This document shows, in pieces, positions 1-64,000 of a DNA stretch of 64,000 nucleotides. The notes beneath the pieces were generated by a model that did no database searches, was not told where the DNA came from, and worked only from the letters and a program-made list of their open reading frames with translations. Origin of the DNA: Patescibacteria group bacterium. GTDB taxonomy: Bacteria > Patescibacteriota > Minisyncoccia > Phycocordibacterales > Phycocordibacteraceae. How positions within the stretch are numbered: the first letter of the stretch is position 1; the number at the start of each line of letters is the position of its first letter. The position numbers and the translations under genes are program-made. The stretch covers positions 618,394 through 682,393 of the forward strand of contig JAIELV010000001.1 of NCBI GenBank assembly GCA_019752595.1. The letters run 5' to 3'.

Positions 1-1026
1 CGCAATCATTTCGGTCACCAAGGGCGGATAGAGTTTCGGATATTTGTTGAACGTTGCCGACATCTGCCCGCCCTTCGTTACCTCTTCCTCTGCCTCACTC
101 AGTACTTTTTTATAAAATGCATTTTCTAGGACGTCCCGAGTAATCCCGATAGAGAGGACAACATCCACGCCCGCGGAGAGAAGCGACGCCAGTGTACGGG
201 TAGTGCGTGCGGCATTTGTTTCCATAATCAATCCGCTGATAATTGGAATGCGTAAGAAAATCCAATTTGAAACGAGCTTTCCCGTTGGTGTGTTCATCGC
301 CCACATAAACGCACCTACAAATGCCGCCATTAACGTGAGCGCTACGAAGGTATTGTTTGCAAGAAATTCTGAAGCAACAATTATTGCTTCTGTTGTCGGC
401 GGGAGTTCAGTGCCCAACTCTCTAAATGTCTGCGTCAGTGTGGGCACGACAAACATGAGCATCAAAATGCCGATGCCCACCATCGCAAAAAGAACGATGG
501 AAGGATATATGAGCGCGCCTTTCACTTTTTTCGTCAGATTTGATGCGCGTTCCATTTGCGTGCCCACCACACGAAGCGATTCCGCAAGTTTTCCTGATTC
601 TTCACCTGCGCGCGTCATTGAAATCATGAGCTGTGAAAATACTGCGGGGTATTTTGCGAATGCAGAGGAAAGCGTGGCTCCGCGCTTCACTTCAGCAATC
701 AGAGAGCCAATAACTGACTGGAAATAGGGGTTTTTACTCTGGCGTTCCATCACCGAAAGTGCGCGCGAGGTGGTGAGCCCCGCTTCAAGCATGGCAGCAA
801 GGTTTCTCGTCAAAACTACTTTGTCATCAAGCGCGATGGGATTCAAAAGCGAGGTAATAAAAGACGACGAGAAAAACTGCGACGTGGAGGTTTCTTCTTC
901 AATCTCCAGCACGCGCTCTCCACGTTCGCGTACGTCGCGATACACCGCAAAGCGGTCTACAGCTTCAATCACTTCTTGTGATTTTTCTCCATCCTTCCCC
1001 GCAACTGATACTTTAAATTTAGCCAT
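1..1026 (-). CDS. pilC: Type IV pilus / type II secretion platform protein PilC/GspF, 3'-truncated by window edge
   Basis: Manual translation of the minus strand from an ATG at 1026 gives MAKFKVSVAGKDGEKS... It continues through the conserved GspF motifs and polytopic TM segments and stays open to position 1. It lies directly downstream of pilB. The plus-strand ORFs 203..727 and 770..1108 are antisense artefacts. Confidence 0.8.
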   Translation of the reverse strand, partial: MAKFKVSVAGKDGEKSQEVIEAVDRFAVYRDVRERGERVLEIEEETSTSQFFSSSFITSLLNPIALDDKVVLTRNLAAMLEAGLTTSRALSVMERQSKNPYFQSVIGSLIAEVKRGATLSSAFAKYPAVFSQLMISMTRAGEESGKLAESLRVVGTQMERASNLTKKVKGALIYPSIVLFAMVGIGILMLMFVVPTLTQTFRELGTELPPTTEAIIVASEFLANNTFVALTLMAAFVGAFMWAMNTPTGKLVSNWIFLRIPIISGLIMETNAARTTRTLASLLSAGVDVVLSIGITRDVLENAFYKKVLSEAEEEVTKGGQMSATFNKYPKLYPPLVTEMIA

Positions 1027-1047
1027 GTTCCCTTTAAATTTTTTGTG

Positions 1048-2784
1048 TTACTCAGCGACAACGCGCAGTACTTCATCAATCGTAGTAATGCCGAGCGCAG
1101 CTTTATAGATACCGTCCTCGAGCATGGTCAGCATACCCTCCTTTTTTGCTTGTGTTTCAATTTCTTCTGCGGGTGCGCCTTTTAAAATCAGATTTCTGAC
1201 TTCGTGCGTGACAGGAAGTATTTCGTGAATACCAATACGCGCAGAAAAACCGTCAGGGCACATCCCGCCGACTTTCGGTTTATAAAACGGAACTTGTTTT
1301 AAGGTTGCTTTTGGTGGAATTTTTTTCTCTTCTTTCAAAACACTCAATACGTGGTCGACGTCAACCGCTTTTTCAAGTTGCTTTACCTCATCATCAGAAA
1401 GTAAATACTCTTCTCTATCGGCGCACAATTTTCTTACCAAGCGCTGACCAACAATAACGCGAAGTGTGGAAACCAAAAGAAACGGTTCTGCCCCCATGTC
1501 GACAAATCGAGGAATGGTTGCAGACGCAGAATTGGTGTGCAGAGTTGAAAGCACCAAGTGCCCTGTGAGCGATGCGTTAATCGCCAAGGACGCCGTTTCA
1601 GTATCGCGAATTTCGCCGACCATGATAACGTCGGGGTCTTGGCGCAACAGCGCGCGCAAGCCCTGCGCGAATGTAAACCCGATATCAGGCCGAACCTGCG
1701 TTTGATTCACACGTGCCATTTGATACTCAATCGGATCTTCAACGGTTGAAATGTTTACGTCAGGGGTGTTCACAATATCCAAAACAGTGTAGAGCGTGGT
1801 GGTTTTACCAGAGCCTGTAGGCCCTGTAACCAAAATCATGCCTGTCGATTGCTTTGTTGCACTGTGAATGTGCTCCAAGCCAGCGCCGTGGAATCCCAAG
1901 GATTCGAGTGTGTACCCGCCCCCGCCTTCACGCAGAAGTCGCATGACAATTTTTTCTCCGTAGTAGGTGGGCAATACCGACACACGGAAGCTGACACGCT
2001 CACCGTCTGCCTCGATTTTAAAACGACCGTCCTGGGGAAGTCTTTTTTCGTCCAATTTCAAACGCGACAGCACTTTGATGCGTGCAGTGATTCCTGAAGC
2101 AGTGTTCTTTGGCAATTCCATGGCGTCATGCAAAATGCCGTCGATGCGGTAACGAATGAGTAGTTGTTCTTCCAGAGGTTCTATATGAATGTCGGATGCT
2201 CCTTGAATAACTGCGTGACGTAAGAGCGTGTCTACAATTTTGACGACGGGGACATCTTCTGCCAATTTTTGCAATCCGCGCTCATCGAGGTTCACGGATT
2301 CGTTCATCGTCAGCGATGCATGCTTGATGATGTCGCCGAATTCATCTTTCAAAGACTTCTGATAGATCAAAAGCGCGCTTTTGAGTGAAGCTGAGTCTGT
2401 GAGGCGTGGCAAAATTTTGAGCCCGACTTTCTTTTTTATGAAATCGATAGCTGAGAGATCGTTCGTATCGAGCATGGCGACCTCCAAAGAATCTGCATTC
2501 TTCTTATAGGCAACCACATTGTGCGTACGCGCAATCGGTTCAGGTATTAAGGAGAGGACTGCAAAATCTATTTTCGTGCCTGAAAGTGAAACAAACGGAA
2601 TACCTAATATATGAGCCTGCATTCGGCGCAAATCATCTTCGCCAAGCGCCCCCAAAGACACCAAGGCATGCGCCAAAGACTGGCCTTTATCCTTCGCGGA
2701 GCGCTCTGCCTGTTCAACGTCTTTTCGGGCAACAAGGCCAGAATCGAGTACGAACGCCTTTAATTGAGCATCTGTCGTCTGCAC
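1048..2784 (-). CDS. pilB: Type IV pilus assembly ATPase PilB / GspE family
   Basis: 578 aa with a GspE N-domain, Walker A GPTGSGKTTT, Asp/His boxes and a C-terminal cysteine tetrad. Confidence 0.9.
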   Translation of the reverse strand: MQTTDAQLKAFVLDSGLVARKDVEQAERSAKDKGQSLAHALVSLGALGEDDLRRMQAHILGIPFVSLSGTKIDFAVLSLIPEPIARTHNVVAYKKNADSLEVAMLDTNDLSAIDFIKKKVGLKILPRLTDSASLKSALLIYQKSLKDEFGDIIKHASLTMNESVNLDERGLQKLAEDVPVVKIVDTLLRHAVIQGASDIHIEPLEEQLLIRYRIDGILHDAMELPKNTASGITARIKVLSRLKLDEKRLPQDGRFKIEADGERVSFRVSVLPTYYGEKIVMRLLREGGGGYTLESLGFHGAGLEHIHSATKQSTGMILVTGPTGSGKTTTLYTVLDIVNTPDVNISTVEDPIEYQMARVNQTQVRPDIGFTFAQGLRALLRQDPDVIMVGEIRDTETASLAINASLTGHLVLSTLHTNSASATIPRFVDMGAEPFLLVSTLRVIVGQRLVRKLCADREEYLLSDDEVKQLEKAVDVDHVLSVLKEEKKIPPKATLKQVPFYKPKVGGMCPDGFSARIGIHEILPVTHEVRNLILKGAPAEEIETQAKKEGMLTMLEDGIYKAALGITTIDEVLRVVAE

Positions 2785-2857
2785 ATATATAAGAGTAACA
2801 CCGAAAAACGGCTAGATTAGTGGGTTTCAGAGAATTTTGTGTACTCAAAAACAAAAA

Positions 2858-2886
2858 TTGACACCCGAAGCGGTTTGCGGTAAACT
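2858..2886 (+). promoter_or_regulatory. Sigma70-like promoter upstream of nusA (TTGACA-N17-TAAACT)
   Basis: TTGACA at 2858-2863, a 17-nt spacer, and TAAACT at 2881-2886. Confidence 0.45.
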
Positions 2887-3027
2887 ACGTGGGTTGAGTT
2901 TCCCTCCTTCGGGTCCGCGCGTGCGGGCTCTTTTTTTTAGAAAAATAAGGAGGGACACCGACTGTATTTTTCTTATCCAACTTTGGGTTAGAAAAATAAG
3001 GAGGAGTACCAACATAAAAATCTAATC

Positions 3028-4305
3028 ATGTTTGATCTCAAAACAATAAACCTCGTGATGGAACAGCTCGCGGAAGAACGCGGCATCCCGAAAGAAAAAA
3101 TGCTTGAAGCGATTGAAGGCGCTCTTGCAACTGCATACAACCGAGAATACGGAAAGCGCGGACGCGTGGTGCGTGCTCACTTTGATATGTCGACAGGCAG
3201 TGTGGACTTCTACCAGATAAAAACTGTTGTTGACCCGAACGAAGTGTACATGGACGAGCCTGAAGAAGTTGGAAAGAAGAAATATGACGCCCCAGGAGAT
3301 GTGGAAGACGAGAAAGTGCACTACAACGAGGAAAAACATTTATTCGTTGAAGACGCGAAGCGTATTAAACGCGATGCAAAAATTGGAGATGAAATAGTCT
3401 TCCCTCTTGAAAAGAAAACCGATTTCGGAAGAATTGCTGCACAAACTGCAAAGCAGGTCATTATGCAGAAAATCCGCGAAGCAGAACGCGCATCAGTGGT
3501 GCAAGAGTTCGGCGGTAAAGAAGGCGACATCGTACACGGAGTCGTGCAACGCATTGAACGCGGGAACTTGTACATCGACCTTGGGCGCGCAACAGGCATC
3601 ATGCCGTACCACGAGCAGATTCCTGGTGAGCGTTACCGCCCAGGAGAGCGCATTCGTGCGTACCTCTTCTCAGTAGAAGAAGGCATGCGCGGCGTTTTCC
3701 TTCGCCTTTCACGTTCGCACCCGAAGTTTTTGGAAAAACTTTTTGAACTTGAAGTGCCCGAGCTCGCAAGCGGTTCAGTGCTTATCAAAGCAGTTGCGCG
3801 TGAAGCTGGGGGAAGATCGAAAATTGCCGTACAAGCAACTGATGAACGTATTGACCCTGTGGGCGCTTTGGTAGGTCAGCGCGGCGTTCGTGTTTCAACT
3901 GTCATGAGTGAGCTTGGAGGAGAGAGGATCGACATTATTGAATGGTCTGAAAACACTGTGCAGTTTATTGAAGACGCACTCTCCCCTGCAAACGTTCTTT
4001 CAGTTACTCTGAACGAAGAAGACCGTCGTGCGAAAGTTGAAGTCTCTGAAGACCAGCAGTCGTTGGCGATTGGTCGTGGAGGTCAGAACGTGCGCTTGGC
4101 AGCAAAACTCACTGGGTGGTCTATCGACATTCAGGCAGTTGGCGGTAAAGCACCTGAAGAGAGTGTGACTGCAGACGCGGAAACCGCAACGCCAGTTGTT
4201 GTTGATGAAAACGAGGGCGACGCTATTGGACTCCCCGAAGAAGCAGTGGAGGAACAAAAATCTGATATCGTGGAAGAAGGAGAAAATTCTGAAGTTAAAA
4301 ACTAG
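3028..4305 (+). CDS. nusA: Transcription termination/antitermination factor NusA
   Basis: 425 aa with NusA N-domain, S1 and tandem KH domains, and an acidic C-terminus. An AAGGAGG Shine-Dalgarno sits 8 nt upstream. Confidence 0.93.
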   Translation: MFDLKTINLVMEQLAEERGIPKEKMLEAIEGALATAYNREYGKRGRVVRAHFDMSTGSVDFYQIKTVVDPNEVYMDEPEEVGKKKYDAPGDVEDEKVHYNEEKHLFVEDAKRIKRDAKIGDEIVFPLEKKTDFGRIAAQTAKQVIMQKIREAERASVVQEFGGKEGDIVHGVVQRIERGNLYIDLGRATGIMPYHEQIPGERYRPGERIRAYLFSVEEGMRGVFLRLSRSHPKFLEKLFELEVPELASGSVLIKAVAREAGGRSKIAVQATDERIDPVGALVGQRGVRVSTVMSELGGERIDIIEWSENTVQFIEDALSPANVLSVTLNEEDRRAKVEVSEDQQSLAIGRGGQNVRLAAKLTGWSIDIQAVGGKAPEESVTADAETATPVVVDENEGDAIGLPEEAVEEQKSDIVEEGENSEVKN

Positions 4306-4324
4306 CATCTAAAACCTGACACAT

Positions 4325-4855
4325 ATGAACTTGTGGCATGACATTGAACCAGGCGAGGCTGACGCGATGAACGTCATCATCGAAACTCCAAAAGGTTCTC
4401 ACAACAAATACGAAATTGATAAAAAAACAGGACTCATTAAATTGGATCGTGCGAATTATAATTCCGCTCCGTATCCTTTTGACTACGGTTTTGTACCGCA
4501 AACGTACTGGGAAGACGGCGATGCTTTGGACGTGATGGTGCTTTCCACGTTCCCCTTGTTTCCTGGCGCATTGGTATCTGTTCGCCCTGTAGCTCTCATG
4601 GAAATGACCGACGATGGTGATTCTGACAACAAAATTGTTGGCGTTCCTGTTGACGACAGACGCTGGGACGATGTTAAAGACGTGACCGACCTCAATGCGC
4701 ATGGACTCAAGGAATACAAAAACTTCTTTGAAACATTGAAGATGCTCAAATCGAAGCCCGCGGTAGTCACGGTGCATGGGTTTAAACCTGCTTCGGATGC
4801 AAAAGCTGCCTTTGCTCATTCTTTGGATCTCTACAAAAAAGAGTTTAAGAAATAA
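4325..4855 (+). CDS. ppa: Inorganic pyrophosphatase
   Basis: 176 aa, family I PPase. Conserved motifs include DGDALDV and YGFVPQT. Confidence 0.9.
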   Translation: MNLWHDIEPGEADAMNVIIETPKGSHNKYEIDKKTGLIKLDRANYNSAPYPFDYGFVPQTYWEDGDALDVMVLSTFPLFPGALVSVRPVALMEMTDDGDSDNKIVGVPVDDRRWDDVKDVTDLNAHGLKEYKNFFETLKMLKSKPAVVTVHGFKPASDAKAAFAHSLDLYKKEFKK

Positions 4856-4868
4856 CCGATCCCCAAAA

Positions 4869-4895
4869 CCCCCCTCCAAAAGAGGGGGGTTTTTG
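4869..4895 (+). terminator. Rho-independent terminator after ppa
   Basis: The stem cccccctc pairs with gagggggg around a caaaa loop, followed by a tttttg tail. Confidence 0.75.
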
Positions 4896-4996
4896 AAAGT
4901 TTCCCCACTGTATTCCGTCTTCAGAAATAGGCTTCGGGGGTATACTGACCGAAGACGAGCTCTTCTACTATTATTTATTTTTAATACACAGACTCT

Positions 4997-5710
4997 ATGA
5001 CAGCATCCTATAAAGTGACCGTGGTTTCTCTTCTTTCAGTGCTTATGTTATTTGCCTTTGCATCATTTGCATACGCTGAAGATACGGCAACAACCGCAGG
5101 AACCGCCGAAACGGGCACAACAAATACAGGTACGCCTCCACCGCCCCGCCCGCCGAAACCTTTGCCTGGCGCAATGCAAGAGCGAAAAGAAAATATGCAG
5201 GAGCGCGCAGCAACTATTAAAGAGAACATGCTTGAGCGCGCCTCGACAACTAAAGGCAATATCCAGGAACGCAAAGAAAACAGAATTGAGAATCGTGATG
5301 AGCGCGTAAAGATGGCAACAAAAAGACTTGGCTCCTTGGTGATGGCGCACATCGAGAGAATTGGAAAGATGATTGACCGCATACAGTCACGTGCAGACAA
5401 ACTACAGGCTAGTGGCGCAGATACGGCATCGGCTGAAGCAGACCTCGCCTCTGCAAAGGCAAAACTTGCCGAAGCAAAAACAAAATTGAGCGCACTTTCT
5501 GCAACGGCAATATTTATCTTGAACGCAAATTCCCTCGCAGCAGCATCCGAAAGTATCACCACATCAAAAGCGGCGTTTGAAGAGGTTCGTGGACTCATCA
5601 AAGAAGCGCACGACCTCATGCGGAGCGCAGTTGAAAAACTGAAATCTGCGGCGCAAGCAGCAGGGCTTGGTACAAACGAAGCCGTACAAAATTCAGAACC
5701 TCAGCAATAA
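4997..5710 (+). CDS. Secreted repeat-containing coiled-coil protein (hypothetical)
   Basis: 237 aa with signal peptide MTASYKVTVVSLLSVLMLFAFASFAYA. It carries reiterated ENMQER / ENIQER / ENRIENRDER heptad-like motifs and an Ala-rich helical C-terminus. The antisense ORF 5008..5619 is rejected. Confidence 0.6.
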   Translation: MTASYKVTVVSLLSVLMLFAFASFAYAEDTATTAGTAETGTTNTGTPPPPRPPKPLPGAMQERKENMQERAATIKENMLERASTTKGNIQERKENRIENRDERVKMATKRLGSLVMAHIERIGKMIDRIQSRADKLQASGADTASAEADLASAKAKLAEAKTKLSALSATAIFILNANSLAAASESITTSKAAFEEVRGLIKEAHDLMRSAVEKLKSAAQAAGLGTNEAVQNSEPQQ

Positions 5711-5734
5711 TTTAATAACTAAACTCGAAATTGT

Positions 5735-6061
5735 ATGACTATGGACCAAATGACCCCCGCCCCAGCACCTGCCCCCGAAATGCCGAAGAAAGAGGGCGGA
5801 ACGGGAGGTGTGATCGCGATAATTGTCATCGTAGTGCTTCTCGCACTTGGTGGTATCTATTACCTCATGACTTCAGGCAGCGCAATGCTCCCTGTGGACG
5901 AGGCTATGCCAACAATGCAGGAAGTGCAAAATTCAAACGACCCTGATGTGCAAGCAACAATGCAACAGGGCTCGTCTGACGCACTTGCGGACATAGAGGC
6001 TGATATGGGCTCAACTGACTTCACTAGTCTTGATGCCGAAATCAACAATCTCGGTCAATGA
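5735..6061 (+). CDS. Small single-pass membrane protein (hypothetical)
   Basis: 108 aa with a Pro-Ala N-terminus, one strongly hydrophobic helix and an acidic C-terminus. A strong terminator follows. Confidence 0.5.
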   Translation: MTMDQMTPAPAPAPEMPKKEGGTGGVIAIIVIVVLLALGGIYYLMTSGSAMLPVDEAMPTMQEVQNSNDPDVQATMQQGSSDALADIEADMGSTDFTSLDAEINNLGQ

Positions 6062-6074
6062 TTTGAACGAAAAA

Positions 6075-6108
6075 CGCCCAGCCCTCTTAGCGAGGGCTGG
6101 GCGTTTTT
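6075..6108 (+). terminator. Rho-independent terminator
   Basis: 12-bp stem cgcccagccctc / gagggctgggcg followed by ttttt. Confidence 0.85.
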
Positions 6109-6139
6109 AATTTTGAGCGAAACACGGTAGTATTGCCCG

Positions 6140-7201
6140 ATGCAAACGAAAAAAGACATAAAGAAAAATGCCGAGGTTTCGATAACAGGCGCTTTGCCGA
6201 AAGATACAGTTGCGGCTCACGTAGAAAAAACACTCTCAAAAATACAGAAAGATATTGCGATGCCAGGCTTTCGCAAAGGGAAAGTCCCTCTGGCAAAAGT
6301 GCGTGAATCTGTGGGAGAAAAAGCCCTTTGGAGGGAAGCTGCTGAAAGCGCGCTGAACCAGGAGCTGGAATCAATACTCAAAGAGCATGATGTGATGCCG
6401 ATTATGCCCGTGGGCGCAGCACTCAAACCAAGTGATGTTGATGCTGATGTAGAGTTTGAAATTATTGCTGTTGTTGCCCCCACGTGCTCGATTGATGACT
6501 ATAAATCAGTTGCGGAAAAGGCGATTTCGAAAATGCCGAAGTTAGACGAAGAAAAAGAGATAGAAACAGCAAAGACAGCACTTCGCGCACAGGCTCGTGC
6601 CATGACGAAATCAACTGGCGATGGCCCGTTAACTGATGAAGAAGCAAAGATTCTTGGATTTGAAAATGCGACCGCTTTTGAATTCTTTTTGACAGGAGAA
6701 GCCGAACATGCAGTCAAAGACCGTGAAATTCAAAAGAAACGCGGGGCTATCGCTGAGGCGCTTATTGAAAAGGGGGCATGCAGTATTCCGAACGTCCTCA
6801 TCGGCGAAGAAGCTATGCGTCTACTGGATGCCACAAAAAAGGACATTGCTTCGCAGGGACTTCCTTTTAATGACTACCTCAAGCAAACTGGAAAAACCGA
6901 AGAGCAGATTCGTGATGAACTGAGGACGCCAGCAGAAAAACGCGTTGCGCTCGACGTTATATTCGCCCAAATTGCGAAGAAAGAAGAAGTGAAGCTTGAT
7001 GCTGCAGAAGAAGACCGCCTTGCACACGCACTTCAGAGTCAGGGCGTTGACCATGAAACCGCTCACCGCTACATCCGTTCCGTCACGATGCGCGAAAGAG
7101 TGTGGGAAATCCTCGGTGTGAAAGCACTCTCTCGTGAATCCACTGAAAAACCAGCAGAATCCGAAGCTGAAGTTACTGAAGAAACAAAAACCCCCGCATA
7201 A
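6140..7201 (+). CDS. tig: Trigger factor, short form probably lacking the PPIase domain
   Basis: 353 aa. The ribosome-binding signature GFRKGKVP is present and the C-terminal chaperone arm is recognisable. It is about 80 aa shorter than canonical trigger factor. Confidence 0.75.
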   Translation: MQTKKDIKKNAEVSITGALPKDTVAAHVEKTLSKIQKDIAMPGFRKGKVPLAKVRESVGEKALWREAAESALNQELESILKEHDVMPIMPVGAALKPSDVDADVEFEIIAVVAPTCSIDDYKSVAEKAISKMPKLDEEKEIETAKTALRAQARAMTKSTGDGPLTDEEAKILGFENATAFEFFLTGEAEHAVKDREIQKKRGAIAEALIEKGACSIPNVLIGEEAMRLLDATKKDIASQGLPFNDYLKQTGKTEEQIRDELRTPAEKRVALDVIFAQIAKKEEVKLDAAEEDRLAHALQSQGVDHETAHRYIRSVTMRERVWEILGVKALSRESTEKPAESEAEVTEETKTPA

Positions 7202-7212
7202 GCGGGGGTTTT
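7191..7212 (+). terminator. Rho-independent terminator overlapping the tig stop codon
   Basis: cccccgc-ataa-gcggggg followed by tttt. Confidence 0.8.
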
Positions 7213-7225
7213 AAGATCACCGAAA

Positions 7226-7480
7226 TTAACAATCTCGGCGAACTATATTGAATCGTCTCGATGCGTCGTCAGGGAAATTAGTCGACTCAGGTAAGTCGTC
7301 TAAGTATCCGTTTCTATCAAGACCGCAAATTGCTTCTGCAAAGCCTTCCCGCTTCGCCTCAACAAGTGCACTTTCCTGAGCTGCTGCATGCCTTCGAGCG
7401 AGCTCTGTACCTATTCCAATACCTGCGGTAGAAGCAACCCCTAACATAGCGAGTGTGAGAAACTCTTTTCTTTTTAGCAT
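7226..7480 (-). CDS. Small secreted/lipo-type protein (hypothetical)
   Basis: 84 aa with an N-terminal hydrophobic signal-like segment. It sits between two terminators. Confidence 0.4.
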   Translation of the reverse strand: MLKRKEFLTLAMLGVASTAGIGIGTELARRHAAAQESALVEAKREGFAEAICGLDRNGYLDDLPESTNFPDDASRRFNIVRRDC

Positions 7481-7636
7481 AGGTTTTATTTATCTTTTAA
7501 TAAAGTCGACCTTACCTAGGTATTGAAGATAGTAGCACGCGATTTCAATATTGTCAAGATTAATTACCAAAATATTTCTTAAATGAGCTTATTTATCAAC
7601 GTTTTTTCTATATAGTAAATATTTTGTTATAAACTA

Positions 7637-7665
7637 TTGACACAAATATACGTTTGATATACAGT
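7637..7665 (+). promoter_or_regulatory. Promoter of TrmB paralog 1 (TTGACA-N17-TACAGT), near-leaderless
   Basis: TTGACA at 7637-7642, and the ATG lies only 8 nt after the -10 box. TrmB paralog 2 at 11583 has the same architecture. Confidence 0.5.
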
Positions 7666-7673
7666 GGATTCTG

Positions 7674-8447
7674 ATGAAAAAAACAGAAAATAAACTTAAA
7701 GAATCACTGATTTCTTTGGGTCTTTCCGACAAAGAAGCATCTGTATACTTGGCGCTTTTGGAGCTTGGCCGCTCAACAGTTTCAAAAATTTCCCGTAAAG
7801 CAGACGTGAATCGTGCAACGGGGTACGTTATCTTGGATTCTTTGGTAAACATGGGTCTTGCGCATATATCTGGCAAAGAACCGAAGCAGGAATACACAGC
7901 TGAATCCCCCGATAACCTCGTGCGTCTGTTACGCGAAAGGAAAACAAAAGCGGAAACGGCTTTGGTGACCGCGGAAGCGCTCGCACTGGAATTGAAATCT
8001 ATACAGAAAAAAGAAGACCGTCCTCAGGTTAAGTTCTATGAGGGTATTGAAGGAATGAAACAGGTGTATGAAGATACCCTCACTTCATCTGAAACGATAC
8101 GCGCCTACGCTGCGGTTGAAGATGTGCACAGCTTATTCGGAAATTATTTTCCTACGTATTACAAGCGCCGCGCCGGAAAAGGCATCAGTATCCGTGCAAT
8201 ATTCCCAGACACCCCCGCATCAATTGAGCGCGCAAAGCTAGACTCGGAGGAAGCGCGAGAGAGTGTGCTTGTGCCGAAAGAAAAATATGAATTCCATCCC
8301 GAAATCAACATCTATGACAACAAAATAATGATTGCCTCATGGCGCGAAAAGCTCGGCATTATTATTGAGAGTAAAGAAATTGCCGAAGCAATGAAAACTG
8401 TTTTTGAACTTTCTTGGATCGGAGCGAAGCACGTTGCGCGCAAATAA
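7674..8447 (+). CDS. TrmB-family transcriptional regulator (paralog 1)
   Basis: 257 aa with an N-terminal winged HTH (LGLSDKEASVYLALLELGRSTVSKISRKADVNRATGYVILDSL) and a C-terminal TrmB-type domain. It shares long identical blocks with paralog 2, including QVKFYEGIEGMKQVYEDTLT and WREKLGIIIESKEIA. Confidence 0.8.
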   Translation: MKKTENKLKESLISLGLSDKEASVYLALLELGRSTVSKISRKADVNRATGYVILDSLVNMGLAHISGKEPKQEYTAESPDNLVRLLRERKTKAETALVTAEALALELKSIQKKEDRPQVKFYEGIEGMKQVYEDTLTSSETIRAYAAVEDVHSLFGNYFPTYYKRRAGKGISIRAIFPDTPASIERAKLDSEEARESVLVPKEKYEFHPEINIYDNKIMIASWREKLGIIIESKEIAEAMKTVFELSWIGAKHVARK

Positions 8448-8478
8448 ATACTACCTGCAGTCTTGTAGCATGTCATCA

Positions 8479-8494
8479 TGTTACCATGGTAACA
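8479..8494. promoter_or_regulatory. 16-bp perfect palindrome TGTTACCATGGTAACA (copy a)
   Basis: Lies in the convergent intergenic space between TrmB-1 and the ABC ATPase. A related copy sits at 19667-19682 in the YerC/sigma promoter region. Confidence 0.4.
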
Positions 8495-8532
8495 CGGTGG
8501 CACCTCACAGGTATGCAGTAGGTTGTCTACTA

Positions 8533-9333
8533 CTATCGAGCAATCATTTCCTCTTCGAAGTCAGCAACTTTTGCCTCTAACTTCTCTACAACCCCTGCAA
8601 TAGTCAATTTCTTTTTTCCCTCACCTGACGCTTCAAACACCACCCGCCCTCGTTCAAGCATTATCAGCCTGTCGCCGTACTTAATTGCGTGATGGATGTT
8701 GTGAGTAATCATGAGTGTCGTTATGTTGTGTTTCCGCACCTCATTGTCAGTCATCCGTAATATTTGTTCAGAAACCCGCGGATCAAGTGCGGCGGTATGC
8801 TCGTCAAGCAATAACAGTTTTGGTTTAATCATGGTCGCCATCAGAAGCGCGACTGACTGCTTTTGCCCTCCTGAAAACAGACTCATCTCGGTTTCAAGTC
8901 TTTTTTCAAGCCCAATTCCGAGAGGCTTCAAAAGTGCCTCAAATTCTGGCCGCCATTCTTTCCGCACTCCTTTCCCTAAGCCTGCTCCGACAACGCGCGC
9001 CTTAGCCATTGCAAGATTTTCCGCAAGCGTCATTGAGGGAACAGTGCTCTCATTCGGATTCTGACGTACGCGAGACACATATGCAGCACGGACGTGCTCG
9101 TCTAAATGGTCAATGCGTGCACCATCAAGAATTATTTTCCCCGAAGTAAGTTCAAGGGAGCCCGCAATCGCATTAAATAGTGACGATTTTCCTGCGGCAT
9201 TTGAGCCGACAATAGTGACGAATTCCCCGCGCTTCAAAGAAAGCGACATATGGTCGAGTGCAGTCACCTCCCCCGCAGTAGCAGGGTTGTATATCTTATA
9301 TAAATTATCGAGTATTAAATATTCGTTTTCCAT
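8533..9333 (-). CDS. ABC transporter ATP-binding protein (COG1101-like)
   Basis: 266 aa with Walker A GSNAAGKSS, an ABC signature LFSGGQKQ and Walker B LLLLDEHTAALD. Confidence 0.88.
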   Translation of the reverse strand: MENEYLILDNLYKIYNPATAGEVTALDHMSLSLKRGEFVTIVGSNAAGKSSLFNAIAGSLELTSGKIILDGARIDHLDEHVRAAYVSRVRQNPNESTVPSMTLAENLAMAKARVVGAGLGKGVRKEWRPEFEALLKPLGIGLEKRLETEMSLFSGGQKQSVALLMATMIKPKLLLLDEHTAALDPRVSEQILRMTDNEVRKHNITTLMITHNIHHAIKYGDRLIMLERGRVVFEASGEGKKKLTIAGVVEKLEAKVADFEEEMIAR

Positions 9334-10189
9334 ATGTTATGTACCGCTCTCCGTCTTTCGCCATTATTGCGAAAATAACAATGAGCGCGGTAATTAGCTT
9401 CAAATCGGTTCCAGCAAGCCCCAACCGAAGCGCGATATTTACTATGAACTGATAGAGTACGGAACCGACAATTATCGCGAGCGTTACGGTGGCAATTTTT
9501 CGGGACGAAAGTATTGCTTCGCCGAGCATCAAGGCCGCGAGCCCGAGAATAATGTTACCAATACCCATGTTCACATCCGCAAAGCCCATGTATTGAGCAA
9601 ACAGCGCGCCCGCAAGCCCCATCAAGCCGTTACTTATAACAACACCTGCAAATTTCGTAACATTCGGATTGATGCCGAACGAACGCGCCGTTGCCTCATT
9701 GTCACCAGTTGCGCGCACCTGTAGTCCAAAACCTGTCGAGAGAAACCAATCAATAAAAAATTTTGCAAAGACAACAATAGCAAATAGGACTGCAATGAGT
9801 GCGACATGATTGAACGGCGCCTGCATAACGCCCATAACCGTTTCCTGATTTAGTAGCGAAAGATTGGGGCCATCCATCAGTCGAAGATTTATAGTATAGA
9901 GAATGCCGAGCGCAAGGATGCCCGAAAGAATCTTCTCTATACCCAAGACTGTGTGCAGAAATGCCGTCAGAACGCCCGCGCAAAGCCCTGCCACAAGCCC
10001 GACAAGAAGCGCCGTTTCACCGGGCACTCCGCTCTGTATCGCGAGAGCCGCGGCGGCGGCTCCGGTTACGAAACTTCCATCTACAGAAAGATCGGGGTAA
10101 TTGAGAACTCGAAACGTGAGAAAAACCCCAAGCACAATGAGCCCAGTTAAAAGCCCGAGCTCAAGGGAGATGAAAACTAAATCAACCAT
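9305..10189 (-). CDS. ABC transporter permease (COG4120-like)
   Basis: 294 aa and polytopic. It overlaps the downstream ATPase gene in the usual operonic way. Confidence 0.8.
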   Translation of the reverse strand: MVDLVFISLELGLLTGLIVLGVFLTFRVLNYPDLSVDGSFVTGAAAAALAIQSGVPGETALLVGLVAGLCAGVLTAFLHTVLGIEKILSGILALGILYTINLRLMDGPNLSLLNQETVMGVMQAPFNHVALIAVLFAIVVFAKFFIDWFLSTGFGLQVRATGDNEATARSFGINPNVTKFAGVVISNGLMGLAGALFAQYMGFADVNMGIGNIILGLAALMLGEAILSSRKIATVTLAIIVGSVLYQFIVNIALRLGLAGTDLKLITALIVIFAIMAKDGERYITYGKRIFNTR

Positions 10190-10207
10190 TACCCTTCAGG
10201 ATACAAC

Positions 10208-11191
10208 CTACTCGTAGACTTTTTTCGCACTTGCCAGGACGTCTCCGGGAATGGTAACCCCAAGCATTTTTGCGGTTGTTGTGTTCAGGAAGACATCGGC
10301 GTCGGTAACACCAAGGACAGGGATGCCTGCGGGAGCCTCACCATTAAGAACGCGGATTGCGATTTCTGCCGTACGAACACCTACATATTTGTAATTCGTG
10401 CCGAGCGTTGCAAGTGCGCCTTTTTCAACACCCGATTCATCAAGAGAAATCAGAGGTTTCTTACCGTCAAGCGCAACCTTAATTAACGATTCTTGAGCAG
10501 CAACAACGGTATTGTCGGGGAGCATGTAGAAAGCATCAATTTTTGAAACAAGAGAACGTGCCGCCTGGTTTACTTCCGTCCCAGTATTTGCGGGTGCCGT
10601 TATAATTTCAAATCCGAACTCTTTTGCATACTTTTGAGCTTGCTCGAGTGCGAAGCGCGCATTCGCCTCACCTGGGTTATAGACAATGCCGATTTTCTTT
10701 GCAGTTGGAACCAGTTTTTTCAAGAGCTCCAGATGTTCTCTGTAAAGTGTGATGTCTGAAGTCCCAGTAACATTTGCGCCTGGGGCTTCGTTTGAGACAA
10801 CTAACCCTGCAGTTACCGGGTCAGTAACGGCACCAAAAACAATCGGCGAATCTTTAATCAAATTCACCACCGCCTGGCTTGCCGGAGTTCCTAAAGGCAT
10901 GAAAATGTCGTAACCTGAGGATGCAAACTTCTGCGCTATTGCCGCATTTGCACTGTTATCACCCTGCGCGTTTTGAATGTCGTAGGTAATTGTCTCGCCC
11001 TCAACGTACCCAGCGTTTGCAAATCCTTCTTTAATGCCTGAGATCACCATGTCAAAAACAGGGTGCGAGGTAATTTGTGAAATACCAACAGTTATCGGCG
11101 CGGACGGGCCCGTATCTTTTTTTGATGTCGCAAACCAGGCAAGGCCACCAAGGACCACAACGGCAACGAGAACCCAAATAATGTTTTTCAT
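10208..11191 (-). CDS. ABC transporter substrate-binding protein (COG2984-like)
   Basis: 327 aa with an N-terminal signal/anchor and a periplasmic-binding-protein fold. It is the first gene of the three-gene operon. Confidence 0.8.
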   Translation of the reverse strand: MKNIIWVLVAVVVLGGLAWFATSKKDTGPSAPITVGISQITSHPVFDMVISGIKEGFANAGYVEGETITYDIQNAQGDNSANAAIAQKFASSGYDIFMPLGTPASQAVVNLIKDSPIVFGAVTDPVTAGLVVSNEAPGANVTGTSDITLYREHLELLKKLVPTAKKIGIVYNPGEANARFALEQAQKYAKEFGFEIITAPANTGTEVNQAARSLVSKIDAFYMLPDNTVVAAQESLIKVALDGKKPLISLDESGVEKGALATLGTNYKYVGVRTAEIAIRVLNGEAPAGIPVLGVTDADVFLNTTTAKMLGVTIPGDVLASAKKVYE

Positions 11192-11267
11192 AAATTGAAT
11201 TAATCTTTAATTAGCTCGATACCTTATATATACATATTACTCCAGGGCTTCGGCGGATAAAGTCCGA

Positions 11268-11504
11268 TTAAATTCCACGCCCTTTTGGCCACATGCGTCG
11301 CTCTGGAAGAGAAGCGACGGCTTCCTCTCCAAAACGAGCAACAAGTTGTTCCTTCAATTGAACACTGAGGGCATCTACGCTGATTGGCTTAACGATTGGG
11401 GCGCCTTCCCTAGCCTCGGCGGCGTGAGCACTTTTTTTCATAAAGTTTTTACTTAAGTAACTAAAGTCTATGCCGAATATATCATTCCAATAATAACTTG
11501 TCAA
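11268..11504 (-). CDS. Possible small leader ORF upstream of the ABC operon (or non-coding leader)
   Basis: A 78-aa ORF lies inside a ~250-nt 5' leader. The leader is transcribed from a TTGACA-N17-TATATT promoter at about 11485-11513 on the minus strand. Confidence 0.2.
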   Translation of the reverse strand: MTSYYWNDIFGIDFSYLSKNFMKKSAHAAEAREGAPIVKPISVDALSVQLKEQLVARFGEEAVASLPERRMWPKGRGI

Positions 11505-11582
11505 TATTTTTCGTCAATTTTTCCTTTATTTGTATTTAGTTGAATAGAAATCTTGTATTTTTAATATTTTTGTGGAATTAAA

Positions 11583-11611
11583 TTGACACAATCTCATGGC
11601 TCTAGTACACT
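11583..11611 (+). promoter_or_regulatory. Promoter of TrmB paralog 2 (TTGACA-N17-TACACT), near-leaderless
   Basis: TTGACA at 11583-11588 and TACACT at 11606-11611, with the ATG at 11619. Confidence 0.5.
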
Positions 11612-11618
11612 CTCAATC

Positions 11619-12407
11619 ATGGGTAAACGAGAGGAACAATCCTTAGACACATTGCTTTCTTTCGGGCTCTCGAAGAAAGAAGCCGGAGTGTACATTGCGC
11701 TCCTCGGACACGGGCGCGGAACGGTATCCCAAATCTCACGAAAAGCCGGAATCAACAGAACGACGGGGTACGACATCCTCGCTTCTTTAGCACGGGCGGG
11801 TCTTGTGCGTGTTTCCGGGAAAGAACCGAAACAAGAATATGTAGCTGAATCTCCGGATAATTTGTTGAAACTTCTGAATCGCCGCCTCAGAGAGACTGAA
11901 GAAAGTATACACAAAGCGAAAGATTTTATTCCTGAATTAAAATCACTCCATAAAATTGACGACAGACCGCAAGTAAAATTTTACGAAGGGATTGAAGGGA
12001 TGAAACAAGTATACGAAGATACGCTCACCGCAACGGAGACGATACATGCGTACGCAAATTACGATGATATGCATGCGACCTTGGGCGACTATTTTCCTTC
12101 GTACTACAAACGACGCGCGGCAAAGGGTGTATACGCAATCGGAATCGTACCTGCAACTCCACTCGCGAAAGAGCGCGCTGCAAAAAACACTGAAGAAAAT
12201 CGTGAACTAACGCTTACCCCGCTGGAAAAATTCAACATCTCGCCTGAGATAGATATATATGACAACAAAACGGTTTTTGTTTCGTGGCGGGAAAAACTCG
12301 GCATTATTATTGAGAGCAAAGAAATAGCAGACGCAATGAAAAACATTTTTACACTTGCACAAGGAGAAGCGAAGCGTTTAGAGAAAGAAGCGGGGCTTAA
12401 TCTCTAG
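11619..12407 (+). CDS. TrmB-family transcriptional regulator (paralog 2)
   Basis: The ORF-track start at 11583 is the TTG of the -35 box. The ATG at 11619 (MGKREEQSLDTLLSFGLSKKEAGVYIALL) aligns with the paralog-1 start. Confidence 0.8.
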   Translation: MGKREEQSLDTLLSFGLSKKEAGVYIALLGHGRGTVSQISRKAGINRTTGYDILASLARAGLVRVSGKEPKQEYVAESPDNLLKLLNRRLRETEESIHKAKDFIPELKSLHKIDDRPQVKFYEGIEGMKQVYEDTLTATETIHAYANYDDMHATLGDYFPSYYKRRAAKGVYAIGIVPATPLAKERAAKNTEENRELTLTPLEKFNISPEIDIYDNKTVFVSWREKLGIIIESKEIADAMKNIFTLAQGEAKRLEKEAGLNL

Positions 12408-12672
12408 ACCCGCGAGCAATAGTTTTTATGTCTTTTTCGTAGTATCGAACCTCAAAAAGTTCAGCAAGGAGCGCCCGATTTACGTAATCAAACAAACGAC
12501 TGTAGAGAAGCGAGTCATCCGAGGTTTGAATTCCATCCTGACGACGTATCCGTTTCAGCTTACGAACGCCTGCATTTATGACTGCGTCGCACTGTTTATC
12601 AATCTCATTTGTTTCCATGACCTTCAAGGCACTCACAAAATTCTCCATGTCAAAGCTGCGTAGCGAAACCAA
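12397..12672 (-). CDS. Hypothetical protein
   Basis: 91-aa ORF between TrmB-2 and clpP, with charged composition and no recognised domain. Confidence 0.3.
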   Translation of the reverse strand: MVSLRSFDMENFVSALKVMETNEIDKQCDAVINAGVRKLKRIRRQDGIQTSDDSLLYSRLFDYVNRALLAELFEVRYYEKDIKTIARGSRD

Positions 12673-12698
12673 AGCAACTGGAGTATAGTTATTGAACT

Positions 12699-13301
12699 AT
12701 GGCACACAACATCACCAATCAGCTTGTTCCGATGGTCATTGAGAAGACCACGATGGGCGAGCGCGCATACGACATTTATTCACGCCTCTTGAAGGAGCGT
12801 ATTATTTTCCTTGGCGGACCGATTGACGACCACCTCGCTAACCTCATCATCGCCCAACTCCTCTTTTTGGAATCTGAAGACCCGAAGAAAGATGTCTACC
12901 TCTATATAAACTCCCCTGGTGGTTCTGTATCTGCAGGTATGGCAATTCTCGACACCATGAACTACGTGAAGCCCGACATCGCGACCGTGTGCGTCGGTAT
13001 TGCAGCGTCAGCGGCGGCGGTTATTCTCTCAGCTGGCAAGAAAGGCAAGCGCTACACCCTCCCGAACTCGGAAGTCATGATTCATCAGGTGATGGGTGGG
13101 GCCGAAGGTCAGGCAACGGACATCGCTATTGCGGCAAAACACATTCTTCGCACCAAGGACAACCTGAACAAGATTCTTGCCAAGAACACTGGTAAAACGG
13201 CTGCTGAAGTAGAGAAAGACGCAGAACGCGACTATTGGATGACAGCGGATGAAGCTAAAAAGTACGGGATTATAGACGAGATATACAAAACCCGCTCCTA
13301 A
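12699..13301 (+). CDS. clpP: ATP-dependent Clp protease proteolytic subunit
   Basis: 200 aa. The catalytic Ser motif GxSxG is present in [11 protein letters not shown], and His and Asp are conserved. Confidence 0.93.
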
Positions 13302-13596
13302 CTACGCTGAGTGCGACACTGGATGACAGTCAACCGAGCGAGTGATGCTTATAAGACCAGCAAAGCTGGGCTCACACAACAAGGAGCTAGGCACTTGACC
13401 TGATTGCACCGTCACGGTCTTGGGGGTATTATTCAAAAGTACCCTTTAATTTTGAAATTTGGAACAAGCTGACCTATGACTTCCGAACTAAAAGCGCGAG
13501 AAAACCTAACTCTACGACCCGTAGCGGCCTTCGGTATTGTTTTCATCCACTAATTTCGGCAACCTTTCATAGTGCAGCGCGTTCCTACAAACGCGT

Positions 13597-15126
13597 ATGT
13601 CGACATTAACAGTAGTTCTTCTTCTCGCAGCGGCGGTTGTCGTCGGTATTGCTGCGGGATATTTTCTCCGCTGGCTAGTAGCCCTTGGACAGAAAGGCTC
13701 GGCCGAGATTCAAGTCAAACAGAAACTTTTAGAAGCTCGTGAGCAGGCAAAAAACATTCTTGCTGAAGGCGAGAAACAAGCGGGACAGCTTGAGATTGCG
13801 CTTCGCGAAGAATTCCGCGTCAAAGAAGAAGCGCTTGTTGCGAAAGAAAAGCGCGTGGGCGAGAAAGAATCATACCTAGATAAACGCCAGCTTGACCTCG
13901 ACCGCGAGGCTGACCGTGTGAAAGGCCAGATTGAAGAAATAAAAAAGATAAAGGAGCGTGCTGATGCTTTGATTGTTGAGCGTGAAAAAGCGCTTGAAGC
14001 AGTTGCGCATCTTACGGAGGAAGAAGCAAAGGAGAAATTAGTGGACGCTGTTCGCCAGGAACACGAAGAAGACATTATGGTCCGTATCCAGAAGATGGAA
14101 CTTGAAGGCAAAGAACGCCTCGAGACGAAAGCCCGCGATATTCTAACAACCGCAATCCACCGCTTGGGTAATTCCGTACATGCGGACGTTCTGACTTCAA
14201 ACATCCCTCTACCGTCTGAAGAAATGAAAGGAAAGATTATCGGTCGTGAAGGAAGAAACATTCGTACATTCGAACGTGTAACTGGTGTTGACGTTCTTGT
14301 TGATGAAACCCCAGGCATGATTACGCTTTCCTGCTTCGATCCTGTGCGCAGGCAAATTGCAAGAATTGCTCTTGAGAACTTGATTATCGATCAGCGTATT
14401 CAGCCAGCGAAAATTGAAGACGCGGTCATCAAGGCACGCGACGAAATTGCGAAGGTTATGAAGGAAAAAGCAGATCAAGCAGCTTACGAAGTGGGCTTGC
14501 ACGGCTTCGACCCTCGCCTCATGGGAATTTTGGGCCGTCTCTATTTCCGCACCTCGTACGGTCAGAACGTACTTCAGCACTCAACTGAAATGGCGCACAT
14601 TGCAGGCATGATTGCAGCTGAATTAGGTGCTGATGTGAAAGTTGCAAAAGCGGGAGCGCTGTTCCATGACATTGGTAAAGCAGTCGATCATGCTGTACAA
14701 GGTACGCACGTTGAAATCGGACGCAGAATTTTGGAGAAGTTTGGTGCCGACAAACGCATCATTCAGGCAATGCAGGCTCACCATGAGGAATACCCGTACG
14801 AAACGATTGAGTCTTACATCGTGCAGGTTGCCGACGCTATTTCGGGTGGGCGCCCTGGTGCACGTCGTGATTCAGTAGAGAATTACATCAAGCGCCTAAC
14901 CGAGCTTGAGAACATTGCAACGTCATTTGCAGGTGTTGAAAAAGCATACGCCATTCAGGCAGGTCGCGAAGTTCGAATCTTCGTGAAGCCCGAAGAAATT
15001 TCAGACATGGCAGCGCGTGAATTGGCACGAAACATAGCTATGCGCGTTGAAAACGAAATGAAATACCCTGGCGAAGTGAAAATCAACGTCATCAGGGAAA
15101 GCAGGGCCGTGGAATTCGCCCGATAA
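13597..15126 (+). CDS. rny: Ribonuclease Y
   Basis: 509 aa with an N-terminal TM helix, a coiled coil, a KH domain and an HD domain (LFHDIGKAVDH). Confidence 0.93.
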   Translation: MSTLTVVLLLAAAVVVGIAAGYFLRWLVALGQKGSAEIQVKQKLLEAREQAKNILAEGEKQAGQLEIALREEFRVKEEALVAKEKRVGEKESYLDKRQLDLDREADRVKGQIEEIKKIKERADALIVEREKALEAVAHLTEEEAKEKLVDAVRQEHEEDIMVRIQKMELEGKERLETKARDILTTAIHRLGNSVHADVLTSNIPLPSEEMKGKIIGREGRNIRTFERVTGVDVLVDETPGMITLSCFDPVRRQIARIALENLIIDQRIQPAKIEDAVIKARDEIAKVMKEKADQAAYEVGLHGFDPRLMGILGRLYFRTSYGQNVLQHSTEMAHIAGMIAAELGADVKVAKAGALFHDIGKAVDHAVQGTHVEIGRRILEKFGADKRIIQAMQAHHEEYPYETIESYIVQVADAISGGRPGARRDSVENYIKRLTELENIATSFAGVEKAYAIQAGREVRIFVKPEEISDMAARELARNIAMRVENEMKYPGEVKINVIRESRAVEFAR

Positions 15127-15130
15127 TTTA

Positions 15131-15155
15131 AAACCCCCACAATTGCGGGGGTTTT
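15131..15155. terminator. Bidirectional intrinsic terminator
   Basis: aaaccccc-acaattgc-gggggtttt, with A and T runs on both sides. Confidence 0.7.
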
Positions 15156-15165
15156 ATGTGGAAGA

Positions 15166-15612
15166 TTATCCTTCTGCCCTAGCATGTGCTGGGTGTTTCC
15201 AAACATTTTGGGAAGTTCGGAAGCCTTCTCCGCATGGTCCGTACCCTACGTCCATATCTGGCCAGACAAACTCTTCCGTTTCAATCTTTTTGCCTTTATC
15301 GCCACCCTGACTGTGTCTGCGGTAAACGATTTGACCGTCTTTTCCAATACCGCGGTATGTAGCGTCGATGAGTTCCGCGGGCTCAGTCAAACAGTGAGAC
15401 CATGCGACCGCTATCTTATCTAGAATAACGCGATCCCCCCTGCTGATGCCGAGGGCCCCCATCAGAGCTCTCATCTCCTCAGGTCGTGGCCATGCTCTTT
15501 TATAGTCTGGATGTGCTGGGTGGCTCTTCTCTACTGCCATAAAATGATTATTTGATAGTAGTAGATACTCCTTTTTTGTCAAATTTTGACCCAAAAATGC
15601 ACTATTGCGCAA
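15166..15612 (-). CDS. Hypothetical protein
   Basis: 148-aa ORF, probably starting at the internal MAVEKSHPAH. No recognised family. Confidence 0.4.
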   Translation of the reverse strand: MRNSAFLGQNLTKKEYLLLSNNHFMAVEKSHPAHPDYKRAWPRPEEMRALMGALGISRGDRVILDKIAVAWSHCLTEPAELIDATYRGIGKDGQIVYRRHSQGGDKGKKIETEEFVWPDMDVGYGPCGEGFRTSQNVWKHPAHARAEG

Positions 15613-15678
15613 AAAACGGCTCTATATATACTGTTTCATACGGCATTACTTTAGCCATTATAAATAAAAAATATACAT

Positions 15679-15951
15679 ATGAACAAAGCAGACCTCTCCG
15701 ACAAAGTGCACTCGCTCCTCGGCGGCACAAAAACACAGGCTGAATCTGTGGTCGAAATGCTTATCGACACCATCACTGGTGCTTTGAAGAAAGGCGACGA
15801 AGTTTCTATCGCAGGATTGGGCATTTTCTCAACCAAAATGCGCCCAGCACGCACAGGTCGTAACCCAAGAACGGGTGAGTCTATCAAAGTTCCTTCTATG
15901 CGCGTTCCTAAGTTCCGCGCTGCAAAGGCCCTGAAGGACGCGGTAAAGTAA
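15679..15951 (+). CDS. hup: DNA-binding protein HU
   Basis: 90 aa with the HU/IHF fold signature GLGIFSTKMRPARTGRNPRTGESIKVP. Confidence 0.93.
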   Translation: MNKADLSDKVHSLLGGTKTQAESVVEMLIDTITGALKKGDEVSIAGLGIFSTKMRPARTGRNPRTGESIKVPSMRVPKFRAAKALKDAVK

Positions 15952-15980
15952 AAGCATTCCGCCTAATAGGGAAGCCTAAA

Positions 15981-16008
15981 ACCCGCTCACATCATGAGCG
16001 GGTTTTGC
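15981..16008 (+). terminator. Rho-independent terminator after hup
   Basis: cccgctca-catca-tgagcggg followed by tttt. Confidence 0.8.
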
Positions 16009-16110
16009 GTTTCCGCGAAGGCGAAAGCTTTTTCAGCTCTCCTCGGCTCGGGAATGAAAACTACAGGCTCTCATTCCCCTCGCCCTACGTCGGCTGTAGC
16101 CCATGTCTTC

Positions 16111-16143
16111 AAAAACACCCGCCTCAGGCGGGTGTTTTTTATT
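16111..16143. terminator. Bidirectional intrinsic terminator
   Basis: acacccgcc-tcag-ggcgggtgt, flanked by AAAAA and TTTTTT. Confidence 0.75.
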
Positions 16144-16144
16144 G

Positions 16145-16228
16145 GGAATCGGTCCTTACAGGACCAGTACGGGTTTCGCATTCACGTCGCTTTCGCTCGT
16201 TCATATGCTCAACCGCCTTCGATTCCCT
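16145..16228 (-). ncRNA. Conserved structured RNA-like element, copy A, embedded in a tRNA-Gly-derived pseudo-T-arm
   Basis: Outer stem GGGAATCG / CGATTCCC. Inner hairpin GGTCC-TTACA-GGACC. It shares a 62-nt core with copy B at 26525-26624 with only 5 substitutions, two of them compensatory. Strand is not established. Confidence 0.45.
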
Positions 16229-16273
16229 TACGCGAATGAAGCAGTTCATTCGCTATCCCGCGTACCAATATAT

Positions 16274-16306
16274 AAAAACAACCCACACGGAGTGGGTCAT
16301 TTTTAT
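16274..16306. terminator. Bidirectional intrinsic terminator between tRNA-Gly(UCC) and element A
   Basis: acccac-acgga-gtgggt, flanked by an A run and a T run. Confidence 0.55.
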
Positions 16307-16365
16307 ATATGTGCGACTTTGTTTTGTTGTCGGTACTCCGACTTAGAAAACAAGAAGTACTCGTG

Positions 16366-16439
16366 TGGTGCGGGATAAGGGAATCGAACCCTTGCCATCA
16401 GTTTGGAAAACTGATGTTCTACCATTAAACTAATCCCGC
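16366..16439 (-). tRNA. tRNA-Gly (anticodon UCC), CCA encoded
   Basis: Manual cloverleaf of 74 nt. Acceptor GCGGGAT / ATCCCGC, anticodon loop TTTCCAA, T-arm AAGGG-TTCGATT-CCCTT, and a 3' CCA. Confidence 0.85.
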
Positions 16440-16560
16440 CTTCGCCTCACTTCTGCTCGGCTTCGGCGGGCAGGCCCGCTTTGAGCAACAGAAGGTTCTG
16501 TGAACTTTAGCAAATGAAGCGTACTTTTGAAAGAAGTGCGGAGGCGGTATTCTGAAGCCT

Positions 16561-17727
16561 ATGCTCGCCTTGCTCCAAACCATCACTGTCGGAATTTTCG
16601 GATTCCTTGTCGCAGTCTTCAGTGTTTTTGGCTTGCATACTGAACAAGCAACGGCCCCGTCCGACAGAATGCCTGCGGTCATACAAGAGATACCAGAAGC
16701 GCCCGTCGAAACTACCGTCACAACCCCCGCCCCCGAAAAAGAAACACCTGTTGCAGAAAACCCAAAAACGGAGGCACCAAAACCTACGGTACCCTCGACA
16801 CCGAATTCCGAAACTGCTGTAGGCTCGACACTCATTCCGCAAACACCTACGGCCCCTCTTCCTGTGGCGCCGACGAATGCTCCTTCTGCAGTGAACGAAG
16901 CGGTTAGAAAAACGGTGGTGAATATTTTTTGTACGTCCATTTTTGGTGGACCGTTTGATGCAATTTCAGCGAGTGGTGTGATGATTGACCCTCGCGGAAT
17001 TATTCTCACGAACGCACACGTAGCGCAGTATTTCTTGCTCCGCGATTACCCAACACCAAACACCATGAGTTGCGTGATACGCACGGGCGCTCCTGCGATA
17101 CCGCAGTACACTGCAGAATTGATGTTCCTCCCGCCGAGTTGGATACAAAAAAATGCGCAAAAAATAAAAGACGAAAACCCCTTGGGCACGGGTGAGCATG
17201 ATTACGCATTGGTGCGCATTACAGGAACAATCAACAAACAAAACGCATTGCCGTCAGTGTTCCCCTACTCGCCCATTTCAACAGCGCTACCAAAGCTCGA
17301 CGACGACGTTCTGATTGTCGGGTACCCAGCAGGGTTTTTAGGCGGGATCGCGCTTCAACGTGATTTGTATCAGTCATCTGCATTTACTAAAGTGCGCGAA
17401 CTTTTAACATTTGTTGAAAGCACGTTGGATGTCTTTTCAATCGGCGGTTCCGTGGTTGCCCAATCAGGGTCTTCGGGTGGCTCCGCTTCTAACTTAGCAG
17501 GGGAACTCATTGGTCTCATTGTGACAACAACTGCAGGCGCAGACACTTCGTCGCGTGATTTACGCGCTATTACTACATCGTATATTTTAAGAGATTTTCA
17601 AAACGAAGCGGGGGTTGCGCTTGGTGTGTATCTTTCAGGAGATCCCGCGGAACGCGTTTCACTGTTCAGACAAACAAAAGAAGTTGACCTTATTAGAAGG
17701 TTAACTGACGCTATAGAGGCAGACTAA
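16561..17727 (+). CDS. Membrane-anchored trypsin-like (S1/S1C) serine peptidase
   Basis: 388 aa with an N-terminal TM helix and a Pro/Thr-rich linker. The catalytic triad context is His in TNAHV, Asp in DYALV and Ser in GSSGGS. Confidence 0.65.
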   Translation: MLALLQTITVGIFGFLVAVFSVFGLHTEQATAPSDRMPAVIQEIPEAPVETTVTTPAPEKETPVAENPKTEAPKPTVPSTPNSETAVGSTLIPQTPTAPLPVAPTNAPSAVNEAVRKTVVNIFCTSIFGGPFDAISASGVMIDPRGIILTNAHVAQYFLLRDYPTPNTMSCVIRTGAPAIPQYTAELMFLPPSWIQKNAQKIKDENPLGTGEHDYALVRITGTINKQNALPSVFPYSPISTALPKLDDDVLIVGYPAGFLGGIALQRDLYQSSAFTKVRELLTFVESTLDVFSIGGSVVAQSGSSGGSASNLAGELIGLIVTTTAGADTSSRDLRAITTSYILRDFQNEAGVALGVYLSGDPAERVSLFRQTKEVDLIRRLTDAIEAD

Positions 17728-17743
17728 TTTCAATTTTTTCAGG

Positions 17744-19021
17744 TTATTCGGAATCAGTATCCGCATCTTTTTCTTGTTGCACCCTTTCAGGAGGTGCAAG
17801 TTCACCAAGTTCCGATACAGGTTCCTGTATCTGCACAGGGATCGGTAACGTATTTTTAATAACAGCGTTCTCATTGAAGTCGCCACTAGCACCCTCGCGC
17901 GGTATGACTTTCAGTCGCGACTTCTGAAATGCCTTCAAAAAGACCGAGAGTTTCACGGAAATCGTAGCAGCTTTTCTGTATGAGGCGAGCGCAAGAGCAA
18001 AATCATTCTGAGACACTGCTTGATCGGCAGAAGACATAAGTGTTTTGATTTCAGAAAGTTCCCCATTCACGCGCATGCGTGCATCTTCATCAATTCTCTC
18101 TTCGAGGCGCTCAAACAGTCGCGATGCATTTTGAAATTCTTTTTTTGCAGAGCGTGCAAATCTTTGAACCACTTCTTCGCTCACGGTGGCTATTTGTACG
18201 GGAGGCGCTTCCTCAGCTACAGATGCTGCACGCGCTTTCATTGATGATCCTTCAGCCACCCCTGTGTCCATAGCGACAGACATCATCATGGTAGTAGCTT
18301 CAGGCGCTGGCTCGGAAAGTACAGCAACTGTGGCAGACGGTATGGGCACGCCACTCACCCGCTCAGTGACCCGCGCAAGACGGGCAATTTTTGTTCGTAC
18401 TTGATCTTTTAAGTTGCGAACTTTTTCAGGGTGCTCAACATCTGCGAGTACTACTTCGTGTGCCAAAAGTGTATTTTCAAAACGCGTGGCAACATCCGCA
18501 GCAATTGAAGCTTCTGAGGCTTCTAAGCGTTCCACATCAACTACAAAACGTTCAGCATGTTTTTCAAAACGATTTTCAAGCTCTTCCTTCGCTTCGTCGG
18601 TTAATGCATCATCCGAAGCAAGTTTTGCTGCTTCTTCCAAACGGCGCTCTGCCAATTCTGCGTTCCACAATGCTTTTGACTCGGACGAAACGGAAAGTAC
18701 TGCGACAACGGGTTCATTTACTTCTACCTTGATAGGGTAGAGCGCATCCCCTGGCAAAGCATTTTCCGCTGCAAAACTCACACCAGCACCCGAAAACAAA
18801 ATACCCGCCACCAGAAGGAGCGCAACTGATTTACGCGAAAACGCGTACAGTGACAAAAGCATGTACGAGATCGGCGCACGCCGATCCAAGGGCACGTTTC
18901 GAAGAGGCTTCATTGCGATATATTCAGAAAGCACACGTTTCATGCGCTCGCGCTCGATGTCTGAGAGAGACACATGCTCCCCGCTTTTTCGTATGTACTC
19001 TGTGAGGTTTATTTTTTTCAT
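17744..19021 (-). CDS. Putative anti-sigma factor, membrane protein with a DUF5667-like periplasmic domain
   Basis: 425 aa with one TM helix (VALLLVAGILFSGAGVSFA), a PGDALYPIK motif and long coiled-coil, acidic stretches. It overlaps the upstream ECF sigma gene by 4 nt (ATGA). Confidence 0.55.
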   Translation of the reverse strand: MKKINLTEYIRKSGEHVSLSDIERERMKRVLSEYIAMKPLRNVPLDRRAPISYMLLSLYAFSRKSVALLLVAGILFSGAGVSFAAENALPGDALYPIKVEVNEPVVAVLSVSSESKALWNAELAERRLEEAAKLASDDALTDEAKEELENRFEKHAERFVVDVERLEASEASIAADVATRFENTLLAHEVVLADVEHPEKVRNLKDQVRTKIARLARVTERVSGVPIPSATVAVLSEPAPEATTMMMSVAMDTGVAEGSSMKARAASVAEEAPPVQIATVSEEVVQRFARSAKKEFQNASRLFERLEERIDEDARMRVNGELSEIKTLMSSADQAVSQNDFALALASYRKAATISVKLSVFLKAFQKSRLKVIPREGASGDFNENAVIKNTLPIPVQIQEPVSELGELAPPERVQQEKDADTDSE

Positions 19022-19545
19022 GATGTTGCCAACTGGTCCTTAAGCTTTGCTACCCCCCGATGAATCCTGACTGAGACCGCGTTCTCTGTGGAGCCGGTCA
19101 TGCGAGCTATTTCTTTCGGGGAAAAGCCTTCCACGTACCTGAGAGTCACTACAGTTCTGTACTCCTCCGAAAGTTCCGTAATCGCATCTTTCACTTTATT
19201 CAGCAAATCTTTCTCATCCATACTTTCTTCAACTTCCAAAATACTGCCCTCTGCAAACATGGCTTCAGTGGCACTAGGATTATCTTCCAATTTTTTATCG
19301 AGAGATTCAGTCTTTGACCTTCGGTATTCGTCAATAATCAGGTTATTCAAAATTCTGAATAGGAATGATTTAGGACTTCTGACGTCCCCGCCACCACGCA
19401 CGTAGTCCCACGCTTTGATAAACGTGTCTTGCGTTAAGTCATAGGCTCTTTCGCGGTCAGGAAGACGGAAGAAAGCATGACGAAAAAGCGCATCTGCATG
19501 CGTGTTGTAAGCGGCCAGGAATTCCTCTTCCTTGTTCCCTTTCAT
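19018..19545 (-). CDS. ECF-type RNA polymerase sigma factor (sigma-70 family, regions 2 and 4)
   Basis: The ORF-track start at 19701 is unlikely. The start at MKGNKEEEFL (19545) gives a ~175-aa sigma-24-like protein with region 2 (DLTQDTFIKAWDY) and a region-4 HTH (PKEIARMTGSTENAVSVRIHRG). Confidence 0.75.
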   Translation of the reverse strand: MKGNKEEEFLAAYNTHADALFRHAFFRLPDRERAYDLTQDTFIKAWDYVRGGGDVRSPKSFLFRILNNLIIDEYRRSKTESLDKKLEDNPSATEAMFAEGSILEVEESMDEKDLLNKVKDAITELSEEYRTVVTLRYVEGFSPKEIARMTGSTENAVSVRIHRGVAKLKDQLATS

Positions 19546-19666
19546 AGGCCGTATATGTAGACGAGTATACCCCGCCTTTCTTTCTGTCTTCACACGAAAA
19601 AAATTCCTGCCCGCAAGACGGTGTAGCTGTACCCCCCCCGCAACACAAAAGAGTATCGTGGTATCG

Positions 19667-19682
19667 TGGTACCATGGTAACA
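19667..19682. promoter_or_regulatory. Palindrome TGGTACCATGGTAACA (copy b), abutting the -35 box of the yerC-like promoter
   Basis: Shares the ACCATGGTAACA core with copy a at 8479-8494. It is preceded by the tandem GTATCGTG GTATCGTG. Confidence 0.4.
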
Positions 19683-19684
19683 TG

Positions 19685-19713
19685 TTGACACGTAGAACCA
19701 TGTGCGATATAAT
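19685..19713 (+). promoter_or_regulatory. Consensus sigma70 promoter TTGACA-N17-TATAAT for the TrpR-like gene
   Basis: TTGACA at 19685-19690 and TATAAT at 19708-19713. Confidence 0.6.
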
Positions 19714-19719
19714 GAACGG

Positions 19720-20025
19720 GTGAAGAATAAAGTAAAAACCGACACCGAGCTGAACCGAAAGCGCATGGAGCGCCTGTATGATGCTCTGCTTTCACTTAAA
19801 ACCCGCGAAGAATCTGCTGCATTTTTGCGTGACTTGTGCACTGTCTCGGAACTTGAAGCACTTTCAGAGCGTTTGGCAATTGCTGAACGCGTGTCGAAAG
19901 ACGAATCGTATCTTTCTATTGCAAGCGATTTAGGAGCATCAACAACTACTGTTACTCGCGTAGCGCATTGGCTGAACCATGGAATGGGCGGCTACCGCGC
20001 GGTTTTAAATCGTTTGAAAAAATAA
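19720..20025 (+). CDS. TrpR-like protein, YerC/YecD family
   Basis: Aligns with Bacillus YerC across LYDALLSL...LRDLCTVSELEALSERLAIA...ASTTTVTRV. The GTG at 19720 lies 6 nt after the -10 box. Alternative starts are 19702 (ORF track) and the ATG at 19765. Confidence 0.7.
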   Translation: MKNKVKTDTELNRKRMERLYDALLSLKTREESAAFLRDLCTVSELEALSERLAIAERVSKDESYLSIASDLGASTTTVTRVAHWLNHGMGGYRAVLNRLKK

Positions 20026-20049
20026 TTTCAAAAGAACTCCGTTGCACCA

Positions 20050-20075
20050 GCCGCCCCGACTCGGGCGGTTTTTTA
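20050..20075 (+). terminator. Rho-independent terminator
   Basis: ccgccc-cgactc-gggcgg followed by tttttt. Confidence 0.7.
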
Positions 20076-20305
20076 GTATCAAAAATAATCAAAACATATG
20101 AGCGAAGCAAAAAGAATATTGGCAGCATCAAGAAAAGTTTTCATCGCGCGGCAAGAAGAGCGCGCGTTTAGCGATAGATCGGAAGACGTGCGCGCGTGTG
20201 AGCCAGAACCGACCTTAGAGATTGCTAAGTCATTTCGACCGAAAACGATACCCAGCATGTACGAAACAGCTCGAATAGCAATGGACGAGAGGGTGGGGGG
20301 CACTG

Positions 20306-21517
20306 TTGAAAAAATCTCCAAGTTCCGAACGTACGATTAATCACACTATGTCACTAGAACGATTCATATACCAGCAGAAACCAGTTCGTCCTGAGAACCT
20401 GACCGCGACACTTACCGCGGTGGGTGCACGAACTTCAAAAGAGGACACCGATTTTATAGCGGAAAGACAGAATCCATACCGTCAAAAACGAGGCGGGTTG
20501 AGTTTCGGCGCGTACGCTTCAATCCGCATCCCCGCTGGAAAGACGGAAATGACGAATATAAATGTCTACGGGGAGCAATCTCAACTTTCTTCGCTTTCGC
20601 TTTCCGTCACCGATCGTGAGAAAGGTACGTTTGAGCTGAGAGACGACTCGCTAGGAACACTGACAACGGGGCGCATATTAGAAAGCCCGAACTGGGCGAA
20701 AGAGCGCCTTACAAGCGGCCGCGGGGCAATGCAGGTCTTGCAACGTCACGGACCAGCAAACCTCGTCGGGGTGTTAGGTGAAGGACGTTGCTCGCTTTTC
20801 GACAAAGGTAACGCTTGTACATTCTGTACGATGAGCGGAGGTGCAGCGAACGCAGACCGAGAGGTGGAAGAGCTAGCAGAAGCACTCGAGGTCGCACGCA
20901 CAACAGACCGCCGAGCATACAACCTGACGGTCACTACTGGTCTTCAATCCTCTCTTGAAGGTGCGAACGGACTCATTGAAAAAACAAAAGCTCTGAAAAA
21001 GACTGTCGGAGATACAGATATTGCTCTTGTAGTAGCGCCGTTTCAGGAAAATTCACGCGATCGGCTCACTGCGCTTAAGGATGCGGGGGTAGGTACTTTG
21101 ATGATGCCTCTTGATATCGCAAGCGAGGCGGCGCAAAAGACATATGTCCCTGGCAAGGCACCGCTTCTTGGCGCAACCTACTGGCGAAACATGAAAGAAG
21201 CTGCACGCATATTCGGAAAGGGCGGAGTCGCGTCAAGTATTATCGTCGGGCTCGAACCCGTTTCGGAGACCGAAAGGGCAATAGAGCGCATGGTTGATTA
21301 CGGAATTGTCCCAGAACCGATACCCGTCAGATGGGATGATTCAATTTGTTCGAATGAACCCTTACCAGTCACAAACCCAGATGATTTAGTCGCTATGCGT
21401 GCGAAAGCGGCCGATGCGCTCGGAAGAAGGCGTGATGAATTCGGAAAAGTAAAAGCAGGCTGTTCTGCCTGTGGAGGATGCGGTGGGTTCAAAGCAAACG
21501 ACGTACTCTCGGGATAA
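20306..21517 (+). CDS. Putative Fe-S / radical-SAM-like enzyme with a non-canonical CX8CX2C motif
   Basis: 403 aa. The motif CSLFDKGNACTFC precedes TIM-barrel-like segments, and a second Cys cluster CSACGGCGG sits near the C-terminus. An overlapping upstream ORF at 20098..20340 is in another frame. Confidence 0.4.
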   Translation: MKKSPSSERTINHTMSLERFIYQQKPVRPENLTATLTAVGARTSKEDTDFIAERQNPYRQKRGGLSFGAYASIRIPAGKTEMTNINVYGEQSQLSSLSLSVTDREKGTFELRDDSLGTLTTGRILESPNWAKERLTSGRGAMQVLQRHGPANLVGVLGEGRCSLFDKGNACTFCTMSGGAANADREVEELAEALEVARTTDRRAYNLTVTTGLQSSLEGANGLIEKTKALKKTVGDTDIALVVAPFQENSRDRLTALKDAGVGTLMMPLDIASEAAQKTYVPGKAPLLGATYWRNMKEAARIFGKGGVASSIIVGLEPVSETERAIERMVDYGIVPEPIPVRWDDSICSNEPLPVTNPDDLVAMRAKAADALGRRRDEFGKVKAGCSACGGCGGFKANDVLSG

Positions 21518-21521
21518 AAAT

Positions 21522-23051
21522 CTACTCGTACTCAATTGTCGCAGGGGGTTTCTGGGTGATATCAAAAAAGACACGGTTCACTCCTTTCACTTCGTTCACG
21601 ATTCGGCTTGAAATCCTCTCCAGTAAATCGGTGGGGATTTTGTGCCAATCGGCCGTCATGCCGTCGACCGAATCAACAGCTCGAAGAGCAATTGCGTAAT
21701 CATACGTGCGGGCATCGCCCATCACGCCGACAGTCTTAATCGGAAGAAGTGCGGCGAACGCCTGCCAGATTTTTTCGTACTCCCCTGCTGATTTCAGCTC
21801 TTCCTGATAAATCGCATCGGCTTCGCGCAGAATTTTCAATCGGTCTTCGGTTACTTCGCCTACAATGCGAATACCAAGCCCTGGCCCTGGGAAAGGGTGG
21901 CGCCACACCATATCGTGCGGAATACCTAAACCTTCGCCCACGCGGCGCACTTCGTCTTTATACAAATCGCGGAGTGGCTCAATGACACCAAGCTTCATCT
22001 TTTCAGGCAACGTAAGGTTATGATGACTTTTTATTTTATCCGCATGTTTCCCTACTGCAGCCGATTCGATGCGGTCAGGATAAATTGTTCCTTGTGCAAG
22101 ATATTTCACAGGAAACTTTTGCAACTCCTCACCGAGGGCTTTCTCAAACACTTCCACAAACGCGTGCCCAATGATTTTGCGTTTCTCTTCGGGGTCAGTA
22201 ACGCCCTTGAGATTAGCGAGAAACATCTGCGAGGCGTCGATTACGTGAAGCCCTGTAAAGCCGCGCGACTTCAAAGACGCAGAAACGCTTTCTACTTCCC
22301 CTTTACGCAAAAGGCCGTGGTCCACGAACACCGCATGAAGCTGATCGCCAATTGCTTGATGGAGGAGCGTTGCGGCGACGAGTGAATCCACGCCTCCCGA
22401 AATACCAACCACCACATGGTCTGTACCGATTTTTTCTTTCAGGTCGGAAATTATGCCTGCCGAAACATCGCTCATGTTCCAGTTTTTCTCCGCTATTACG
22501 ATATCGAATACGAAGTTCGAAAGAATGTTTGTGCCGTGCACGGTATGTGTGACTTCAGGATGGAACTGAATCCCGTAGAAGCCTCGCTTCTCGTCAGCGA
22601 ATCCTGAAAGTTCACAGCTTTTTGACGAAGCGGTTTTTACAAATCCAGTCGGGAGTTTTGTTGCCTGATCGCCGTGCGAAAACCACACCACTTCTTTTGA
22701 TTCCAGCGTATTAAAAAGCGCATCTTTTTTGAGAATGTCTAGATTTTCTTTCCCGTACTCTTTTACGTAACCACCCTTCACTTCGCCCCCCAACATGTGC
22801 GCCATGAGCTGAAGGCCGTAGCAAATACCAAGAACGGGAACACCAAGTTCGAAAATACCTTTGTCAGGCAGCGGGCCGTTTTCAAGAACAGAGTGACCAG
22901 AACCTGAAAGAATAATTCCTTTCGGGTTCAATGCCTGTATTTCAGAAAGCGACGCATCACCATGCAAAATCTCGGCCTTTACGCCGAGGTCGCGCACTCT
23001 TCGTGCAATAAGGTGAGCAAATTGCCCGCCGAAGTTGAGAACTACAATCAT
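21522..23051 (-). CDS. guaA: GMP synthase (glutamine-hydrolysing)
   Basis: 509 aa with a class-I glutamine amidotransferase domain (catalytic Cys in GICYG), a PP-loop SGGVDS and a C-terminal dimerisation domain. Confidence 0.95.
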   Translation of the reverse strand: MIVVLNFGGQFAHLIARRVRDLGVKAEILHGDASLSEIQALNPKGIILSGSGHSVLENGPLPDKGIFELGVPVLGICYGLQLMAHMLGGEVKGGYVKEYGKENLDILKKDALFNTLESKEVVWFSHGDQATKLPTGFVKTASSKSCELSGFADEKRGFYGIQFHPEVTHTVHGTNILSNFVFDIVIAEKNWNMSDVSAGIISDLKEKIGTDHVVVGISGGVDSLVAATLLHQAIGDQLHAVFVDHGLLRKGEVESVSASLKSRGFTGLHVIDASQMFLANLKGVTDPEEKRKIIGHAFVEVFEKALGEELQKFPVKYLAQGTIYPDRIESAAVGKHADKIKSHHNLTLPEKMKLGVIEPLRDLYKDEVRRVGEGLGIPHDMVWRHPFPGPGLGIRIVGEVTEDRLKILREADAIYQEELKSAGEYEKIWQAFAALLPIKTVGVMGDARTYDYAIALRAVDSVDGMTADWHKIPTDLLERISSRIVNEVKGVNRVFFDITQKPPATIEYE

Positions 23052-23102
23052 GCTTGAGTATATCCTTGGAGCGGGAGTTTTACAAATTTACCCCTCGACG
23101 AA

Positions 23103-23339
23103 CTAGTGTGTTCTGGGATTTTGTTCTTGTATATCTTCACTATCATTTAGATCCGCTTCCCTTTTATATTTCAGGTAGTCCCGCTCCCATTGCGGTATTT
23201 CGTGGGGCATTCTTTTATATTCGTCGCCGTCATCCCAACCTCCTTCGGCGCGTACAAATGGAACTCTAGTTAGAGGCCGGCCAAAAGACTTTTCTACGTG
23301 AGTGTGGTCCATACCGACATCATACCAAAAACCCGCCAT
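23103..23339 (-). CDS. Hypothetical small protein
   Basis: 78 aa, charged, with no known domain. Confidence 0.3.
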   Translation of the reverse strand: MAGFWYDVGMDHTHVEKSFGRPLTRVPFVRAEGGWDDGDEYKRMPHEIPQWERDYLKYKREADLNDSEDIQEQNPRTH

Positions 23340-23354
23340 GAAGGCGAGTAAGTA

Positions 23355-23831
23355 TTACCGTTGCAATCTTTCTATTTCGCTTTTGTATCGCGCCATTTGC
23401 TCCTCTGAGAAAGGTAAGTCCGTATCCAAAGAATCCCTAAGTCCCACTGCCTCAATGACGGCATAACTCTGACTCATCCTTCCTGTTGCCATCCTAGCTG
23501 TGGCACGATGATTGAAACGCCAAAAGGCATCCGAATTTAAATCAAAAGTCAGCCCCGAACTTCTTGCTTTGTCAGCTCGCTTATAAGCAACCTGTCTCGC
23601 CTTGTCTGCAATGCGTGCCCATTTCTGAGTCTCACTGACAGCTTCAACTCCGCGCGCGACAACTCTCGTTACTCGGCTAGGCAAATGACCCCACGAAGTT
23701 TCGTCTTGTAAGGCAGCAGCGGCTTCCGCGAAGAACTGAGGGGTTCTTTTATCGTCATCAACGTGCAACCTTAAAGCAAGTTCATGTTTCAACATATAAC
23801 GCATTATAAACCTTAATTTAGGAAAAGTCAA
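23355..23831 (-). CDS. Hypothetical protein
   Basis: 158 aa with no recognised domain. Confidence 0.4.
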   Translation of the reverse strand: MTFPKLRFIMRYMLKHELALRLHVDDDKRTPQFFAEAAAALQDETSWGHLPSRVTRVVARGVEAVSETQKWARIADKARQVAYKRADKARSSGLTFDLNSDAFWRFNHRATARMATGRMSQSYAVIEAVGLRDSLDTDLPFSEEQMARYKSEIERLQR

Positions 23832-23891
23832 GCCCGCCGTCTCGCTCTACGAGATAGCTATATATTGAAAAACCCGCCATAGGGTGCGGGT

Positions 23892-24122
23892 TTAGTGGGA
23901 TTTCTTTTTCTCCTCTTTCTCCTTTCTTTTCCTCAGTTCTGCCTCGATTTCCCATTCTCTAAACTTTTCGGGCGGGATATATACACCTCGTGAAGCGCCT
24001 CTATCGTCGTGTTCAACCTGCACGGGAAGCCGAAGAAGTGGAGAATACTCATTCCGTCTGCGATCCCTTAAAGGACCATAATTGACTGGGTCGCCACCTT
24101 CAAAGTGTTGTTCGTGATTCAT
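23892..24122 (-). CDS. Hypothetical small basic protein
   Basis: 76 aa with a Lys/Glu-rich C-terminus. A minus-strand terminator at 23867-23893 follows. Confidence 0.3.
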   Translation of the reverse strand: MNHEQHFEGGDPVNYGPLRDRRRNEYSPLLRLPVQVEHDDRGASRGVYIPPEKFREWEIEAELRKRKEKEEKKKSH

Positions 24123-24129
24123 ATTTAAT

Positions 24130-25491
24130 TTAACTCCACCTTTTCACTATACGCTTAGTTTTTTCAGCGGCAACTCCTATGTAGGAAGCGGGGTTTTTGA
24201 GAATTCCTTTTTGCTTATCAGTCATTTTGTCCAAATACGGTTTCATTTCTGAATCGGCAAACGCAACGTCTTCGAGTGACTTCCCTTCTTTCTGCGCGCT
24301 GAGTGTGAGATTTCTAACTTTTTCGTGCGCATCGGGGTGCCCCATCGAGGCAAGCATGATGTACAAAGGCTCGGCCGCAATCATGCCTTTCTGCATCGCC
24401 ATATTTGCTTCAAGCCTCGGCTTGTCGACAGAAAGTTTCGCCATTGTTTTCGAAAGCCTATTTGCCATCGAAACGGTGTAGGCGATTGTCTCTCCATAGG
24501 TTCTGCCAGATGCAGAATTGGTCAAATCGCGCTGGTGTTCAGAGATCTGGTCCATGAATACTGTCACCATTCTCGGCACAATAATTTTCCAAAGGCTTTT
24601 TGCGTTCTCAAAGTTAATTGGATTTCGTTTCTGCGGCATCGTAGACGAGCCAACTTGTGACTTTTCAAACTCCTCCCCTACTTCTCCGATTTCTGTTCGC
24701 TGTAACTGACGCATGTCGTCTGAAAGTTGCGCCATTATTCCTGCCGCAATCGTTGTCTCCGCCAAAAGTCGAACCATTGGTTCAGCCTGCGTGACCTGTG
24801 TTGCATGCTCCACGGGCTCGAGATTCATTTCTGCCAAAACGTCTTTTTCGAAAGCTTCAGGGTCATCAAAGAAAAGCGATGATGCGTTGTATGCGCCAAC
24901 AGCGCCTGAAAACTTCCCTTTCATCTCTCCCGCAAGAGCTTCAAGTGCCACGATCGACTGCCCAAGGCGGCTGACATAGCCTGCAACAACGTAGCCGAAT
25001 GTAAGCGGGACCGCGTGCTGGCCATGCGTGCGCCCGACCTGCACCGTTTCTGCTTCCCTTTCCGCAATTCCTACAAGAATCTTCAAGAGTGATTTCAAAG
25101 ACGGCACGAGTGCTTTCAGTGTTGCGTCTTTAAATCGAGCCGCGTTTGCGGTATCAGAGATGTCGTAGCTGGTTGCGGTCATGTGGACGTAGGGCTTTGC
25201 TGCGTCCGAAACTTTCAAACGAATGACGTTTACCATTGCGCGGATATCGTGTTTCACCTTGTCTTCTTCTTCGTAGACTTCTGCGGGAGTAATCGTCTGT
25301 ACGGCGGATTCAATTTCTTTCAAAACGTCTGCTGAACAAATTTTTCTCTTATGAAGTGCTTTTACGAGCGCAAGTTCAACGCTGAGCTTGTATTTGAGGT
25401 ACGCATTATCTGAGAGGTACTTCGCAACCTCTTCATCCCAGTACCGATAATCAACAGGAGCGATACTATCAAACGCATTTGAAGGTCTCAT
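24130..25491 (-). CDS. purB: Adenylosuccinate lyase
   Basis: 453 aa with the fumarate-lyase signature GSSTMPQKRN. Confidence 0.93.
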   Translation of the reverse strand: MRPSNAFDSIAPVDYRYWDEEVAKYLSDNAYLKYKLSVELALVKALHKRKICSADVLKEIESAVQTITPAEVYEEEDKVKHDIRAMVNVIRLKVSDAAKPYVHMTATSYDISDTANAARFKDATLKALVPSLKSLLKILVGIAEREAETVQVGRTHGQHAVPLTFGYVVAGYVSRLGQSIVALEALAGEMKGKFSGAVGAYNASSLFFDDPEAFEKDVLAEMNLEPVEHATQVTQAEPMVRLLAETTIAAGIMAQLSDDMRQLQRTEIGEVGEEFEKSQVGSSTMPQKRNPINFENAKSLWKIIVPRMVTVFMDQISEHQRDLTNSASGRTYGETIAYTVSMANRLSKTMAKLSVDKPRLEANMAMQKGMIAAEPLYIMLASMGHPDAHEKVRNLTLSAQKEGKSLEDVAFADSEMKPYLDKMTDKQKGILKNPASYIGVAAEKTKRIVKRWS

Positions 25492-25519
25492 TACTAGTAT
25501 TTTATCACATCTACAGAAA

Positions 25520-25542
25520 TGTGCTATACTTAGTATAGCACA
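25520..25542. promoter_or_regulatory. 23-bp perfect palindrome TGTGCTATACTTAGTATAGCACA (copy 1), two face-to-face extended -10 boxes
   Basis: TGCTATACT is a TGn-TATACT element on both strands. Divergent purB and tRNA-Pro flank it. Confidence 0.5.
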
Positions 25543-25593
25543 TATTGTACTTTAGGTGAGAGCCGTGTAGGCATGCTATTCTCCTTCTTGTCG

Positions 25594-25664
25594 CGGGGTG
25601 TCGTATACCGGTAGTACGCTTGCTTTGGGAGCAAGATGACCGAGTTCGATTCTCGGCACCCCGA
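25594..25664 (+). tRNA. tRNA-Pro (anticodon UGG), no encoded CCA
   Basis: Manual fold of 71 nt with C1:G72, as in E. coli tRNA-Pro. Anticodon loop TTTGGGA, T-arm CCGAG-TTCGATT-CTCGG, discriminator A. Confidence 0.8.
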
Positions 25665-26051
25665 CTAGGACCCGAGAACGACGTTCTCCAAAAACCGCAC
25701 TTTTGCGGTTTTTGTTTTTTCGTCGAGATAGACAGCAATAACATCAAATTGCCAATCCCCGACGACATTCCTTTCCAATATGTAGCTTTCTATAGTCCTC
25801 AAAAGCCTTTTTATTTTTTGAGGGTGTACGTTTTCTTCGGGGCGATGCCTTTCTGAAACAGCACTCTCCCCCGTTTCCCATGAAACGGATTTAACTTCTA
25901 CAAAATGCACACACTCATCTTTTCGAGAGACTAAATCGATCTCACCGTAGGGTTTTCGGTAGTTTCTGGATAGGATTGTATGTCCTTTTGATACTAAGTA
26001 CTCTTCGGCGACCTTTTCACCAATACGACCTATTTCATTATGTTTAGCCAT
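25665..26051 (-). CDS. YraN-family (UPF0102) endonuclease-like protein
   Basis: 128 aa with the characteristic GEIDLV...FVEVK core. Confidence 0.7.
   Translation of the reverse strand: MAKHNEIGRIGEKVAEEYLVSKGHTILSRNYRKPYGEIDLVSRKDECVHFVEVKSVSWETGESAVSERHRPEENVHPQKIKRLLRTIESYILERNVVGDWQFDVIAVYLDEKTKTAKVRFLENVVLGS
25691..25716. terminator. Bidirectional terminator (tRNA-Pro / yraN-like gene)
   Basis: accgca-cttt-tgcggt followed by tttttg; the complement has its own T run. Confidence 0.7.
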
Positions 26052-26238
26052 ATTTTACTGTTTCACGTGAAACGTGTCTGAAAGCAAAAGTATGATAATA
26101 GCATTATTTAAAGCCATATTTTTAAGAAATTGCCTGTTTTTTGTGCCCTATATAAGTTGTCTTTTATACACATACACACAGGTTTGTCCACAGTTTTAGA
26201 CAATTTCACGTGAAACGCGTTTCTTATGAAACATGAGG

Positions 26239-26397
26239 CTATTTTTTATCTTCCCTGTTCTTTTTAGGCGTTTCAGCGTTGCACATGGAACAGTGTATCC
26301 AGACAGGAGGAACCCCGTATCCAGCATCTACAAAAAAGCCCCGATTACCTTTGCAGGCGGGGCAGTGATTTTTACCTTCTTTTGAGAGGAAGGACAT
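26239..26397 (-). CDS. Small C4 zinc-ribbon protein
   Basis: Manual translation gives MSFLSKEGKNHCPACKGNRGFFVDAGYGVPPVWIHCSMCNAETPKKNREDKK (52 aa). Two CxxC pairs are present. It is below the ORF-track size cutoff. Confidence 0.4.
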   Translation of the reverse strand: MSFLSKEGKNHCPACKGNRGFFVDAGYGVPPVWIHCSMCNAETPKKNREDKK

Positions 26398-26401
26398 TGT
26401 G

Positions 26402-26472
26402 TGCGGCTACCGGGAATCGAACCCGAATCTCGTCCTTGGCAAGGACGCATTCTACCACTAAACCATAGCCGC
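26402..26472 (-). tRNA. tRNA-Gly (anticodon GCC), no encoded CCA
   Basis: Manual fold of 71 nt. Acceptor GCGGCTA / TAGCCGC, anticodon loop TTGCCAA, T-arm TCGGG-TTCGATT-CCCGG. Confidence 0.8.
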
Positions 26473-26524
26473 AATTCCGTATTTATATCATGAACTACAT
26501 GTTTTCTGCCAGTTTTAGGGGTTG

Positions 26525-26624
26525 TTTGTGCTCCCGGAGGGATTCGCTCCTTACAGGAGCAGTACAGGTTTCGTATTCACGTCGCTTACGCTCGTTCATA
26601 TACTCAACCTTTTCGAATCCCTCC
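26525..26624 (-). ncRNA. Conserved structured RNA-like element, copy B, embedded in a duplicated tRNA-Arg 3' end / T-arm
   Basis: Positions 26525-26543 exactly repeat the 3'-terminal 19 nt of the adjacent tRNA-Arg (26655-26673 in reverse-complement sense). Outer stem GGAGGGATTCG / CGAATCCCTCC. Inner hairpin CTCC-TTACA-GGAG. The core matches copy A. Confidence 0.45.
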
Positions 26625-26625
26625 G

Positions 26626-26650
26626 CAACAAAACAGACCTTCGGTCTGAC
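26626..26650 (-). terminator. Intrinsic terminator between tRNA-Arg and element B
   Basis: Minus strand reads CAGACC-GAAG-GGTCTG followed by TTTTGTT. Confidence 0.65.
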
Positions 26651-26654
26651 TTTG

Positions 26655-26726
26655 TGCTCCCGGAGGGATTCGAACCCCCAACGACTGCTTCGAAGGCAGT
26701 TATGATATCCATTTCACCACAGGAGC
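26655..26726 (-). tRNA. tRNA-Arg (anticodon UCG), no encoded CCA
   Basis: Manual fold of 72 nt. Acceptor GCTCCTG / CGGGAGC with one G·U pair, anticodon loop CTTCGAA, T-arm GGGGG-TTCGAAT-CCCTC. Confidence 0.75.
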
Positions 26727-26764
26727 GGTATTTGTAATCCTACGCCACGAACCGATAACGTACA

Positions 26765-28237
26765 ATGCAGATAATGAAATTTGTTTTACCTGACTCGGTG
26801 CAGAAAGTAGCAGAGGCTCTAGAAACCGCTGGTTACGAGGCCTACGTCATCGGAGGGTGCGTACGGGACATTCTGTTGGGGGAGACTCCAAAAGACTGGG
26901 ATTTAACAACAAACGCAACGCCTCAAGAAATACAAGCAGTTTTTCCTGATTCTTTCTACGAAAATGATTTTGGAACGGTCGGAGTAAAAACACGTGACGA
27001 AGATGAAACACTTGCAGTCATCGAAGTAACGCCGTACCGAAAAGAAGGGAACTACTCCGACGCTAGACGGCCCGACACTGTTGAATTCGGTGTTTCGCTT
27101 GATGAGGATTTAAAACGTCGCGACTTCACCGTAAACGCAATCGCATACCGCCCGAAAACAGGGGAGTTTGTCGACCAACATGGTGGACAAGAAGACCTCA
27201 AAAAACGGCTTATTAGAGCCGTGGGAGAGCCGAAACGAAGATTTGAGGAGGATGCCTTGCGCATGATGCGGGCAATACGTCTCTCAGCAGAATTGGACTT
27301 TGCGATTGAAAGTGAAACGGCCGTTGCGATGCATGCAACCGCGGAAAACTTGGGCAAGATTTCGAAAGAAAGAATTCGAGACGAACTGATGCGCATTTTG
27401 GCGACCAAGGAACCGATGGCGGCGCTTTCAATAGCGCTCAAACTTGGACTTTTAAAATACATCGTCCCTGACTTGGAGCGGGGAATAGGAATCGACCAAA
27501 ATCAGGCACATTCCTACGACGTCTTCGAACACAACGTGCGCGCCATGCAGCACGCAGCAGACAAAGGCTGGTCAGTGGACCTTCGTCTTGCGGCGCTTTT
27601 TCATGACATCGCAAAACCTGAATCACGTCGATGGTCTGAGGAGAAAAAAGATTGGACTTTCCATGGGCACGAAGTCGTAGGATCGAGAGTGGCGAAAAAA
27701 GCCTTAGAGGAGCTTCGCTTCCCAAAAGAAACCGTGGAGAAAGTGGCCAAGCTGGTCCGCTGGCATATGTTCTTTTCAGACCCCGACCAGATAACGCTCT
27801 CTGCGGTGCGGAGAATAATAGTGAATGTCGGGGTGGAAAATATTCAGGAACTTTTGAACTTAAGAATCTGTGACCGCATAGGAACAGGGCGACCAAAAGA
27901 ACAGCCGTTTCGGCTCAGAAAATACATGGCGATGGTGGATGAGGCTATGCGCGACCCAATAAACGTTGGCATGCTCAAGGTCAATGGGAACGACCTGATG
28001 ACGGAAGTGGGGGAGAAGCCAGGACCACGGGTTGGATGGATTTTGCATGCCTTACTTGAAGAAGTCCTTGAAGACCCTCAGAAAAATACTCGTGAATATT
28101 TGCTCGAAAAATCACGCATTTTGTCCTCTATGGAAACCGCAGCGCTCAAAGACATGGGTGAGGCAGGGAAGGGTGCTCAGGAGGAGGCAGAAGAAGCGGA
28201 GCTATCGAAAATAAAGGCTAAACACAAGGTTGATTAA
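26765..28237 (+). CDS. cca: CCA-adding tRNA nucleotidyltransferase with HD domain
   Basis: 490 aa with the polymerase-beta head motif GGCVRD, a tRNA-NT body and a C-terminal HD domain. Confidence 0.88.
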   Translation: MQIMKFVLPDSVQKVAEALETAGYEAYVIGGCVRDILLGETPKDWDLTTNATPQEIQAVFPDSFYENDFGTVGVKTRDEDETLAVIEVTPYRKEGNYSDARRPDTVEFGVSLDEDLKRRDFTVNAIAYRPKTGEFVDQHGGQEDLKKRLIRAVGEPKRRFEEDALRMMRAIRLSAELDFAIESETAVAMHATAENLGKISKERIRDELMRILATKEPMAALSIALKLGLLKYIVPDLERGIGIDQNQAHSYDVFEHNVRAMQHAADKGWSVDLRLAALFHDIAKPESRRWSEEKKDWTFHGHEVVGSRVAKKALEELRFPKETVEKVAKLVRWHMFFSDPDQITLSAVRRIIVNVGVENIQELLNLRICDRIGTGRPKEQPFRLRKYMAMVDEAMRDPINVGMLKVNGNDLMTEVGEKPGPRVGWILHALLEEVLEDPQKNTREYLLEKSRILSSMETAALKDMGEAGKGAQEEAEEAELSKIKAKHKVD

Positions 28238-28438
28238 CCTGTCCTTTAGATAAATGAAAAAGCCCGTTTTAGGGAAATCCCCTAAAACGAGCTCTTTGCC
28301 GGCAGGTTCTTGTTATAACGCCGTCTTATCAATTTGAAAGTTTCGAAAACGCGTATAACTTGGCGAACGGTCTGCCAGAAGGAACTGTCCTCAATAAGAA
28401 TACATTACTAAAGGACACTCGGAATAATCGGTTGTGGA

Positions 28439-28618
28439 TTAATGTCCTTTAGAAATTTTATCTTCGACTTCAAAAATGATTCTCGACACTTTATCTAGAA
28501 CAGCTCGTGGTAGTTTGATGTGCGACTTCACCTCAAATGGTCCAGACTTGGTCAGAATGATGTATCTTCTAGCACCTTTATACGCATGCTCTATCAGCTC
28601 ACTATTTATTCGCCCCAT
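28439..28618 (-). CDS. Possible small protein (59 aa), candidate RHH-like
   Basis: Manual translation gives MGRINSELIEHAYKGARRYIILTKSGPFEVKSHIKLPRAVLDKVSRIIFEVEDKISKGH. This is weak; the region may be non-coding. Confidence 0.2.
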   Translation of the reverse strand: MGRINSELIEHAYKGARRYIILTKSGPFEVKSHIKLPRAVLDKVSRIIFEVEDKISKGH

Positions 28619-28650
28619 AGATGCTCACCTTACTCTTGGCGAGAGAAAAT

Positions 28651-29463
28651 TCAACCCTGAATTTCCAATGTCACAGGGCAATGGTCTGAACCCATAACAG
28701 AAGGGAGTATTTCTGCCTTTTGTAATTTCTTTTTTAGTTGTTGCGACGCAAAGAAATAGTCAATCCTCCAGCCAACGTTTCGTGCCCTGGAATTAGCGAA
28801 ATTTGACCACCACGAATAGTGCCCATTTCCCGTAGGGGTGAAGTGGCGGAAGGTGTCTATATAGCCCGCGGCAACCACTTTATCCAAGCCTGCCCGTTCC
28901 TCCTTCGTAAACCCATGTTCCCCCTCGTTTGCCTTAGGGTTCGCCAAATCTTGCTCCTGGTGTGCCACGTTCAAATCCCCGCAGAAAATGACTGGTTTCT
29001 TTGTTTCCAGACGTTTCACATGCTCGAGAAACGCTGGGTCCCATTTCTGATCACGAAGGGGGAGCCGACTGAGGTCGGGCTTTGAGTTCGGGGTATAGAC
29101 GTTCACCAAATAAAAGTCTGAGAATTCTGCTGTGAGCACGCGTCCTTCTGAGTTGGGGTCTCCGTATGAATCGGCAAGACCGCCGAACTTTGAAACGATG
29201 TCGTCGGGGATATCTAAAATAACCGACTTTGGTTTTTCTTTGGTAAAAATCGCCGTGCCCGAATAGCCTTTCTTCGTTGAAGAAGAATTCCAGTATTCCT
29301 CATATTGAGGGAGATCTATTACTGCCTGCCCTCGTTCAGCCTTGGTTTCCTGGAGGCATAAAATATCGGGGTCATATTCTTTCACGAAAGGGAGGAAGAG
29401 GTTTTTGTTGTTCACTGCACGGATTCCGTTGACATTCCAAGAGATTATTTTCATATTTGACAA
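28651..29463 (-). CDS. xth: Exodeoxyribonuclease III (AP endonuclease)
   Basis: 270 aa with motifs WNVNG, LCLQETK and GSDHCPV. Confidence 0.92.
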   Translation of the reverse strand: MSNMKIISWNVNGIRAVNNKNLFLPFVKEYDPDILCLQETKAERGQAVIDLPQYEEYWNSSSTKKGYSGTAIFTKEKPKSVILDIPDDIVSKFGGLADSYGDPNSEGRVLTAEFSDFYLVNVYTPNSKPDLSRLPLRDQKWDPAFLEHVKRLETKKPVIFCGDLNVAHQEQDLANPKANEGEHGFTKEERAGLDKVVAAGYIDTFRHFTPTGNGHYSWWSNFANSRARNVGWRIDYFFASQQLKKKLQKAEILPSVMGSDHCPVTLEIQG

Positions 29464-29495
29464 AGTTCTATATAGAGGTTATAATGATTGTATCA

Positions 29496-29767
29496 TGAGT
29501 GAACATAGATTTTTCTGGGCAGATGCTCAAAGACTTGGCGCGGAAGCGGATGCTCGAGAGAGCGTACGTCGTGACGGGCGAGCTGTGTGGACGGGGATGG
29601 GGATAGGTGCTCTCGCAGGAGCGTTTGTTGACACTATTGCCGCAGCAACTGGACGTGATACGTACCCAATAGGAATTACCCTCGGCGCTACAGCGGGGGC
29701 ACTGACTCCTGGAGCGTACTCTCGCGTTAAAACTTTCGTCCGCGGACGCTCTTCCAGAGCCGACTAG
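29496..29767 (+). CDS. Small glycine-zipper membrane protein (hypothetical)
   Basis: About 90 aa from the ATG at 29496, with GxxxG-rich helices. Confidence 0.3.
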
Positions 29768-30480
29768 TCTCTCCAGAGAAGCTCAAAAATTGAGCGCATC
29801 ATCTGACTGAGTTCTTTATTTTCTATAACGACAACTGAAACATCGTCGCCAAGGGTAACCATGGCGATTTTTTGTTTCCAAATATACATGAGGGGCGAGA
29901 ACGGGAGAGGAGGCTCCACAAGCTTGCTTTGACGCAAATCTTCTGCGTCCCGAATTTGCCTTTCGCGAGCCTTCGGGGAATCACGAAAAATCCCCCTCAG
30001 AAAAATTCCTTTTTCTTTGCGTTTCTTTGTGAAGCGCGGGAAAAACTCTGGGAGATCTTTGAACAATTCTTCTGGAGAACCGATGGCAAACAACTCGTCT
30101 GCTTCTTCCAAAATATCGCCAGACACCCGAGCAAAACCGTCTTTGCCTTTGTGCATCTCTACTTTGGTCGAGCCGTCGCCTTTTTCGTAAAGCGCAAGGA
30201 GTGACGGCAAGACTCGTTCAATTGCATTTTTTCTTTCGAGAGCTAGCTCACGTAATACAGTGGGGTCATTTACTGAAAAATGCTTCCGCCCGCGTTTCTT
30301 ATATATATTTACGAGTCCTTTCTGAGACAGGCCTCGCAAGGCATCGTAGGCGGTTGATTTCGGAAGTCCTGATTTTTCTCCAACTTCTACACCGGAGGCA
30401 GACTTTAACTTTAAAAGCGCCACGAATACTGCAGATTCGTTTTGCGTAAGGCCAAATGTTTTCAATGCTTGAACTTGCAT
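29764..30480 (-). CDS. TrmB-family transcriptional regulator (paralog 3)
   Basis: 238 aa with an N-terminal wHTH and a C-terminal TrmB-like domain. It is diverged from paralogs 1 and 2. Confidence 0.7.
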   Translation of the reverse strand: MQVQALKTFGLTQNESAVFVALLKLKSASGVEVGEKSGLPKSTAYDALRGLSQKGLVNIYKKRGRKHFSVNDPTVLRELALERKNAIERVLPSLLALYEKGDGSTKVEMHKGKDGFARVSGDILEEADELFAIGSPEELFKDLPEFFPRFTKKRKEKGIFLRGIFRDSPKARERQIRDAEDLRQSKLVEPPLPFSPLMYIWKQKIAMVTLGDDVSVVVIENKELSQMMRSIFELLWRD

Positions 30481-30591
30481 TTTTGACGGCGAATCCGTCG
30501 CCTTTGAATAGGATAAATATACTTTATTTAAGCCAAATAATCAATATTCAATATAATAATGACGGAAATTGTGTACTTTCTATAGTTTTGG

Positions 30592-31449
30592 TTGCAGAAT
30601 ACGACGCGTATGACTAGGATAGAAAAAGGTGTCCGCGGGAAATGGTCGCGATTGCGTAGCGGTTTAAGTCGCGAGGGGTGGAAAAAGAGGGTATTGAGAA
30701 GTATCGCAGAAAAAACCGTCAACACCGCTACGTATGAAAGCATCCCCTTGTGTGACCTCGTGGGCCAAAAACCTCTAGATGAGTACAACTTCATGCGACG
30801 CCTGAAAGAGGCGGGGTACCGCGACGCTGACCTAGCAAGCCCCTCAGACTGCGAGCAGGTATTCAACGCGGATAATCATTACAGAAGCGCGGAACTGCAG
30901 TTGCAGTTTTACGACGGCCGACGCCACCTATTCGTGAATACAAATCGTGGGGCAGGGAAACACGCAATGATTCATTCTGATGTGGACGGGATTTACCGAG
31001 GGGATATCCCGTATAAAAATCTAGGTAAGCATGTAACCAGAAGAGACCGATTGGTCATTCGTCCCCATGTGCGACGCGTAACACCGGAAGCAATCCGCAC
31101 ACTGCGAGAAACCATGCAAGGAAAAGTCCATAGAGGGGATGGCACGTACGACATGGAGACAAAAAGAATCAATTTGTTTAACAGTATTGCCAGCTACGTA
31201 CGACCTCTTATTGATGAATTTTCTACTGAAAACTGGACGAAGCATGAGCAAGCTTTGAGTGCGCTCATCGTGGGGCCCGAGGGCGAAAATATAAAAAAAT
31301 GGCAGGAACTTTTTAATGGCCTCTTAGTTGCTCGCACGGACGATGAATTAAATGTCATTTCAGAAACATTCAAAGCGATGCAACCTGAACTCAAAATGAT
31401 TGGCCAAAAAAGGAGAGAGTGGGATTCGGCGACGTACGAAGGAGACTAA
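30592..31449 (+). CDS. Hypothetical protein
   Basis: 285 aa with no recognised domain. It is convergent with the xerC-like gene and overlaps its 3' end by 4 nt. Confidence 0.45.
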   Translation: MQNTTRMTRIEKGVRGKWSRLRSGLSREGWKKRVLRSIAEKTVNTATYESIPLCDLVGQKPLDEYNFMRRLKEAGYRDADLASPSDCEQVFNADNHYRSAELQLQFYDGRRHLFVNTNRGAGKHAMIHSDVDGIYRGDIPYKNLGKHVTRRDRLVIRPHVRRVTPEAIRTLRETMQGKVHRGDGTYDMETKRINLFNSIASYVRPLIDEFSTENWTKHEQALSALIVGPEGENIKKWQELFNGLLVARTDDELNVISETFKAMQPELKMIGQKRREWDSATYEGD

Positions 31450-32408
31450 GTACGACGACGTTTGCCGTGGAACGTGTGATGAATGTCACGCAAATGTTTG
31501 TCGGTAACGTGTGTATAGATTTGTGTCGTTTGAATATTTGCATGGCCAAGGAGCGCCTGAACGGAGCGTAAATCAGCTCCGTTTTCTAATAGGTCAGTTG
31601 CAAACACGTGTCGCAACACGTGCGGCGTGACCTTTGAAGTAATACCCGCGCGCGCGGCGTAGGCTTTGAGCTTCAATTGCACGTCGCGCGGGCCGATGCG
31701 ATGTAGTTTTTTTGCAGAACGACCTTCAACAAACAACGCCTCTTCCATATCGTTCCGCGCTTTCAAATATTCCCGCACAGCCTTCTTTGCCCGCTCGGAA
31801 AGGAAAACCACGCGTACCTTTTCCCCCTTACCTCTTACGGAAAGCTCATCGCGTGTAAGGTCGATGTCGCTATTTAATGCGCACAGCTCGGAAACGCGCA
31901 GACCCGTTGAGAAAAGGAGTTCCAGCATCGCCCTGTCACGGAGTAGTTTCCGCTGTTTGTCGGGGTCAGATTCTTTTTTCAACGCTTCGCTCGGCGCACT
32001 CATTAGACGTTCAAGCTCAGCAACCGTAATAAGGTCGAGCGAGCGCTCGGCGACCTTCGCAAGTTCTATCTTTTCAGGTTGCAGCGTCTTGATGTCGCGT
32101 TTCGCCATGTATTTAAGGAACGCGCGCAGAGCGATGAGGTAAAAATTCTGCGTTTTCCTCTTCAGAGTGCCGTTGCCAGCGGGCCCGCCTGCCGGACGGG
32201 CAGGTTGACGATTGAGCCACAGACGAAATTCGCGAATGAGGGCGTCAGTAATGCCTGCGGGGGAGTCCGTTTTTGCAAATTGAAGAAATCGGGTAAGGTA
32301 GTGGTCGTAATTTTCGACCGTTTTTATGCTCCGACCCTTCGTTATTTCTATATATTCTAGAAATTCACGCTTCAGTTCAGCCAAAGATGCCATCCAGCCA
32401 GTATACAT
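31446..32408 (-). CDS. xerC: Tyrosine site-specific recombinase XerC/XerD
   Basis: 320 aa with an N-terminal SAM-like core-binding domain. The catalytic R...HxxR...Y context is HVLRHVFATDLL...IYTHV. Confidence 0.88.
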   Translation of the reverse strand: MYTGWMASLAELKREFLEYIEITKGRSIKTVENYDHYLTRFLQFAKTDSPAGITDALIREFRLWLNRQPARPAGGPAGNGTLKRKTQNFYLIALRAFLKYMAKRDIKTLQPEKIELAKVAERSLDLITVAELERLMSAPSEALKKESDPDKQRKLLRDRAMLELLFSTGLRVSELCALNSDIDLTRDELSVRGKGEKVRVVFLSERAKKAVREYLKARNDMEEALFVEGRSAKKLHRIGPRDVQLKLKAYAARAGITSKVTPHVLRHVFATDLLENGADLRSVQALLGHANIQTTQIYTHVTDKHLRDIHHTFHGKRRRT

Positions 32409-32439
32409 CTACTTCGCACAATAATTCCTGCCTAGAAAA

Positions 32440-32462
32440 TGTGCTATACTAAGTATTGAACA
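32440..32462. promoter_or_regulatory. Palindrome copy 2 (TGTGCTATACTAAGTATTGAACA), one degenerate half-site
   Basis: Lies 32 nt upstream of the xerC ATG on the minus strand. rpsO is divergent. Confidence 0.4.
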
Positions 32463-32488
32463 TAGTACGCTGCAGAGACTGGAAAGTG

Positions 32489-32516
32489 TTGCAAATAAAG
32501 GTTTTTCTGATATAGT
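32489..32516 (+). promoter_or_regulatory. rpsO promoter TTGCAA-N16-TATAGT
   Basis: The -10 box ends 6 nt before the ATG. Confidence 0.5.
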
Positions 32517-32522
32517 GAGCAA

Positions 32523-32789
32523 ATGCTTACTAAAACGCAGAAAACACGGACGATGAAGGCCGTACAGAAGCACGACTCAGATACGGGCTCGGCATCAGTA
32601 CAAGTAGCCCTTTTGACGAAGCAAATTGGCGAATTGACCACCCATTTGAGAAAGCACACCAAGGATAAACACTCCCGCCGTGGCCTTTTGCAGATGGTTG
32701 CAAACCGCCGTTCACATTTGAAATATCTCGAAAAGTCCGACAAGAAGGAATACAACAAGGTCATCAAGTCTTTGGGCCTCAAAAAATAG
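32523..32789 (+). CDS. rpsO: 30S ribosomal protein S15
   Basis: 88 aa with the conserved S15 helices and LLQMVANRRSHLKYL. Confidence 0.93.
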   Translation: MLTKTQKTRTMKAVQKHDSDTGSASVQVALLTKQIGELTTHLRKHTKDKHSRRGLLQMVANRRSHLKYLEKSDKKEYNKVIKSLGLKK

Positions 32790-33343
32790 GGAGTTCCTTT
32801 CTGTTTGTCTTTATTTAAGACTGTGGTCCAGCCTCCTTTCTGCTATTGCTAACTGCATACCCGTTCCACATACTGTGAGTAGTTATACATAACCCTTCAC
32901 ACTTCATGTCTCGACGCGAAGACTTGAGAAGAGATGTTCAGGTTGTTTCAGTTCTGACCGGAGCAACTTTAGAAAATGTTGAGGCTATGCATTGGCGCAC
33001 TGTTGACGCAGTCTTGGCTCGGACAGTTGGGCAAAAAACCGACGGGGCGTCGTGGGGTGCACGACACCCAGGCTCGCAACCTGTTACTTCCTTTACAGAG
33101 CAAGCGAGGCCCGTAAGCACGCGGAAGATAAAGCGTGAAAACGAAGAAGAAGCTGAAGCTGCCCTCGCGCGCTTGAGTGCTCGTGAACCAGGATCTCGTG
33201 ATTGGGCACGCAGTGTTGGGGCGCCTTTCCAAGGCGAGGCAGGGATTGCTCGGTCTGAAGATTAATCGCGCAAAAAGCGAACAGGCGGTCGGGGTATACT
33301 GGAAACAGTTCTTTTAATAGTGGATTGAAATTTTTAATACAGT

Positions 33344-33979
33344 TTGCCGTCTTTATATAGGCGAGCGGACAAAAAATATTTTATGGCAGTAGTAAAACAC
33401 AGCGCCCAGCGTGTGGCGGTATTCATCGACACGCAAAATTTATATCACAGCGCTAAAAACCTGTACCGTGCGCGCGTTAATTTTGCAGGCGTTTTGAAGG
33501 AATCGGTTGCAGGCAGAATCCTCATTCGTGCGATGGCGTACGTTGTCACTACGGAATCAGGAGATGAGAAAGCATTTTTTGATGCACTGACGAAGATCGG
33601 CATTGAAACAAAAACAAAAGACCTCCAGATTTTCTATGGTGGCGCAAAGAAAGCCGACTGGGACGTTGGTATGGCGGTTGATGCGGTAAAGCTTGCACCA
33701 CGCTTGGATGCAGTCATTCTTGCGACAGGTGACGGCGATTTCGTTCCTTTGGTTGAATACCTCAAAAACAGCCACGGCATTCAGGTTGAAGTCATTGCCT
33801 TCGGAAAATCCGCATCGCAAAAACTGAAAGAAGTTGCCGATGATTTTATTGATATGTCGATTGATCCAAAGAAATTCCTTATTGGTAAGAACTTCTTTTC
33901 AGCTGCTGCTGAAGCAATAGGCGGAGAAAAGGATGAGCCTGAGATTGAAGGCGAGCCGAAAGTGGTCGGAGCGGACTAG
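33344..33979 (+). CDS. NYN-domain (LabA-like, PIN-fold) protein
   Basis: Core VAVFIDTQNLY...DWDVGMAVDAV...ILATGDGDFVPLV. The probable start is MAVVKH at 33383. Confidence 0.7.
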   Translation: MPSLYRRADKKYFMAVVKHSAQRVAVFIDTQNLYHSAKNLYRARVNFAGVLKESVAGRILIRAMAYVVTTESGDEKAFFDALTKIGIETKTKDLQIFYGGAKKADWDVGMAVDAVKLAPRLDAVILATGDGDFVPLVEYLKNSHGIQVEVIAFGKSASQKLKEVADDFIDMSIDPKKFLIGKNFFSAAAEAIGGEKDEPEIEGEPKVVGAD

Positions 33980-34740
33980 GGAGAAATAGATTGTTTCCAA
34001 AGGTACTCAAAAATACTTCGCTGTGTAGTGGTGATTGTGTCGCTTTCCAAAATTGAAACGAATATATTTTCACCAAGCACAAATTGATACAGCCGATTAC
34101 CTGCAATTGCCTGGTCGGCGTTGGTAACGATGAGACCTGCGGGCAAGAAGCGCGCTTCTGTTGAGGTAATTTTCTTTTCGGAAAGGGAAGCGATGTACTT
34201 TTCTCCCGCATTATTTTTTTGAATAAGTTCACGCGCAACGGGACGATTCAACGAGTGTATCGCTTGTACGTACTCCATAAGCACTTTTGGAAACTCACGC
34301 TCAACTGATTCGATATCCGACATCCAGAGCACTTCTTTTTTATCGCGCACTGCTTCTAGTATCTCGTCGTACGTTCGCTTCACACCCTCGATACCTTCAT
34401 ACAGCTGCGCGCGCGGTTTCTTTGTCTGCCCGTAATGCAGAGCAATCAGTTCAGGCATCAACTCTTCTACCTGACTCCTATTAAGCTCGGCAACTTGTAG
34501 CACTCTCCGCGGATGTACAGCCGTATATGCCTTTCTTTTTCCTTTTGATACCTCGGAAAGAAAGCCGCGAAGTACTAACCCCTGAGTCAAATTGTGCGTA
34601 ATGGTCCATTTCAGCCTAGCCTCACGGTTTATGTCGCTAAGAGTGCTTTCGCCCAAGCGAAGCGCTGCAAGATAAATCGCCGCCTCCTTCTGAGAGAGCC
34701 CGATTGCCCTAAGTGCGAGAGGGAGTCGTTCCTCTTTCAT
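33976..34740 (-). CDS. TrmB-family transcriptional regulator (paralog 4)
   Basis: 254 aa with an N-terminal wHTH (LGESTLSDINREARLKWTITHNLTQGLVLRGFL) and a TrmB-type C-domain. Confidence 0.7.
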   Translation of the reverse strand: MKEERLPLALRAIGLSQKEAAIYLAALRLGESTLSDINREARLKWTITHNLTQGLVLRGFLSEVSKGKRKAYTAVHPRRVLQVAELNRSQVEELMPELIALHYGQTKKPRAQLYEGIEGVKRTYDEILEAVRDKKEVLWMSDIESVEREFPKVLMEYVQAIHSLNRPVARELIQKNNAGEKYIASLSEKKITSTEARFLPAGLIVTNADQAIAGNRLYQFVLGENIFVSILESDTITTTQRSIFEYLWKQSISP

Positions 34741-34890
34741 GCCTATAATTTATCATAAAAAATGATACTTATGGGCAAAGATTCAAAATGTGTTTATAAA
34801 TATAGGTTTTCTGAAGTAAAAAATATCCTTTTGTGTGAAAATATTTGACTTACGCGTACAATTACTGCATAGAAGATAACAAAAATAACT

Positions 34891-35043
34891 ATGTCTAAAT
34901 CAAAAGAGGGAGCGAAAGTGACACCAAGAGAGCAAAAGCCGAAGAAAGTCTCAGAACCAGTCGTATATAGGGACTCAATGATGTACGACACCCCATGGAA
35001 AAGAAACTTTCATGGCGAAGTAGTTGGATTTTGGCGAGATTAG
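34891..35043 (+). CDS. Candidate small ORF (50 aa)
   Basis: MSKSKEGAKVTPREQKPKKVSEPVVYRDSMMYDTPWKRNFHGEVVGFWRD. No clear Shine-Dalgarno. Confidence 0.2.
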   Translation: MSKSKEGAKVTPREQKPKKVSEPVVYRDSMMYDTPWKRNFHGEVVGFWRD

Positions 35044-35069
35044 TAATTAACACATAAACAAAAAACACT

Positions 35070-35237
35070 ATGTCAGAAAAAATCAACGCGAGCGGCTGGC
35101 CAAAACCAACATGGAAACGCGAATACACCCTTCCGATTCGAGACGGAATACAAACCACCGTAATAATCCTCAACAATGCGAGTCGAGACGCGAAGGCTAA
35201 AATTCTTAAGCGAGTACGCTCCGAAACCAGAAAGTGA
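35070..35237 (+). CDS. Candidate small ORF (55 aa), immediately followed by a strong terminator
   Basis: MSEKINASGWPKPTWKREYTLPIRDGIQTTVIILNNASRDAKAKILKRVRSETRK. The terminator starts 7 nt after its stop. Confidence 0.3.
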   Translation: MSEKINASGWPKPTWKREYTLPIRDGIQTTVIILNNASRDAKAKILKRVRSETRK

Positions 35238-35243
35238 CGAACC

Positions 35244-35275
35244 AAAACCGCGCCTTTAAAAAAGGCGCGGTTTTG
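35244..35275. terminator. Bidirectional intrinsic terminator
   Basis: ccgcgcc-tttaaaaaa-ggcgcgg followed by tttt. Confidence 0.8.
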
Positions 35276-35376
35276 CTATAGTGGCTCTATTAGTAAACGC
35301 GAGGTTAGCAGATACAGAGGAGGGAAGATCCCGCCCTGAATTCTGAGAATCTCGCATTAATAGAGAGAGATTCATA

Positions 35377-37587
35377 ATGAAACAGAAATCATTCTCCGCG
35401 CAAATTGGCGGAAGGACACTGACCGCTGAATTTACTGACCTTGCGGAGCAGGCAAGTGGTTCCGTTATTGTTCGCTACGGCGACACGGCGATTCTCGTCA
35501 CCGCGGTGATGGGATCAAAAGATAAAGAGATGGATTATTTCCCGCTCACCGTTGAATTCGAAGAAAGATTTTACGCAGCAGGAAGAATTCTTGGTTCACG
35601 ATTCGTACGACGTGAGGGAAGACCGGCAGACAGCGCGATTCTTTCGGGACGCATCGTCGACCGCACTATCCGTCCACTGTTTAACAACAAAATGCGAAAG
35701 GATGTGCAAGTTATTGCAACAGTACTTTCGATTGCAGAAGACGACCCCGATGTCTTGGGTGTTATTGGTGCGTCGCTCGCTTTGGGCACTTCACACATTC
35801 CATGGAAAGGCCCCGTGTCCGCAGTTCGTATTGGAAAGAAAAAAGGCTCAGACACTTTCCAAATTAATCCCACCTACGCAGAAAGAAATTCTCCTGACGC
35901 GGAATTGGACTTACTGGTCTGCGGAAGGGACGGCACGATCACAATGATTGAAGTCGGCGCGAAAGAAGTGACCGAAGCTGTCATGGAATCGGCGTTTGCT
36001 GAAGCAATGAAACAGCTTGATGAAGTACAGGCGTTCCAGAAAAAAGTTATTGCGGAAATTGGGAAACAAAAAAAAGAATTTACTCCCGTTGAGATGAATG
36101 CTTCAATTCCAGAAGGATTTGCAGAGTTTGAGGCAGGATTTGAATCTGCAATTTTCTCTGGCACTTCAGGAAAAGAATCGATTTATGCCTTGAAGGAAAA
36201 ATTCCTTGCCAAAATAAAACTGGCGACACCTGAGTTGGTGAAAATGGCGGATGATTATTTTGAAGACCGCGTGGAAGCACTTATGGACAAGCGCGCCATT
36301 GAAGACAAGAAGCGCGTTGACGGGAGAAAACTTGATGAAATTCGCCCGCTGTATGCAAAGGCAGGTGGTATGTCGCCGATTCTTCACGGCTCAGGCATTT
36401 TCTACCGAGGGGAGACGCACGTATTTTCCGCACTCACCTTGGGCGGACCCGAAGATTCGCAGATTGTTGACTCAATAGAGGAGCGCGAAGAAAAGAAACG
36501 CTTCATGCACCACTACAATTTCCCGCCATTTTCGGTCGGAGAAACAGGACGTGTGGGTGGTTTGAACCGTCGCATGATTGGACACGGAGCGCTTGCTGAA
36601 AAAGCACTCTCTGCTGTCATTCCTGAAAAAGAAGTGTTCCCGTACACCATTCGTTTGGTTTCGGAAGCATTCTCTTCAAATGGTTCTACCTCTATGGCAT
36701 CGGTCTGTGCATCGACATTGGCGATGATGGATGGAGGGGTGCCAATAAAAGCTCCTGTCGCGGGTATCGCAATGGGAGTCATTTACGAAACACCTGAACG
36801 CTATGCAATTCTCACAGACATTCAAGGACCTGAGGACCACTATGGGGACATGGATTTTAAAGTTGCGGGAACAAAAGACGGTATTACCGCAATACAGCTC
36901 GACGTCAAAGTTGAAGGTGTGCCGATGAAAATTCTCGCAGAGGCGTTACACCAGGCAAAAACCGCCCGAATGCAAATTCTTGACGTCATAACAAAAGAAA
37001 TCGCAACGCCTCGTGCCGACCTTTCTCCTCGCGCACCAAAAATAGTAACGTTGACCGTTCCTGTCGACATGATCGGTATGGTCATCGGCCCTGGCGGAAA
37101 GAACATTAAGAAAATACAAGAAGAAACAGGTGTGACTGGCATTACGATTGAAGACGACGGTTCGATATTTGTCACAGGAACAGCAGATTCACCTGAAAAA
37201 GCTGCTGAAATAATTCGTCAAATGACAAAAGTGTGGAAGGCGGGTGAAGTAGCAGAAGGCCCTGTAACGCGCCTTATGAACTTTGGTGCATTCGTAAATA
37301 TTGGCGGTAAAACTGAAGGATTGGTACATGTGTCTGAAATCGCACCCTTCCGAATTGCAACCGTTGATGAAGCACTCAAAGTCGGCGACATCGTGAAAGT
37401 GGTGGTGAAAGAAATTGATGATCAAGGCCGTGTGAATCTCTCAATAAAAATGATTGACCCTGAGTTTGCAACACGCAAAGGGCTGAAACCCAGTGAAGGA
37501 ATGCCACCTTCAGCCGACCGCGGGGGTTACAATGACAGAAATGGCGGAAGACGAAATCAAGATTCCGGAGGCGGACACCGTTGGTGA
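35377..37587 (+). CDS. pnp: Polyribonucleotide nucleotidyltransferase (PNPase)
   Basis: 736 aa with two RNase PH domains, KH and S1 domains, and a Gly/Arg-rich C-terminal tail. Confidence 0.95.
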   Translation: MKQKSFSAQIGGRTLTAEFTDLAEQASGSVIVRYGDTAILVTAVMGSKDKEMDYFPLTVEFEERFYAAGRILGSRFVRREGRPADSAILSGRIVDRTIRPLFNNKMRKDVQVIATVLSIAEDDPDVLGVIGASLALGTSHIPWKGPVSAVRIGKKKGSDTFQINPTYAERNSPDAELDLLVCGRDGTITMIEVGAKEVTEAVMESAFAEAMKQLDEVQAFQKKVIAEIGKQKKEFTPVEMNASIPEGFAEFEAGFESAIFSGTSGKESIYALKEKFLAKIKLATPELVKMADDYFEDRVEALMDKRAIEDKKRVDGRKLDEIRPLYAKAGGMSPILHGSGIFYRGETHVFSALTLGGPEDSQIVDSIEEREEKKRFMHHYNFPPFSVGETGRVGGLNRRMIGHGALAEKALSAVIPEKEVFPYTIRLVSEAFSSNGSTSMASVCASTLAMMDGGVPIKAPVAGIAMGVIYETPERYAILTDIQGPEDHYGDMDFKVAGTKDGITAIQLDVKVEGVPMKILAEALHQAKTARMQILDVITKEIATPRADLSPRAPKIVTLTVPVDMIGMVIGPGGKNIKKIQEETGVTGITIEDDGSIFVTGTADSPEKAAEIIRQMTKVWKAGEVAEGPVTRLMNFGAFVNIGGKTEGLVHVSEIAPFRIATVDEALKVGDIVKVVVKEIDDQGRVNLSIKMIDPEFATRKGLKPSEGMPPSADRGGYNDRNGGRRNQDSGGGHRW

Positions 37588-39079
37588 ACGCGTGACGGGT
37601 AAAGCCCCGTCACCTGCACCCAATTTGTCTGTGCAAAATAATCTGACGTGGGATACACCTGCGCCTTCGCCTGCACCAACGATACCTCCAACTCCTGCGC
37701 CAGTGACGCCTATTGTTGCCCAAGCAAATTCCACATCTGCAGCGATTCCTCCTGCTTCTCAAACAACTACACCGCCCCCTGCCACCACTCCGCCTCCTGC
37801 GGTGGTTTCTTCTGCCACACCTACACCAACAATGAACGCCGGCGCAAACGAGCAATCTCCATTTTTTGGGAAAATTGTTCCGCAAAAACCTTCTGTTTCT
37901 TTGAATACTCCTACCTCACCTGTAGCGGTGCCTCCTGCCAAAACGGCTCCTTCAACGAGTATCCCAACACCACCTGCCATTGCTGTTTCACCTCAATGGA
38001 GCGCACCAAAAACTACCACCCTCCCTGAAAAAGATTTGCGTGCGGAAGACAAACTCCATAGCGGAAACATACTCTCTCTGCTTGAGGAACAGGCGCAAAG
38101 ACAAAACCCACCTTCACAACCGATATCGGGAATGAAATATGGGCAAACGCCTGCGCAAAGAAGTATCAGAGAAATCGGACTTCAACCGCGCACCCCAGCT
38201 GAAACTCTCTCCGCAAAAGAAGTGGTAGCCCCCCTACAGAAATCTGACGGGCTTCCACGCATTCGCACCTATGCGGCAGACATGAGCGAAGAAATTAGAA
38301 AACGTGGAGAAACGCTCGCCACCATTATTAGTGCGGAGCGCACAAAAATGGGACGTGGCCCCGTGGGCGATGAAACACAAACAAAAACTGAAATTACTGC
38401 GCAGGAAAAAACACGAAACACATTTCTTTCGTTCGGTGCTTTGTTTCTTGTATTCATTGCAGTGATTGGGCTGGTGTTTGCGTTCTTCCTCACGCGCCCG
38501 AAGCCCACGATGCCAGAGCGAGTGTCACTCATCCCTGTCAATTACGCAGAACTCGTTACTCCAGGAACAACGGAAAAAACAATCACCACGCTTTCTGAAT
38601 TACGTCTCGACACCGATTTGCGTCTTGGCGAAATGAAAGAATTTATTGTGACCGATAGCGGCACGCCACTGTCCCCCGAAGAAACTCTTTTGCGGTTTGG
38701 CGCGCCTGCAACTTTGGCAAGAAACGCGAACTCGGTCATGATCGGCATTCATGCCTTTGATAGAAATCAGCCGTTTATTCTTGTCTCTATCGCTGCCTAC
38801 GACCGTGCGTTTGAGGGCATGCTGGCGTGGGAAGACACTATCGGGCAGACCCTCGGTTCGTTTTTTGCCCCTAACAAGAGTGCCAACGCCCTTGTTTCAG
38901 GAAGTGCCCCCGCACTACAATTCAAAGATCGCGTGTATCAAAACATTGATATCCGCGAGAGCAACCCTGAGTGGAAAATTTTGTATGCATTCCCAAGACG
39001 CGATTTACTCCTCATAACTACAAACGAAAGCACCTTGCGAGAAGTGGTCACTAGGCTCACCCTGCAATCGGGCAACTAG
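37541..39079 (+). CDS. Pro-rich membrane protein (hypothetical)
   Basis: A Pro/Thr/Ala-rich N-terminal half, one central TM helix (LSFGALFLVFIAVIGLVFAFFLT) and a C-terminal globular region. The start is uncertain; the ORF overlaps the pnp 3' end. Confidence 0.5.
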   Translation: MAEDEIKIPEADTVGERVTGKAPSPAPNLSVQNNLTWDTPAPSPAPTIPPTPAPVTPIVAQANSTSAAIPPASQTTTPPPATTPPPAVVSSATPTPTMNAGANEQSPFFGKIVPQKPSVSLNTPTSPVAVPPAKTAPSTSIPTPPAIAVSPQWSAPKTTTLPEKDLRAEDKLHSGNILSLLEEQAQRQNPPSQPISGMKYGQTPAQRSIREIGLQPRTPAETLSAKEVVAPLQKSDGLPRIRTYAADMSEEIRKRGETLATIISAERTKMGRGPVGDETQTKTEITAQEKTRNTFLSFGALFLVFIAVIGLVFAFFLTRPKPTMPERVSLIPVNYAELVTPGTTEKTITTLSELRLDTDLRLGEMKEFIVTDSGTPLSPEETLLRFGAPATLARNANSVMIGIHAFDRNQPFILVSIAAYDRAFEGMLAWEDTIGQTLGSFFAPNKSANALVSGSAPALQFKDRVYQNIDIRESNPEWKILYAFPRRDLLLITTNESTLREVVTRLTLQSGN

Positions 39080-39120
39080 CCAGGCTAGATTCGGAGTAGT
39101 GCCCGTGCTACCATTCCCCG

Positions 39121-39495
39121 ATGATTTCAGAAACAAAAGTAGCGGAATATAAGAAAATCCTTGAGGCTGAGAAAGCGCTTCTTGAAGCAGAATTGCAGAA
39201 AATAGGTGTGCGCGACCCTTCGAATCCTTCTGATTGGGTTGCCGCAAAAGCAACGGACGATTCATTTGGCGCTGACAGAAACGACAACGCAGACATTTTT
39301 GAAGAAATGCAGGACGCGAACGCAACGATTTCAAAACTTGAAGTTCGTTTTCAAGAAGTATCGGACGCCCTCGCAAAGATAGACGCAGGGACCTATGGTG
39401 TCTGCGAAATCTCAGGAACAGAGATAGAAGCAGACCGCCTTGAAGCAAACCCAGCCGCAAGAACGTGCAAGGCGCACATGAATCAGCCCCGCTAG
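39121..39495 (+). CDS. DksA/TraR-family protein with a degenerate zinc finger
   Basis: 124 aa with a coiled-coil N-terminus. The C-terminal finger reads GVCEIS...TCKAH, with Ser and His in place of two of the four Cys. Confidence 0.6.
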   Translation: MISETKVAEYKKILEAEKALLEAELQKIGVRDPSNPSDWVAAKATDDSFGADRNDNADIFEEMQDANATISKLEVRFQEVSDALAKIDAGTYGVCEISGTEIEADRLEANPAARTCKAHMNQPR

Positions 39496-39504
39496 AAAAC
39501 CTTT

Positions 39505-40998
39505 GTGTTTGCGAAAGTCTTCAGCATCCAGCCCGGCTTTCCTCACTCAGAACCAATTACCGTTGAAGCAGACCTCTCGCGAGGTCTGTATTCGTTTTCA
39601 GTTGTCGGTTTGCCGTCAAAGGCAGTCGAAGAAGCGCGTGACAGAATTTCTTCCGCAATAAAACATTCGGGATACCCATCACCAAAATCAAAAAATCACA
39701 AAGTGGTTATTTCGCTTGCGCCAGCCGATGTAAAGAAAGAGGGCGCGGCGTTTGATTTACCAATGGCACTCGCGTACCTCTTGTCTGCTGAAGAAATTTC
39801 ATTCAAAACAGCTGGTGTTGCGTTCTTGGGAGAGCTTGCGCTCGACGGAACTCTCCGCCCTATACGCGGGGCGCTCCCCGCAGCAATTGCAGCACGCAAA
39901 CTTGGCTACACGCAGCTGGTGGTGCCCCAAGAAAATGCCCCCGAAGCAGCGCTCGTGGAAGGAGTACATGTGTTTGGTGTCTCGTCTTTGAAAGAAGCTG
40001 TCGCGCATGCAACAGGGAAAAAGAAACTTACTCCATACAAAAGTGATATCAAGACACACCCGCGCGAACATGCAGTTGATTTTGCCGACATAAAAGGACA
40101 AGAAACTGCAAAGCGGGGGTTGGAAATTGCCGCCGCGGGGCGCCACAACGTGGCGTTCATGGGCCCGCCTGGAACAGGGAAGACGATGCTTTCATCGGCG
40201 CTTTCTGGAATTTTACCGCCACTTTCTTTTGATGATGCCGTTGAAGTAACAGCGATTCATTCAATTGCAGGAACTTTAAAACAACCCTTGGTCACCCATG
40301 CGCCCGTACGCGCACCTCATCACACCTCCTCATACGTAGCACTCGTTGGTGGCGGGAATGCGCTTCGAGCAGGGGAAGTAACACTCGCCCATAACGGAGT
40401 TTTATTTTTGGATGAATTCCCTGAATTTGATCGTCGTGCAATTGAAGCCTTACGCGAACCCCTCGAGAATCGTTCCATTACCGTATCTCGCGCCGCTGGC
40501 TCAATAACATTTCCCGCAAACATCATGTTAGTTGCTGCGATGAACCCACCTCCACGTGGTGCAGATTATCGTGAGGAAGATCGATTCAGAAAAAAATTAT
40601 CTGGGGCAATTGTCGACCGCATCGATGTGTGGATTGAGATGCCACATATTCCGCACGAAAAACTTGCAGGAAAAAGTTCGGGGGAAAAATCGGAAATGAT
40701 ACAGGAACGTGTTCTTTCTGCGCGAGCAACACAGAGTGCGCGATTGCAAAAATTTGGGCTCGCGGGGAAAACAAATAGTGAACTGCCTTCAAAATTGCTA
40801 CATGCGGAGATTGGTATTCCTGATTCAGTACAGCACACACTCGCGCAAGCAGCGAAAAGGTTGAATCTCTCTCCTCGCTCCTACCATCGAGTATTGCGGC
40901 TTGCGCGTACGATTGCCGACCTCGCGCACGAAGAGCTTGTATCTGACGCTCACGTCCTTGAAGCGCTTCAATACCGCCCGCGTTTTATTGAGAAGTAA
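39505..40998 (+). CDS. YifB/ComM-family Mg-chelatase-like AAA+ ATPase
   Basis: 497 aa with a Lon-like N-domain, Walker A GPPGTGKT, Walker B LFLDEF and a ChlI C-domain. Confidence 0.9.
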   Translation: MFAKVFSIQPGFPHSEPITVEADLSRGLYSFSVVGLPSKAVEEARDRISSAIKHSGYPSPKSKNHKVVISLAPADVKKEGAAFDLPMALAYLLSAEEISFKTAGVAFLGELALDGTLRPIRGALPAAIAARKLGYTQLVVPQENAPEAALVEGVHVFGVSSLKEAVAHATGKKKLTPYKSDIKTHPREHAVDFADIKGQETAKRGLEIAAAGRHNVAFMGPPGTGKTMLSSALSGILPPLSFDDAVEVTAIHSIAGTLKQPLVTHAPVRAPHHTSSYVALVGGGNALRAGEVTLAHNGVLFLDEFPEFDRRAIEALREPLENRSITVSRAAGSITFPANIMLVAAMNPPPRGADYREEDRFRKKLSGAIVDRIDVWIEMPHIPHEKLAGKSSGEKSEMIQERVLSARATQSARLQKFGLAGKTNSELPSKLLHAEIGIPDSVQHTLAQAAKRLNLSPRSYHRVLRLARTIADLAHEELVSDAHVLEALQYRPRFIEK

Positions 40999-41100
40999 TA
41001 AAAAACGGATTAGCCCGTCATAGGATGTATGGGTGAAATAGTTTCAGCAATGTTCCTTTTCCTGGTTCTCATGGCTTTAAAGTGAGAGATTGCTTTTCGC

Positions 41101-41418
41101 GTGCTCAGGGTGTACAACCACCGTATGAAGTGGGGTAGGAGAGGACCACATAAAGCCCGTGCGGACGATGCAACTGCTATATCTCAAGATGTTTTTGAGG
41201 TCATAAAAAAGATTCCTGGCGGGGCTGTACAGCGAAAAATTAGAGAGCTTGGGGAAGAGCGTGTTCGCGACTATTGGATGAGGATGCGTCTTTATAAAAC
41301 AGGAGACCCGCGATACCCGCTCCCGCCAAAGAGCGAAAGACGGCATTTTTGGAGACCGAGAATTCAAAACCAAAACACGGTTATGGGATTTGAGGGAGCT
41401 GAAAGAGAAACTGCCTAG
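41101..41418 (+). CDS. Hypothetical basic protein
   Basis: ORF of up to 105 aa, Arg/Trp-rich. Strand assignment is uncertain, since an antisense ORF at 41077..41373 also exists. Confidence 0.25.
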   Translation: MLRVYNHRMKWGRRGPHKARADDATAISQDVFEVIKKIPGGAVQRKIRELGEERVRDYWMRMRLYKTGDPRYPLPPKSERRHFWRPRIQNQNTVMGFEGAERETA

Positions 41419-42419
41419 AACGGATTCGTAGCCCCGCGAACTTCGAAGTGTAAATGCGCACCTGTTGAGCGTCCTGTATTTCCTGATGCGCCGACTGCTT
41501 GACCTTGCGTCACAGTTTGACCAGTTGAAACAAACACTTGTGAGAGGTGTCCATAGACCGTTTGTGTGCCATTCGGATGCTGGATCACTATGTACTGACC
41601 ATACCCGCCGTTCCAGCCTGAGCCGCGCGCGATAATAACAGTGCCTGATGCTGAAGCCATCACCGTCGTTCCGACTGGAACACCAATATCGATACCGTTA
41701 TAGCCGTGAATGCCTTGTGTTTTTATACCTCCTGCAATCGGACGCATGAAGTAGCCTGCAATCACTGGCCCGCCCGCGCTTCTTACCGTCTTTGTGCCCG
41801 AGGAGGTGACTGTTGTCGATACTTCAACACCATGCGGAATCACAATCGTGTCGCCAACTGCTAGCTTTGCGTTGTCAGGTAAATTATTGAAATCAAGCAC
41901 CTCTTCAAGATTGCCTTTATATTTCTTGACTATAGACGCAATCGTTTCACCCTTTGCCACTGTGTGCTGAACTCCTGAGACGGGGAGAATAACAAGCGTG
42001 TCACCTGGATGAATATCTTTACTGCCATTCAGGTCGTTCGCCCACAGAATAGTGTTTGCAGATACATTAAAAAGTTTCGCGATACCAGAAAGCGTATCGC
42101 CGTTTCGTACGACATAGATTGAAATCTGATTTGAAGAAGCTGACTGATCTTCGATGTCCAAAAGAGTTCCTTCGGGGCCTGTTTCAGGTAAAAGTGCGAC
42201 ACCGCCAACAATGGTTATATCGCCACCCCCGCGCCGTGTGGGGTCTATATTTTTAGCTGCCTGAAGGGCAGGAGTGTGAACGCTTGGAACCGCGCGACGG
42301 GTAACCTCTGCAGCTTTCGCAACAGAATCGTCCTCATGAGAGAAGGGAAGATACAGGGCAAGGGCGGGGAGGGCGATGTTAAACGCCAAAAGAAAAGCCC
42401 CCGCGATAACCGCTTTCAA
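41415..42419 (-). CDS. LysM-domain peptidase M23 (cell-wall endopeptidase)
   Basis: 334 aa with a signal/anchor, two LysM repeats (YVVRNGDTLSGIAKLF and HTVAKGETIASIVKKY) and an M23 domain with HxH in GAHLHFE. Confidence 0.88.
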   Translation of the reverse strand: MKAVIAGAFLLAFNIALPALALYLPFSHEDDSVAKAAEVTRRAVPSVHTPALQAAKNIDPTRRGGGDITIVGGVALLPETGPEGTLLDIEDQSASSNQISIYVVRNGDTLSGIAKLFNVSANTILWANDLNGSKDIHPGDTLVILPVSGVQHTVAKGETIASIVKKYKGNLEEVLDFNNLPDNAKLAVGDTIVIPHGVEVSTTVTSSGTKTVRSAGGPVIAGYFMRPIAGGIKTQGIHGYNGIDIGVPVGTTVMASASGTVIIARGSGWNGGYGQYIVIQHPNGTQTVYGHLSQVFVSTGQTVTQGQAVGASGNTGRSTGAHLHFEVRGATNPF

Positions 42420-42659
42420 CCATTTTTTTGTTGCCGGGCGCAGAGTATGTGTCGTGCCGCCTGGTGCTGTGGAATCCTTTTTTATAACGTTTTCTCCTCG
42501 AGTGCTGTGCAGATTTTCAGTAAAAATGGCTCTACTGAGCCAATTTATGGCGCTTTTCGCTTAGGTATATATCCACTATACCCGAGGGAGGGGGGTAGTC
42601 AACCAGTAAAAACATGCCGAAGTGGAGACAGAAAAGTCATATTTTAAGCCACCAATCTC

Positions 42660-42682
42660 TGTGCTATACTAAGTATAGCACA
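42660..42682. promoter_or_regulatory. Palindrome copy 3, TGTGCTATACTAAGTATAGCACA (perfect)
   Basis: Lies 37 nt upstream of the uvrD/pcrA ATG. A second TATAGT sits at 42703-42708. Confidence 0.5.
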
Positions 42683-42719
42683 TTATGGGCAAAATTTTCA
42701 TAGGGTATAGTACTGAGGA

Positions 42720-44648
42720 ATGCTGCCTGAAAACTCATTGAACGACGCTCAAAAAAAGGCAGTTCTCCATAAAAAAGGGGCACTCCTTATTCTCGCGGGG
42801 GCGGGAGCAGGCAAAACGAGAGTTATCACCCACAGAATTGCGGAATTAATCCGAAGCGGGATAAACCCTGGGGCAATTCTTGCGGTTACTTTTACTAACA
42901 AAGCGGCGAGCGAGATGCGCTCTAGGGTTTTGAAGCTAATTTCCGAAGATTTATCCCTTTCGCCCTACGACACCCCAAAAACACTCCCCTATATAGGTAC
43001 GTTCCATGCGGTTTCTCTGGAAATTATTAAGACATTCCACGAAAAGGCAGGACTCCCGCGCCGATTCTCAATATTCGACCGCTCCGACTCTGTACGTGCA
43101 TTGAAAGAAGCGATCTCTGAAGCTGGTTTTGATCCGAAACAACTTGAGCCCCGAAGGGTACTTTCAATTATGGGGCGCCACAAAGGTAACGCGGTTGACC
43201 TTGATGCATTCCGTGAGCGCTACGTGCGTTCATACATAGATGAAGCGGTTGCAGAAGTGTGGGAGAGGTATGAAAAAATTCTTGCAAAAGAAAAAGCGCT
43301 TGATTTTGATGACATTCTTTTGCGTGCATACCACTTAGTGGCGCGAAATCCTGAAGTACGAGAGTATTTTGAGCGCGCGTGGCAGTACGTACATGTGGAC
43401 GAGTACCAAGACACAAACCGTGTGCAGTACGAACTCGTGCGCCTCTTGTCGAAAAAAAGCGGGAACATTGCAGCGGTGGGAGACATTGACCAAAATATTT
43501 ACAGCTGGCGAGGTGCTTCGATTGAATTCATTATGAATTTTGAACAGGATTTCCCCGACGCGGAAATTGTGGTCTTGGCAGAAAACTATCGCTCAACAAA
43601 AACAATACTCGCAGCGGCAAATGATGCCATCGAAAAAAATATTCAACGTAAAGAAAAAGAGTTGTACACAAAAAACGCTGATGGGGAGAAAATAACGGTT
43701 GCAGGTTTTTATGACGAAACAGAAGAAGCGCGCTATGTTGCAAAAGAAGCAAAGTATTTATCGAACTACGGAGTGAAGCATGAAAACATCGCGGTCTTGT
43801 ATCGTGCAAACTTTCAATCACGCATTTTGGAAGAGGCGTTCCTCAAAGAAAATGTTCCCTATCAAGTATTGGGCACACGATTTTTTGAACGCAAAGAAGT
43901 AAAAGACGCTGTTTCGTATATTAAGCTTGCACTAAATCCTGACTCGAGTGCGGATTTTGCGCGCGCCATCGGCACACCTTCTCGAGGCATAGGAAAAGTG
44001 ACACTCGTCAAAGTGGTAAACGGAAAAGAAGAAGAACTACCCGCATCAGCGCGCAAAAAAATTCAGGATTTCCGCACGCTTCTTGCTCGCATACAAAATA
44101 AAATTGAGACCGCACAAACTTCTGAAGCAATTAAATTTGCGCTCCATGAAAGCGGACTATGGAATTTATACGCCCATGGTACAAGCGAAGACACGGAACG
44201 TTTGGAAAACTTAAAGGAGCTCGTTACGGTTGCCACAAAATATGACCACCTCGCGGCTCCAGAAGGAATTGAAAAATTAATTGAAGAAGCAGCGCTCCAA
44301 TCAGACCAAGACGAGCTCAAAGAAAAAAAGGTGGGTGTGAAATTGATGACTATTCACGCAGCAAAGGGGCTTGAATTTGAACGTGTGTTCATTACGGGGC
44401 TTGAAGAAGGGCTGTTCCCGCATGAGCGCGACGAAGCCGAAGGTGTGGATCATGAAGAAGAGCGTAGATTGTTTTATGTCGCACTCACGCGTGCGGAGAA
44501 AAAAGTATATTTAACGCATGCGGCAACGCGCAGAATTTTTGGTACTCGTTCAATCAATACGCCGTCAGAGTTTGTAGTCGAGCTTGATCCTGCGTTGGTA
44601 GAAGTCGTACCATTTGTAGGAAACTACCATGAAGAAACAATTGACTAG
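42720..44648 (+). CDS. uvrD: ATP-dependent DNA helicase PcrA/UvrD
   Basis: 642 aa with the SF1 motifs GAGAGKT, DEYQDTN and the others. Confidence 0.93.
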   Translation: MLPENSLNDAQKKAVLHKKGALLILAGAGAGKTRVITHRIAELIRSGINPGAILAVTFTNKAASEMRSRVLKLISEDLSLSPYDTPKTLPYIGTFHAVSLEIIKTFHEKAGLPRRFSIFDRSDSVRALKEAISEAGFDPKQLEPRRVLSIMGRHKGNAVDLDAFRERYVRSYIDEAVAEVWERYEKILAKEKALDFDDILLRAYHLVARNPEVREYFERAWQYVHVDEYQDTNRVQYELVRLLSKKSGNIAAVGDIDQNIYSWRGASIEFIMNFEQDFPDAEIVVLAENYRSTKTILAAANDAIEKNIQRKEKELYTKNADGEKITVAGFYDETEEARYVAKEAKYLSNYGVKHENIAVLYRANFQSRILEEAFLKENVPYQVLGTRFFERKEVKDAVSYIKLALNPDSSADFARAIGTPSRGIGKVTLVKVVNGKEEELPASARKKIQDFRTLLARIQNKIETAQTSEAIKFALHESGLWNLYAHGTSEDTERLENLKELVTVATKYDHLAAPEGIEKLIEEAALQSDQDELKEKKVGVKLMTIHAAKGLEFERVFITGLEEGLFPHERDEAEGVDHEEERRLFYVALTRAEKKVYLTHAATRRIFGTRSINTPSEFVVELDPALVEVVPFVGNYHEETID

Positions 44649-45429
44649 AAAGCGTGGGGCAAAGTTGGGGCAGCACTTCCTCACGAATGCGGGGATTGCT
44701 CGCATCGTTGCCGAAAGTTCTGGCGCAGGGGTAGGGGTTCGCGTCTATGAAATCGGCCCTGGGAAAGGGATGCTGACGAAAGAGCTCTTAGCGCTCGGTG
44801 CAGTAGTGACCGCCGTGGAGAAAGACCCCGAGATGGCTGAAATCCTTTGTGCAGAGTTTGTAGACGAGATACGAAAGAAAAAACTCATTGTTATAGAAGG
44901 TGACGCGCGCGACTACACTCCCGATACGGTATTCCCAAAAGGTGAGTACATTATTGCTGCAAACATTCCGTACTACATTACGGGGGAATTAATCAGAACA
45001 GCGCTCACCTCAAAAAACCAACCGAAAAGTATGGCTCTTTTGATTCAGAAAGAAGTCGCTGAAAGAATTGCTCGTTCAAAAAAAGAATCCCTGCTCTCGC
45101 TTTCCGTAAAAGCGTATGGCACTCCGAAATACGTAAAGACAGTATCTGCGGGGAGTTTTAATCCGCCTCCTGCAGTTGATTCAGCAGTGCTTTCAATTGG
45201 AAATATTTCTCGCGCACATTTTGCTACTGTTTCTGAAGACGTTTTCTTTCGTGTTATCAAAGCGGGTTTTGCACAGAAACGAAAAACACTTGGTGGTAAT
45301 TTGAAAAAAACATTCGGCGTAAAGGCGCTCGAGGCACTTGCGTATGCAGGAATCCCCGAAAAAGAGCGCGCAGAAAATGTGCCGCTCGCTTTGTGGTTAC
45401 GCGTGGCTGAAAAAATGCGCCAAACTTAG
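44629..45429 (+). CDS. rsmA: 16S rRNA (adenine1518/1519-N6)-dimethyltransferase
   Basis: 266 aa with the KsgA SAM-binding motif VYEIGPGKG and NIPY. Confidence 0.9.
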   Translation: MKKQLTRKRGAKLGQHFLTNAGIARIVAESSGAGVGVRVYEIGPGKGMLTKELLALGAVVTAVEKDPEMAEILCAEFVDEIRKKKLIVIEGDARDYTPDTVFPKGEYIIAANIPYYITGELIRTALTSKNQPKSMALLIQKEVAERIARSKKESLLSLSVKAYGTPKYVKTVSAGSFNPPPAVDSAVLSIGNISRAHFATVSEDVFFRVIKAGFAQKRKTLGGNLKKTFGVKALEALAYAGIPEKERAENVPLALWLRVAEKMRQT

Positions 45430-46067
45430 CGTACTAAGTTGCGAATCAAAACTCCTCCAGTAACATCTGCGTTGTCTTGAATGATGAGTTGTGTGGGTGA
45501 ACCAAAGTTCGACCCACCGAAATTTGAACCCCCGAATGGAGAACCGCCACCACCTGTAGGAAAGCCTGGCTGAGAAATAGGGAAGTTATACGGGGATGTA
45601 ATTCCTGGAAGAGTATTTACAGGATACAGGCGCTGTATGTCTGCGGGGCGAATAGCTGAGCCCCCGCCAGTACTCCCGCCGAGAAGCTGCTCTGCGCCTT
45701 GGCGCACCGCCTGCGCTGCGCGCTGAGCGCCCGATACGCTGTAGTAGCGCGCCACTCGTTCTTCACGTGTTGTTCCGTTACTCTTTGTGCACGTCGCTTT
45801 CCCCCCAAGGAGAACAAAAACGGTCTGCCCGTCTGCAGGCGCCACCCAGCGTGGCATGACGCGTGTTTTGCCTGTTTCAAAAATAAACGGGATTCCTTCC
45901 GACGTCGGCGATTTATAGATTGCCATTAGTTTACCGTTTATGTTTACACAATCTCCTTGATCGGTGACTGTCCCGCGGAAAATGCCACCCAACAGCCCCG
46001 CTGCCTCTGCGCTACTAGGAGCGAGTAGAACTACCACAAGAAAGAAAACCGCAACTATAGTCCTCAT
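45426..46067 (-). CDS. Secreted Gly-rich protein (hypothetical)
   Basis: 213 aa with a signal peptide and a Gly-rich C-terminal tail (GGSNFGGSNFG). Confidence 0.5.
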   Translation of the reverse strand: MRTIVAVFFLVVVLLAPSSAEAAGLLGGIFRGTVTDQGDCVNINGKLMAIYKSPTSEGIPFIFETGKTRVMPRWVAPADGQTVFVLLGGKATCTKSNGTTREERVARYYSVSGAQRAAQAVRQGAEQLLGGSTGGGSAIRPADIQRLYPVNTLPGITSPYNFPISQPGFPTGGGGSPFGGSNFGGSNFGSPTQLIIQDNADVTGGVLIRNLVR

Positions 46068-46456
46068 ATGCCCCCTATGCCTGGTAAAGAAGTGCCCGCA
46101 AATTGTATGGTTCCATCTTTAATATATATCGAGTAACACGTAGGGTATGCAATCATCCAGCAGTACGCTGGAGTCGCGTCTACTTTACCCAAGTGCTGAA
46201 CCGTGGGGATAATGTGGGTTCTATACGTATACTGCTTTGCCATCTGGGTCGGCATGTTTACCAAATATATCTTTGGCATAAAATTGTCTGAGAGGCCAAA
46301 AACCATAAAATCCCCGTATGAACAGGTGCATGGGAAAAAAGATTTTACATGGAACCCATAATCTTGGCTTAATCCAAGAAAAGCGTTTGTGCTTAAAGGA
46401 ACAAAGAAGGTAAGTAGAACGAGAATGCTGACGCCAAAAAACTTTCGGTAGTTCAT
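46064..46456 (-). CDS. Secreted Cys-containing protein (hypothetical)
   Basis: 130 aa with a signal peptide. Confidence 0.45.
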   Translation of the reverse strand: MNYRKFFGVSILVLLTFFVPLSTNAFLGLSQDYGFHVKSFFPCTCSYGDFMVFGLSDNFMPKIYLVNMPTQMAKQYTYRTHIIPTVQHLGKVDATPAYCWMIAYPTCYSIYIKDGTIQFAGTSLPGIGGI

Positions 46457-46547
46457 GTAAACAGTATGTCACATCCAAGGAATACTTTTTCACTTTTTAA
46501 ACTATATGTGCCTTTACGCATACATAAGGGCGGTATACTGAAAAGCA

Positions 46548-47414
46548 ATGGAAATCCGCAAAGGATGGGAGGTTGTTATTGGTGCGGCAGTGTTTGCTGT
46601 TCTTGCAATCGGCATAGCACTTGGCACATACTTCTTTGAAGGTAGCAAGACTATTGCAGGGGTAGAAGCTGGCGGACCCAATGATGCGGACCGCGATGGA
46701 CTCACGACTGCTGAAGAGCTTGCCTGGGGAACTGACCCAAATAATCCAGACACTGACGGCGACGGCATCGCGGATGGGGCAGAGGTAGATCTTCTCGCAA
46801 GCCCTACAATTGCAGGCTCAAGCATTAACCCTTTCGAGCGGGCGACAGACGAGCGAGTAGCAACGAGTGAGATTGTAGCGTATGGAATAGCGCAAGCTGC
46901 AATCGAGGCCGAAGCGGGCGAAGAACAAAACGCAAGTTCAATAGTTAGTAACCTTGCGAGAAGTATAGACCTGCCTATACTTGCGAAAAACATTACCGCC
47001 AAAGATCTGCGCGTCACTGAAGGTATGTCGATGAAGCTGTACGCGGAAATTGTGTACGAAATACTTAGGGAATCAGCAACCATACGCGAATCAGAACTTT
47101 CACTTTTCAGAAAAGCTGTCGATACAGGAAATTATTCAGGAACCCTAGCTCTCAAGGACGCCGCGCGCACCTATAAAGAAATGGAAGCGGCGCTCATTGG
47201 TATGCAGGTGCCACCGTCAGTGGTGAATGAACATATTGAGCTCGTGAATTCTATCGGGACGCTTGCAAACATTGTAAGTTCAATGGCTTCGTGGAGCGGG
47301 GATTCTTTTGCGGGGATTTTGTATACAGAAGCATTTTTCGCAACCGAACCCCGTATTGAAGCGGCAATCGAAGCTTTGGGTGAGAAAGTTTCATTAACAG
47401 TAACAACACCATGA
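46548..47414 (+). CDS. Membrane-anchored protein with thrombospondin-type-3-like Ca-binding repeats
   Basis: 288 aa with an N-terminal TM helix and DxDxDG-type repeats ([19 protein letters not shown]). It is the first gene of the T4SS-like cluster. Confidence 0.55.
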
Positions 47415-49339
47415 TTAAAAAAACCCTTGCAACGCTCCTCTGTGTGATTCTGCTTGTCCCCGCAGGTGTATTTGCAGACACTCACACTTCGACGGCAACG
47501 AAAGAGACCGTCTCGGGAACTAAAGAGCGAGTAACAGCAGCTGGGATTGCAGGGAAAGTAAATTGTGGAACCAGAAGAGGTGGGGCATTCCAGCGAGCAC
47601 TTTCTGAATACGGCGACCGCTTGGGGGACGCTGCCCTTAGTGGGATTGCTGACGGCGTTTCAGGACGAGGCGCGGTAGGCGATGCGCTGGGAGATATTCT
47701 TCGTGGCGGGGCTATCGGCGACATCGCTCGTGGGCTTGGGGATGATGCTAGTGATTTTTTGGGTGACTACGCGGGCGGTTTCGTAAGTGATCAAATAAGT
47801 GGCGCGTGCGGAGATTCTTCTCTCGGTCAGCGTATTTGCGGAAGAATTGGAAGCGCTGTTGGCGACTTCGTTGGGGATCAAGTAGAAAGAATCGGAGGGC
47901 AACTGATTTCCCAGGGGCTCGAACAGTTAGGCATTTCCCAGCTTGGCGGTCTCATGGGCGGGTTTGGAGGATTGCTGGGCGGAGGAGAGATAAAAACAAA
48001 AGAAGATGCCCTTCGGAGAACTACGAAAGATACATTGAAGGAGACGTCGCTCGACAGGAGAAATAGTGACACCCAAATTGCTAAAGTCTGTGATGCAGAC
48101 CCTCTGACGCGCAGTCTCGCTGAAGGACAAGCTAAAGCTGCGCAGGCAAAAGTTGTCGAGGTGGCTGCAGAGCAACTTGAAGATCCTGCCGTCGCACGAG
48201 AAACAGCCAGAACATCGGCTAAAGAGGCATATATTGAGAGTATTGCCGACCCTGAAGAGAAGCGCCTTGCGACACGCCTTGCAACGCAGCAAGGAAGTCA
48301 GGGCACACGGGCAAGTTGTGGAACGGGAGTCTTTGAACAGTTATTCAATGATGCAAACTGCAATGTAAAAGCCGCGCAAGTATTTAGTAACATTGGAAAA
48401 GCGGCGGCACAGGGGGAGACATCATACGGCCAATTGAAGGAAGCAACGTACAGCCCACAGGGTATCTGCACTGACGGACCAAATAAAGGCACCCGCAACC
48501 AACCAGAACTTTGCCCGACTCCAGGTCACTATAGGATTACCCTTCCTGGGGATGACGTAAAAAATCTTTCGCAAAAAGCCCAGCAACGCATCTTTGATAT
48601 TGATGCCGATGCTATAGGTGAAGCGGCGGACGATTTAGTTGCGGATTTAATTGATGAAATATTCACCGTTGCCGAAGATGAACTCGAAAGCGGATTACAA
48701 AGACTGGTGTCCAGGCGAGTGTCAGGTTCAGAGGGGCGTTCTGACGGAAGTTACGCTGACCGTCTTGCAGGAGTACGATCATCAGTGGCAACCACAGACG
48801 AGGGAAGAGAATATCTGAGTTCAAATCTTGCAAATTCAATCGCGATTGAAAGCACGTTCCAATCATTTTCTAACGAAGCGATTACAGATGTTTCCGTAAT
48901 AATTGGTGTCTTTGAACAAATAAAATCCTGCTATGCAAATCTTGCGCTCACTTCAAATCCAAACATTACCCCAGAAGAGGCACGCATACGTTCAGAAAAT
49001 GCTTCGTCTACAGTGAACAGCATTCTTCGTCCTCAGCTAGTGTCATTCCAAGAAAATTTTGAAGCATCGCAAGGCGTCGTCAGTGATTTAGGCATTCTTC
49101 TTGATGAAGCACAAACTGCAACAAACGCCACGGAGCTAAACGCGACCGCTGAAAGCTATGATGGTCTGGTGGCAGTAGGGCTTTTACGTTCTGACTCCGA
49201 CTTACAATTCTTTGTCGATGACGTACGGCAGTACTTAGCATCACTTGACCTTGCTCGCGAAGATGCAAATGCGCAATTAGCACAGTGCCAGCAGTACAGC
49301 GCTCCACCTTTCCCGATACCGATACCTCCTACGAACTAA
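47411..49339 (+). CDS. Large secreted Gly/Asp-rich protein (hypothetical)
   Basis: 642 aa with a signal peptide and reiterated GDxxGD / GxxGD motifs. Confidence 0.55.
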
Positions 49340-49486
49340 TTCTTGATGGGGATAACACGCAAAAACAGCTTCGTTAGGGGCTGTTTTTGCGCACAGTGTT
49401 TTCCACTGAACATGCGTGGGGCCGTTGACAACTACTCGTAAAAGGGATACGGTGATATTGACAGAGGGATTCATAAGTTTTCTTAT

Positions 49487-49987
49487 TTGCACTCTATGGC
49501 AAACGTAACACACCACGAGGGATACCATGATGAACGCCCTCACGGGCACCCAATCCGAAATACAGTCCTGGGAGGAATGGGTTTTTTGGCGGCACTCACT
49601 GGGGGAATGCAAGCGGGTAGTTATATTGAAAGAAACGGAGGAGACGTGCCCACAGCGACCCGCAACTTTTTGGCGGGCGTTAATGACAGAGCCCGTGGCA
49701 ATGCGCGAGTAACAGTTGCCCCAACAGATGAAGCTGCACTACTAACCCCAGAGCCTTTACAAGTGGCCCGTAGAGATCCTCCTTCTGGTATACAAAGTGC
49801 TGGTCAACACAGAGGAGAACCTGCATACAGGATTACACGCACGGACGAACGTGGGAGAACAGTTGTTCTTGAGTTTACACGTAGTACCGACCCTGGATAT
49901 CAGCAAGGTGCTGACGAGCGCAGATTTAATCTGCCTGCAGACGCCGATATTTACTACTGGTACTATCCTCCGCGACAATCCGAATAA
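49487..49987 (+). CDS. Hypothetical protein
   Basis: 166 aa with one predicted TM region. A terminator follows at 49997-50024. Confidence 0.4.
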   Translation: MHSMANVTHHEGYHDERPHGHPIRNTVLGGMGFLAALTGGMQAGSYIERNGGDVPTATRNFLAGVNDRARGNARVTVAPTDEAALLTPEPLQVARRDPPSGIQSAGQHRGEPAYRITRTDERGRTVVLEFTRSTDPGYQQGADERRFNLPADADIYYWYYPPRQSE

Positions 49988-49996
49988 AACTTTTTT

Positions 49997-50024
49997 AACC
50001 CCGCACACAGTGACGGGGTTTTTC
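49997..50024 (+). terminator. Rho-independent terminator
   Basis: aaccccg-cacacagtga-cggggtt followed by ttt. Confidence 0.7.
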
Positions 50025-50114
50025 AATACTGGAACGTCGTGCATATCTAAAGAGTTATTCTCAAAAAAAACAAAAAACCTGCTCGACGGGTAACAACGGG
50101 GATATAATGCTCAC

Positions 50115-53100
50115 ATGGCAATGCCTGCTACTTCGTGGCGAAATTTTTTCGTTTTCCTTCTTAATGGGATTATCGGGCTTTCAATCGTTTTCTCGATAGC
50201 AATACCTTTCGCTGAAGCAGCTCCTGTAGCTGACACGTCACGTGCCCGTCCCGCGTTTGAGAGCATGAGCGGGATAAGCGTTTTAAACCCGGCGTATACA
50301 CTCCTTCGTGGTATCCCCGATGGTTGGCGTTGCGGTCAGTTCTCCCAAAGTGAATCAGGGTGTTACGACACTACCAACCCAACAGGTTCTTGGGTCTATT
50401 TAACTTGTAGAAGTGAAACTGTTACGCCGCGGGCGGATATGCCTGATATTTCATACACGACATCCGAGTGCAGCATGTGGCGCGGAAGCGGTTCACAAAG
50501 TATCGATCGGGAGACTCTTACACAATTAGATTCGCCAGGCTCAATGTCTTGGGAAGTGCCAACAATTAACAGTGATGGGACTGTAGAGGTGGAGGAAGGG
50601 AGGGCTGGCGCTGCTGATATTGTCGCGTCGATTTTTGCAGGGGCAGGGAACTGGATTAGCGGAATTTTGATTGAGGCGGTCGCGTTGATTATCTGGTTCT
50701 TCAGCGAGATTTTAGTGTGGATGTTAAACGGTCTTCTCGCACTTGTCGCTTTGTTTTTCGACTACGTCGTCAGTGAGTTTGTTATAGAAATGGGTAAATA
50801 CATCACCGCTGATTCTTCGGGGGCGGTGCGCGACGCGTGGATCATTATTCGCGACCTTGCAAACATCGGCATTATTGCAGGCATGGTGGCAACCGCAATC
50901 GGCACCATTGTGGGGGTCGGGAACTACAGCATCAGTAAAACGCTGGCGCGCCTTATTCTTGCCGCACTACTAGTTAACTTCAGCTATTTTTTCGCTGGAG
51001 CAATTATCGACTTCTCAAACTTCACTGCAAAAGCCGCGTACGAAGCGGTGATTAAAAAAGCGGGGTGCGAAACGGACAGTTCCTGTGGGATTGCAAGCAG
51101 GACTGGCAAATTAATCAATTTCACAGGAATAAATGAAAGGGTGCAGGAAATTGCCGTGGGGGACGACGAAATGACGGCGCAAGGCGCTGAGCGAAGCGGT
51201 GAAACACGAGTCGGGAGGGAAACCTACACAACCGACAACGCCTTCATTCCTTCCCGTCAAGCAACATTCAATGTGATGTTGATTATCTTCATTCTCGTCA
51301 CCATGTTTGTGTTCTTGTCGGCAATCAGCCTCTTGATTGCACGTTTTGTTGCGCTCATATTCCTCCTCATTACGTCACCTATAGGTATTGCTGGATGGTC
51401 GGTCCCTCTTTTGAAAAGCTATTCGGACGAGTGGTGGAAAGCCTTGTCGAGCCAAGCAATGTTCGCGCCAGTCTATTTCCTTCTTGCAGGAATTTCTTTG
51501 AACATGTTGGATGCGTTTGCGGGACAGCTGAACTCAGACCCCGTTGGTCTCTCCTTGACGAGCTTTGCTTTGACTCGTTCGCTTGAGGGGATGATCCCCA
51601 TCATTGCGGTGTTTACTGTTGCAATCGGTTTCATGTGGGCCGCGCTTTCAACCGCAAAGAAAATGGCAGCAGCGAGCGAGCGATTCAAAGAGCTGTACGA
51701 TGGCGTACAAAAATACCTCACCAAGCCTGGCACTTACTTAGGTGGTATGGTCCTTCGTGACACAGTTGGTCGCGCAGCGGACTACGCTCGACTAAAACTC
51801 CCCGGTTTCACTAACCGAGTTTCAGAATGGAGCAAAGGAAAAGGAATGACACAATCCATCGGCAGAGCTGTAGGAAAATACACCGGCCTTGGTGGGTTTG
51901 TAAAAATGGGAGGACGGGCACTCGACCGTGCAGCCCAAAAGGGGTTTGAGAAAATTGCTGACCAAAAATTCTTCGGGGCTGAAGGTTATAAAAAGCTATA
52001 CGACGAAAAAGAAAAACGTAAAATCGACTTGGTGGCAAAAAAAGAGGCGCTGGAAAACGAGGATGATTTCGACGGACGAAAGGCGAAAAGAGAGTTGTTG
52101 GAAAAAGAGCGCAAGTTGAAAGAGGAGCAAAAGAGAACGTCCGCTGCTATTGCAGAGCTTGAAAAAGTCAGCGGTCGCACACCCGCACAAGACGCAAGCC
52201 TTGCTTCGTTGAGGGAGAAAAGGGAAAAGGAGAGAGCGGAACTTGCTGAAATAAATAAATTTAAAGAGAACCGCAAACGACACCCAAAGGATGGTGTTAC
52301 AAAAGAACATGGCGAACTGGTTGAAAGCTCGAGGCTGAATCAGCTGCACGCAGATAGACAAAATGTTATTGGTCAGGGCAAACTTTCCCCCGAAGAGGTC
52401 AAGCGACTTGAGGAGAAGGAAAAAAACAAAACGCTAACCGCGGCGGAAGGCAATCGTCTCCGTCTACACAGAGAGCATGGGGGTGATACCGCTAAACTTG
52501 ACGCTGAAATCGCGGAGGAGGAAGAATTTGAACAACAAAAAGATAAATACGGATGGGGCGGCGCTCAGGGGAGAATCCGTCGCGGAAAGGCAAAACAAGA
52601 TCGCGCGGTAGCGGCAGGAGAACGCATAGAAAATTTCAACGAGAGGGCGCACGCATCGGGGCTGGAAAAAATTGCTGCTGCTGCTGCGAAAGCGGCATTT
52701 AGTGAGCCTGATTTCAGTGCATGGCAAGCTTTGGAGCGGCAAGCGGCAGCAAACCCAGGCGCTTTCAGCGAGACTGACCCTGGTAAAAAGGGGGCTTTGC
52801 AGGTACGCCTTGAAAAATTCCGAGAACAAGCGGAAAACGCGTCCCGCATGAGCCCCGGGGATGAGAAGTCTTACCTGGAAGCGCTACAAACCCCCCCGTC
52901 TGAACGCACTCCCGATCAGGTTGCACTCGTTACCGACCCCAACAGAAAGCTAACAAGTGCGGAAGCCAAAGCCTCGGCCTATTATCGTGAACAAAAAACC
53001 GCAATCACGGAGGATACGAACACAAAATTGGATGCGGACATTAGGAGGCGAACGGCTGGAACGCTTACGGATAAAAAGAGGCTCGCCGAGATGGAAGTTC

Positions 53101-54797
53101 TTGAAAACCGCAGACGAGTCGCAGGTGTTGTTTCAAATGATGGTAAAACCATTATAAAAAAGGGGGACGGCTTCAGCGAGGGTGCAGTAGAAAATTTTCA
53201 TGCATTTAGAATCAGACAAGAATCGCGTAATTCGGCGGTGCAAAGAAAGTTGCAAGAAAAATTTAACGATGAAACTGGCCAGGTTGAATTCGAACTTGAA
53301 GATGATTACGGATACAAATACAGACTCGAGACGGGTGATGCGACACTGCAATTGCGTAACGCAATGGGCGATGCACGCACACTCGTCGGAAAGCTGGGTG
53401 TCGACTACATCAAGGGAGAATACCGTAAAGACCCGAAGAGTATTCTCAAGTACGCAACGGCCCTGAACGACGAAGACTGGGCAAAAATAGCCTCAGACCA
53501 TAGCATTAACGAAGAGATACGGAATGAAATGCAAGTAACCAGAATAAGACGATTCACCGACGGTTTTATTAAGCTCCAACAGGACATTGTTGACGGTAAA
53601 GTTGCGTGGGGCAGCGATGAATTTAATCGCCGCAAAAACGACCTGTTTAACCAGCAGACCAAATACATCCCGAATAGCGAGATGCTCGCAGCGCTCCAAA
53701 CAAACGCGGTCATCGGCGAACTTCATAATAAAAAGACCGGTGCTACGATGCATGTTCGTATTAAAGATCTGAACACAGACACTGGAGAAGAGGGGGTCGG
53801 GAACTTGCGCAGGCTATTCTGGCACAGTACATCTTCAACGATGTTTGCGGACGCGAAGAAAACAAACGTCTTCGGACGTGAACTCAGCGCTGAAATGGCT
53901 CGCGATAAACGCGGCGGAGAGGACGGCACTGACCGAATGCGAGACATTGATCATATGATGTACGACATGATGGGTCTCAGTGACGACAAAAACTACATGC
54001 AACAGACCGCCGGCAAGGTTCAAATGTATGCTAAGGCTCGCGCCGACAAAGCAACAAAAAACATACTCGTAGAAGCCGAGAATAAAATTAACGCGTACAA
54101 TGATGGAGAAAGTACGCAAACCACAAACGACTACATTGCAACGCAGCGCGCACGGCGCCTAGCGCAACTGAATGTGGATGCACAAGCAGGCAGGGGGATA
54201 TTCCAAGACGTGCTACAAACTGCGGTAGCCACTAACAATTTAAAAAGCGTCAGAGCTTCGATCGCACAGAAGTTAAACATCCCCGCCGCCGACATCCCAG
54301 AGCAAGATGTAATCTCTTACGCAAAACTTGAAGCTGTTCGTAAGGTGAAAGCGGAAGTGATGAGTGATCCGCGTTCCGACGAGCAAATAATATCGGAAAT
54401 GGGGCTAGACGAAGGGCAGAAATTAGTTGACCAGAGACTCTTCTTTGAGATGCAAGAGGAGAACAAAATTAATGCGAGAAACCGAGCAAAAGGATGGACT
54501 GAAGATGAAGCAGCAGGAGCGTGGAATGAGAGAAGCATGCACTCGCCCATCATCGCTGAAACCATTCAGCAATCCCAAATTCCTGCACTGCTGTCTGGTA
54601 AAGACCCTGTGGATGCCGAGAGGTTTTGGGAGAGTTACTATTTGACGAGAGGCTCTGAAGAAATTACCGCGGCTCGCAATAGCCAGGCGATACAATCCGT
54701 GATCGTATACCCTACAAAATCGCAATTGCGTGCTATTAACATCAGACGTCTTGCTAATAATCAAGACATTTTGGTCGGCCTCCCCACCAGTGATTAA
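50115..54797 (+). CDS. Giant VirB6/TrbL-like polytopic membrane protein with a ~1000-aa charged coiled-coil extension
   Basis: 1560 aa. The N-terminal ~550 aa has a signal/TM helix plus at least 6 hydrophobic helices in a VirB6/TrbL-like arrangement. The rest is a Glu/Lys/Arg-rich predicted coiled coil and low-complexity sequence. Confidence 0.55.
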   Translation: MAMPATSWRNFFVFLLNGIIGLSIVFSIAIPFAEAAPVADTSRARPAFESMSGISVLNPAYTLLRGIPDGWRCGQFSQSESGCYDTTNPTGSWVYLTCRSETVTPRADMPDISYTTSECSMWRGSGSQSIDRETLTQLDSPGSMSWEVPTINSDGTVEVEEGRAGAADIVASIFAGAGNWISGILIEAVALIIWFFSEILVWMLNGLLALVALFFDYVVSEFVIEMGKYITADSSGAVRDAWIIIRDLANIGIIAGMVATAIGTIVGVGNYSISKTLARLILAALLVNFSYFFAGAIIDFSNFTAKAAYEAVIKKAGCETDSSCGIASRTGKLINFTGINERVQEIAVGDDEMTAQGAERSGETRVGRETYTTDNAFIPSRQATFNVMLIIFILVTMFVFLSAISLLIARFVALIFLLITSPIGIAGWSVPLLKSYSDEWWKALSSQAMFAPVYFLLAGISLNMLDAFAGQLNSDPVGLSLTSFALTRSLEGMIPIIAVFTVAIGFMWAALSTAKKMAAASERFKELYDGVQKYLTKPGTYLGGMVLRDTVGRAADYARLKLPGFTNRVSEWSKGKGMTQSIGRAVGKYTGLGGFVKMGGRALDRAAQKGFEKIADQKFFGAEGYKKLYDEKEKRKIDLVAKKEALENEDDFDGRKAKRELLEKERKLKEEQKRTSAAIAELEKVSGRTPAQDASLASLREKREKERAELAEINKFKENRKRHPKDGVTKEHGELVESSRLNQLHADRQNVIGQGKLSPEEVKRLEEKEKNKTLTAAEGNRLRLHREHGGDTAKLDAEIAEEEEFEQQKDKYGWGGAQGRIRRGKAKQDRAVAAGERIENFNERAHASGLEKIAAAAAKAAFSEPDFSAWQALERQAAANPGAFSETDPGKKGALQVRLEKFREQAENASRMSPGDEKSYLEALQTPPSERTPDQVALVTDPNRKLTSAEAKASAYYREQKTAITEDTNTKLDADIRRRTAGTLTDKKRLAEMEVLENRRRVAGVVSNDGKTIIKKGDGFSEGAVENFHAFRIRQESRNSAVQRKLQEKFNDETGQVEFELEDDYGYKYRLETGDATLQLRNAMGDARTLVGKLGVDYIKGEYRKDPKSILKYATALNDEDWAKIASDHSINEEIRNEMQVTRIRRFTDGFIKLQQDIVDGKVAWGSDEFNRRKNDLFNQQTKYIPNSEMLAALQTNAVIGELHNKKTGATMHVRIKDLNTDTGEEGVGNLRRLFWHSTSSTMFADAKKTNVFGRELSAEMARDKRGGEDGTDRMRDIDHMMYDMMGLSDDKNYMQQTAGKVQMYAKARADKATKNILVEAENKINAYNDGESTQTTNDYIATQRARRLAQLNVDAQAGRGIFQDVLQTAVATNNLKSVRASIAQKLNIPAADIPEQDVISYAKLEAVRKVKAEVMSDPRSDEQIISEMGLDEGQKLVDQRLFFEMQEENKINARNRAKGWTEDEAAGAWNERSMHSPIIAETIQQSQIPALLSGKDPVDAERFWESYYLTRGSEEITAARNSQAIQSVIVYPTKSQLRAINIRRLANNQDILVGLPTSD

Positions 54798-54814
54798 CCC
54801 CCTGAAACTAAGGC

Positions 54815-55804
54815 ATGAAAACCCCCACCAAAGAAGAGCAGTACGGAGCGCTTATAAAGGCCCCAAAACCTTTGAGGGATTTTATAGTGTCACCAACACT
54901 TCTACAGATTTACGGTGGAATAGAGAGGAAGCATAAATTTACACCTGCACAAATGCTTACTGTCTCTCAATTAGCAAATCTTACTCTTCTGGGATTTGAA
55001 AGCGAGACCGCTCTCGAAACAAACATCCACCAAATATTACCCGATTTGTCTCACACTACAACGGTTGAACTCGTTGCTGATATACATACTCGTGTTTTCA
55101 AAGAGGCGCAACGGCGGGTTGAAGAAAGTATCTTAGAACCGAGTGCCTACAGCAAAGCACTCGAGGAATCCGCAGCCCCAGCTGACCCTGAGTATACGAG
55201 AATAAACAACCTTGACGAAGATACCCCTGAATGGAGGGAGATGATAGGCAAGAAAATCGAAGAACAAAAGGCCGAACGAATGGCATTCCAAAAACAATAC
55301 GAAGAAAAAGTGCGAGAGCAAGCATCCGCGAGCGAAAACGCGGATGTCGAAGGGGTGGACATTGCTGATCTTGACGAAGATAATTGGCTTAAATCAAGGT
55401 ATGAACTAGAGTTAGAAGCGATTGAATCAGCGTTTCAAGAAAAAGTTGCTGTCCTTGAAAATGGAGAGGGGGCCCCGGCCGCAAGAACCATCTCTGCAGT
55501 TCAAGGGGGGCGGGATGGCGCTTACGAAAAGCCTGATAAATTGACTTTAAATGTTGTACAAATAACCCAGCCCGTCCCTGCCGAAGCCCCTGCGTCCTCA
55601 GTGTCTATTGCGCAACAAAAACTCAGCGTTCCGACAGCAGAGCAGAGCTCAACATCACAAGTTGAATCTGTCCTTGGACAACCAGGTATTTCCTCAGTCG
55701 AATTGCCAGTACCGTTGGACTCCACGACACAGAAAGCGAATGTAACTCCAATTCAGAAAAGACCCGAAAAAAGCAACGACCCGTACCGGGAATCCGTCGA
55801 CTAG
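54815..55804 (+). CDS. Acidic hypothetical protein, paralogous N-domain with the next gene
   Basis: 329 aa. Its N-terminal ~100 aa aligns with ORF 55823..56164. Confidence 0.45.
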   Translation: MKTPTKEEQYGALIKAPKPLRDFIVSPTLLQIYGGIERKHKFTPAQMLTVSQLANLTLLGFESETALETNIHQILPDLSHTTTVELVADIHTRVFKEAQRRVEESILEPSAYSKALEESAAPADPEYTRINNLDEDTPEWREMIGKKIEEQKAERMAFQKQYEEKVREQASASENADVEGVDIADLDEDNWLKSRYELELEAIESAFQEKVAVLENGEGAPAARTISAVQGGRDGAYEKPDKLTLNVVQITQPVPAEAPASSVSIAQQKLSVPTAEQSSTSQVESVLGQPGISSVELPVPLDSTTQKANVTPIQKRPEKSNDPYRESVD

Positions 55805-55822
55805 ACGGGGTAAAATACATAT

Positions 55823-56164
55823 ATGTTTTCATTTACACCCGAAGAAATAGCGGGCGCGAAATCAAGCGCCCCGAAAGTAATCACTGATTTTCTAGCATCG
55901 GCTGATTTCAAAAAAGAAATCTTCGCAATCAGTAAACAGCACACACTGAATTTACAGGGGATTGCAGAACTAAGCGACATTGTCACTTATATGCTCCTTG
56001 GGCTCATCCCGCAACATGAATTTGCAGGATACATACATTCTTCCCATATGCACCTCAGTCCTGAGGGCCAACGCATGCTTTTAAGCGAAGTTGATGCGAA
56101 GATTTTTAGCGAAATAAAAAGAAGACTCCAATCAGATACCACACCGAGAACTGAACAAGAGTAG
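55823..56164 (+). CDS. Hypothetical protein, paralogous to the N-domain of the preceding gene
   Basis: 113 aa. Confidence 0.45.
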   Translation: MFSFTPEEIAGAKSSAPKVITDFLASADFKKEIFAISKQHTLNLQGIAELSDIVTYMLLGLIPQHEFAGYIHSSHMHLSPEGQRMLLSEVDAKIFSEIKRRLQSDTTPRTEQE

Positions 56165-56229
56165 TGCTGGGCTTTTGCATCTCATACACCCTCGCCTACC
56201 GCAGTGAATTTTTAGTTTACAATTACAGT

Positions 56230-56661
56230 ATGCAATTTCAGGTTCCTCAGTTTATTGAGGTTGAAGATAAAATATTCGGCCCATTAACGGCAACCCAGTT
56301 TATTTACCTCGTTGGTGGAGGGGGGTTTGCCGTTGCAATGTGGCTCTTGTTACCACTATGGGCTGCGGTACTTATTGGAGGGCCCGTAGCAGGGCTCGGG
56401 GTGGCTCTTGCGTTTTACAAGGTAAACGACCGCCCGTTCATTCAAGTTATCGAAGCGGCGTTTCAGTATATTTTGAAGTCAAAGCTCTATATTTGGGAAC
56501 ATAAAAATGCCGAACCCTCGCCAGAGCAGGCGGCGGAACGCGACAACGACCCAGCAAAATTTGTGCCCGCAGCAACGGGTGACCGACTGAAAGATTTGGC
56601 ATGGAGTTTGGATGTGCAGGAAAAAACTCAGCGAGAAGGAATAGAACTCCCAAGAATATAA
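56230..56661 (+). CDS. PrgI/VirB3-like small membrane protein
   Basis: From MQFQVPQFIEVEDKIFGPLTATQFIYLVGGGG... there are two TM helices and a PrgI-type LT..Q motif. It lies immediately upstream of VirB4. Confidence 0.55.
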   Translation: MQFQVPQFIEVEDKIFGPLTATQFIYLVGGGGFAVAMWLLLPLWAAVLIGGPVAGLGVALAFYKVNDRPFIQVIEAAFQYILKSKLYIWEHKNAEPSPEQAAERDNDPAKFVPAATGDRLKDLAWSLDVQEKTQREGIELPRI

Positions 56662-56717
56662 GGGGCACGGAACCGAGAATTCACTCTGTGAAGTAAAACA
56701 TACCGTACACTACATAT

Positions 56718-57383
56718 ATGCCCCCCCAGCAAAAAAAGAAGAGCGCTGCCGCACAAGAATTTGTACCCGTAAAAGAGGTGCGTGGTGGCGTCATGATAAT
56801 GAAAGACGGCACACTCGTTGGGGCGCTACTGGCGTCTTCGGTTAACTTTGCCCTCAAATCAGAAGACGAACAGACAGCAATCATTGCACAGTTTCAAAAC
56901 TTCCTTAACTCCCTCGATTTTTCAGTTCAGCTTTTCATGCAGTCGCGAAAGCTCGACATACGCCCATACGTAGCCCTTCTTGATGAGCGCCTGAAAGCAC
57001 AAACAGAGGAGCTCATGAAAATACAAGTCCGAGAATACATAGAATTCGTGAAAACGTTTGTCGAGCAGGCAACCATCATGTCGAAGCGTTTTTTTGTAAT
57101 TGTTCCTTATTCGCCACCAGCACTAAACATACAGAAGGAGCTCCAGAGTAGGGTTTTTGGAAGCCCCGATGTTGAAATCGGAGCTAAGAAGGGGAGTTTT
57201 GAGGAACACCGCACACAACTTGAGCAACGTATGTCCATCGTCGCAGGGGGGCTTGCAGGGTGCGGGGTGCGCACCGCGCAACTAGGCACCGAAGAAATAA
57301 TTGAACTTCTCTACAAGGAATTTAACCCAGGGGAACTTGAAAAACCAATAACCCTGCAACAAAACGCGATACCGCAAAAATAA
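56718..57383 (+). CDS. VirB4-like ATPase, N-terminal domain as a separate ORF
   Basis: 221 aa. The segment VPVKEVRGGVMIMKDGTLVGALLASSVNFALKSEDEQTAIIAQFQNFLNSLDFSVQLF matches the conserved N-terminal region of Gram-positive VirB4 (PrgJ/TcpF). Its stop is 2 nt before the next ATG. Confidence 0.6.
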   Translation: MPPQQKKKSAAAQEFVPVKEVRGGVMIMKDGTLVGALLASSVNFALKSEDEQTAIIAQFQNFLNSLDFSVQLFMQSRKLDIRPYVALLDERLKAQTEELMKIQVREYIEFVKTFVEQATIMSKRFFVIVPYSPPALNIQKELQSRVFGSPDVEIGAKKGSFEEHRTQLEQRMSIVAGGLAGCGVRTAQLGTEEIIELLYKEFNPGELEKPITLQQNAIPQK

Positions 57384-57385
57384 CT

Positions 57386-59197
57386 ATGGATTTATTTGAC
57401 TTAATTTCAGGGAAAAAGCCAGAAGAGAAGCAGAAACTCACTCCGTTTTTGCCGAAAGACATTTACGAATCTGCGAAACTTGATTTCGCAGACATCATTG
57501 CGCCTTCAGCGCTCCAAATTACCCCGCGTGAAATGAACTTGGGAGACAAACTCGTGCGCACGTTCTACGTTATTTCGTATCCACGCTATCTTGCAGGAAG
57601 TTGGTTTTCGCCAATTATCAATCTCGACAAAGTGTTCGACATATCAGTATTTATTCACCCGATAGATACTGCCCAAATGCTGAGGCAATTCCAAAAGAGA
57701 GTTGCGGAGGTACAAAGTCAGATTATGAGCCGACAGGAGAAAGGCTTGGTGCGTGATCCAGTGTTGGATACCGCATACCAAGACATTGAAGGGCTGCGCG
57801 ACCAACTACAGCAAGCGCAGGAGCGCATTTTCGACGTGGGGCTTTACATTTCTATATATGGCGATAACCAGGAAGACTTAAACAAAACTGAATCAGAGGT
57901 TCGCTCGATGCTTGACTCAAAGCTCGTGTACGTAAAGCCAGCTCTTTTTCAACAAGAACAGGCATTTATGAGCATTGCACCTTTGGGGAAAGACGTGCTT
58001 TCGATTAACTCGAAGATGAATTCTTCTCCTCTCTCTTCTATTTTCCCATTCGTGTCTTTCGACCTCACCTCTGATAGGGGGATTCTCTACGGCATCAACC
58101 GCCACAATTCCTCTCTTATTTTGTTTGACCGATTTTCTCTTGAAAACTACAACTCCGTGGTATTCGCAAAGTCGGGCTCGGGTAAGTCATACGCAACCAA
58201 ACTCGAAATACTACGAACGCTAATGTTCGACACAGAAGTTATTGTTATCGACCCTGAAAGCGAATACGAATATCTGGCGAACGCCGTCGGCGGGAGATTT
58301 TTCAATATCTCACTCTCATCAGACAACCACATCAATCCGTTTGACCTCCCAACCCCACGTGAAGACGAGTCTCCATCTGACGTCTTGCGTTCAAACATCA
58401 TTAACCTTGTCGGGCTCTTCCGCATCATGCTCGGGAGCCTCACTCCTGAGGAAGACGCGATCGTAGACCGCGCGATTACTGAAACGTACGCCCTCAAAGA
58501 CATCACGGGCGAAACTGATTTCAAAAGCATGGAACCGCCGCTACTTTCTGACTTTGAGCTTGTGCTCGCGGGCATGGAGGGGTCGGAATCACTGGTTCAA
58601 CGCCTGAGTAAATACACCAAAGGTACGTGGGCGGGGTTTATTAACCGACCCACAAACGTCGACATCAACAAGAAGTTCGTTGCGTTCTCAGTTCGAAACA
58701 TGGAAGACGAGTTGAAGCCCGTGGCGATGTACATTGTGACGCACTTCATTTGGAATGCCGTCCGAAAAGAGCTCAAAAAGCGTCTGCTGGTTATTGACGA
58801 GGCGTGGTGGATGATGAAATCCGAAGATACTGCGTCATTCTTATATTCAATGGCAAAACGAGGTCGTAAATACTACCTGGGGCTTGCAACTATTACCCAA
58901 GACGTCGAGGACTTCTTGAAGAGCCCCTACGGTGGGCCGATGCTCACCAACTCATCAATTCAGATACTTTTAAAGCAGTCGCCGACCTCAATTGATGCCG
59001 TGCAAAAGACATTCAACCTAACTGACGAAGAAAAATATCTTCTACTAGAATCTGACGTCGGGGAGGGGATTTTCTTTGCAGGATTGAAGCACGTTTCCAT
59101 AAAAATTATCGCCTCATACACTGAAGACCAGATTATTACTTCGGACCCCTCGCAACTGTTGGCAATCGCGCGCGAACGAAAAGCGGCCCAAGAATAA
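57386..59197 (+). CDS. VirB4/TrbE/CagE-like conjugative ATPase, C-terminal NTPase domain
   Basis: 603 aa with Walker A FAKSGSGKSY, Walker B LLVIDEAWW and ATITQDVEDF. Confidence 0.8.
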   Translation: MDLFDLISGKKPEEKQKLTPFLPKDIYESAKLDFADIIAPSALQITPREMNLGDKLVRTFYVISYPRYLAGSWFSPIINLDKVFDISVFIHPIDTAQMLRQFQKRVAEVQSQIMSRQEKGLVRDPVLDTAYQDIEGLRDQLQQAQERIFDVGLYISIYGDNQEDLNKTESEVRSMLDSKLVYVKPALFQQEQAFMSIAPLGKDVLSINSKMNSSPLSSIFPFVSFDLTSDRGILYGINRHNSSLILFDRFSLENYNSVVFAKSGSGKSYATKLEILRTLMFDTEVIVIDPESEYEYLANAVGGRFFNISLSSDNHINPFDLPTPREDESPSDVLRSNIINLVGLFRIMLGSLTPEEDAIVDRAITETYALKDITGETDFKSMEPPLLSDFELVLAGMEGSESLVQRLSKYTKGTWAGFINRPTNVDINKKFVAFSVRNMEDELKPVAMYIVTHFIWNAVRKELKKRLLVIDEAWWMMKSEDTASFLYSMAKRGRKYYLGLATITQDVEDFLKSPYGGPMLTNSSIQILLKQSPTSIDAVQKTFNLTDEEKYLLLESDVGEGIFFAGLKHVSIKIIASYTEDQIITSDPSQLLAIARERKAAQE

Positions 59198-59266
59198 CGG
59201 CAGGCTTGCTTGCTGGATAAAAGTGCAGGTGTCCGCACGTGGGCTATATACTGTACAGAGAGCTCT

Positions 59267-60229
59267 ATGGCGAAAATTTTCGCATTACTTCTACTTTGCA
59301 TCGTGCCCGCTTCAGCGTTTGGTGCGGTGGTGCCTACAATTTCTTTGCGCCCCGTGATTAGCGCAAACCCAAGTTACCAAACTCCAAACGCTTCAGTGGT
59401 CCTTACTGCAATTGCCAAGGTCCCAAAAGGTGAAGTGACGTACACGTGGACCGTGGACGACGTGGAAATTGCCCGAGGTATCGATATAGACAAAATTACT
59501 CTCACTGCGGGGGCAGGGGGCAGTACAAAAGTAGTGCGTGTATTTTTGGTAGACGCGCAGGGGGCTGAGGGTGAAGCGCTGTACCTCATTCGCCCAGGCA
59601 GTGTGGATTTGGTGTGGGAAGGGAACACGTATATACCACCCTTGTACGCTGGGAAGGCCCTCCCCACGGGAGATTCGATGATACAAGTCCAAGCGCTCCC
59701 GCATATAGAAATAGGAAGTGGTCGCGTACCAAAAAATTCTCTTGTGTACACGTGGGAAGTTGAGGGACAGAAGCTTGAGGCGGCATCGGGCTTTGGGAAA
59801 TCCGTACTTCGCATTAAACCAACAAAACTTAAATACCAGACACGAGTTAGTGTTACTGCCTCAACTCCCGATGGCACTATAGGCGCGCGGGCATCGGCAA
59901 CCATACCACTCTATAATCCTGTCGTAGTGATTTATGAAGAAAAGCCCCTTTCGGGAACGTGGTACACACAAGCAACGCCAGCTATGACGACACTCTCTGC
60001 GGACGAAGTAGCATTTCGAGCGATCCCGTATTTTGTTCTTGACCCGAAGAGTGTTTCTTTCGTCTGGACTCTTTCAGGAGAACCGTTTGAAATTGATACC
60101 CCTGACCGTTCAATCGCAGTGTTCAGAAAAACGGGCGAGGGGGCAGGTGAATACCCTGTCGGTGTTACGATAGAAAAGCGCGACAGCCTCTTTGAGCGTG
60201 CTTCTTCAAGATTTGTTCTTTCATTCTAA
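59267..60229 (+). CDS. Secreted beta-rich (Ig-like repeat) protein (hypothetical)
   Basis: The signal peptide is MAKIFALLLLCIVPASAFG, and the internal halves are similar. Confidence 0.5.
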   Translation: MAKIFALLLLCIVPASAFGAVVPTISLRPVISANPSYQTPNASVVLTAIAKVPKGEVTYTWTVDDVEIARGIDIDKITLTAGAGGSTKVVRVFLVDAQGAEGEALYLIRPGSVDLVWEGNTYIPPLYAGKALPTGDSMIQVQALPHIEIGSGRVPKNSLVYTWEVEGQKLEAASGFGKSVLRIKPTKLKYQTRVSVTASTPDGTIGARASATIPLYNPVVVIYEEKPLSGTWYTQATPAMTTLSADEVAFRAIPYFVLDPKSVSFVWTLSGEPFEIDTPDRSIAVFRKTGEGAGEYPVGVTIEKRDSLFERASSRFVLSF

Positions 60230-60244
60230 TCTTTTTTCTTTCTC

Positions 60245-61132
60245 ATGAAAAAATTTAAAGCTCTCTGTGTCATCTCCTTGGTTGTTCTTACCTTTGTAAC
60301 TTCATTTGCTTTTGTTGAGGCATCACAATTTCAACCTATCGTCCCCATTCCTGGCGTAACTTCAGAGCAAGGAATTACGTTGACCTTCGCACAGTACGTA
60401 AATCAGATATTCAAGCTGGTGATTTCACTAAGCGCAATACTTGCGGTACTCGTAATTATTTACGGAGGATTTGAGTACATGACTTCCTCCGCAGGCATCA
60501 GCAAGAAAAACGGTATGGAGCGTATCCAGGGCGCAGTGACGGGGCTTTTCCTTCTTTTGTCTGTCACACTCATCTTGCAAATCATCAACCCGTGTATTTT
60601 GGAAATAACGGTTCTTTCGGGGACAACGTCCGAGCAATGCTCGCGCCAAGTGGCCGCAACCCAGGCGACAGGACAAGGTGTGGGCCAGGGGACGGGCCAA
60701 GGCACGGGACAGGGAACAGGACAAGGAGCGGGTCAGACTACTACGGAGCGCCCTTGTCAGGTTTCGGCCAGAGCGAGTACCTGCCCAAGTGGGGCCCCCA
60801 CCGTCGCAAGATGCGCGGCGGGCACTGTATACACTGATGTCCCTGCAACGGGGGGCTGTGTGGCCCCTGCAACAGGAATCGTGCATATCTGTGAAAATGC
60901 TTCTTGTGTGAGAGCCCCTGACCGAGACGGGGCGTGGCGTGTGGTAGCTTCTGAGACAACGCAGTGCCAGTCGAGTGGGGACCCAATACTCCCTGTGGCG
61001 CACTGTTGCACTATTCAGAACCCAACGTGGGCTCAATTTCTTGAAGAAACCTGCTCGGTGCGCACAGGAACCACCCAGTGTAGTGGGACCAAACCAAACA
61101 CGGTGTATATCTGTGGGGGACAATCAAGATAA
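60245..61132 (+). CDS. Candidate VirB2/TrbC-like pilin with a Cys-rich C-terminal domain
   Basis: 295 aa with a signal peptide and two hydrophobic helices (IFKLVISLSAILAVLVIIYGG and GAVTGLFLLLSVTLILQII). A (GQGT)n tandem repeat at 60665-60730 precedes a domain with at least 10 Cys. Confidence 0.45.
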   Translation: MKKFKALCVISLVVLTFVTSFAFVEASQFQPIVPIPGVTSEQGITLTFAQYVNQIFKLVISLSAILAVLVIIYGGFEYMTSSAGISKKNGMERIQGAVTGLFLLLSVTLILQIINPCILEITVLSGTTSEQCSRQVAATQATGQGVGQGTGQGTGQGTGQGAGQTTTERPCQVSARASTCPSGAPTVARCAAGTVYTDVPATGGCVAPATGIVHICENASCVRAPDRDGAWRVVASETTQCQSSGDPILPVAHCCTIQNPTWAQFLEETCSVRTGTTQCSGTKPNTVYICGGQSR

Positions 61133-61134
61133 GT

Positions 61135-62319
61135 ATGAAAATAAACAGAGGGGCAATCATCTTTATCGTCGTTCTCGGGGGCATCGCGCTCATTATTGTG
61201 GGGGTCATTGCGTTTTCTAATTTACTGAAACAGCCTTCGACAGGAACGGGGGGCGGGGTAGCTGATCTTTTCTCCTCACTGTTTCCGTTTGGTCAATCTG
61301 CTTCGCGCCCAAGTGAAAATGGAGCAGAGACAAACACCCCTGAAGATCTGGGTCCTGTGCCAACACTCAGAGAAGTGAGCCGCGGACCAGTAGCAGGATT
61401 TCGAGTATCAAATGCTGGGATACTGTACGTTGAGCAAAACACGGGTCATATTTTTCAAACACCGACTGAAAGTCTGGCTGTAACACGCCGAGCAAATACC
61501 ACATTCCCTGGCCTAGAGCGCGCGGTGTGGCTTTCAGACTCCGCGGTAATTTTCCAAAATATAGACACGGAAAAAACTGAAAATTTTCTTGTTTCTTTTG
61601 CAACCACTTCGGTGGACCAGCAAGTGAGTAGCAGACCACTCTCGAGTTTTAATTCGGTTGTGGCAGAGCCAAATCTTCAACTCATGGTGCTAACGCAGAG
61701 GGCGGGAGGTACCAGGATTTCAGTTTCAAGCTACGACGAAACACGTAAAGACACTGTATTTACTTCCCCGATGCTTTCGTGGCGCGCATTCCCTGCAGGA
61801 GATGACGTACTCGTTGAAACTACACCATCTGATGGTCTTGGTTTTTTGTACAGAATTCTTGGGGGCGGGGAGCTTGAGAAAATCGTGGGAAGTGTGCCAG
61901 GGCTCATGGCCGTCCCGCGTGCTGACGGGGCATATATTGCGGTCAGTTCGGTAAGCGGCACATCGGCTCGGCTCTCTTTTATAGACAAGGACGGAATCTT
62001 TGCGGGGGCATCGCCCATAGCCACATTTGCTGAGAAATGCGGGTGGTTCCCTGGAAACGAGCCTGCAGTTGCGTGCGGGGTACCAGAATCTGTAGCAGGC
62101 GCTTCCATAGATTCTTGGTATATGGGACTCCAAACATTTAGTGACACCGTGTGGATAATCCGCCCATCTAGTGAGACAGGTACGTTTATAAAAAATCTAG
62201 AGACGGAAGCGGGACGCCCGATTGATGTTATTGACCCGCACGTGAGCCCCGACGGGCGGTACTTCATTTTCAAAAACAAAAACGACCTTTCGTTGTGGTC
62301 GTTGGATTTAACTCGATAG
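61135..62319 (+). CDS. Membrane-anchored extracellular protein (hypothetical)
   Basis: 394 aa with an N-terminal TM helix; the remainder is probably beta-rich. Confidence 0.5.
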   Translation: MKINRGAIIFIVVLGGIALIIVGVIAFSNLLKQPSTGTGGGVADLFSSLFPFGQSASRPSENGAETNTPEDLGPVPTLREVSRGPVAGFRVSNAGILYVEQNTGHIFQTPTESLAVTRRANTTFPGLERAVWLSDSAVIFQNIDTEKTENFLVSFATTSVDQQVSSRPLSSFNSVVAEPNLQLMVLTQRAGGTRISVSSYDETRKDTVFTSPMLSWRAFPAGDDVLVETTPSDGLGFLYRILGGGELEKIVGSVPGLMAVPRADGAYIAVSSVSGTSARLSFIDKDGIFAGASPIATFAEKCGWFPGNEPAVACGVPESVAGASIDSWYMGLQTFSDTVWIIRPSSETGTFIKNLETEAGRPIDVIDPHVSPDGRYFIFKNKNDLSLWSLDLTR

Positions 62320-62335
62320 CAAAACGTGTAGAGCG

Positions 62336-62830
62336 CTACGTGGTTTCAGTGGGGGCGGGCTTGGGAGCGCCTGTTTCGGAGTAGCGAACGACAATGTGAC
62401 GCATAGCGCCCTCACCAACTGATTCGGTGTACACATTCGGCGACCCTTGAAGTGCTGCGTGAATAATCATGCGGTCATACCCACTCATCGGGCTCATTTC
62501 AATATCATACTTAAATGTACGTGCACGTTCCGCAAGCATATGGGCTTGGTTCTCAAGCGCCTTTATGTGCCTCATGTGGTAACCATTTACATCAACAACA
62601 AATCGGAATGTGTCGTCGGTACCCTTCGTTTCATCTTCATACACTTTTTTCATGAGCATATTCAGCGCCGAGAGCGTGTCCCCGCGGGCACCGATAAGGG
62701 CGCCTGAATCTTTGGTTTGGATGGTGAAAATCGTGTGACCTGCAATGTCTGTCGTTTCTATGTCGTCAACAGAAACCCCCATTTTTTGGGTTATTTCTTT
62801 AAGCGTTTGTGTTATCTGATCTTTTTTCAT
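62336..62830 (-). CDS. jag: Jag/KhpB-like R3H-domain RNA-binding protein
   Basis: KH and R3H domains with RMIIHAAL. The start MKKDQITQ is used. It is downstream of yidC. Confidence 0.8.
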   Translation of the reverse strand: MKKDQITQTLKEITQKMGVSVDDIETTDIAGHTIFTIQTKDSGALIGARGDTLSALNMLMKKVYEDETKGTDDTFRFVVDVNGYHMRHIKALENQAHMLAERARTFKYDIEMSPMSGYDRMIIHAALQGSPNVYTESVGEGAMRHIVVRYSETGAPKPAPTETT

Positions 62831-63548
62831 TGTGCATTTTGCGGACAAACAGCTCCTGGCCGATTGAGAAAGTATTGCTCACCACGAAGTAAAGTGCAAT
62901 AGAGGCCGAGGTAGCGTAGGCAACAATACCCAGAAGAACGGGGAAAACATACTGCATTTGCAAACTCATACTTCTCTGCAAATCTTCGGAAAAAGACGGC
63001 TCAGAACCTGCCTTTTTTTCAGCTACGGGGGGCATCATGAGCTTCGCAAAGACAAACTGTGTGACTGCGACAATGAGCGCAAGGAGGATGCTCTTTTCTG
63101 AAAGATCCAAAAGCCCAAGGAAGATGAGGGTGGTTTCTGTTGGTACAGATATGAACGAGTAGAGGATAGCGGGGTCAAACGATACAACCTTGCTTTCATT
63201 CTGAAGAACCAAGTAAAGCCCGATAATAACGGGGAGTTGAATAAGGATTAGAAAAAAGCTCGCAAAAGGATTAATTTTGTGTTCTTTAAAGAGCGCCATC
63301 ATTTTTTTAGCGAGCTCTTCTTTGTTTTCTTTATACTTTTCCCTCATCTCCTTTAAGAGAGGGTCGATTTTTCGCATGGTCATCTGCGTTTTTATTGCAG
63401 TCCATGAAATAGGGAAGAGGGCGAGGCGCACCAAAATAGTTACCCCGACTATTGCAAGGCCTATGTCTCCACCAGGAATGAGATTAACGAAAAAAGCGAG
63501 CGCGTTGTAAATCGGCTCGTACACCACTACGTTGAACAAATCTGCCAT
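62799..63548 (-). CDS. yidC: Membrane protein insertase YidC (short form)
   Basis: 249 aa with the conserved YidC/Oxa1 TM core. Confidence 0.9.
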   Translation of the reverse strand: MADLFNVVVYEPIYNALAFFVNLIPGGDIGLAIVGVTILVRLALFPISWTAIKTQMTMRKIDPLLKEMREKYKENKEELAKKMMALFKEHKINPFASFFLILIQLPVIIGLYLVLQNESKVVSFDPAILYSFISVPTETTLIFLGLLDLSEKSILLALIVAVTQFVFAKLMMPPVAEKKAGSEPSFSEDLQRSMSLQMQYVFPVLLGIVAYATSASIALYFVVSNTFSIGQELFVRKMHNEKRSDNTNA

Positions 63549-63668
63549 CGGGGCATTGTACCCCGTCAGTAGAACTTGGCGTACTGTTTTTTATAGCAAT
63601 TATGGCGTAATGTATTCTTTTTGTGGGGAGAATTACTCATACCAATACAGATGGACGTAACGGGGACT

Positions 63669-63995
63669 CTAGTATTCGCCAGGAGTTTTTTTTGAAAACT
63701 TTTTTATAAAATCTTCTTTTATGCTCGTGACGCTTATTTTTAAGATTTCACGATTTGGGTAAAAGACATACAACGCACCAGGCACAAGCTCTTTTAGTGT
63801 TTTGAGAGCTTCATACCCCTTTCTTTTTCCTTTATGTCGAAATACCGCACTCTGTATGGTTTTTTTTGAAATCACGACCGTCGCGCGAAATACGGGAGAG
63901 GGGTGTGCACGCAATGTCCCAAAAGAAAAGACGTGGGATGCCCCGCGTCCTTTAGGAAACTGCGCCCGAGATACACGCTCTCGGCGAGGAAGCAT
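63669..63995 (-). CDS. rnpA: Ribonuclease P protein component
   Basis: 108 aa with the RnpA basic N-terminus and the RNR-like motif. The classic rnpA-yidC-jag order places this near the origin. Confidence 0.85.
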   Translation of the reverse strand: MLPRRERVSRAQFPKGRGASHVFSFGTLRAHPSPVFRATVVISKKTIQSAVFRHKGKRKGYEALKTLKELVPGALYVFYPNREILKISVTSIKEDFIKKFSKKTPGEY

Positions 63996-64000
63996 ACGTT

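Follow-up and report, generated by a model that had tools for sequence, protein, structure and literature searches.

Gene content of the locus

The 64-kb stretch of DNA that was analysed (the window) carries, on its forward strand, the gene of an extended VirB6-like protein embedded in a cluster of T4SS genes. At the coordinates given in the first-pass annotation, this gene is one uninterrupted ORF encoding 1560 aa. The genes of the cluster are as follows:

46548-47414, +: exported TSP3-repeat protein, upstream of VirB6 (Pfam TSP3_bac)
47411-49339, +: exported Cys-rich 642-aa protein (p642), upstream of VirB6
50115..54797, +: whole gene of the extended VirB6-like protein (ORF, 1560 aa; exact database match MBY0539565.1)
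54815..56164, +: two paralogous ORFs of 329 and 113 aa (p329, p113), directly downstream
56164..56661, +: PrgI/VirB3-like protein (Pfam PF12666, E 1.1e-9)
56718..57383, +: TrsD-family protein resembling the VirB4 N-terminal domain (NCBIfam NF041427 TrsD, E 1e-6)
57386..59197, +: VirB4 ATPase of the CD1110 (monoderm) family (NCBIfam NF045971, E 2.1e-111, 373.5 bits, cut-off 325)
60245..61132, +: VirB2-like T4SS pilin-domain protein (Pfam PF18895, E 3.7e-7)

Since the identical protein is deposited in GenBank (MBY0539565.1, annotated there as "hypothetical protein") and collinear full-length relatives are encoded on independent contigs (L002, 1589 aa; L004, 1424 aa), an assembly or fusion artefact is excluded. 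Both upstream exported genes (46548..49339, +) are syntenic in the related loci L001, L002, and L004, and the synteny of PrgI, TrsD, and VirB4 with VirB6 is kept across four independent loci. TrsD has been described as a hallmark of T4SSs in Patescibacteria (PMC12102498). The paralogs p329 and p113, syntenic in L001-L004, share an N-terminal domain of ~100 aa and cross-match in tblastn searches; neither matched any entry in Pfam, NCBIfam, or PHROG. Searches of the ORFs in the 64-kb window returned neither a T4CP nor a relaxase, and no VirB5 partner was recognisable in the VirB6 cluster.

Domain architecture of the 1560-aa protein

The protein can be divided into the following segments:

50115..50216, +: signal peptide or N-terminal anchor, aa 1-34 (hydropathy peak 12-30; model helix 6-28; K/R-rich extreme N-terminus family-wide)
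50217..50648, +: variable, probably external N-domain, aa 35-178 (pLDDT <50; exported-like composition, -0.098)
50649..51674, +: VirB6/TrbL core with long hydrophobic helices, aa 179-520
51054..51242, +: inserted loop predicted to be external, aa 314-376 (predicted model; exported-like composition, -0.048)
51675..51974, +: basic segment rich in Gly/Ala/Lys/Arg that follows the last hydrophobic helix, aa 521-620 (family-conserved)
51975..52604, +: polyampholyte Glu/Lys/Arg-rich spacer, aa 621-830 (44-48% charged; heptad score below shuffles; Gly/Pro breaks)
52605..53291, +: second low-complexity, Ala/Glu/Pro-rich linker, aa 831-1059 (sequence; poorly conserved)
53292..54164, +: N-lobe of an orphan globular module, aa 1060-1350 (alignment A4; model pLDDT 80-95)
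54165..54476, +: variable insert between the lobes, aa 1351-1454 (gap-rich columns 290-500 of A4)
54477..54794, +: C-lobe of the module, aa 1455-1560 (A4; pLDDT ~90-95)

The signal-like helix (aa 6-28), which carries a putative cleavage site (AEA|AP) within aa 1-34, is followed by six further hydropathy peaks (183-201, 251-269, 280-298, 390-408, 450-468, and 493-511), in agreement with the first-pass annotation; the corresponding core helices span 179-224, 236-266, 273-313, 377-419, 431-474, and 493-518. The N-domain, whose homology was undetectable in L001, L002, and L004, contains four cysteines (73, 83, 98, and 119), and the inserted loop contains Cys 318 and Cys 324 together with a beta-hairpin (363-372). 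The 1560-aa protein itself gave no match to Pfam TrbL at E<0.01, the family profile did not match VirB6 chains among PDB sequences, and hhalign against the single TrwI sequence was weak (E 0.016). Relatives of the protein passed the Pfam TrbL threshold, however, and two structure-search methods applied to the AlphaFold model (350,542 and 48,164 chains) returned TrwI/VirB6 and DotA as the best natural matches. The matches of the relatives, the fold, and the gene neighbourhood support the VirB6/TrbL character proposed earlier for the N-terminal part, and the protein is almost certainly the VirB6 channel subunit of a chromosomal Patescibacteria T4SS.

The region beyond the core is very probably a four-part tail without coiled-coil character. 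Its first, basic segment (net charge +10 when measured over aa 501-600) is conserved across the family (mean K+R 7.1 vs. D+E 2.6; identity of aa 521-620 36-56% in L001 and L004), and TrwI has an equivalent basic tail at 278-342 (13 K/R, one acidic residue). The spacer aligns with the tails of ordinary family members of 650-800 aa, whereas the second linker shows 24% identity in L004 and no match in L001 or L002, with pLDDT falling to ~28 at aa 991-1030. Searches for internal protein repeats and DNA tandem repeats in the tail found none. At least 300 aa lie beyond the last hydrophobic helix in 84 of the 93 family members.

The distal ~480 residues (~1080-1550) are predicted to form a compact, globular, multi-helical fold with two beta-hairpins (pLDDT 81.7, pTM 0.76). 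The module as a whole (aa 1060-1560) is two-lobed and mainly alpha-helical, with invariant Arg/Lys residues. Characteristic motifs are Y.ERLD, REYRK.PKS, SIR.DI[RK]N.M, PYNYQ.K, KR...D..RD, and GTV.YDA in the N-lobe, which also occurs in relatives of ~1000 aa (P0003, P0009, P0012, P0013, and P0015), and GKN..E...ILNKR, WEN.L..GD, and WP...R.REIN..R in the C-lobe. Found in ~10 cluster representatives, the module was seen only fused to VirB6; an apparent free-standing copy proved to be a scaffold-gap artefact. A search for a recognisable homologue or fold analogue of the module found none.

Placement and possible role of the tail

In solved systems, VirB6 is a pentamer that sits above the VirB4 ATPase as a platform or protochannel. 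We propose, with slightly more confidence than doubt, that the protein is a VirB6 subunit of the chromosomal T4SS of a Saccharibacteria-like member of the Patescibacteria, with a C-tail extended by ~940 residues, serving as a cytoplasmic tether with a docking module. In this lineage, the C-tail would have been lengthened by the spacer (621-830), the disordered linker (831-1059), and the module (1060-1560). It would leave the core on the cytoplasmic side, and the flexible tether would hold five copies of the module beside the VirB4/TrsD motor, where the module would dock a substrate or partner. The docking role is tentative and pure inference.

The tail is probably cytoplasmic, a position favoured by the distribution of charge, by the parity of the helices, and by amino-acid composition. 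Across the family, K/R density alternates in the expected manner: it is high at the N-terminus, at 267-279, at 433-449, and beyond 512, but low in the N-domain, at 225-235, in the loop 314-376, and at 470-492. Three helices follow the membrane-helix pair, and therefore the chain end should be membrane-proximal and cytoplasmic. In a composition classifier trained on proteins of the window (leave-one-out, 19/20 cytoplasmic and 7/7 exported proteins correct), the four tail parts scored as cytoplasmic-like (+0.063, +0.158, +0.034, and +0.044), in contrast to the N-domain and loop. All six cysteines lie within these two predicted external regions (~210 residues). Reporter fusions have placed the C-terminus of Agrobacterium and Brucella VirB6 and of ComB6 in the cytoplasm, as cited in PMC7648143.

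Alternatively, though we consider this unlikely, the tail would lie outside the cytoplasm, and five long flexible arms per pentamer would carry a variable head module across the cell envelope towards the host bacterium as an adhesin or host-range determinant; in a variant, the C-terminal module would be cleaved and T4SS-delivered, a fate suggested for F TraG and for the extended VirB6 of Rickettsiales. Counting of transmembrane helices is unreliable, since in R388 and Dot/Icm just two helices are truly membrane-inserted (PMC9259494, PMC12501162, PMC12857230) and most hydrophobic helices of solved VirB6 and DotA sit outside the bilayer. An external tail is also favoured by a distant family member, P0054, and by precedents elsewhere: the extensions of Anaplasma VirB6-3 and VirB6-4 are trypsin-accessible on intact cells, the C-domain of F TraG acts outside the cytoplasm, and the mating junction is where the TraG proteins of F and SXT act (PMC7648143). 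P0054, whose core motifs are the same and whose last hydrophobic helix is equivalent, ends in a He_PIG/BACON Ig-like domain (E 1.3e-8) that the classifier scores as strongly exported-like (-0.158). Such domains are typical of surface proteins. Fast evolution, frequent in exposed proteins, points the same way: the N-domain and tail diverge much faster than housekeeping proteins (module identity 22-28% vs. 69-80% for KsgA and PcrA), L001 has an unrelated C-terminus where the module would be, and the exported neighbours p642 and TSP3 are similarly fast-evolving. However, p329 and p113, cytoplasmic and TM-less, evolve equally fast (34-47%), which shows that rapid divergence is not confined to exported parts. 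Moreover, the basic flank beyond the last helix is conserved family-wide within the alternating K/R pattern, no hydrophobic segment past aa 511 flips the parity, every tail segment is cytoplasmic-like in composition, and the 1046 tail residues contain no Cys, compared with six in the ~210 exported residues and 11 in p642. Between the extracellular fibre and the cytoplasmic scaffold suggested by the first-pass annotation, the evidence leans towards the cytoplasm and against the fibre.

A long, charged coiled-coil rod or fibre is a highly improbable structure for the ~1000-residue tail. The two peptides on which this reading drew were both located, EKERKLKEEQKR at aa 663-674 and REKREKERAELAEINKFKENRKR at aa 700-722; Glu/Lys/Arg runs such as the former superficially resemble a coiled coil or single alpha-helix, and weak profile matches to SMC-like coiled coils appeared when homologue tails were included (E 0.02-0.03). 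Yet extreme charge is limited to the ~210 residues of the spacer and does not extend over the ~3 kb described as Glu/Lys/Arg-rich and heptad-like: charged residues reach 44-48% only at aa ~600-800 and amount to 24-37% elsewhere. The heptad score of aa 621-830 (mean 0.22, 0% of windows ≥0.6) is below that of its own shuffles (0.27) and far below the GCN4 and tropomyosin calibrators (0.66/0.71, 83-85% of windows ≥0.6). The longest Gly/Pro-free run at aa 600-1080 is 39 residues, and no 40-residue window holds at least 12 i/i+4 opposite-charge pairs, by an arbitrary cut-off used with neither positive control nor shuffle. The absence of heptad periodicity, the frequent breaks, and the globular distal half leave the coiled-coil fibre unsupported. 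Least credible is a membrane domain of an unrelated transporter or membrane-protein family in a coincidental T4SS context, against which stand the TrbL matches of relatives, the VirB6-family structure matches, and the four syntenic loci.

Comparison with known systems

The protein belongs to the known "extended VirB6" architecture. The first-pass annotation, which regarded such proteins as known mainly from Rickettsiales, was incomplete: other extended forms are F and SXT TraG, DotA with its 1048 aa, and, in monoderm MPF_FA systems, VirB6 proteins of 700-900 aa (PMC12857230, PMC7648143, PMC12501162), and the protein's own Patescibacteria family is extended too. The layout of the present protein follows that of solved VirB6 and DotA: a signal peptide and a variable, external N-domain with cysteines come first, followed by a membrane-helix pair (236-266/273-313), an external Cys loop with a beta-hairpin, and three long hydrophobic helices.

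TrwI/VirB6 of R388 (PDB 7O3V, 8RT9) shares the basic, Gly/Ala-rich C-tail after the core, but it has 342 aa, lacks the signal peptide, N-domain, and Cys-containing loop, ends at the basic tail, and is only marginally similar in sequence. The loop 314-376 resembles the inserted disulfide-rich domain with a beta-hairpin of Legionella Dot/Icm DotA (PDB 9NGY; PMC12501162); in DotA, however, the extra mass is a periplasmic domain inside the core, whereas here it lies C-terminal to the core and the inserted loop has just ~60 aa.

Rickettsiales extended VirB6 proteins (Anaplasma VirB6-3/VirB6-4, Rickettsia RvhB6; PMC7648143, PMC2653234) likewise append to the core a C-terminal extension that is hydrophilic and very large, in obligately host-associated bacteria with reduced genomes; no sequence homology to them was seen outside the core. 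Unlike the Anaplasma extensions, which are built of tandem repeats and can be reached by trypsin at the surface, the present tail is repeat-free, has a unique folded module at its end, and, on indirect evidence, is more likely cytoplasmic. As in F/SXT TraG and MPF_FA VirB6 (e.g., Tn916 Orf15), at least five hydrophobic helices precede a large hydrophilic domain near the C-terminus, the role of which in extended VirB6 is "not yet known" (PMC12857230), and unstructured regions are common to MPF_FA VirB6 and our protein. The tail matched no TraG-type or other C-terminal domain in Pfam. The C-domain of F TraG functions in mating-pair stabilisation and entry exclusion (PMC7648143); no TraS-like partner is evident in the Patescibacteria cluster.

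The locus corresponds to the chromosomal T4SS that Quinonero-Coronel et al. (2025) described for Patescibacteria (PMC12102498). Citing Wang et al. (2023), they note that it is essential in Ca. Southlakia epibionticum. In their text, "extension" and "coiled" do not occur, and the sole "C-terminal" refers to VirB1. The present locus agrees with it in its phylum-level source, in monoderm-type VirB4, TrsD, PrgI/VirB3, VirB6, and a VirB2-like pilin, in the absence of a relaxase nearby, and in the proximity of ksgA and the origin-proximal yidC and jag. It differs in its VirB6, which reaches 1560 aa compared with a typical 550-700 aa (up to ~1050 aa) and carries the additional two-lobed module of ~500 residues shared with only ~10 cluster representatives.

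The giant VirB6-family gene

The gene at 50115-54797 on the forward strand is a single unbroken open reading frame encoding 1560 aa in the ORF scan of the window, and its product is identical to GenBank MBY0539565.1 (contig of 831,433 bp). Collinear relatives of full length are encoded on independent assemblies (1589 aa in locus L002 and 1424 aa in locus L004), which shows that the long frame is not an artefact of gene fusion or frameshift. The first-pass annotation had proposed a signal/TM helix and at least six further helices of VirB6/TrbL type, and hydropathy analysis placed the corresponding peaks at aa 12-30 (signal-like), 183-201, 251-269, 280-298, 390-408, 450-468, and 493-511, with no hydrophobic segment found by this method beyond aa 511; the two peptides quoted in that annotation lie at aa 663-674 and 700-722. 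The protein is polytopic, with at least five hydrophobic helices (recognized by hydropathy and as long helices in the structural model) and a sizeable predicted external loop. The loop at aa 314-376 carries two cysteines and has an exported-like composition.

The giant protein itself matched neither the TrbL family (PF04610; E<=0.01, full length or aa 1-600) nor any NCBIfam model. TrbL was matched by 14 of the 41 aligned relatives, with 34.7 bits for P0046, 32.3 for P0102, and 28.7 for P0007 (gathering score 25.9) over profile positions ~15-213 of 215, and these TrbL-matching relatives align with the giant protein at E values of 1e-20 to 1e-82. Its homology to TrbL/VirB6 is therefore transitive, through clear homologues that match most of the profile. 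The predicted fold of the N-terminal part resembles experimentally solved VirB6-family subunits, and genes encoding PrgI, TrsD, and VirB4 lie 1.4-2.6 kb 3' of the giant gene on the same strand, a synteny retained in loci L001, L002, and L004. [quoted passage not shown] Extended VirB6 proteins are described, in the account of Alvarez-Martinez and Christie as relayed by PMC12857230, as a hydrophobic VirB6 core with at least one large central or C-proximal hydrophilic domain; with 1046 residues after its last hydrophobic helix, the giant protein is a VirB6-family member that falls in this loosely defined class.

The T4SS cluster and its chromosomal setting

Downstream of the giant gene, the same-strand order is p329, p113 (two ORFs of 329 and 113 aa), PrgI/VirB3, a TrsD-family protein, and VirB4; three more same-strand genes follow VirB4 at 59210-62319, among them one for a T4SS-pilin-domain protein.

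T4SS genes and neighbors downstream of the giant gene
Downstream, same strand as the giant gene: PrgI/VirB3 (PF12666)
56718-57383, same strand as the giant gene: TrsD-family protein of 221 aa (NF041427), resembling the VirB4 N-terminal domain; a separate gene abutting VirB4 on its 5' side
57386-59197, same strand as the giant gene: VirB4 ATPase of the CD1110 (monoderm) family NF045971, scoring 373.5 bits (cut-off, 325)
Within 59210-62319, same strand as VirB4: 339-aa protein with a signal-like N-terminus
Within 59210-62319, same strand as VirB4: 295-aa protein, residues 50-114 matching T4SS pilin PF18895; long for a pilin
Within 59210-62319, same strand as VirB4: 394-aa membrane-anchored protein without a family match

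The ORF at 56718-57383 was considered as a split VirB4 N-terminus and assigned instead to TrsD (NF041427; PMC12102498), the most abundant component of Patescibacteria T4SS clusters, still without a function (PMC12102498). None of the ORFs scanned in the window had a coupling-protein (T4CP) or relaxase domain. The Patescibacteria T4SS described by Quinonero-Coronel et al. (2025; PMC12102498) has a matching gene set, is chromosomal near ksgA and origin-proximal genes, and lacks a relaxase; in this phylum T4CP genes are rarely found near virB4, and the T4CP homologue is non-essential in Southlakia (PMC12102498). By gene set, chromosomal setting, and absence of a relaxase, the cluster in the window is this chromosomal T4SS. 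Ca. Southlakia epibionticum cannot grow as an epibiont without the components of this system (PMC12102498; PMC12857230, a 2025 review). Both GTDB genomes with relatives (2/2) are Candidatus Saccharibacteria MAGs.

The window otherwise has the content of an ordinary chromosome (NusA, trigger factor, RNase Y, GuaA, PurB, CCA-adding enzyme, Xer recombinase, and four tRNAs, together with PNPase, PcrA, KsgA, YidC, Jag, ClpP, and pyrophosphatase), and the cluster is flanked by housekeeping genes (those for PcrA, KsgA, YidC, Jag, and PNPase); dnaA is not within the window. A PilB-like T2SSE/MshEN ATPase, the assembly motor of type IV pili, is encoded at 1048-2784. These pili are, next to the T4SS, the machinery reported to matter for epibiosis in Saccharibacteria. 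Four TrmB-family HTH regulators lie within 27 kb (7674-8447, 11583-12407, 29764-30480, and 33976-34740), a high number for a ~0.83-Mb genome, and an ABC transporter operon (8533-11191) has one of them on either side. Two ORFs gave no Pfam match at E<=0.001, one of 528 aa (37493-39079), whose 5' end overlaps the 3' end of the PNPase gene, and one of 285 aa (30592-31449).

Upstream of VirB6 (46548-49339 in the window), all four loci compared encode a protein with TSP3 repeats (calcium-binding type) and p642, a protein of 642 aa with a signal peptide, 11 cysteines, and Gly/Asp-rich repeats. Neither matched known T4SS families; both may belong to the part of this T4SS that lies in the cell envelope. 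On the other side, p329 (54815-55804) and p113 (55823-56164) adjoin, lack TM segments and family matches, and share an N-terminal domain of ~100 aa, which identifies them as paralogues. They are retained directly 3' of VirB6 in L001, L003, and L004 (L002 keeps just the start of p329 at a contig end), evolve fast (34-47% identity to relatives), and could be T4SS accessory proteins or substrates. The 775-nt gap 5' of the giant gene (49340-50114) contains one sizeable ORF (49487-49987, TTG start), not conserved in relatives L001 and L002; it had no Rfam match, and its promoter- or terminator-like sites did not exceed shuffled expectation. At the equivalent position, L004 has a spacer of 28 nt and L001 one of ~1.3 kb.

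Anatomy, divergence, and orientation of the tail

The charged coiled-coil tail of ~1000 residues proposed in the first-pass annotation did not withstand analysis, as heptad periodicity is absent, Gly/Pro breaks are frequent, and high charge is limited to aa ~600-800 (44-48% charged residues, compared with 24-37% elsewhere). On a heptad a/d-periodicity score calibrated with GCN4 (mean 0.66) and tropomyosin (0.71), for which 83-85% of windows score >=0.6, aa 621-830 reached a mean of 0.22 with no window >=0.6 (0.27 for its own shuffles), and 3% of windows reached this value over the entire tail. The longest Gly/Pro-free run in the charged region and linkers is 39 aa. A measure of the longest same-register stretch was disregarded as uninformative, giving 28 for both tropomyosin and the tail. 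The search for an ER/K single alpha-helix returned no 40-residue window with 12 i/i+4 opposite-charge pairs, at an arbitrary cut-off used without positive control or shuffle. Internal protein repeats were not detected in the tail (self-BLAST yielded the identity match alone), and TRF found just a 15-nt TGC run in the underlying DNA. Instead of a coiled coil, four parts can be distinguished.

Parts of the tail of the giant protein (all encoded on the forward strand)
aa 521-620: basic Gly/Ala-rich segment, family-conserved, equivalent of the C-tail of TrwI (VirB6 of plasmid R388)
aa 621-830: polyampholyte spacer, alignable with the ~300-residue tails of most family members
aa 831-1059: low-complexity linker, poorly conserved; pLDDT ~28 at its modelled end
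aa 1060-1560: globular module, mainly alpha-helical with two small beta-hairpins; model pLDDT 81.7, pTM 0.76; R1070, R1081, K1265, R1276, and R1545 are invariant

Pfam and NCBIfam scans of the giant protein and tail pieces gave spurious sub-threshold matches alone (e.g., DUF4501). A word-indexed search with aa 831-1560 returned no matches, and relatives of this region were recovered only by exhaustive search. The module profile found nothing in PDB or PHROGs; the family profile, compared with PDB sequences, retrieved no VirB6, only weak SMC-like coiled-coil noise arising from the tails of homologues. A census of fused domains with a trimmed core profile revealed no additional informative fusions. 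P0104 (599 aa), which as a free-standing module would argue for an independent cytoplasmic protein, was rejected as such: it lies on a contig with an N-run and follows a partial ORF encoding VirB6 linker. P0097 and P0107 start within the module and are therefore truncated gene calls.

Divergence is uneven across the machine. Identity to L001, L004, and L002 is 69-80% for the housekeeping proteins KsgA and PcrA (42720-45429), 88-96% for VirB4, 74-83% for TrsD, and 73-81% for PrgI, the latter two near the housekeeping background; it falls to 50-68% in the VirB6 core (aa 179-520), 36-56% in the basic segment, and 22-28% in the module. For the VirB6 N-domain (aa 35-178), homology with the counterparts in these three loci was not detectable, and in the L001 protein (1056 aa) the position of the module is taken by an unrelated C-terminus of ~290 residues. 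The contrast between VirB4 (96%) and VirB6 (46%) was considered as hypervariability among near-identical strains, a reading rejected because the housekeeping identity of just 69-80% means that these loci do not come from close strains. Judged from these alignments, VirB4 is unusually conserved, whereas VirB6 is unusually labile and modular in its peripheral parts, as are p642, the TSP3 protein, p329, and p113. Compared with KsgA and PcrA, the T4SS motor is thus either more conserved than core genes or recently exchanged.

The mechanism depends on the side of the membrane on which the tail lies, probably the cytoplasmic one. In the 41 family members compared, K+R residues are concentrated at the extreme N-terminus, at aa 267-279 and 433-449, and after 512, and sparse in the N-domain and at 225-235, 314-376, and 470-492, the alternation expected if the N-domain lies outside and the tail inside. 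All six cysteines of the giant protein fall in the two regions predicted as external; the 1046-residue tail has none, and the exported neighbor p642 has 11. The TM pair of TrwI (residues 30-82; PMC11294453) maps, by spacing from the TrwI alignment, to helices 236-266 and 273-313, and the three long helices after this pair would bring an up-down bundle to a cytoplasm-proximal end. A composition classifier trained on proteins of the window (19/20 cytoplasmic and 7/7 exported proteins placed correctly in leave-one-out) assigned the N-domain and loop as exported-like and all four tail parts as cytoplasmic-like. In classical VirB6 proteins the C-terminus is cytoplasmic according to the reporter fusions cited in PMC7648143.

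Charge pattern, helix parity, composition, and cysteine distribution all disfavor a tail outside the cytoplasm, which we regard as the less likely reading; such a tail would form five arms of ~1000 residues projecting from the VirB6 pentamer, whose fast-evolving, swappable heads would recognise the host bacterium or be injected into it. The TM logic is shaky, however, since just two VirB6 helices are truly membrane-inserted in solved structures. Moreover, the tail tip of P0054, a distant relative of 848 aa with the same core motifs, consists of a poly-Gly linker and, after it, a He_PIG/BACON Ig-like domain (residues 768-845, E 1.3e-8) typical of surface proteins. A domain of this kind at the end of a VirB6 C-tail is at odds with the cytoplasmic placement deduced for the giant protein. 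The Anaplasma extensions are trypsin-accessible, and the C-domain of F TraG acts outside the cytoplasm (PMC7648143).

Proposed role and comparison with known systems

In the mechanism proposed, VirB6 would assemble into the central pentamer on top of the VirB4/TrsD motor. Elongation of the canonical basic tail would have produced a flexible tether of ~540 residues (aa 521-1059) carrying a folded binding module, so that each machine would hold five modules. We tentatively favor the view that the tethered module docks or recruits a substrate or regulator where the machine opens to the cytoplasm; in the rival view the tail is an external arm that contacts the host or is delivered to it.

No T4SS other than that of Patescibacteria is reported as essential for survival of its owner, and among secretion systems it alone is known to be indispensable for Saccharibacteria to live as epibionts. 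Neither its substrate nor its mode of action is known (PMC12857230, PMC12102498), and what the added domains of extended VirB6 proteins do is "not yet known" (PMC12857230). The locus provides a concrete example, in which a highly conserved VirB4 motor stands beside a VirB6 whose N-domain and C-terminal module are changed or replaced between related genomes. A module that served for substrate docking, in a system whose cluster encodes no coupling protein, or for contact with the host would offer a handle on the transported cargo and host specificity; if the external arm were true, host recognition would be physically part of the channel subunit of the T4SS. Should the module be merely a lineage-specific decoration, the gain would be one of annotation, from "hypothetical protein" to extended VirB6.

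Rickettsiales extended VirB6 proteins have a tandem-repeat C-terminal extension (Anaplasma VirB6-4), whereas the tail of the giant protein lacks repeats. In DotA, the Legionella Dot/Icm counterpart of VirB6, the extra mass is inserted rather than appended, and the C-domain of F TraG has no homologue in the giant protein. At 1560 aa, the protein also stands apart from the 550-700 aa typical of VirB6 in Patescibacteria. In the 2025 paper on the Patescibacteria T4SS (PMC12102498), a term search found neither "extension" nor "coiled", and the sole "C-terminal" concerns VirB1. The VirB6 assignment and the Patescibacteria T4SS were already known; what is new is a well-folded orphan module, confined to one lineage, that a long tether attaches to an essential and poorly understood machine.

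What the first reader, a model, noticed from the sequence alone, without database searches (positions are those of the whole stretch)
56718..59197. VirB4 split into two adjacent ORFs
The conserved VirB4 N-terminal domain (56718-57383) stops 2 nt before the ATG of the NTPase domain ORF (57386-59197). There is no frameshift; the frames differ and a clean TAA separates them. This is either a genuine two-polypeptide VirB4 or a very recent stop. A split VirB4 is rare and would be mechanistically interesting.
Basis: seen in the sequence. Interest (0 to 1): 0.6.

Follow-up and report, generated by a model that had tools for sequence, protein, structure and literature searches.

The report
Conserved two-gene VirB4 (TrsD plus ATPase)
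The two adjacent genes are real, but this is the normal, already published layout of the type IV secretion motor in Patescibacteria and some Gram-positive plasmids: a small TrsD-like protein carries the first ~200 residues of VirB4 and a second gene carries the rest. It is not a recent break or a rarity.

Summary
ORF1 (56718-57383, 221 aa) ends in TAA two bases before the ATG of ORF2 (57386-59197, 603 aa), which lies in another frame.

ORF1 is a TrsD/TraC-like protein equivalent to the first ~200 residues of VirB4. ORF2 is the rest of VirB4, with intact Walker A and B motifs. The evidence:
- Family profiles match the two ORFs colinearly.
- A fused 797-aa relative covers both ORFs.
- The only strong fold matches of the ORF1 model are R388 TrwK/VirB4.

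The split is old and under selection:
- All 78 related genomes that hold both genes are split.
- Their gaps run from -4 to +565 nt, in all three relative frames.
- Six carry another gene between the two.
- Relatives of 82-88% identity from independent samples are also split. Their synonymous sites are saturated while replacement differences stay low.

This rules out a recent stop, a sequencing error or programmed frameshifting.

The layout VirB3-like, TrsD, VirB4 matches staphylococcal plasmid pGO1 (trsC-trsD-trsE), with the break at the same point. A 2025 paper already reports TrsD next to virB4 as the most abundant T4SS component in Patescibacteria.

Verdict: already known, low interest. One small addition is that a Colwellbacteria-like lineage carries the fused form.

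The parts
56164..56661 (+). PrgI / VirB3-like small protein (165 aa), immediately upstream of the TrsD-like gene
   Evidence: Pfam PF12666 PrgI, E 1.1e-09, above the curated cut-off. The same gene precedes the TrsD-like gene in L085, L087, L088, L082 and the Geobacillus plasmid.
56718..57383 (+). ORF1: TrsD-like / Pfam 'TraC-like' (PF26593) protein, 221 aa. It is equivalent to the first ~200 residues of a full-length VirB4. No transmembrane segment.
57384..57385 (+). 2-nt spacer (CT) between the TAA of ORF1 and the ATG of ORF2
   Evidence: The spacer is variable in relatives, from -4 to +565 nt.
57386..59197 (+). ORF2: VirB4-like ATPase (603 aa) lacking the first ~180 profile positions. It holds the remaining N-terminal subdomain plus the P-loop C-terminal domain.
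   Evidence: conju_CD1110 scores 373.5 bits (cut-off 325), with ORF2 24-570 matching profile positions 178-732. Pfam P-loop_TraG, AAA_10 and DUF87 hit. PDB 4ag5 VirB4 C-terminal domain, E 1e-42. BLASTP to pGO1 TrsE gives E 2e-40, ORF2 16-574 against TrsE 24-617.
58166..58189 (+). Walker A motif AKSGSGKS (ORF2 residues 261-268)
   Evidence: Read from the translation and from the alignment.
58784..58810 (+). Walker B region LLVIDEAWW (ORF2 residues 467-475)
60245..61132 (+). VirB2-like T4SS pilin-domain protein in the same operon
   Evidence: Pfam PF18895 T4SS_pilin, E 3.7e-07, above the cut-off.
50115..56164 (+). Three upstream co-oriented, tightly spaced ORFs of the cluster (1560, 329 and 113 aa) without recognisable families
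   Evidence: ORFs of similar size sit at the same position in L085, L087 and L088; their homology was not tested.
59210..62319 (+). Downstream co-oriented cluster ORFs (339 aa, the pilin-like 295 aa, 394 aa)
   Evidence: spacings 12, 15 and 2 nt.

Best explanation
This is the standard chromosomal type IV secretion locus of a Patescibacteria (CPR) bacterium, lying next to jag-yidC-rnpA near the replication origin. Its VirB4 motor is encoded by two cistrons. ORF1 is a TrsD-like (Pfam TraC-like) protein that carries the first ~200 residues of the VirB4 N-terminal domain. ORF2 carries the second N-terminal subdomain and the Walker A/B ATPase domain.

Shown here:
- The two ORFs are colinear with, and complementary to, full-length VirB4.
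- The split is conserved across deep divergence under purifying selection.
- The break point is the same as between TrsD and TrsE of pGO1.

Inferred:
- The two proteins are made from one operon transcript, often by termination-reinitiation coupling, since most gaps are 1-8 nt.
- They assemble non-covalently into a VirB4-like oligomer at the membrane.
- The TrsD-like part does what the extreme N-terminus of VirB4 does in the R388 structure, namely contact VirB3/PrgI and the inner-membrane platform.
For: Homology and complementarity:
- ORF1 13-116 matches CD1110-type VirB4 profile positions 2-105, and ORF2 24-570 matches positions 178-732.
- The fused P0217 (797 aa) aligns with ORF1 at residues 4-214 (41% identity) and with ORF2 at 232-797 (56%).
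- P0217 matches TIGR00929 VirB4_CagE in one stretch, 17-750 against 18-725, and also matches TrsD at residues 9-123.

Conservation of the split:
- 78 of 78 loci are split, with gaps from -4 to 565 nt, relative frames 17/34/27 and all three stop codons.
- Six loci have a ~120-aa gene inserted between the two.
- The closest relatives from independent samples are split with gaps of 4, 2 and 1 nt.
- pS is 0.72-0.88 against pN 0.08-0.14 for ORF1 and 0.03-0.08 for ORF2.
- ORF1 has 83 invariant columns among 29 homologues.

Same architecture elsewhere:
- pGO1 has trsC (VirB3-like), trsD (227 aa) and trsE (672 aa).
- The ORF1-family profile (alignment A2) matches pGO1 TrsD with hhalign E 2e-5. ORF2 residue 16 aligns with TrsE residue 24.
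- Geobacillus pGspE55-1 has PrgI, a TrsD-like gene and a DUF87 ATPase.

Literature: TrsD is described as remotely homologous to the VirB4 N-terminus. It is the most abundant T4SS component in Patescibacteria, usually lies next to virB4, and is essential in Ca. Southlakia epibionticum (PMC12102498).

Context: ksgA, jag, yidC and rnpA flank the cluster, as that paper describes.
Against: - Physical association of ORF1 and ORF2 products was not tested. No multimer model could be run.
- Both AF2 models have only moderate confidence (mean pLDDT 64 and 65), and the fold matches have high rmsd.
- ORF1 scores far below the NCBIfam TrsD cut-off (28.8 against 200 bits). The local Pfam copy returned nothing for it.
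- PDB sequence and profile searches with ORF1 found nothing.
- PMC12102498 notes that TrsD homologues are not linked to virB4 in Gracilibacteria, so an independent role cannot be excluded.
Confidence: 0.88

Rival explanations
1. A recent nonsense or frameshift mutation, or a sequencing or assembly error, has broken a normally single virB4 gene (a pseudogene or artefact).
For: The two ORFs are adjacent, in different frames and only 2 nt apart. Fused ~790-aa versions exist in another Patescibacteria lineage. Assembly damage of such genes does occur: L081 carries an internal deletion in a fused gene.
Against: All 78 related loci and four close relatives from independent samples are split, with different junction sequences, spacings and frames. 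ORF2 starts at a conserved Met followed by a conserved N-terminal peptide. Both ORFs are under strong purifying selection, with synonymous sites saturated. Walker motifs are intact.
Confidence: 0.01
2. A programmed -1 ribosomal frameshift on the A-run (CAA AAA TAA) joins ORF1 to ORF2, so that a full-length fused VirB4 is made as well as, or instead of, the two separate proteins.
For: ORF2 is in the -1 frame, and the last sense codons of ORF1 form C AAA AAT. A -1 slip there would read AAA ATA ACT ATG straight into ORF2. L087 has the same junction.
Against: The A-run and the -1 relation are not conserved. L085/L086 (CTA TAA CCAT ATG) and L088 (TTA TAA T ATG) are in the +1 relation without a slippery run. 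Across 78 loci the frames are 0, +1 and +2 in 17, 34 and 27 cases, and gaps reach 565 nt with inserted genes. No canonical X XXY YYZ heptamer is present.
Confidence: 0.03
3. ORF1 is descended from the VirB4 N-terminus but now acts on its own, for example as an adaptor, chaperone or regulator of the T4SS, rather than as an integral, stoichiometric piece of the VirB4 motor.
Against: ORF2 lacks exactly the region ORF1 supplies: the parts are complementary, not redundant. A fused form exists at 41% and 56% identity. Adjacency is tight and conserved, with gaps of 8 nt or less in 63 of 78 loci. The break point matches that of pGO1.
Confidence: 0.08

Closest known systems
TrsD-TrsE (TraD-TraE) of the staphylococcal conjugative plasmid pGO1, the pGO1 subclass of MPF-FATA type IV secretion systems
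   Same: The gene order is the same: VirB3-like (trsC/PrgI), then a ~220-aa TrsD, then a short VirB4. TrsD is colinear with the ORF1 family over 174 columns (hhalign E 2e-5). TrsE starts at the same point as ORF2, residue 24 against residue 16 (E 2e-40). So the break point is the same.
   Different: Sequence identity is very low (14% for TrsD, 24% for TrsE). pGO1 is a conjugative plasmid with a relaxase and a coupling protein. The window's system is chromosomal and origin-proximal. It has a VirB2-like pilin gene and no relaxase or coupling protein among the ORFs I scanned. ORF1 does not reach the NCBIfam TrsD cut-off.
Patescibacteria T4SS as described by Quinonero-Coronel et al. 2025 (PMC12102498) and Wang et al. 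2023 (PMC10633639)
   Same: The locus has TrsD next to virB4, PrgI/VirB3 and VirB2-like pilins, and lies near dnaA/rnpA/ksgA. The window comes from a 'Patescibacteria group bacterium'.
   Different: Nothing substantive differs; this locus is one more instance. In the passages I searched, the paper does not state that ORF2-type VirB4 lacks the TrsD-equivalent region. It also does not mention that some lineages (Ca. Colwellbacteria) have the fused form (one search found no mention).
Full-length VirB4 / TraC / TrwK ATPases (TIGR00929; R388 TrwK structures 7o41, 7o42, 8rtb)
   Same: Together ORF1 and ORF2 cover the whole profile, as the fused relative P0217 shows (17-750 against 18-725). The fold matches support this.
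   Different: There are two polypeptides instead of one. Sequence similarity to proteobacterial VirB4 is weak (ORF2 against TrwK E 2e-5; ORF1 has no sequence hit).
Fused TraC-like+VirB4 proteins of Ca. Colwellbacteria and other Parcubacteria (P0217 family, ~790 aa)
   Same: They are 41% and 56% identical to ORF1 and ORF2. They sit in the same genomic setting: PrgI upstream, and jag-yidC-rnpA-dnaA nearby.
   Different: They are a single polypeptide. A ~15-residue linker replaces the ORF1 tail and the first 35 residues of ORF2, including the conserved N-terminal MG[IL]FD/MDLFD peptide of the split forms.

Membership tests
VirB4/TraC/CagE T4SS ATPase (ORF2) | C-terminal P-loop NTPase domain with Walker A and Walker B motifs | tested here: met
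   AKSGSGKS at residues 261-268 and LLVIDEAWW at 467-475. PF19044 hits at E 4e-26. PDB 4ag5 VirB4 C-terminal domain hits at E 1e-42.
VirB4/TraC/CagE T4SS ATPase (ORF2) | Score above a curated family cut-off | tested here: met
   NF045971 conju_CD1110 scores 373.5 bits against a cut-off of 325. The score for TIGR00929 is below its cut-off (120 against 643 bits).
VirB4/TraC/CagE T4SS ATPase (ORF2) | Complete N-terminal domain on the same polypeptide | tested here: not met
   ORF2 begins at profile position 178 of 752. The missing part is encoded by ORF1.
VirB4/TraC/CagE T4SS ATPase (ORF2) | Encoded with other T4SS components (VirB3/PrgI and others) | tested here: met
   PrgI lies at 56164-56661 and a T4SS_pilin gene at 60245-61132.
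TrsD/TraD family, Pfam PF26593 TraC-like (ORF1) | Stand-alone protein of ~200-230 aa encoded directly upstream of a VirB4-like ATPase and downstream of a VirB3-like gene | tested here: met
   The order is the same in pGO1 and in the Geobacillus plasmid.
TrsD/TraD family, Pfam PF26593 TraC-like (ORF1) | Sequence homology to TrsD | tested here: inconclusive
   NF041427 gives E 1e-6 and 28.8 bits, far below the cut-off of 200. hhalign of the family profile against pGO1 TrsD gives E 2e-5, probability 77%, over 174 colinear columns. PF26593 is listed for the identical database protein, but the local Pfam scan returned nothing. This is a remote homologue, not a member by the NCBIfam threshold.
TrsD/TraD family, Pfam PF26593 TraC-like (ORF1) | [quoted passage not shown] | tested here: met
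   sequence; fold.
TrsD/TraD family, Pfam PF26593 TraC-like (ORF1) | Physical association with the VirB4 ATPase or VirB3 | not testable with these tools
   No multimer prediction or experiment was available.
Programmed -1 frameshift site | Conserved slippery heptamer and a conserved frame relation across orthologues | tested here: not met

The most novel reading that the evidence does not exclude
The fused or split state of VirB4 may have changed within Patescibacteria, and the split may be functionally meaningful.

In a rough neighbour-joining tree of the TrsD module, the fused Colwellbacteria-type proteins sit inside the diversity of stand-alone forms. That would mean a secondary re-fusion.

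Split forms carry a conserved N-terminal peptide on the ATPase (MG[IL]FD/MDLFD) that the fused forms lack. It could be a docking element that replaces the covalent link. Separate polypeptides might then allow regulated or sub-stoichiometric assembly of the motor's membrane-proximal tier.
Probability: 0.2. Interest if true: 0.4.

Novelty: already known. Interest (0 to 1): 0.15.

Why it matters
This mainly corrects an annotation. The 221-aa 'hypothetical protein' (K2P56_04025) should be read as the detached N-terminal module of VirB4 (TrsD-like). The 603-aa 'short' VirB4 is complete only together with it.

The T4SS is essential for epibiotic growth in the one Patescibacteria species tested. Anyone modelling or purifying its motor therefore needs both polypeptides. 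Natural fused relatives also exist, which gives a convenient single-chain construct for structural work and a natural control for asking what the split is for. None of this changes current understanding of T4SS.

Tried and rejected
- PDB sequence search with ORF1 alone, and with a 60-sequence profile, found nothing even at E<=10. Only fold comparison linked ORF1 to TrwK.
- The local Pfam scan of ORF1 gave no family, although PF26593 is listed for the identical protein in the precomputed annotation.
- dN/dS could not be computed because synonymous sites are saturated in all but one comparison (pS 0.72-0.88). I report pN and pS instead.
- P0289, a 600-aa protein 88% identical to the fused P0217, looked like a recent fission. 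tblastn showed it is a fused gene with an internal deletion of residues 90-192 and a frame change in that assembly, so it is not evidence for a natural split.
- The main text of Guglielmini et al. 2014 (PMC4027160) does not mention TrsD by name. The statement about homology between TrsD and the VirB4 N-terminus is therefore cited from PMC12102498.
- The pNP40 paper (PMC8194271) held nothing on TrsD/TraD.
- The first neighbour-joining script timed out. The faster version is only indicative. The Myxococcus 'outgroup' nested inside the ingroup, and one 224-aa protein (P0216) fell among the fused ones. The direction of change (fission or re-fusion) is unresolved.
- Programmed frameshifting, a recent stop and sequencing error were considered and rejected (see the rival explanations).

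Full report
**Observation.** The ORF table lists 56718..57383 (+, 221 aa, ATG) and 57386..59197 (+, 603 aa, ATG). The junction reads ...ATA CCG CAA AAA TAA CT ATG GAT.... So there is a clean TAA, a 2-nt spacer, and ORF2 lies in the -1 frame relative to ORF1. ORF2's frame is open for only 15 codons upstream of its ATG. The 2-nt gap is not special in this operon. Successive co-oriented genes from 50115 to 62319 are separated by 17, 18, -1, 56, 2, 12, 15 and 2 nt.

**What the two ORFs are.**
- ORF2 is a VirB4-type ATPase. It hits Pfam P-loop_TraG, AAA_10 and DUF87.
- It scores 373.5 bits on NCBIfam conju_CD1110 (cut-off 325), with ORF2 24-570 on profile positions 178-732 of 752.
- It matches the solved VirB4 C-terminal domain 4ag5 at E 1e-42 and TrwK at E 2e-5.
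- Walker A (AKSGSGKS, residues 261-268) and Walker B (LLVIDEAWW, 467-475) are intact.
- ORF1 has no hit in the local Pfam copy.
- In NCBIfam it matches the start of the same VirB4 profile (ORF1 13-116 on positions 2-105). It also matches VirB4_plasma and, at E 1e-6, the TrsD/TraD family.
- The two ORFs are therefore colinear with, and complementary to, one full-length Gram-positive-type VirB4.

**Direct proof from a fused relative.** An exhaustive HMMER search with ORF1 found 2,370 clusters (50% identity) at E<=1e-3.
- Of the best 150, 149 are 142-443 aa and one, P0217, is 797 aa.
- P0217 aligns with ORF1 over residues 4-214 (41% identity) and with ORF2 over 232-797 (56% identity).
- P0217 matches the canonical VirB4_CagE model TIGR00929 in one stretch (17-750 on 18-725). 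It also matches TrsD at residues 9-123.
- At least 115 further fused clusters of ~790 aa exist. Those that carry a source name are called Ca. Colwellbacteria, Parcubacteria group or Patescibacteria group, and they carry PF26593 ('TraC-like') plus the ATPase domains.

**Structure.**
- In Foldseek the 14 best matches are all TrwK/VirB4 chains, with E down to 5e-4.
- These models are only moderately confident, so I use them as support and not as proof.

**Is the split recent, an error, or bridged by frameshifting? No.**
- ORF1 is 100% identical to NCBI K2P56_04025 of a 'Patescibacteria group bacterium' on an 831-kb contig. It has 7,289 homologues at 90% clustering, and the best 120 are all 192-253 aa.
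- A scan of one genome per species found 588 relatives. Of the 80 best loci, 78 hold both genes and all 78 are split.
- The distance from the ORF1-type stop to the ORF2-type ATG runs from -4 to +565 nt. The relative frame is 0, +1 or +2 in 17, 34 and 27 loci. The stops are TAA 57, TAG 15 and TGA 6.
- In six loci the spacer holds an extra gene of about 120 aa, so the two genes are plainly separate cistrons.
- The nearest relatives (88, 83 and 82% identity) come from four independent assemblies (Logan, NCBI, JGI). They are also split, with gaps of 4, 2 and 1 nt and different junction sequences. Only L087 shares the A-run.
- Against these relatives synonymous sites are saturated (pS 0.72-0.88). 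Replacement differences are few: pN 0.08-0.14 for ORF1 and 0.03-0.08 for ORF2.
- Both genes have therefore been kept by selection over a long time, with the stop in place.

**Comparison with what is known.**
- pGO1 of Staphylococcus aureus has trsC (VirB3-like), trsD (227 aa) and trsE (672 aa, VirB4-like) in the same order.
- A profile of ORF1 relatives aligns with pGO1 TrsD over 174 colinear columns (E 2e-5).
- ORF2 aligns with TrsE from residue 16 against residue 24 (E 2e-40). The break is at the same point.
- tblastn of ORF1 finds relatives on 525 plasmid records, mostly Bacillus and Lactiplantibacillus. One is Geobacillus pGspE55-1 with PrgI, a TrsD-like gene and a DUF87 ATPase. A Myxococcus plasmid has the fused form.
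- Quinonero-Coronel et al. [quoted passage not shown] They found 2,272 homologues in 2,221 assemblies, 1,664 of them associated with virB4. They add that it is essential in Ca. Southlakia epibionticum, and that the T4SS often lies near dnaA, rnpA and ksgA.
- Wang et al. 2023 describe that essential T4SS.
- The window fits this description. ksgA (44629-45429) lies upstream, and jag (62336-62848), yidC (62799-63548) and rnpA (63669-63995) lie downstream on the minus strand.

**Mechanism.**
- Shown: ORF1 and ORF2 are complementary pieces of VirB4, co-oriented and adjacent after a PrgI/VirB3-like gene, and both are under selection.
- Inferred, from the gap distribution (63 of 78 loci have gaps of 8 nt or less): translation is often coupled.
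- Inferred, from the fused relatives and the R388 structures: the two products associate non-covalently to rebuild the VirB4 N-terminal domain at the membrane face of the motor. In R388 that is where VirB4 meets VirB3; this last point rests on general knowledge of the structure and was not tested here.
- Neither protein has a transmembrane segment.
- The ATPase of split forms begins with a conserved peptide (MG[IL]FD; MDLFD here) that the fused forms lack. It may serve as a docking element, but this is speculation.

**Direction of change.** A rough neighbour-joining tree of the TrsD module placed the fused proteins as a tight group inside the stand-alone forms. In 60 resamplings they were never sister to 90% or more of them. 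The rooting is unreliable, so whether the fused forms are retained or re-fused remains open.

**Verdict.** The 'genuine two-polypeptide VirB4' reading is right. The 'recent stop' and 'rare' readings are wrong. The arrangement is already described for Patescibacteria and for the pGO1 class, so novelty is 'already known' and interest is low.

Noticed in passing
L007 4649-5098, L032 4649-5059, L057 4628-5074, L067 4655-5112 (also L034 4628-5123 and L061 1628-2192); L087 2558-2938: In six related genomes a 411-565 nt insert sits between the TrsD-like stop and the virB4 ATG. In four of them it encodes a ~120-140 aa protein with the motif pattern of four-helix-bundle '23S rRNA intervening sequence' / bAvd-like proteins (W-QKS...LTSQIRRAAISIPSNIAEG). 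L087 has such a gene (PF05635/PF22296) between prgI and the TrsD-like gene. These small genes seem to land repeatedly in intergenic junctions of the T4SS operon. The L034 insert begins with a perfect 40-nt palindrome that overlaps the TrsD stop.
   Followed up: partly
window 57386-57490 (ORF2 residues 1-35): The N-terminal peptide of the ATPase (MDLFD here, MG[IL]FD in most relatives) is strongly conserved in split loci. It is absent from the fused Colwellbacteria-type proteins, where a ~15-residue linker replaces it and the ORF1 tail.
   Followed up: partly
L081 1282-3470: P0289, a 600-aa 'short VirB4' 88% identical to the fused P0217, is a fused gene with an internal deletion of residues ~90-192 and a frame change in that MAG. 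It is probably an assembly error or a pseudogene, not a natural split.
   Followed up: yes
window 62336-63995 (minus strand) and 42720-45429: The T4SS cluster is flanked by jag (R3H/KH), yidC and rnpA downstream and by uvrD-like and ksgA genes upstream. This is an origin-proximal chromosomal position, as reported for Patescibacteria. dnaA itself probably lies just beyond the window's end.
   Followed up: partly
window 50115-54797: A 1560-aa ORF with no Pfam or NCBIfam family heads the T4SS cluster. Very large ORFs (more than 1,000 aa) occupy the same position in L085, L087 and L088. Its function is unknown; it may be a surface or adhesin-like component.
   Followed up: no
window 56718-57383: The local Pfam-A copy returns no family for ORF1. 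The precomputed annotation of the identical database protein lists PF26593.2 (TraC-like). The two Pfam copies seem to be different releases.
   Followed up: no
one search hits H1 and H17 (Haloprofundus and Halomicrobium plasmids; also Natrinema): TrsD-like stand-alone proteins also turn up on haloarchaeal plasmids (27.8% identity over 97% of ORF1 in Haloprofundus). The detached VirB4 N-terminal module therefore reaches beyond Bacteria.
   Followed up: no
(for example P0142 443 aa, P0165 432 aa, P0210 417 aa); L083 3881-4837: A minority of TrsD-like proteins carry C-terminal extensions, reaching 300-440 aa. The Geobacillus plasmid protein is 318 aa. The nature of the extension was not examined.
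   Followed up: no
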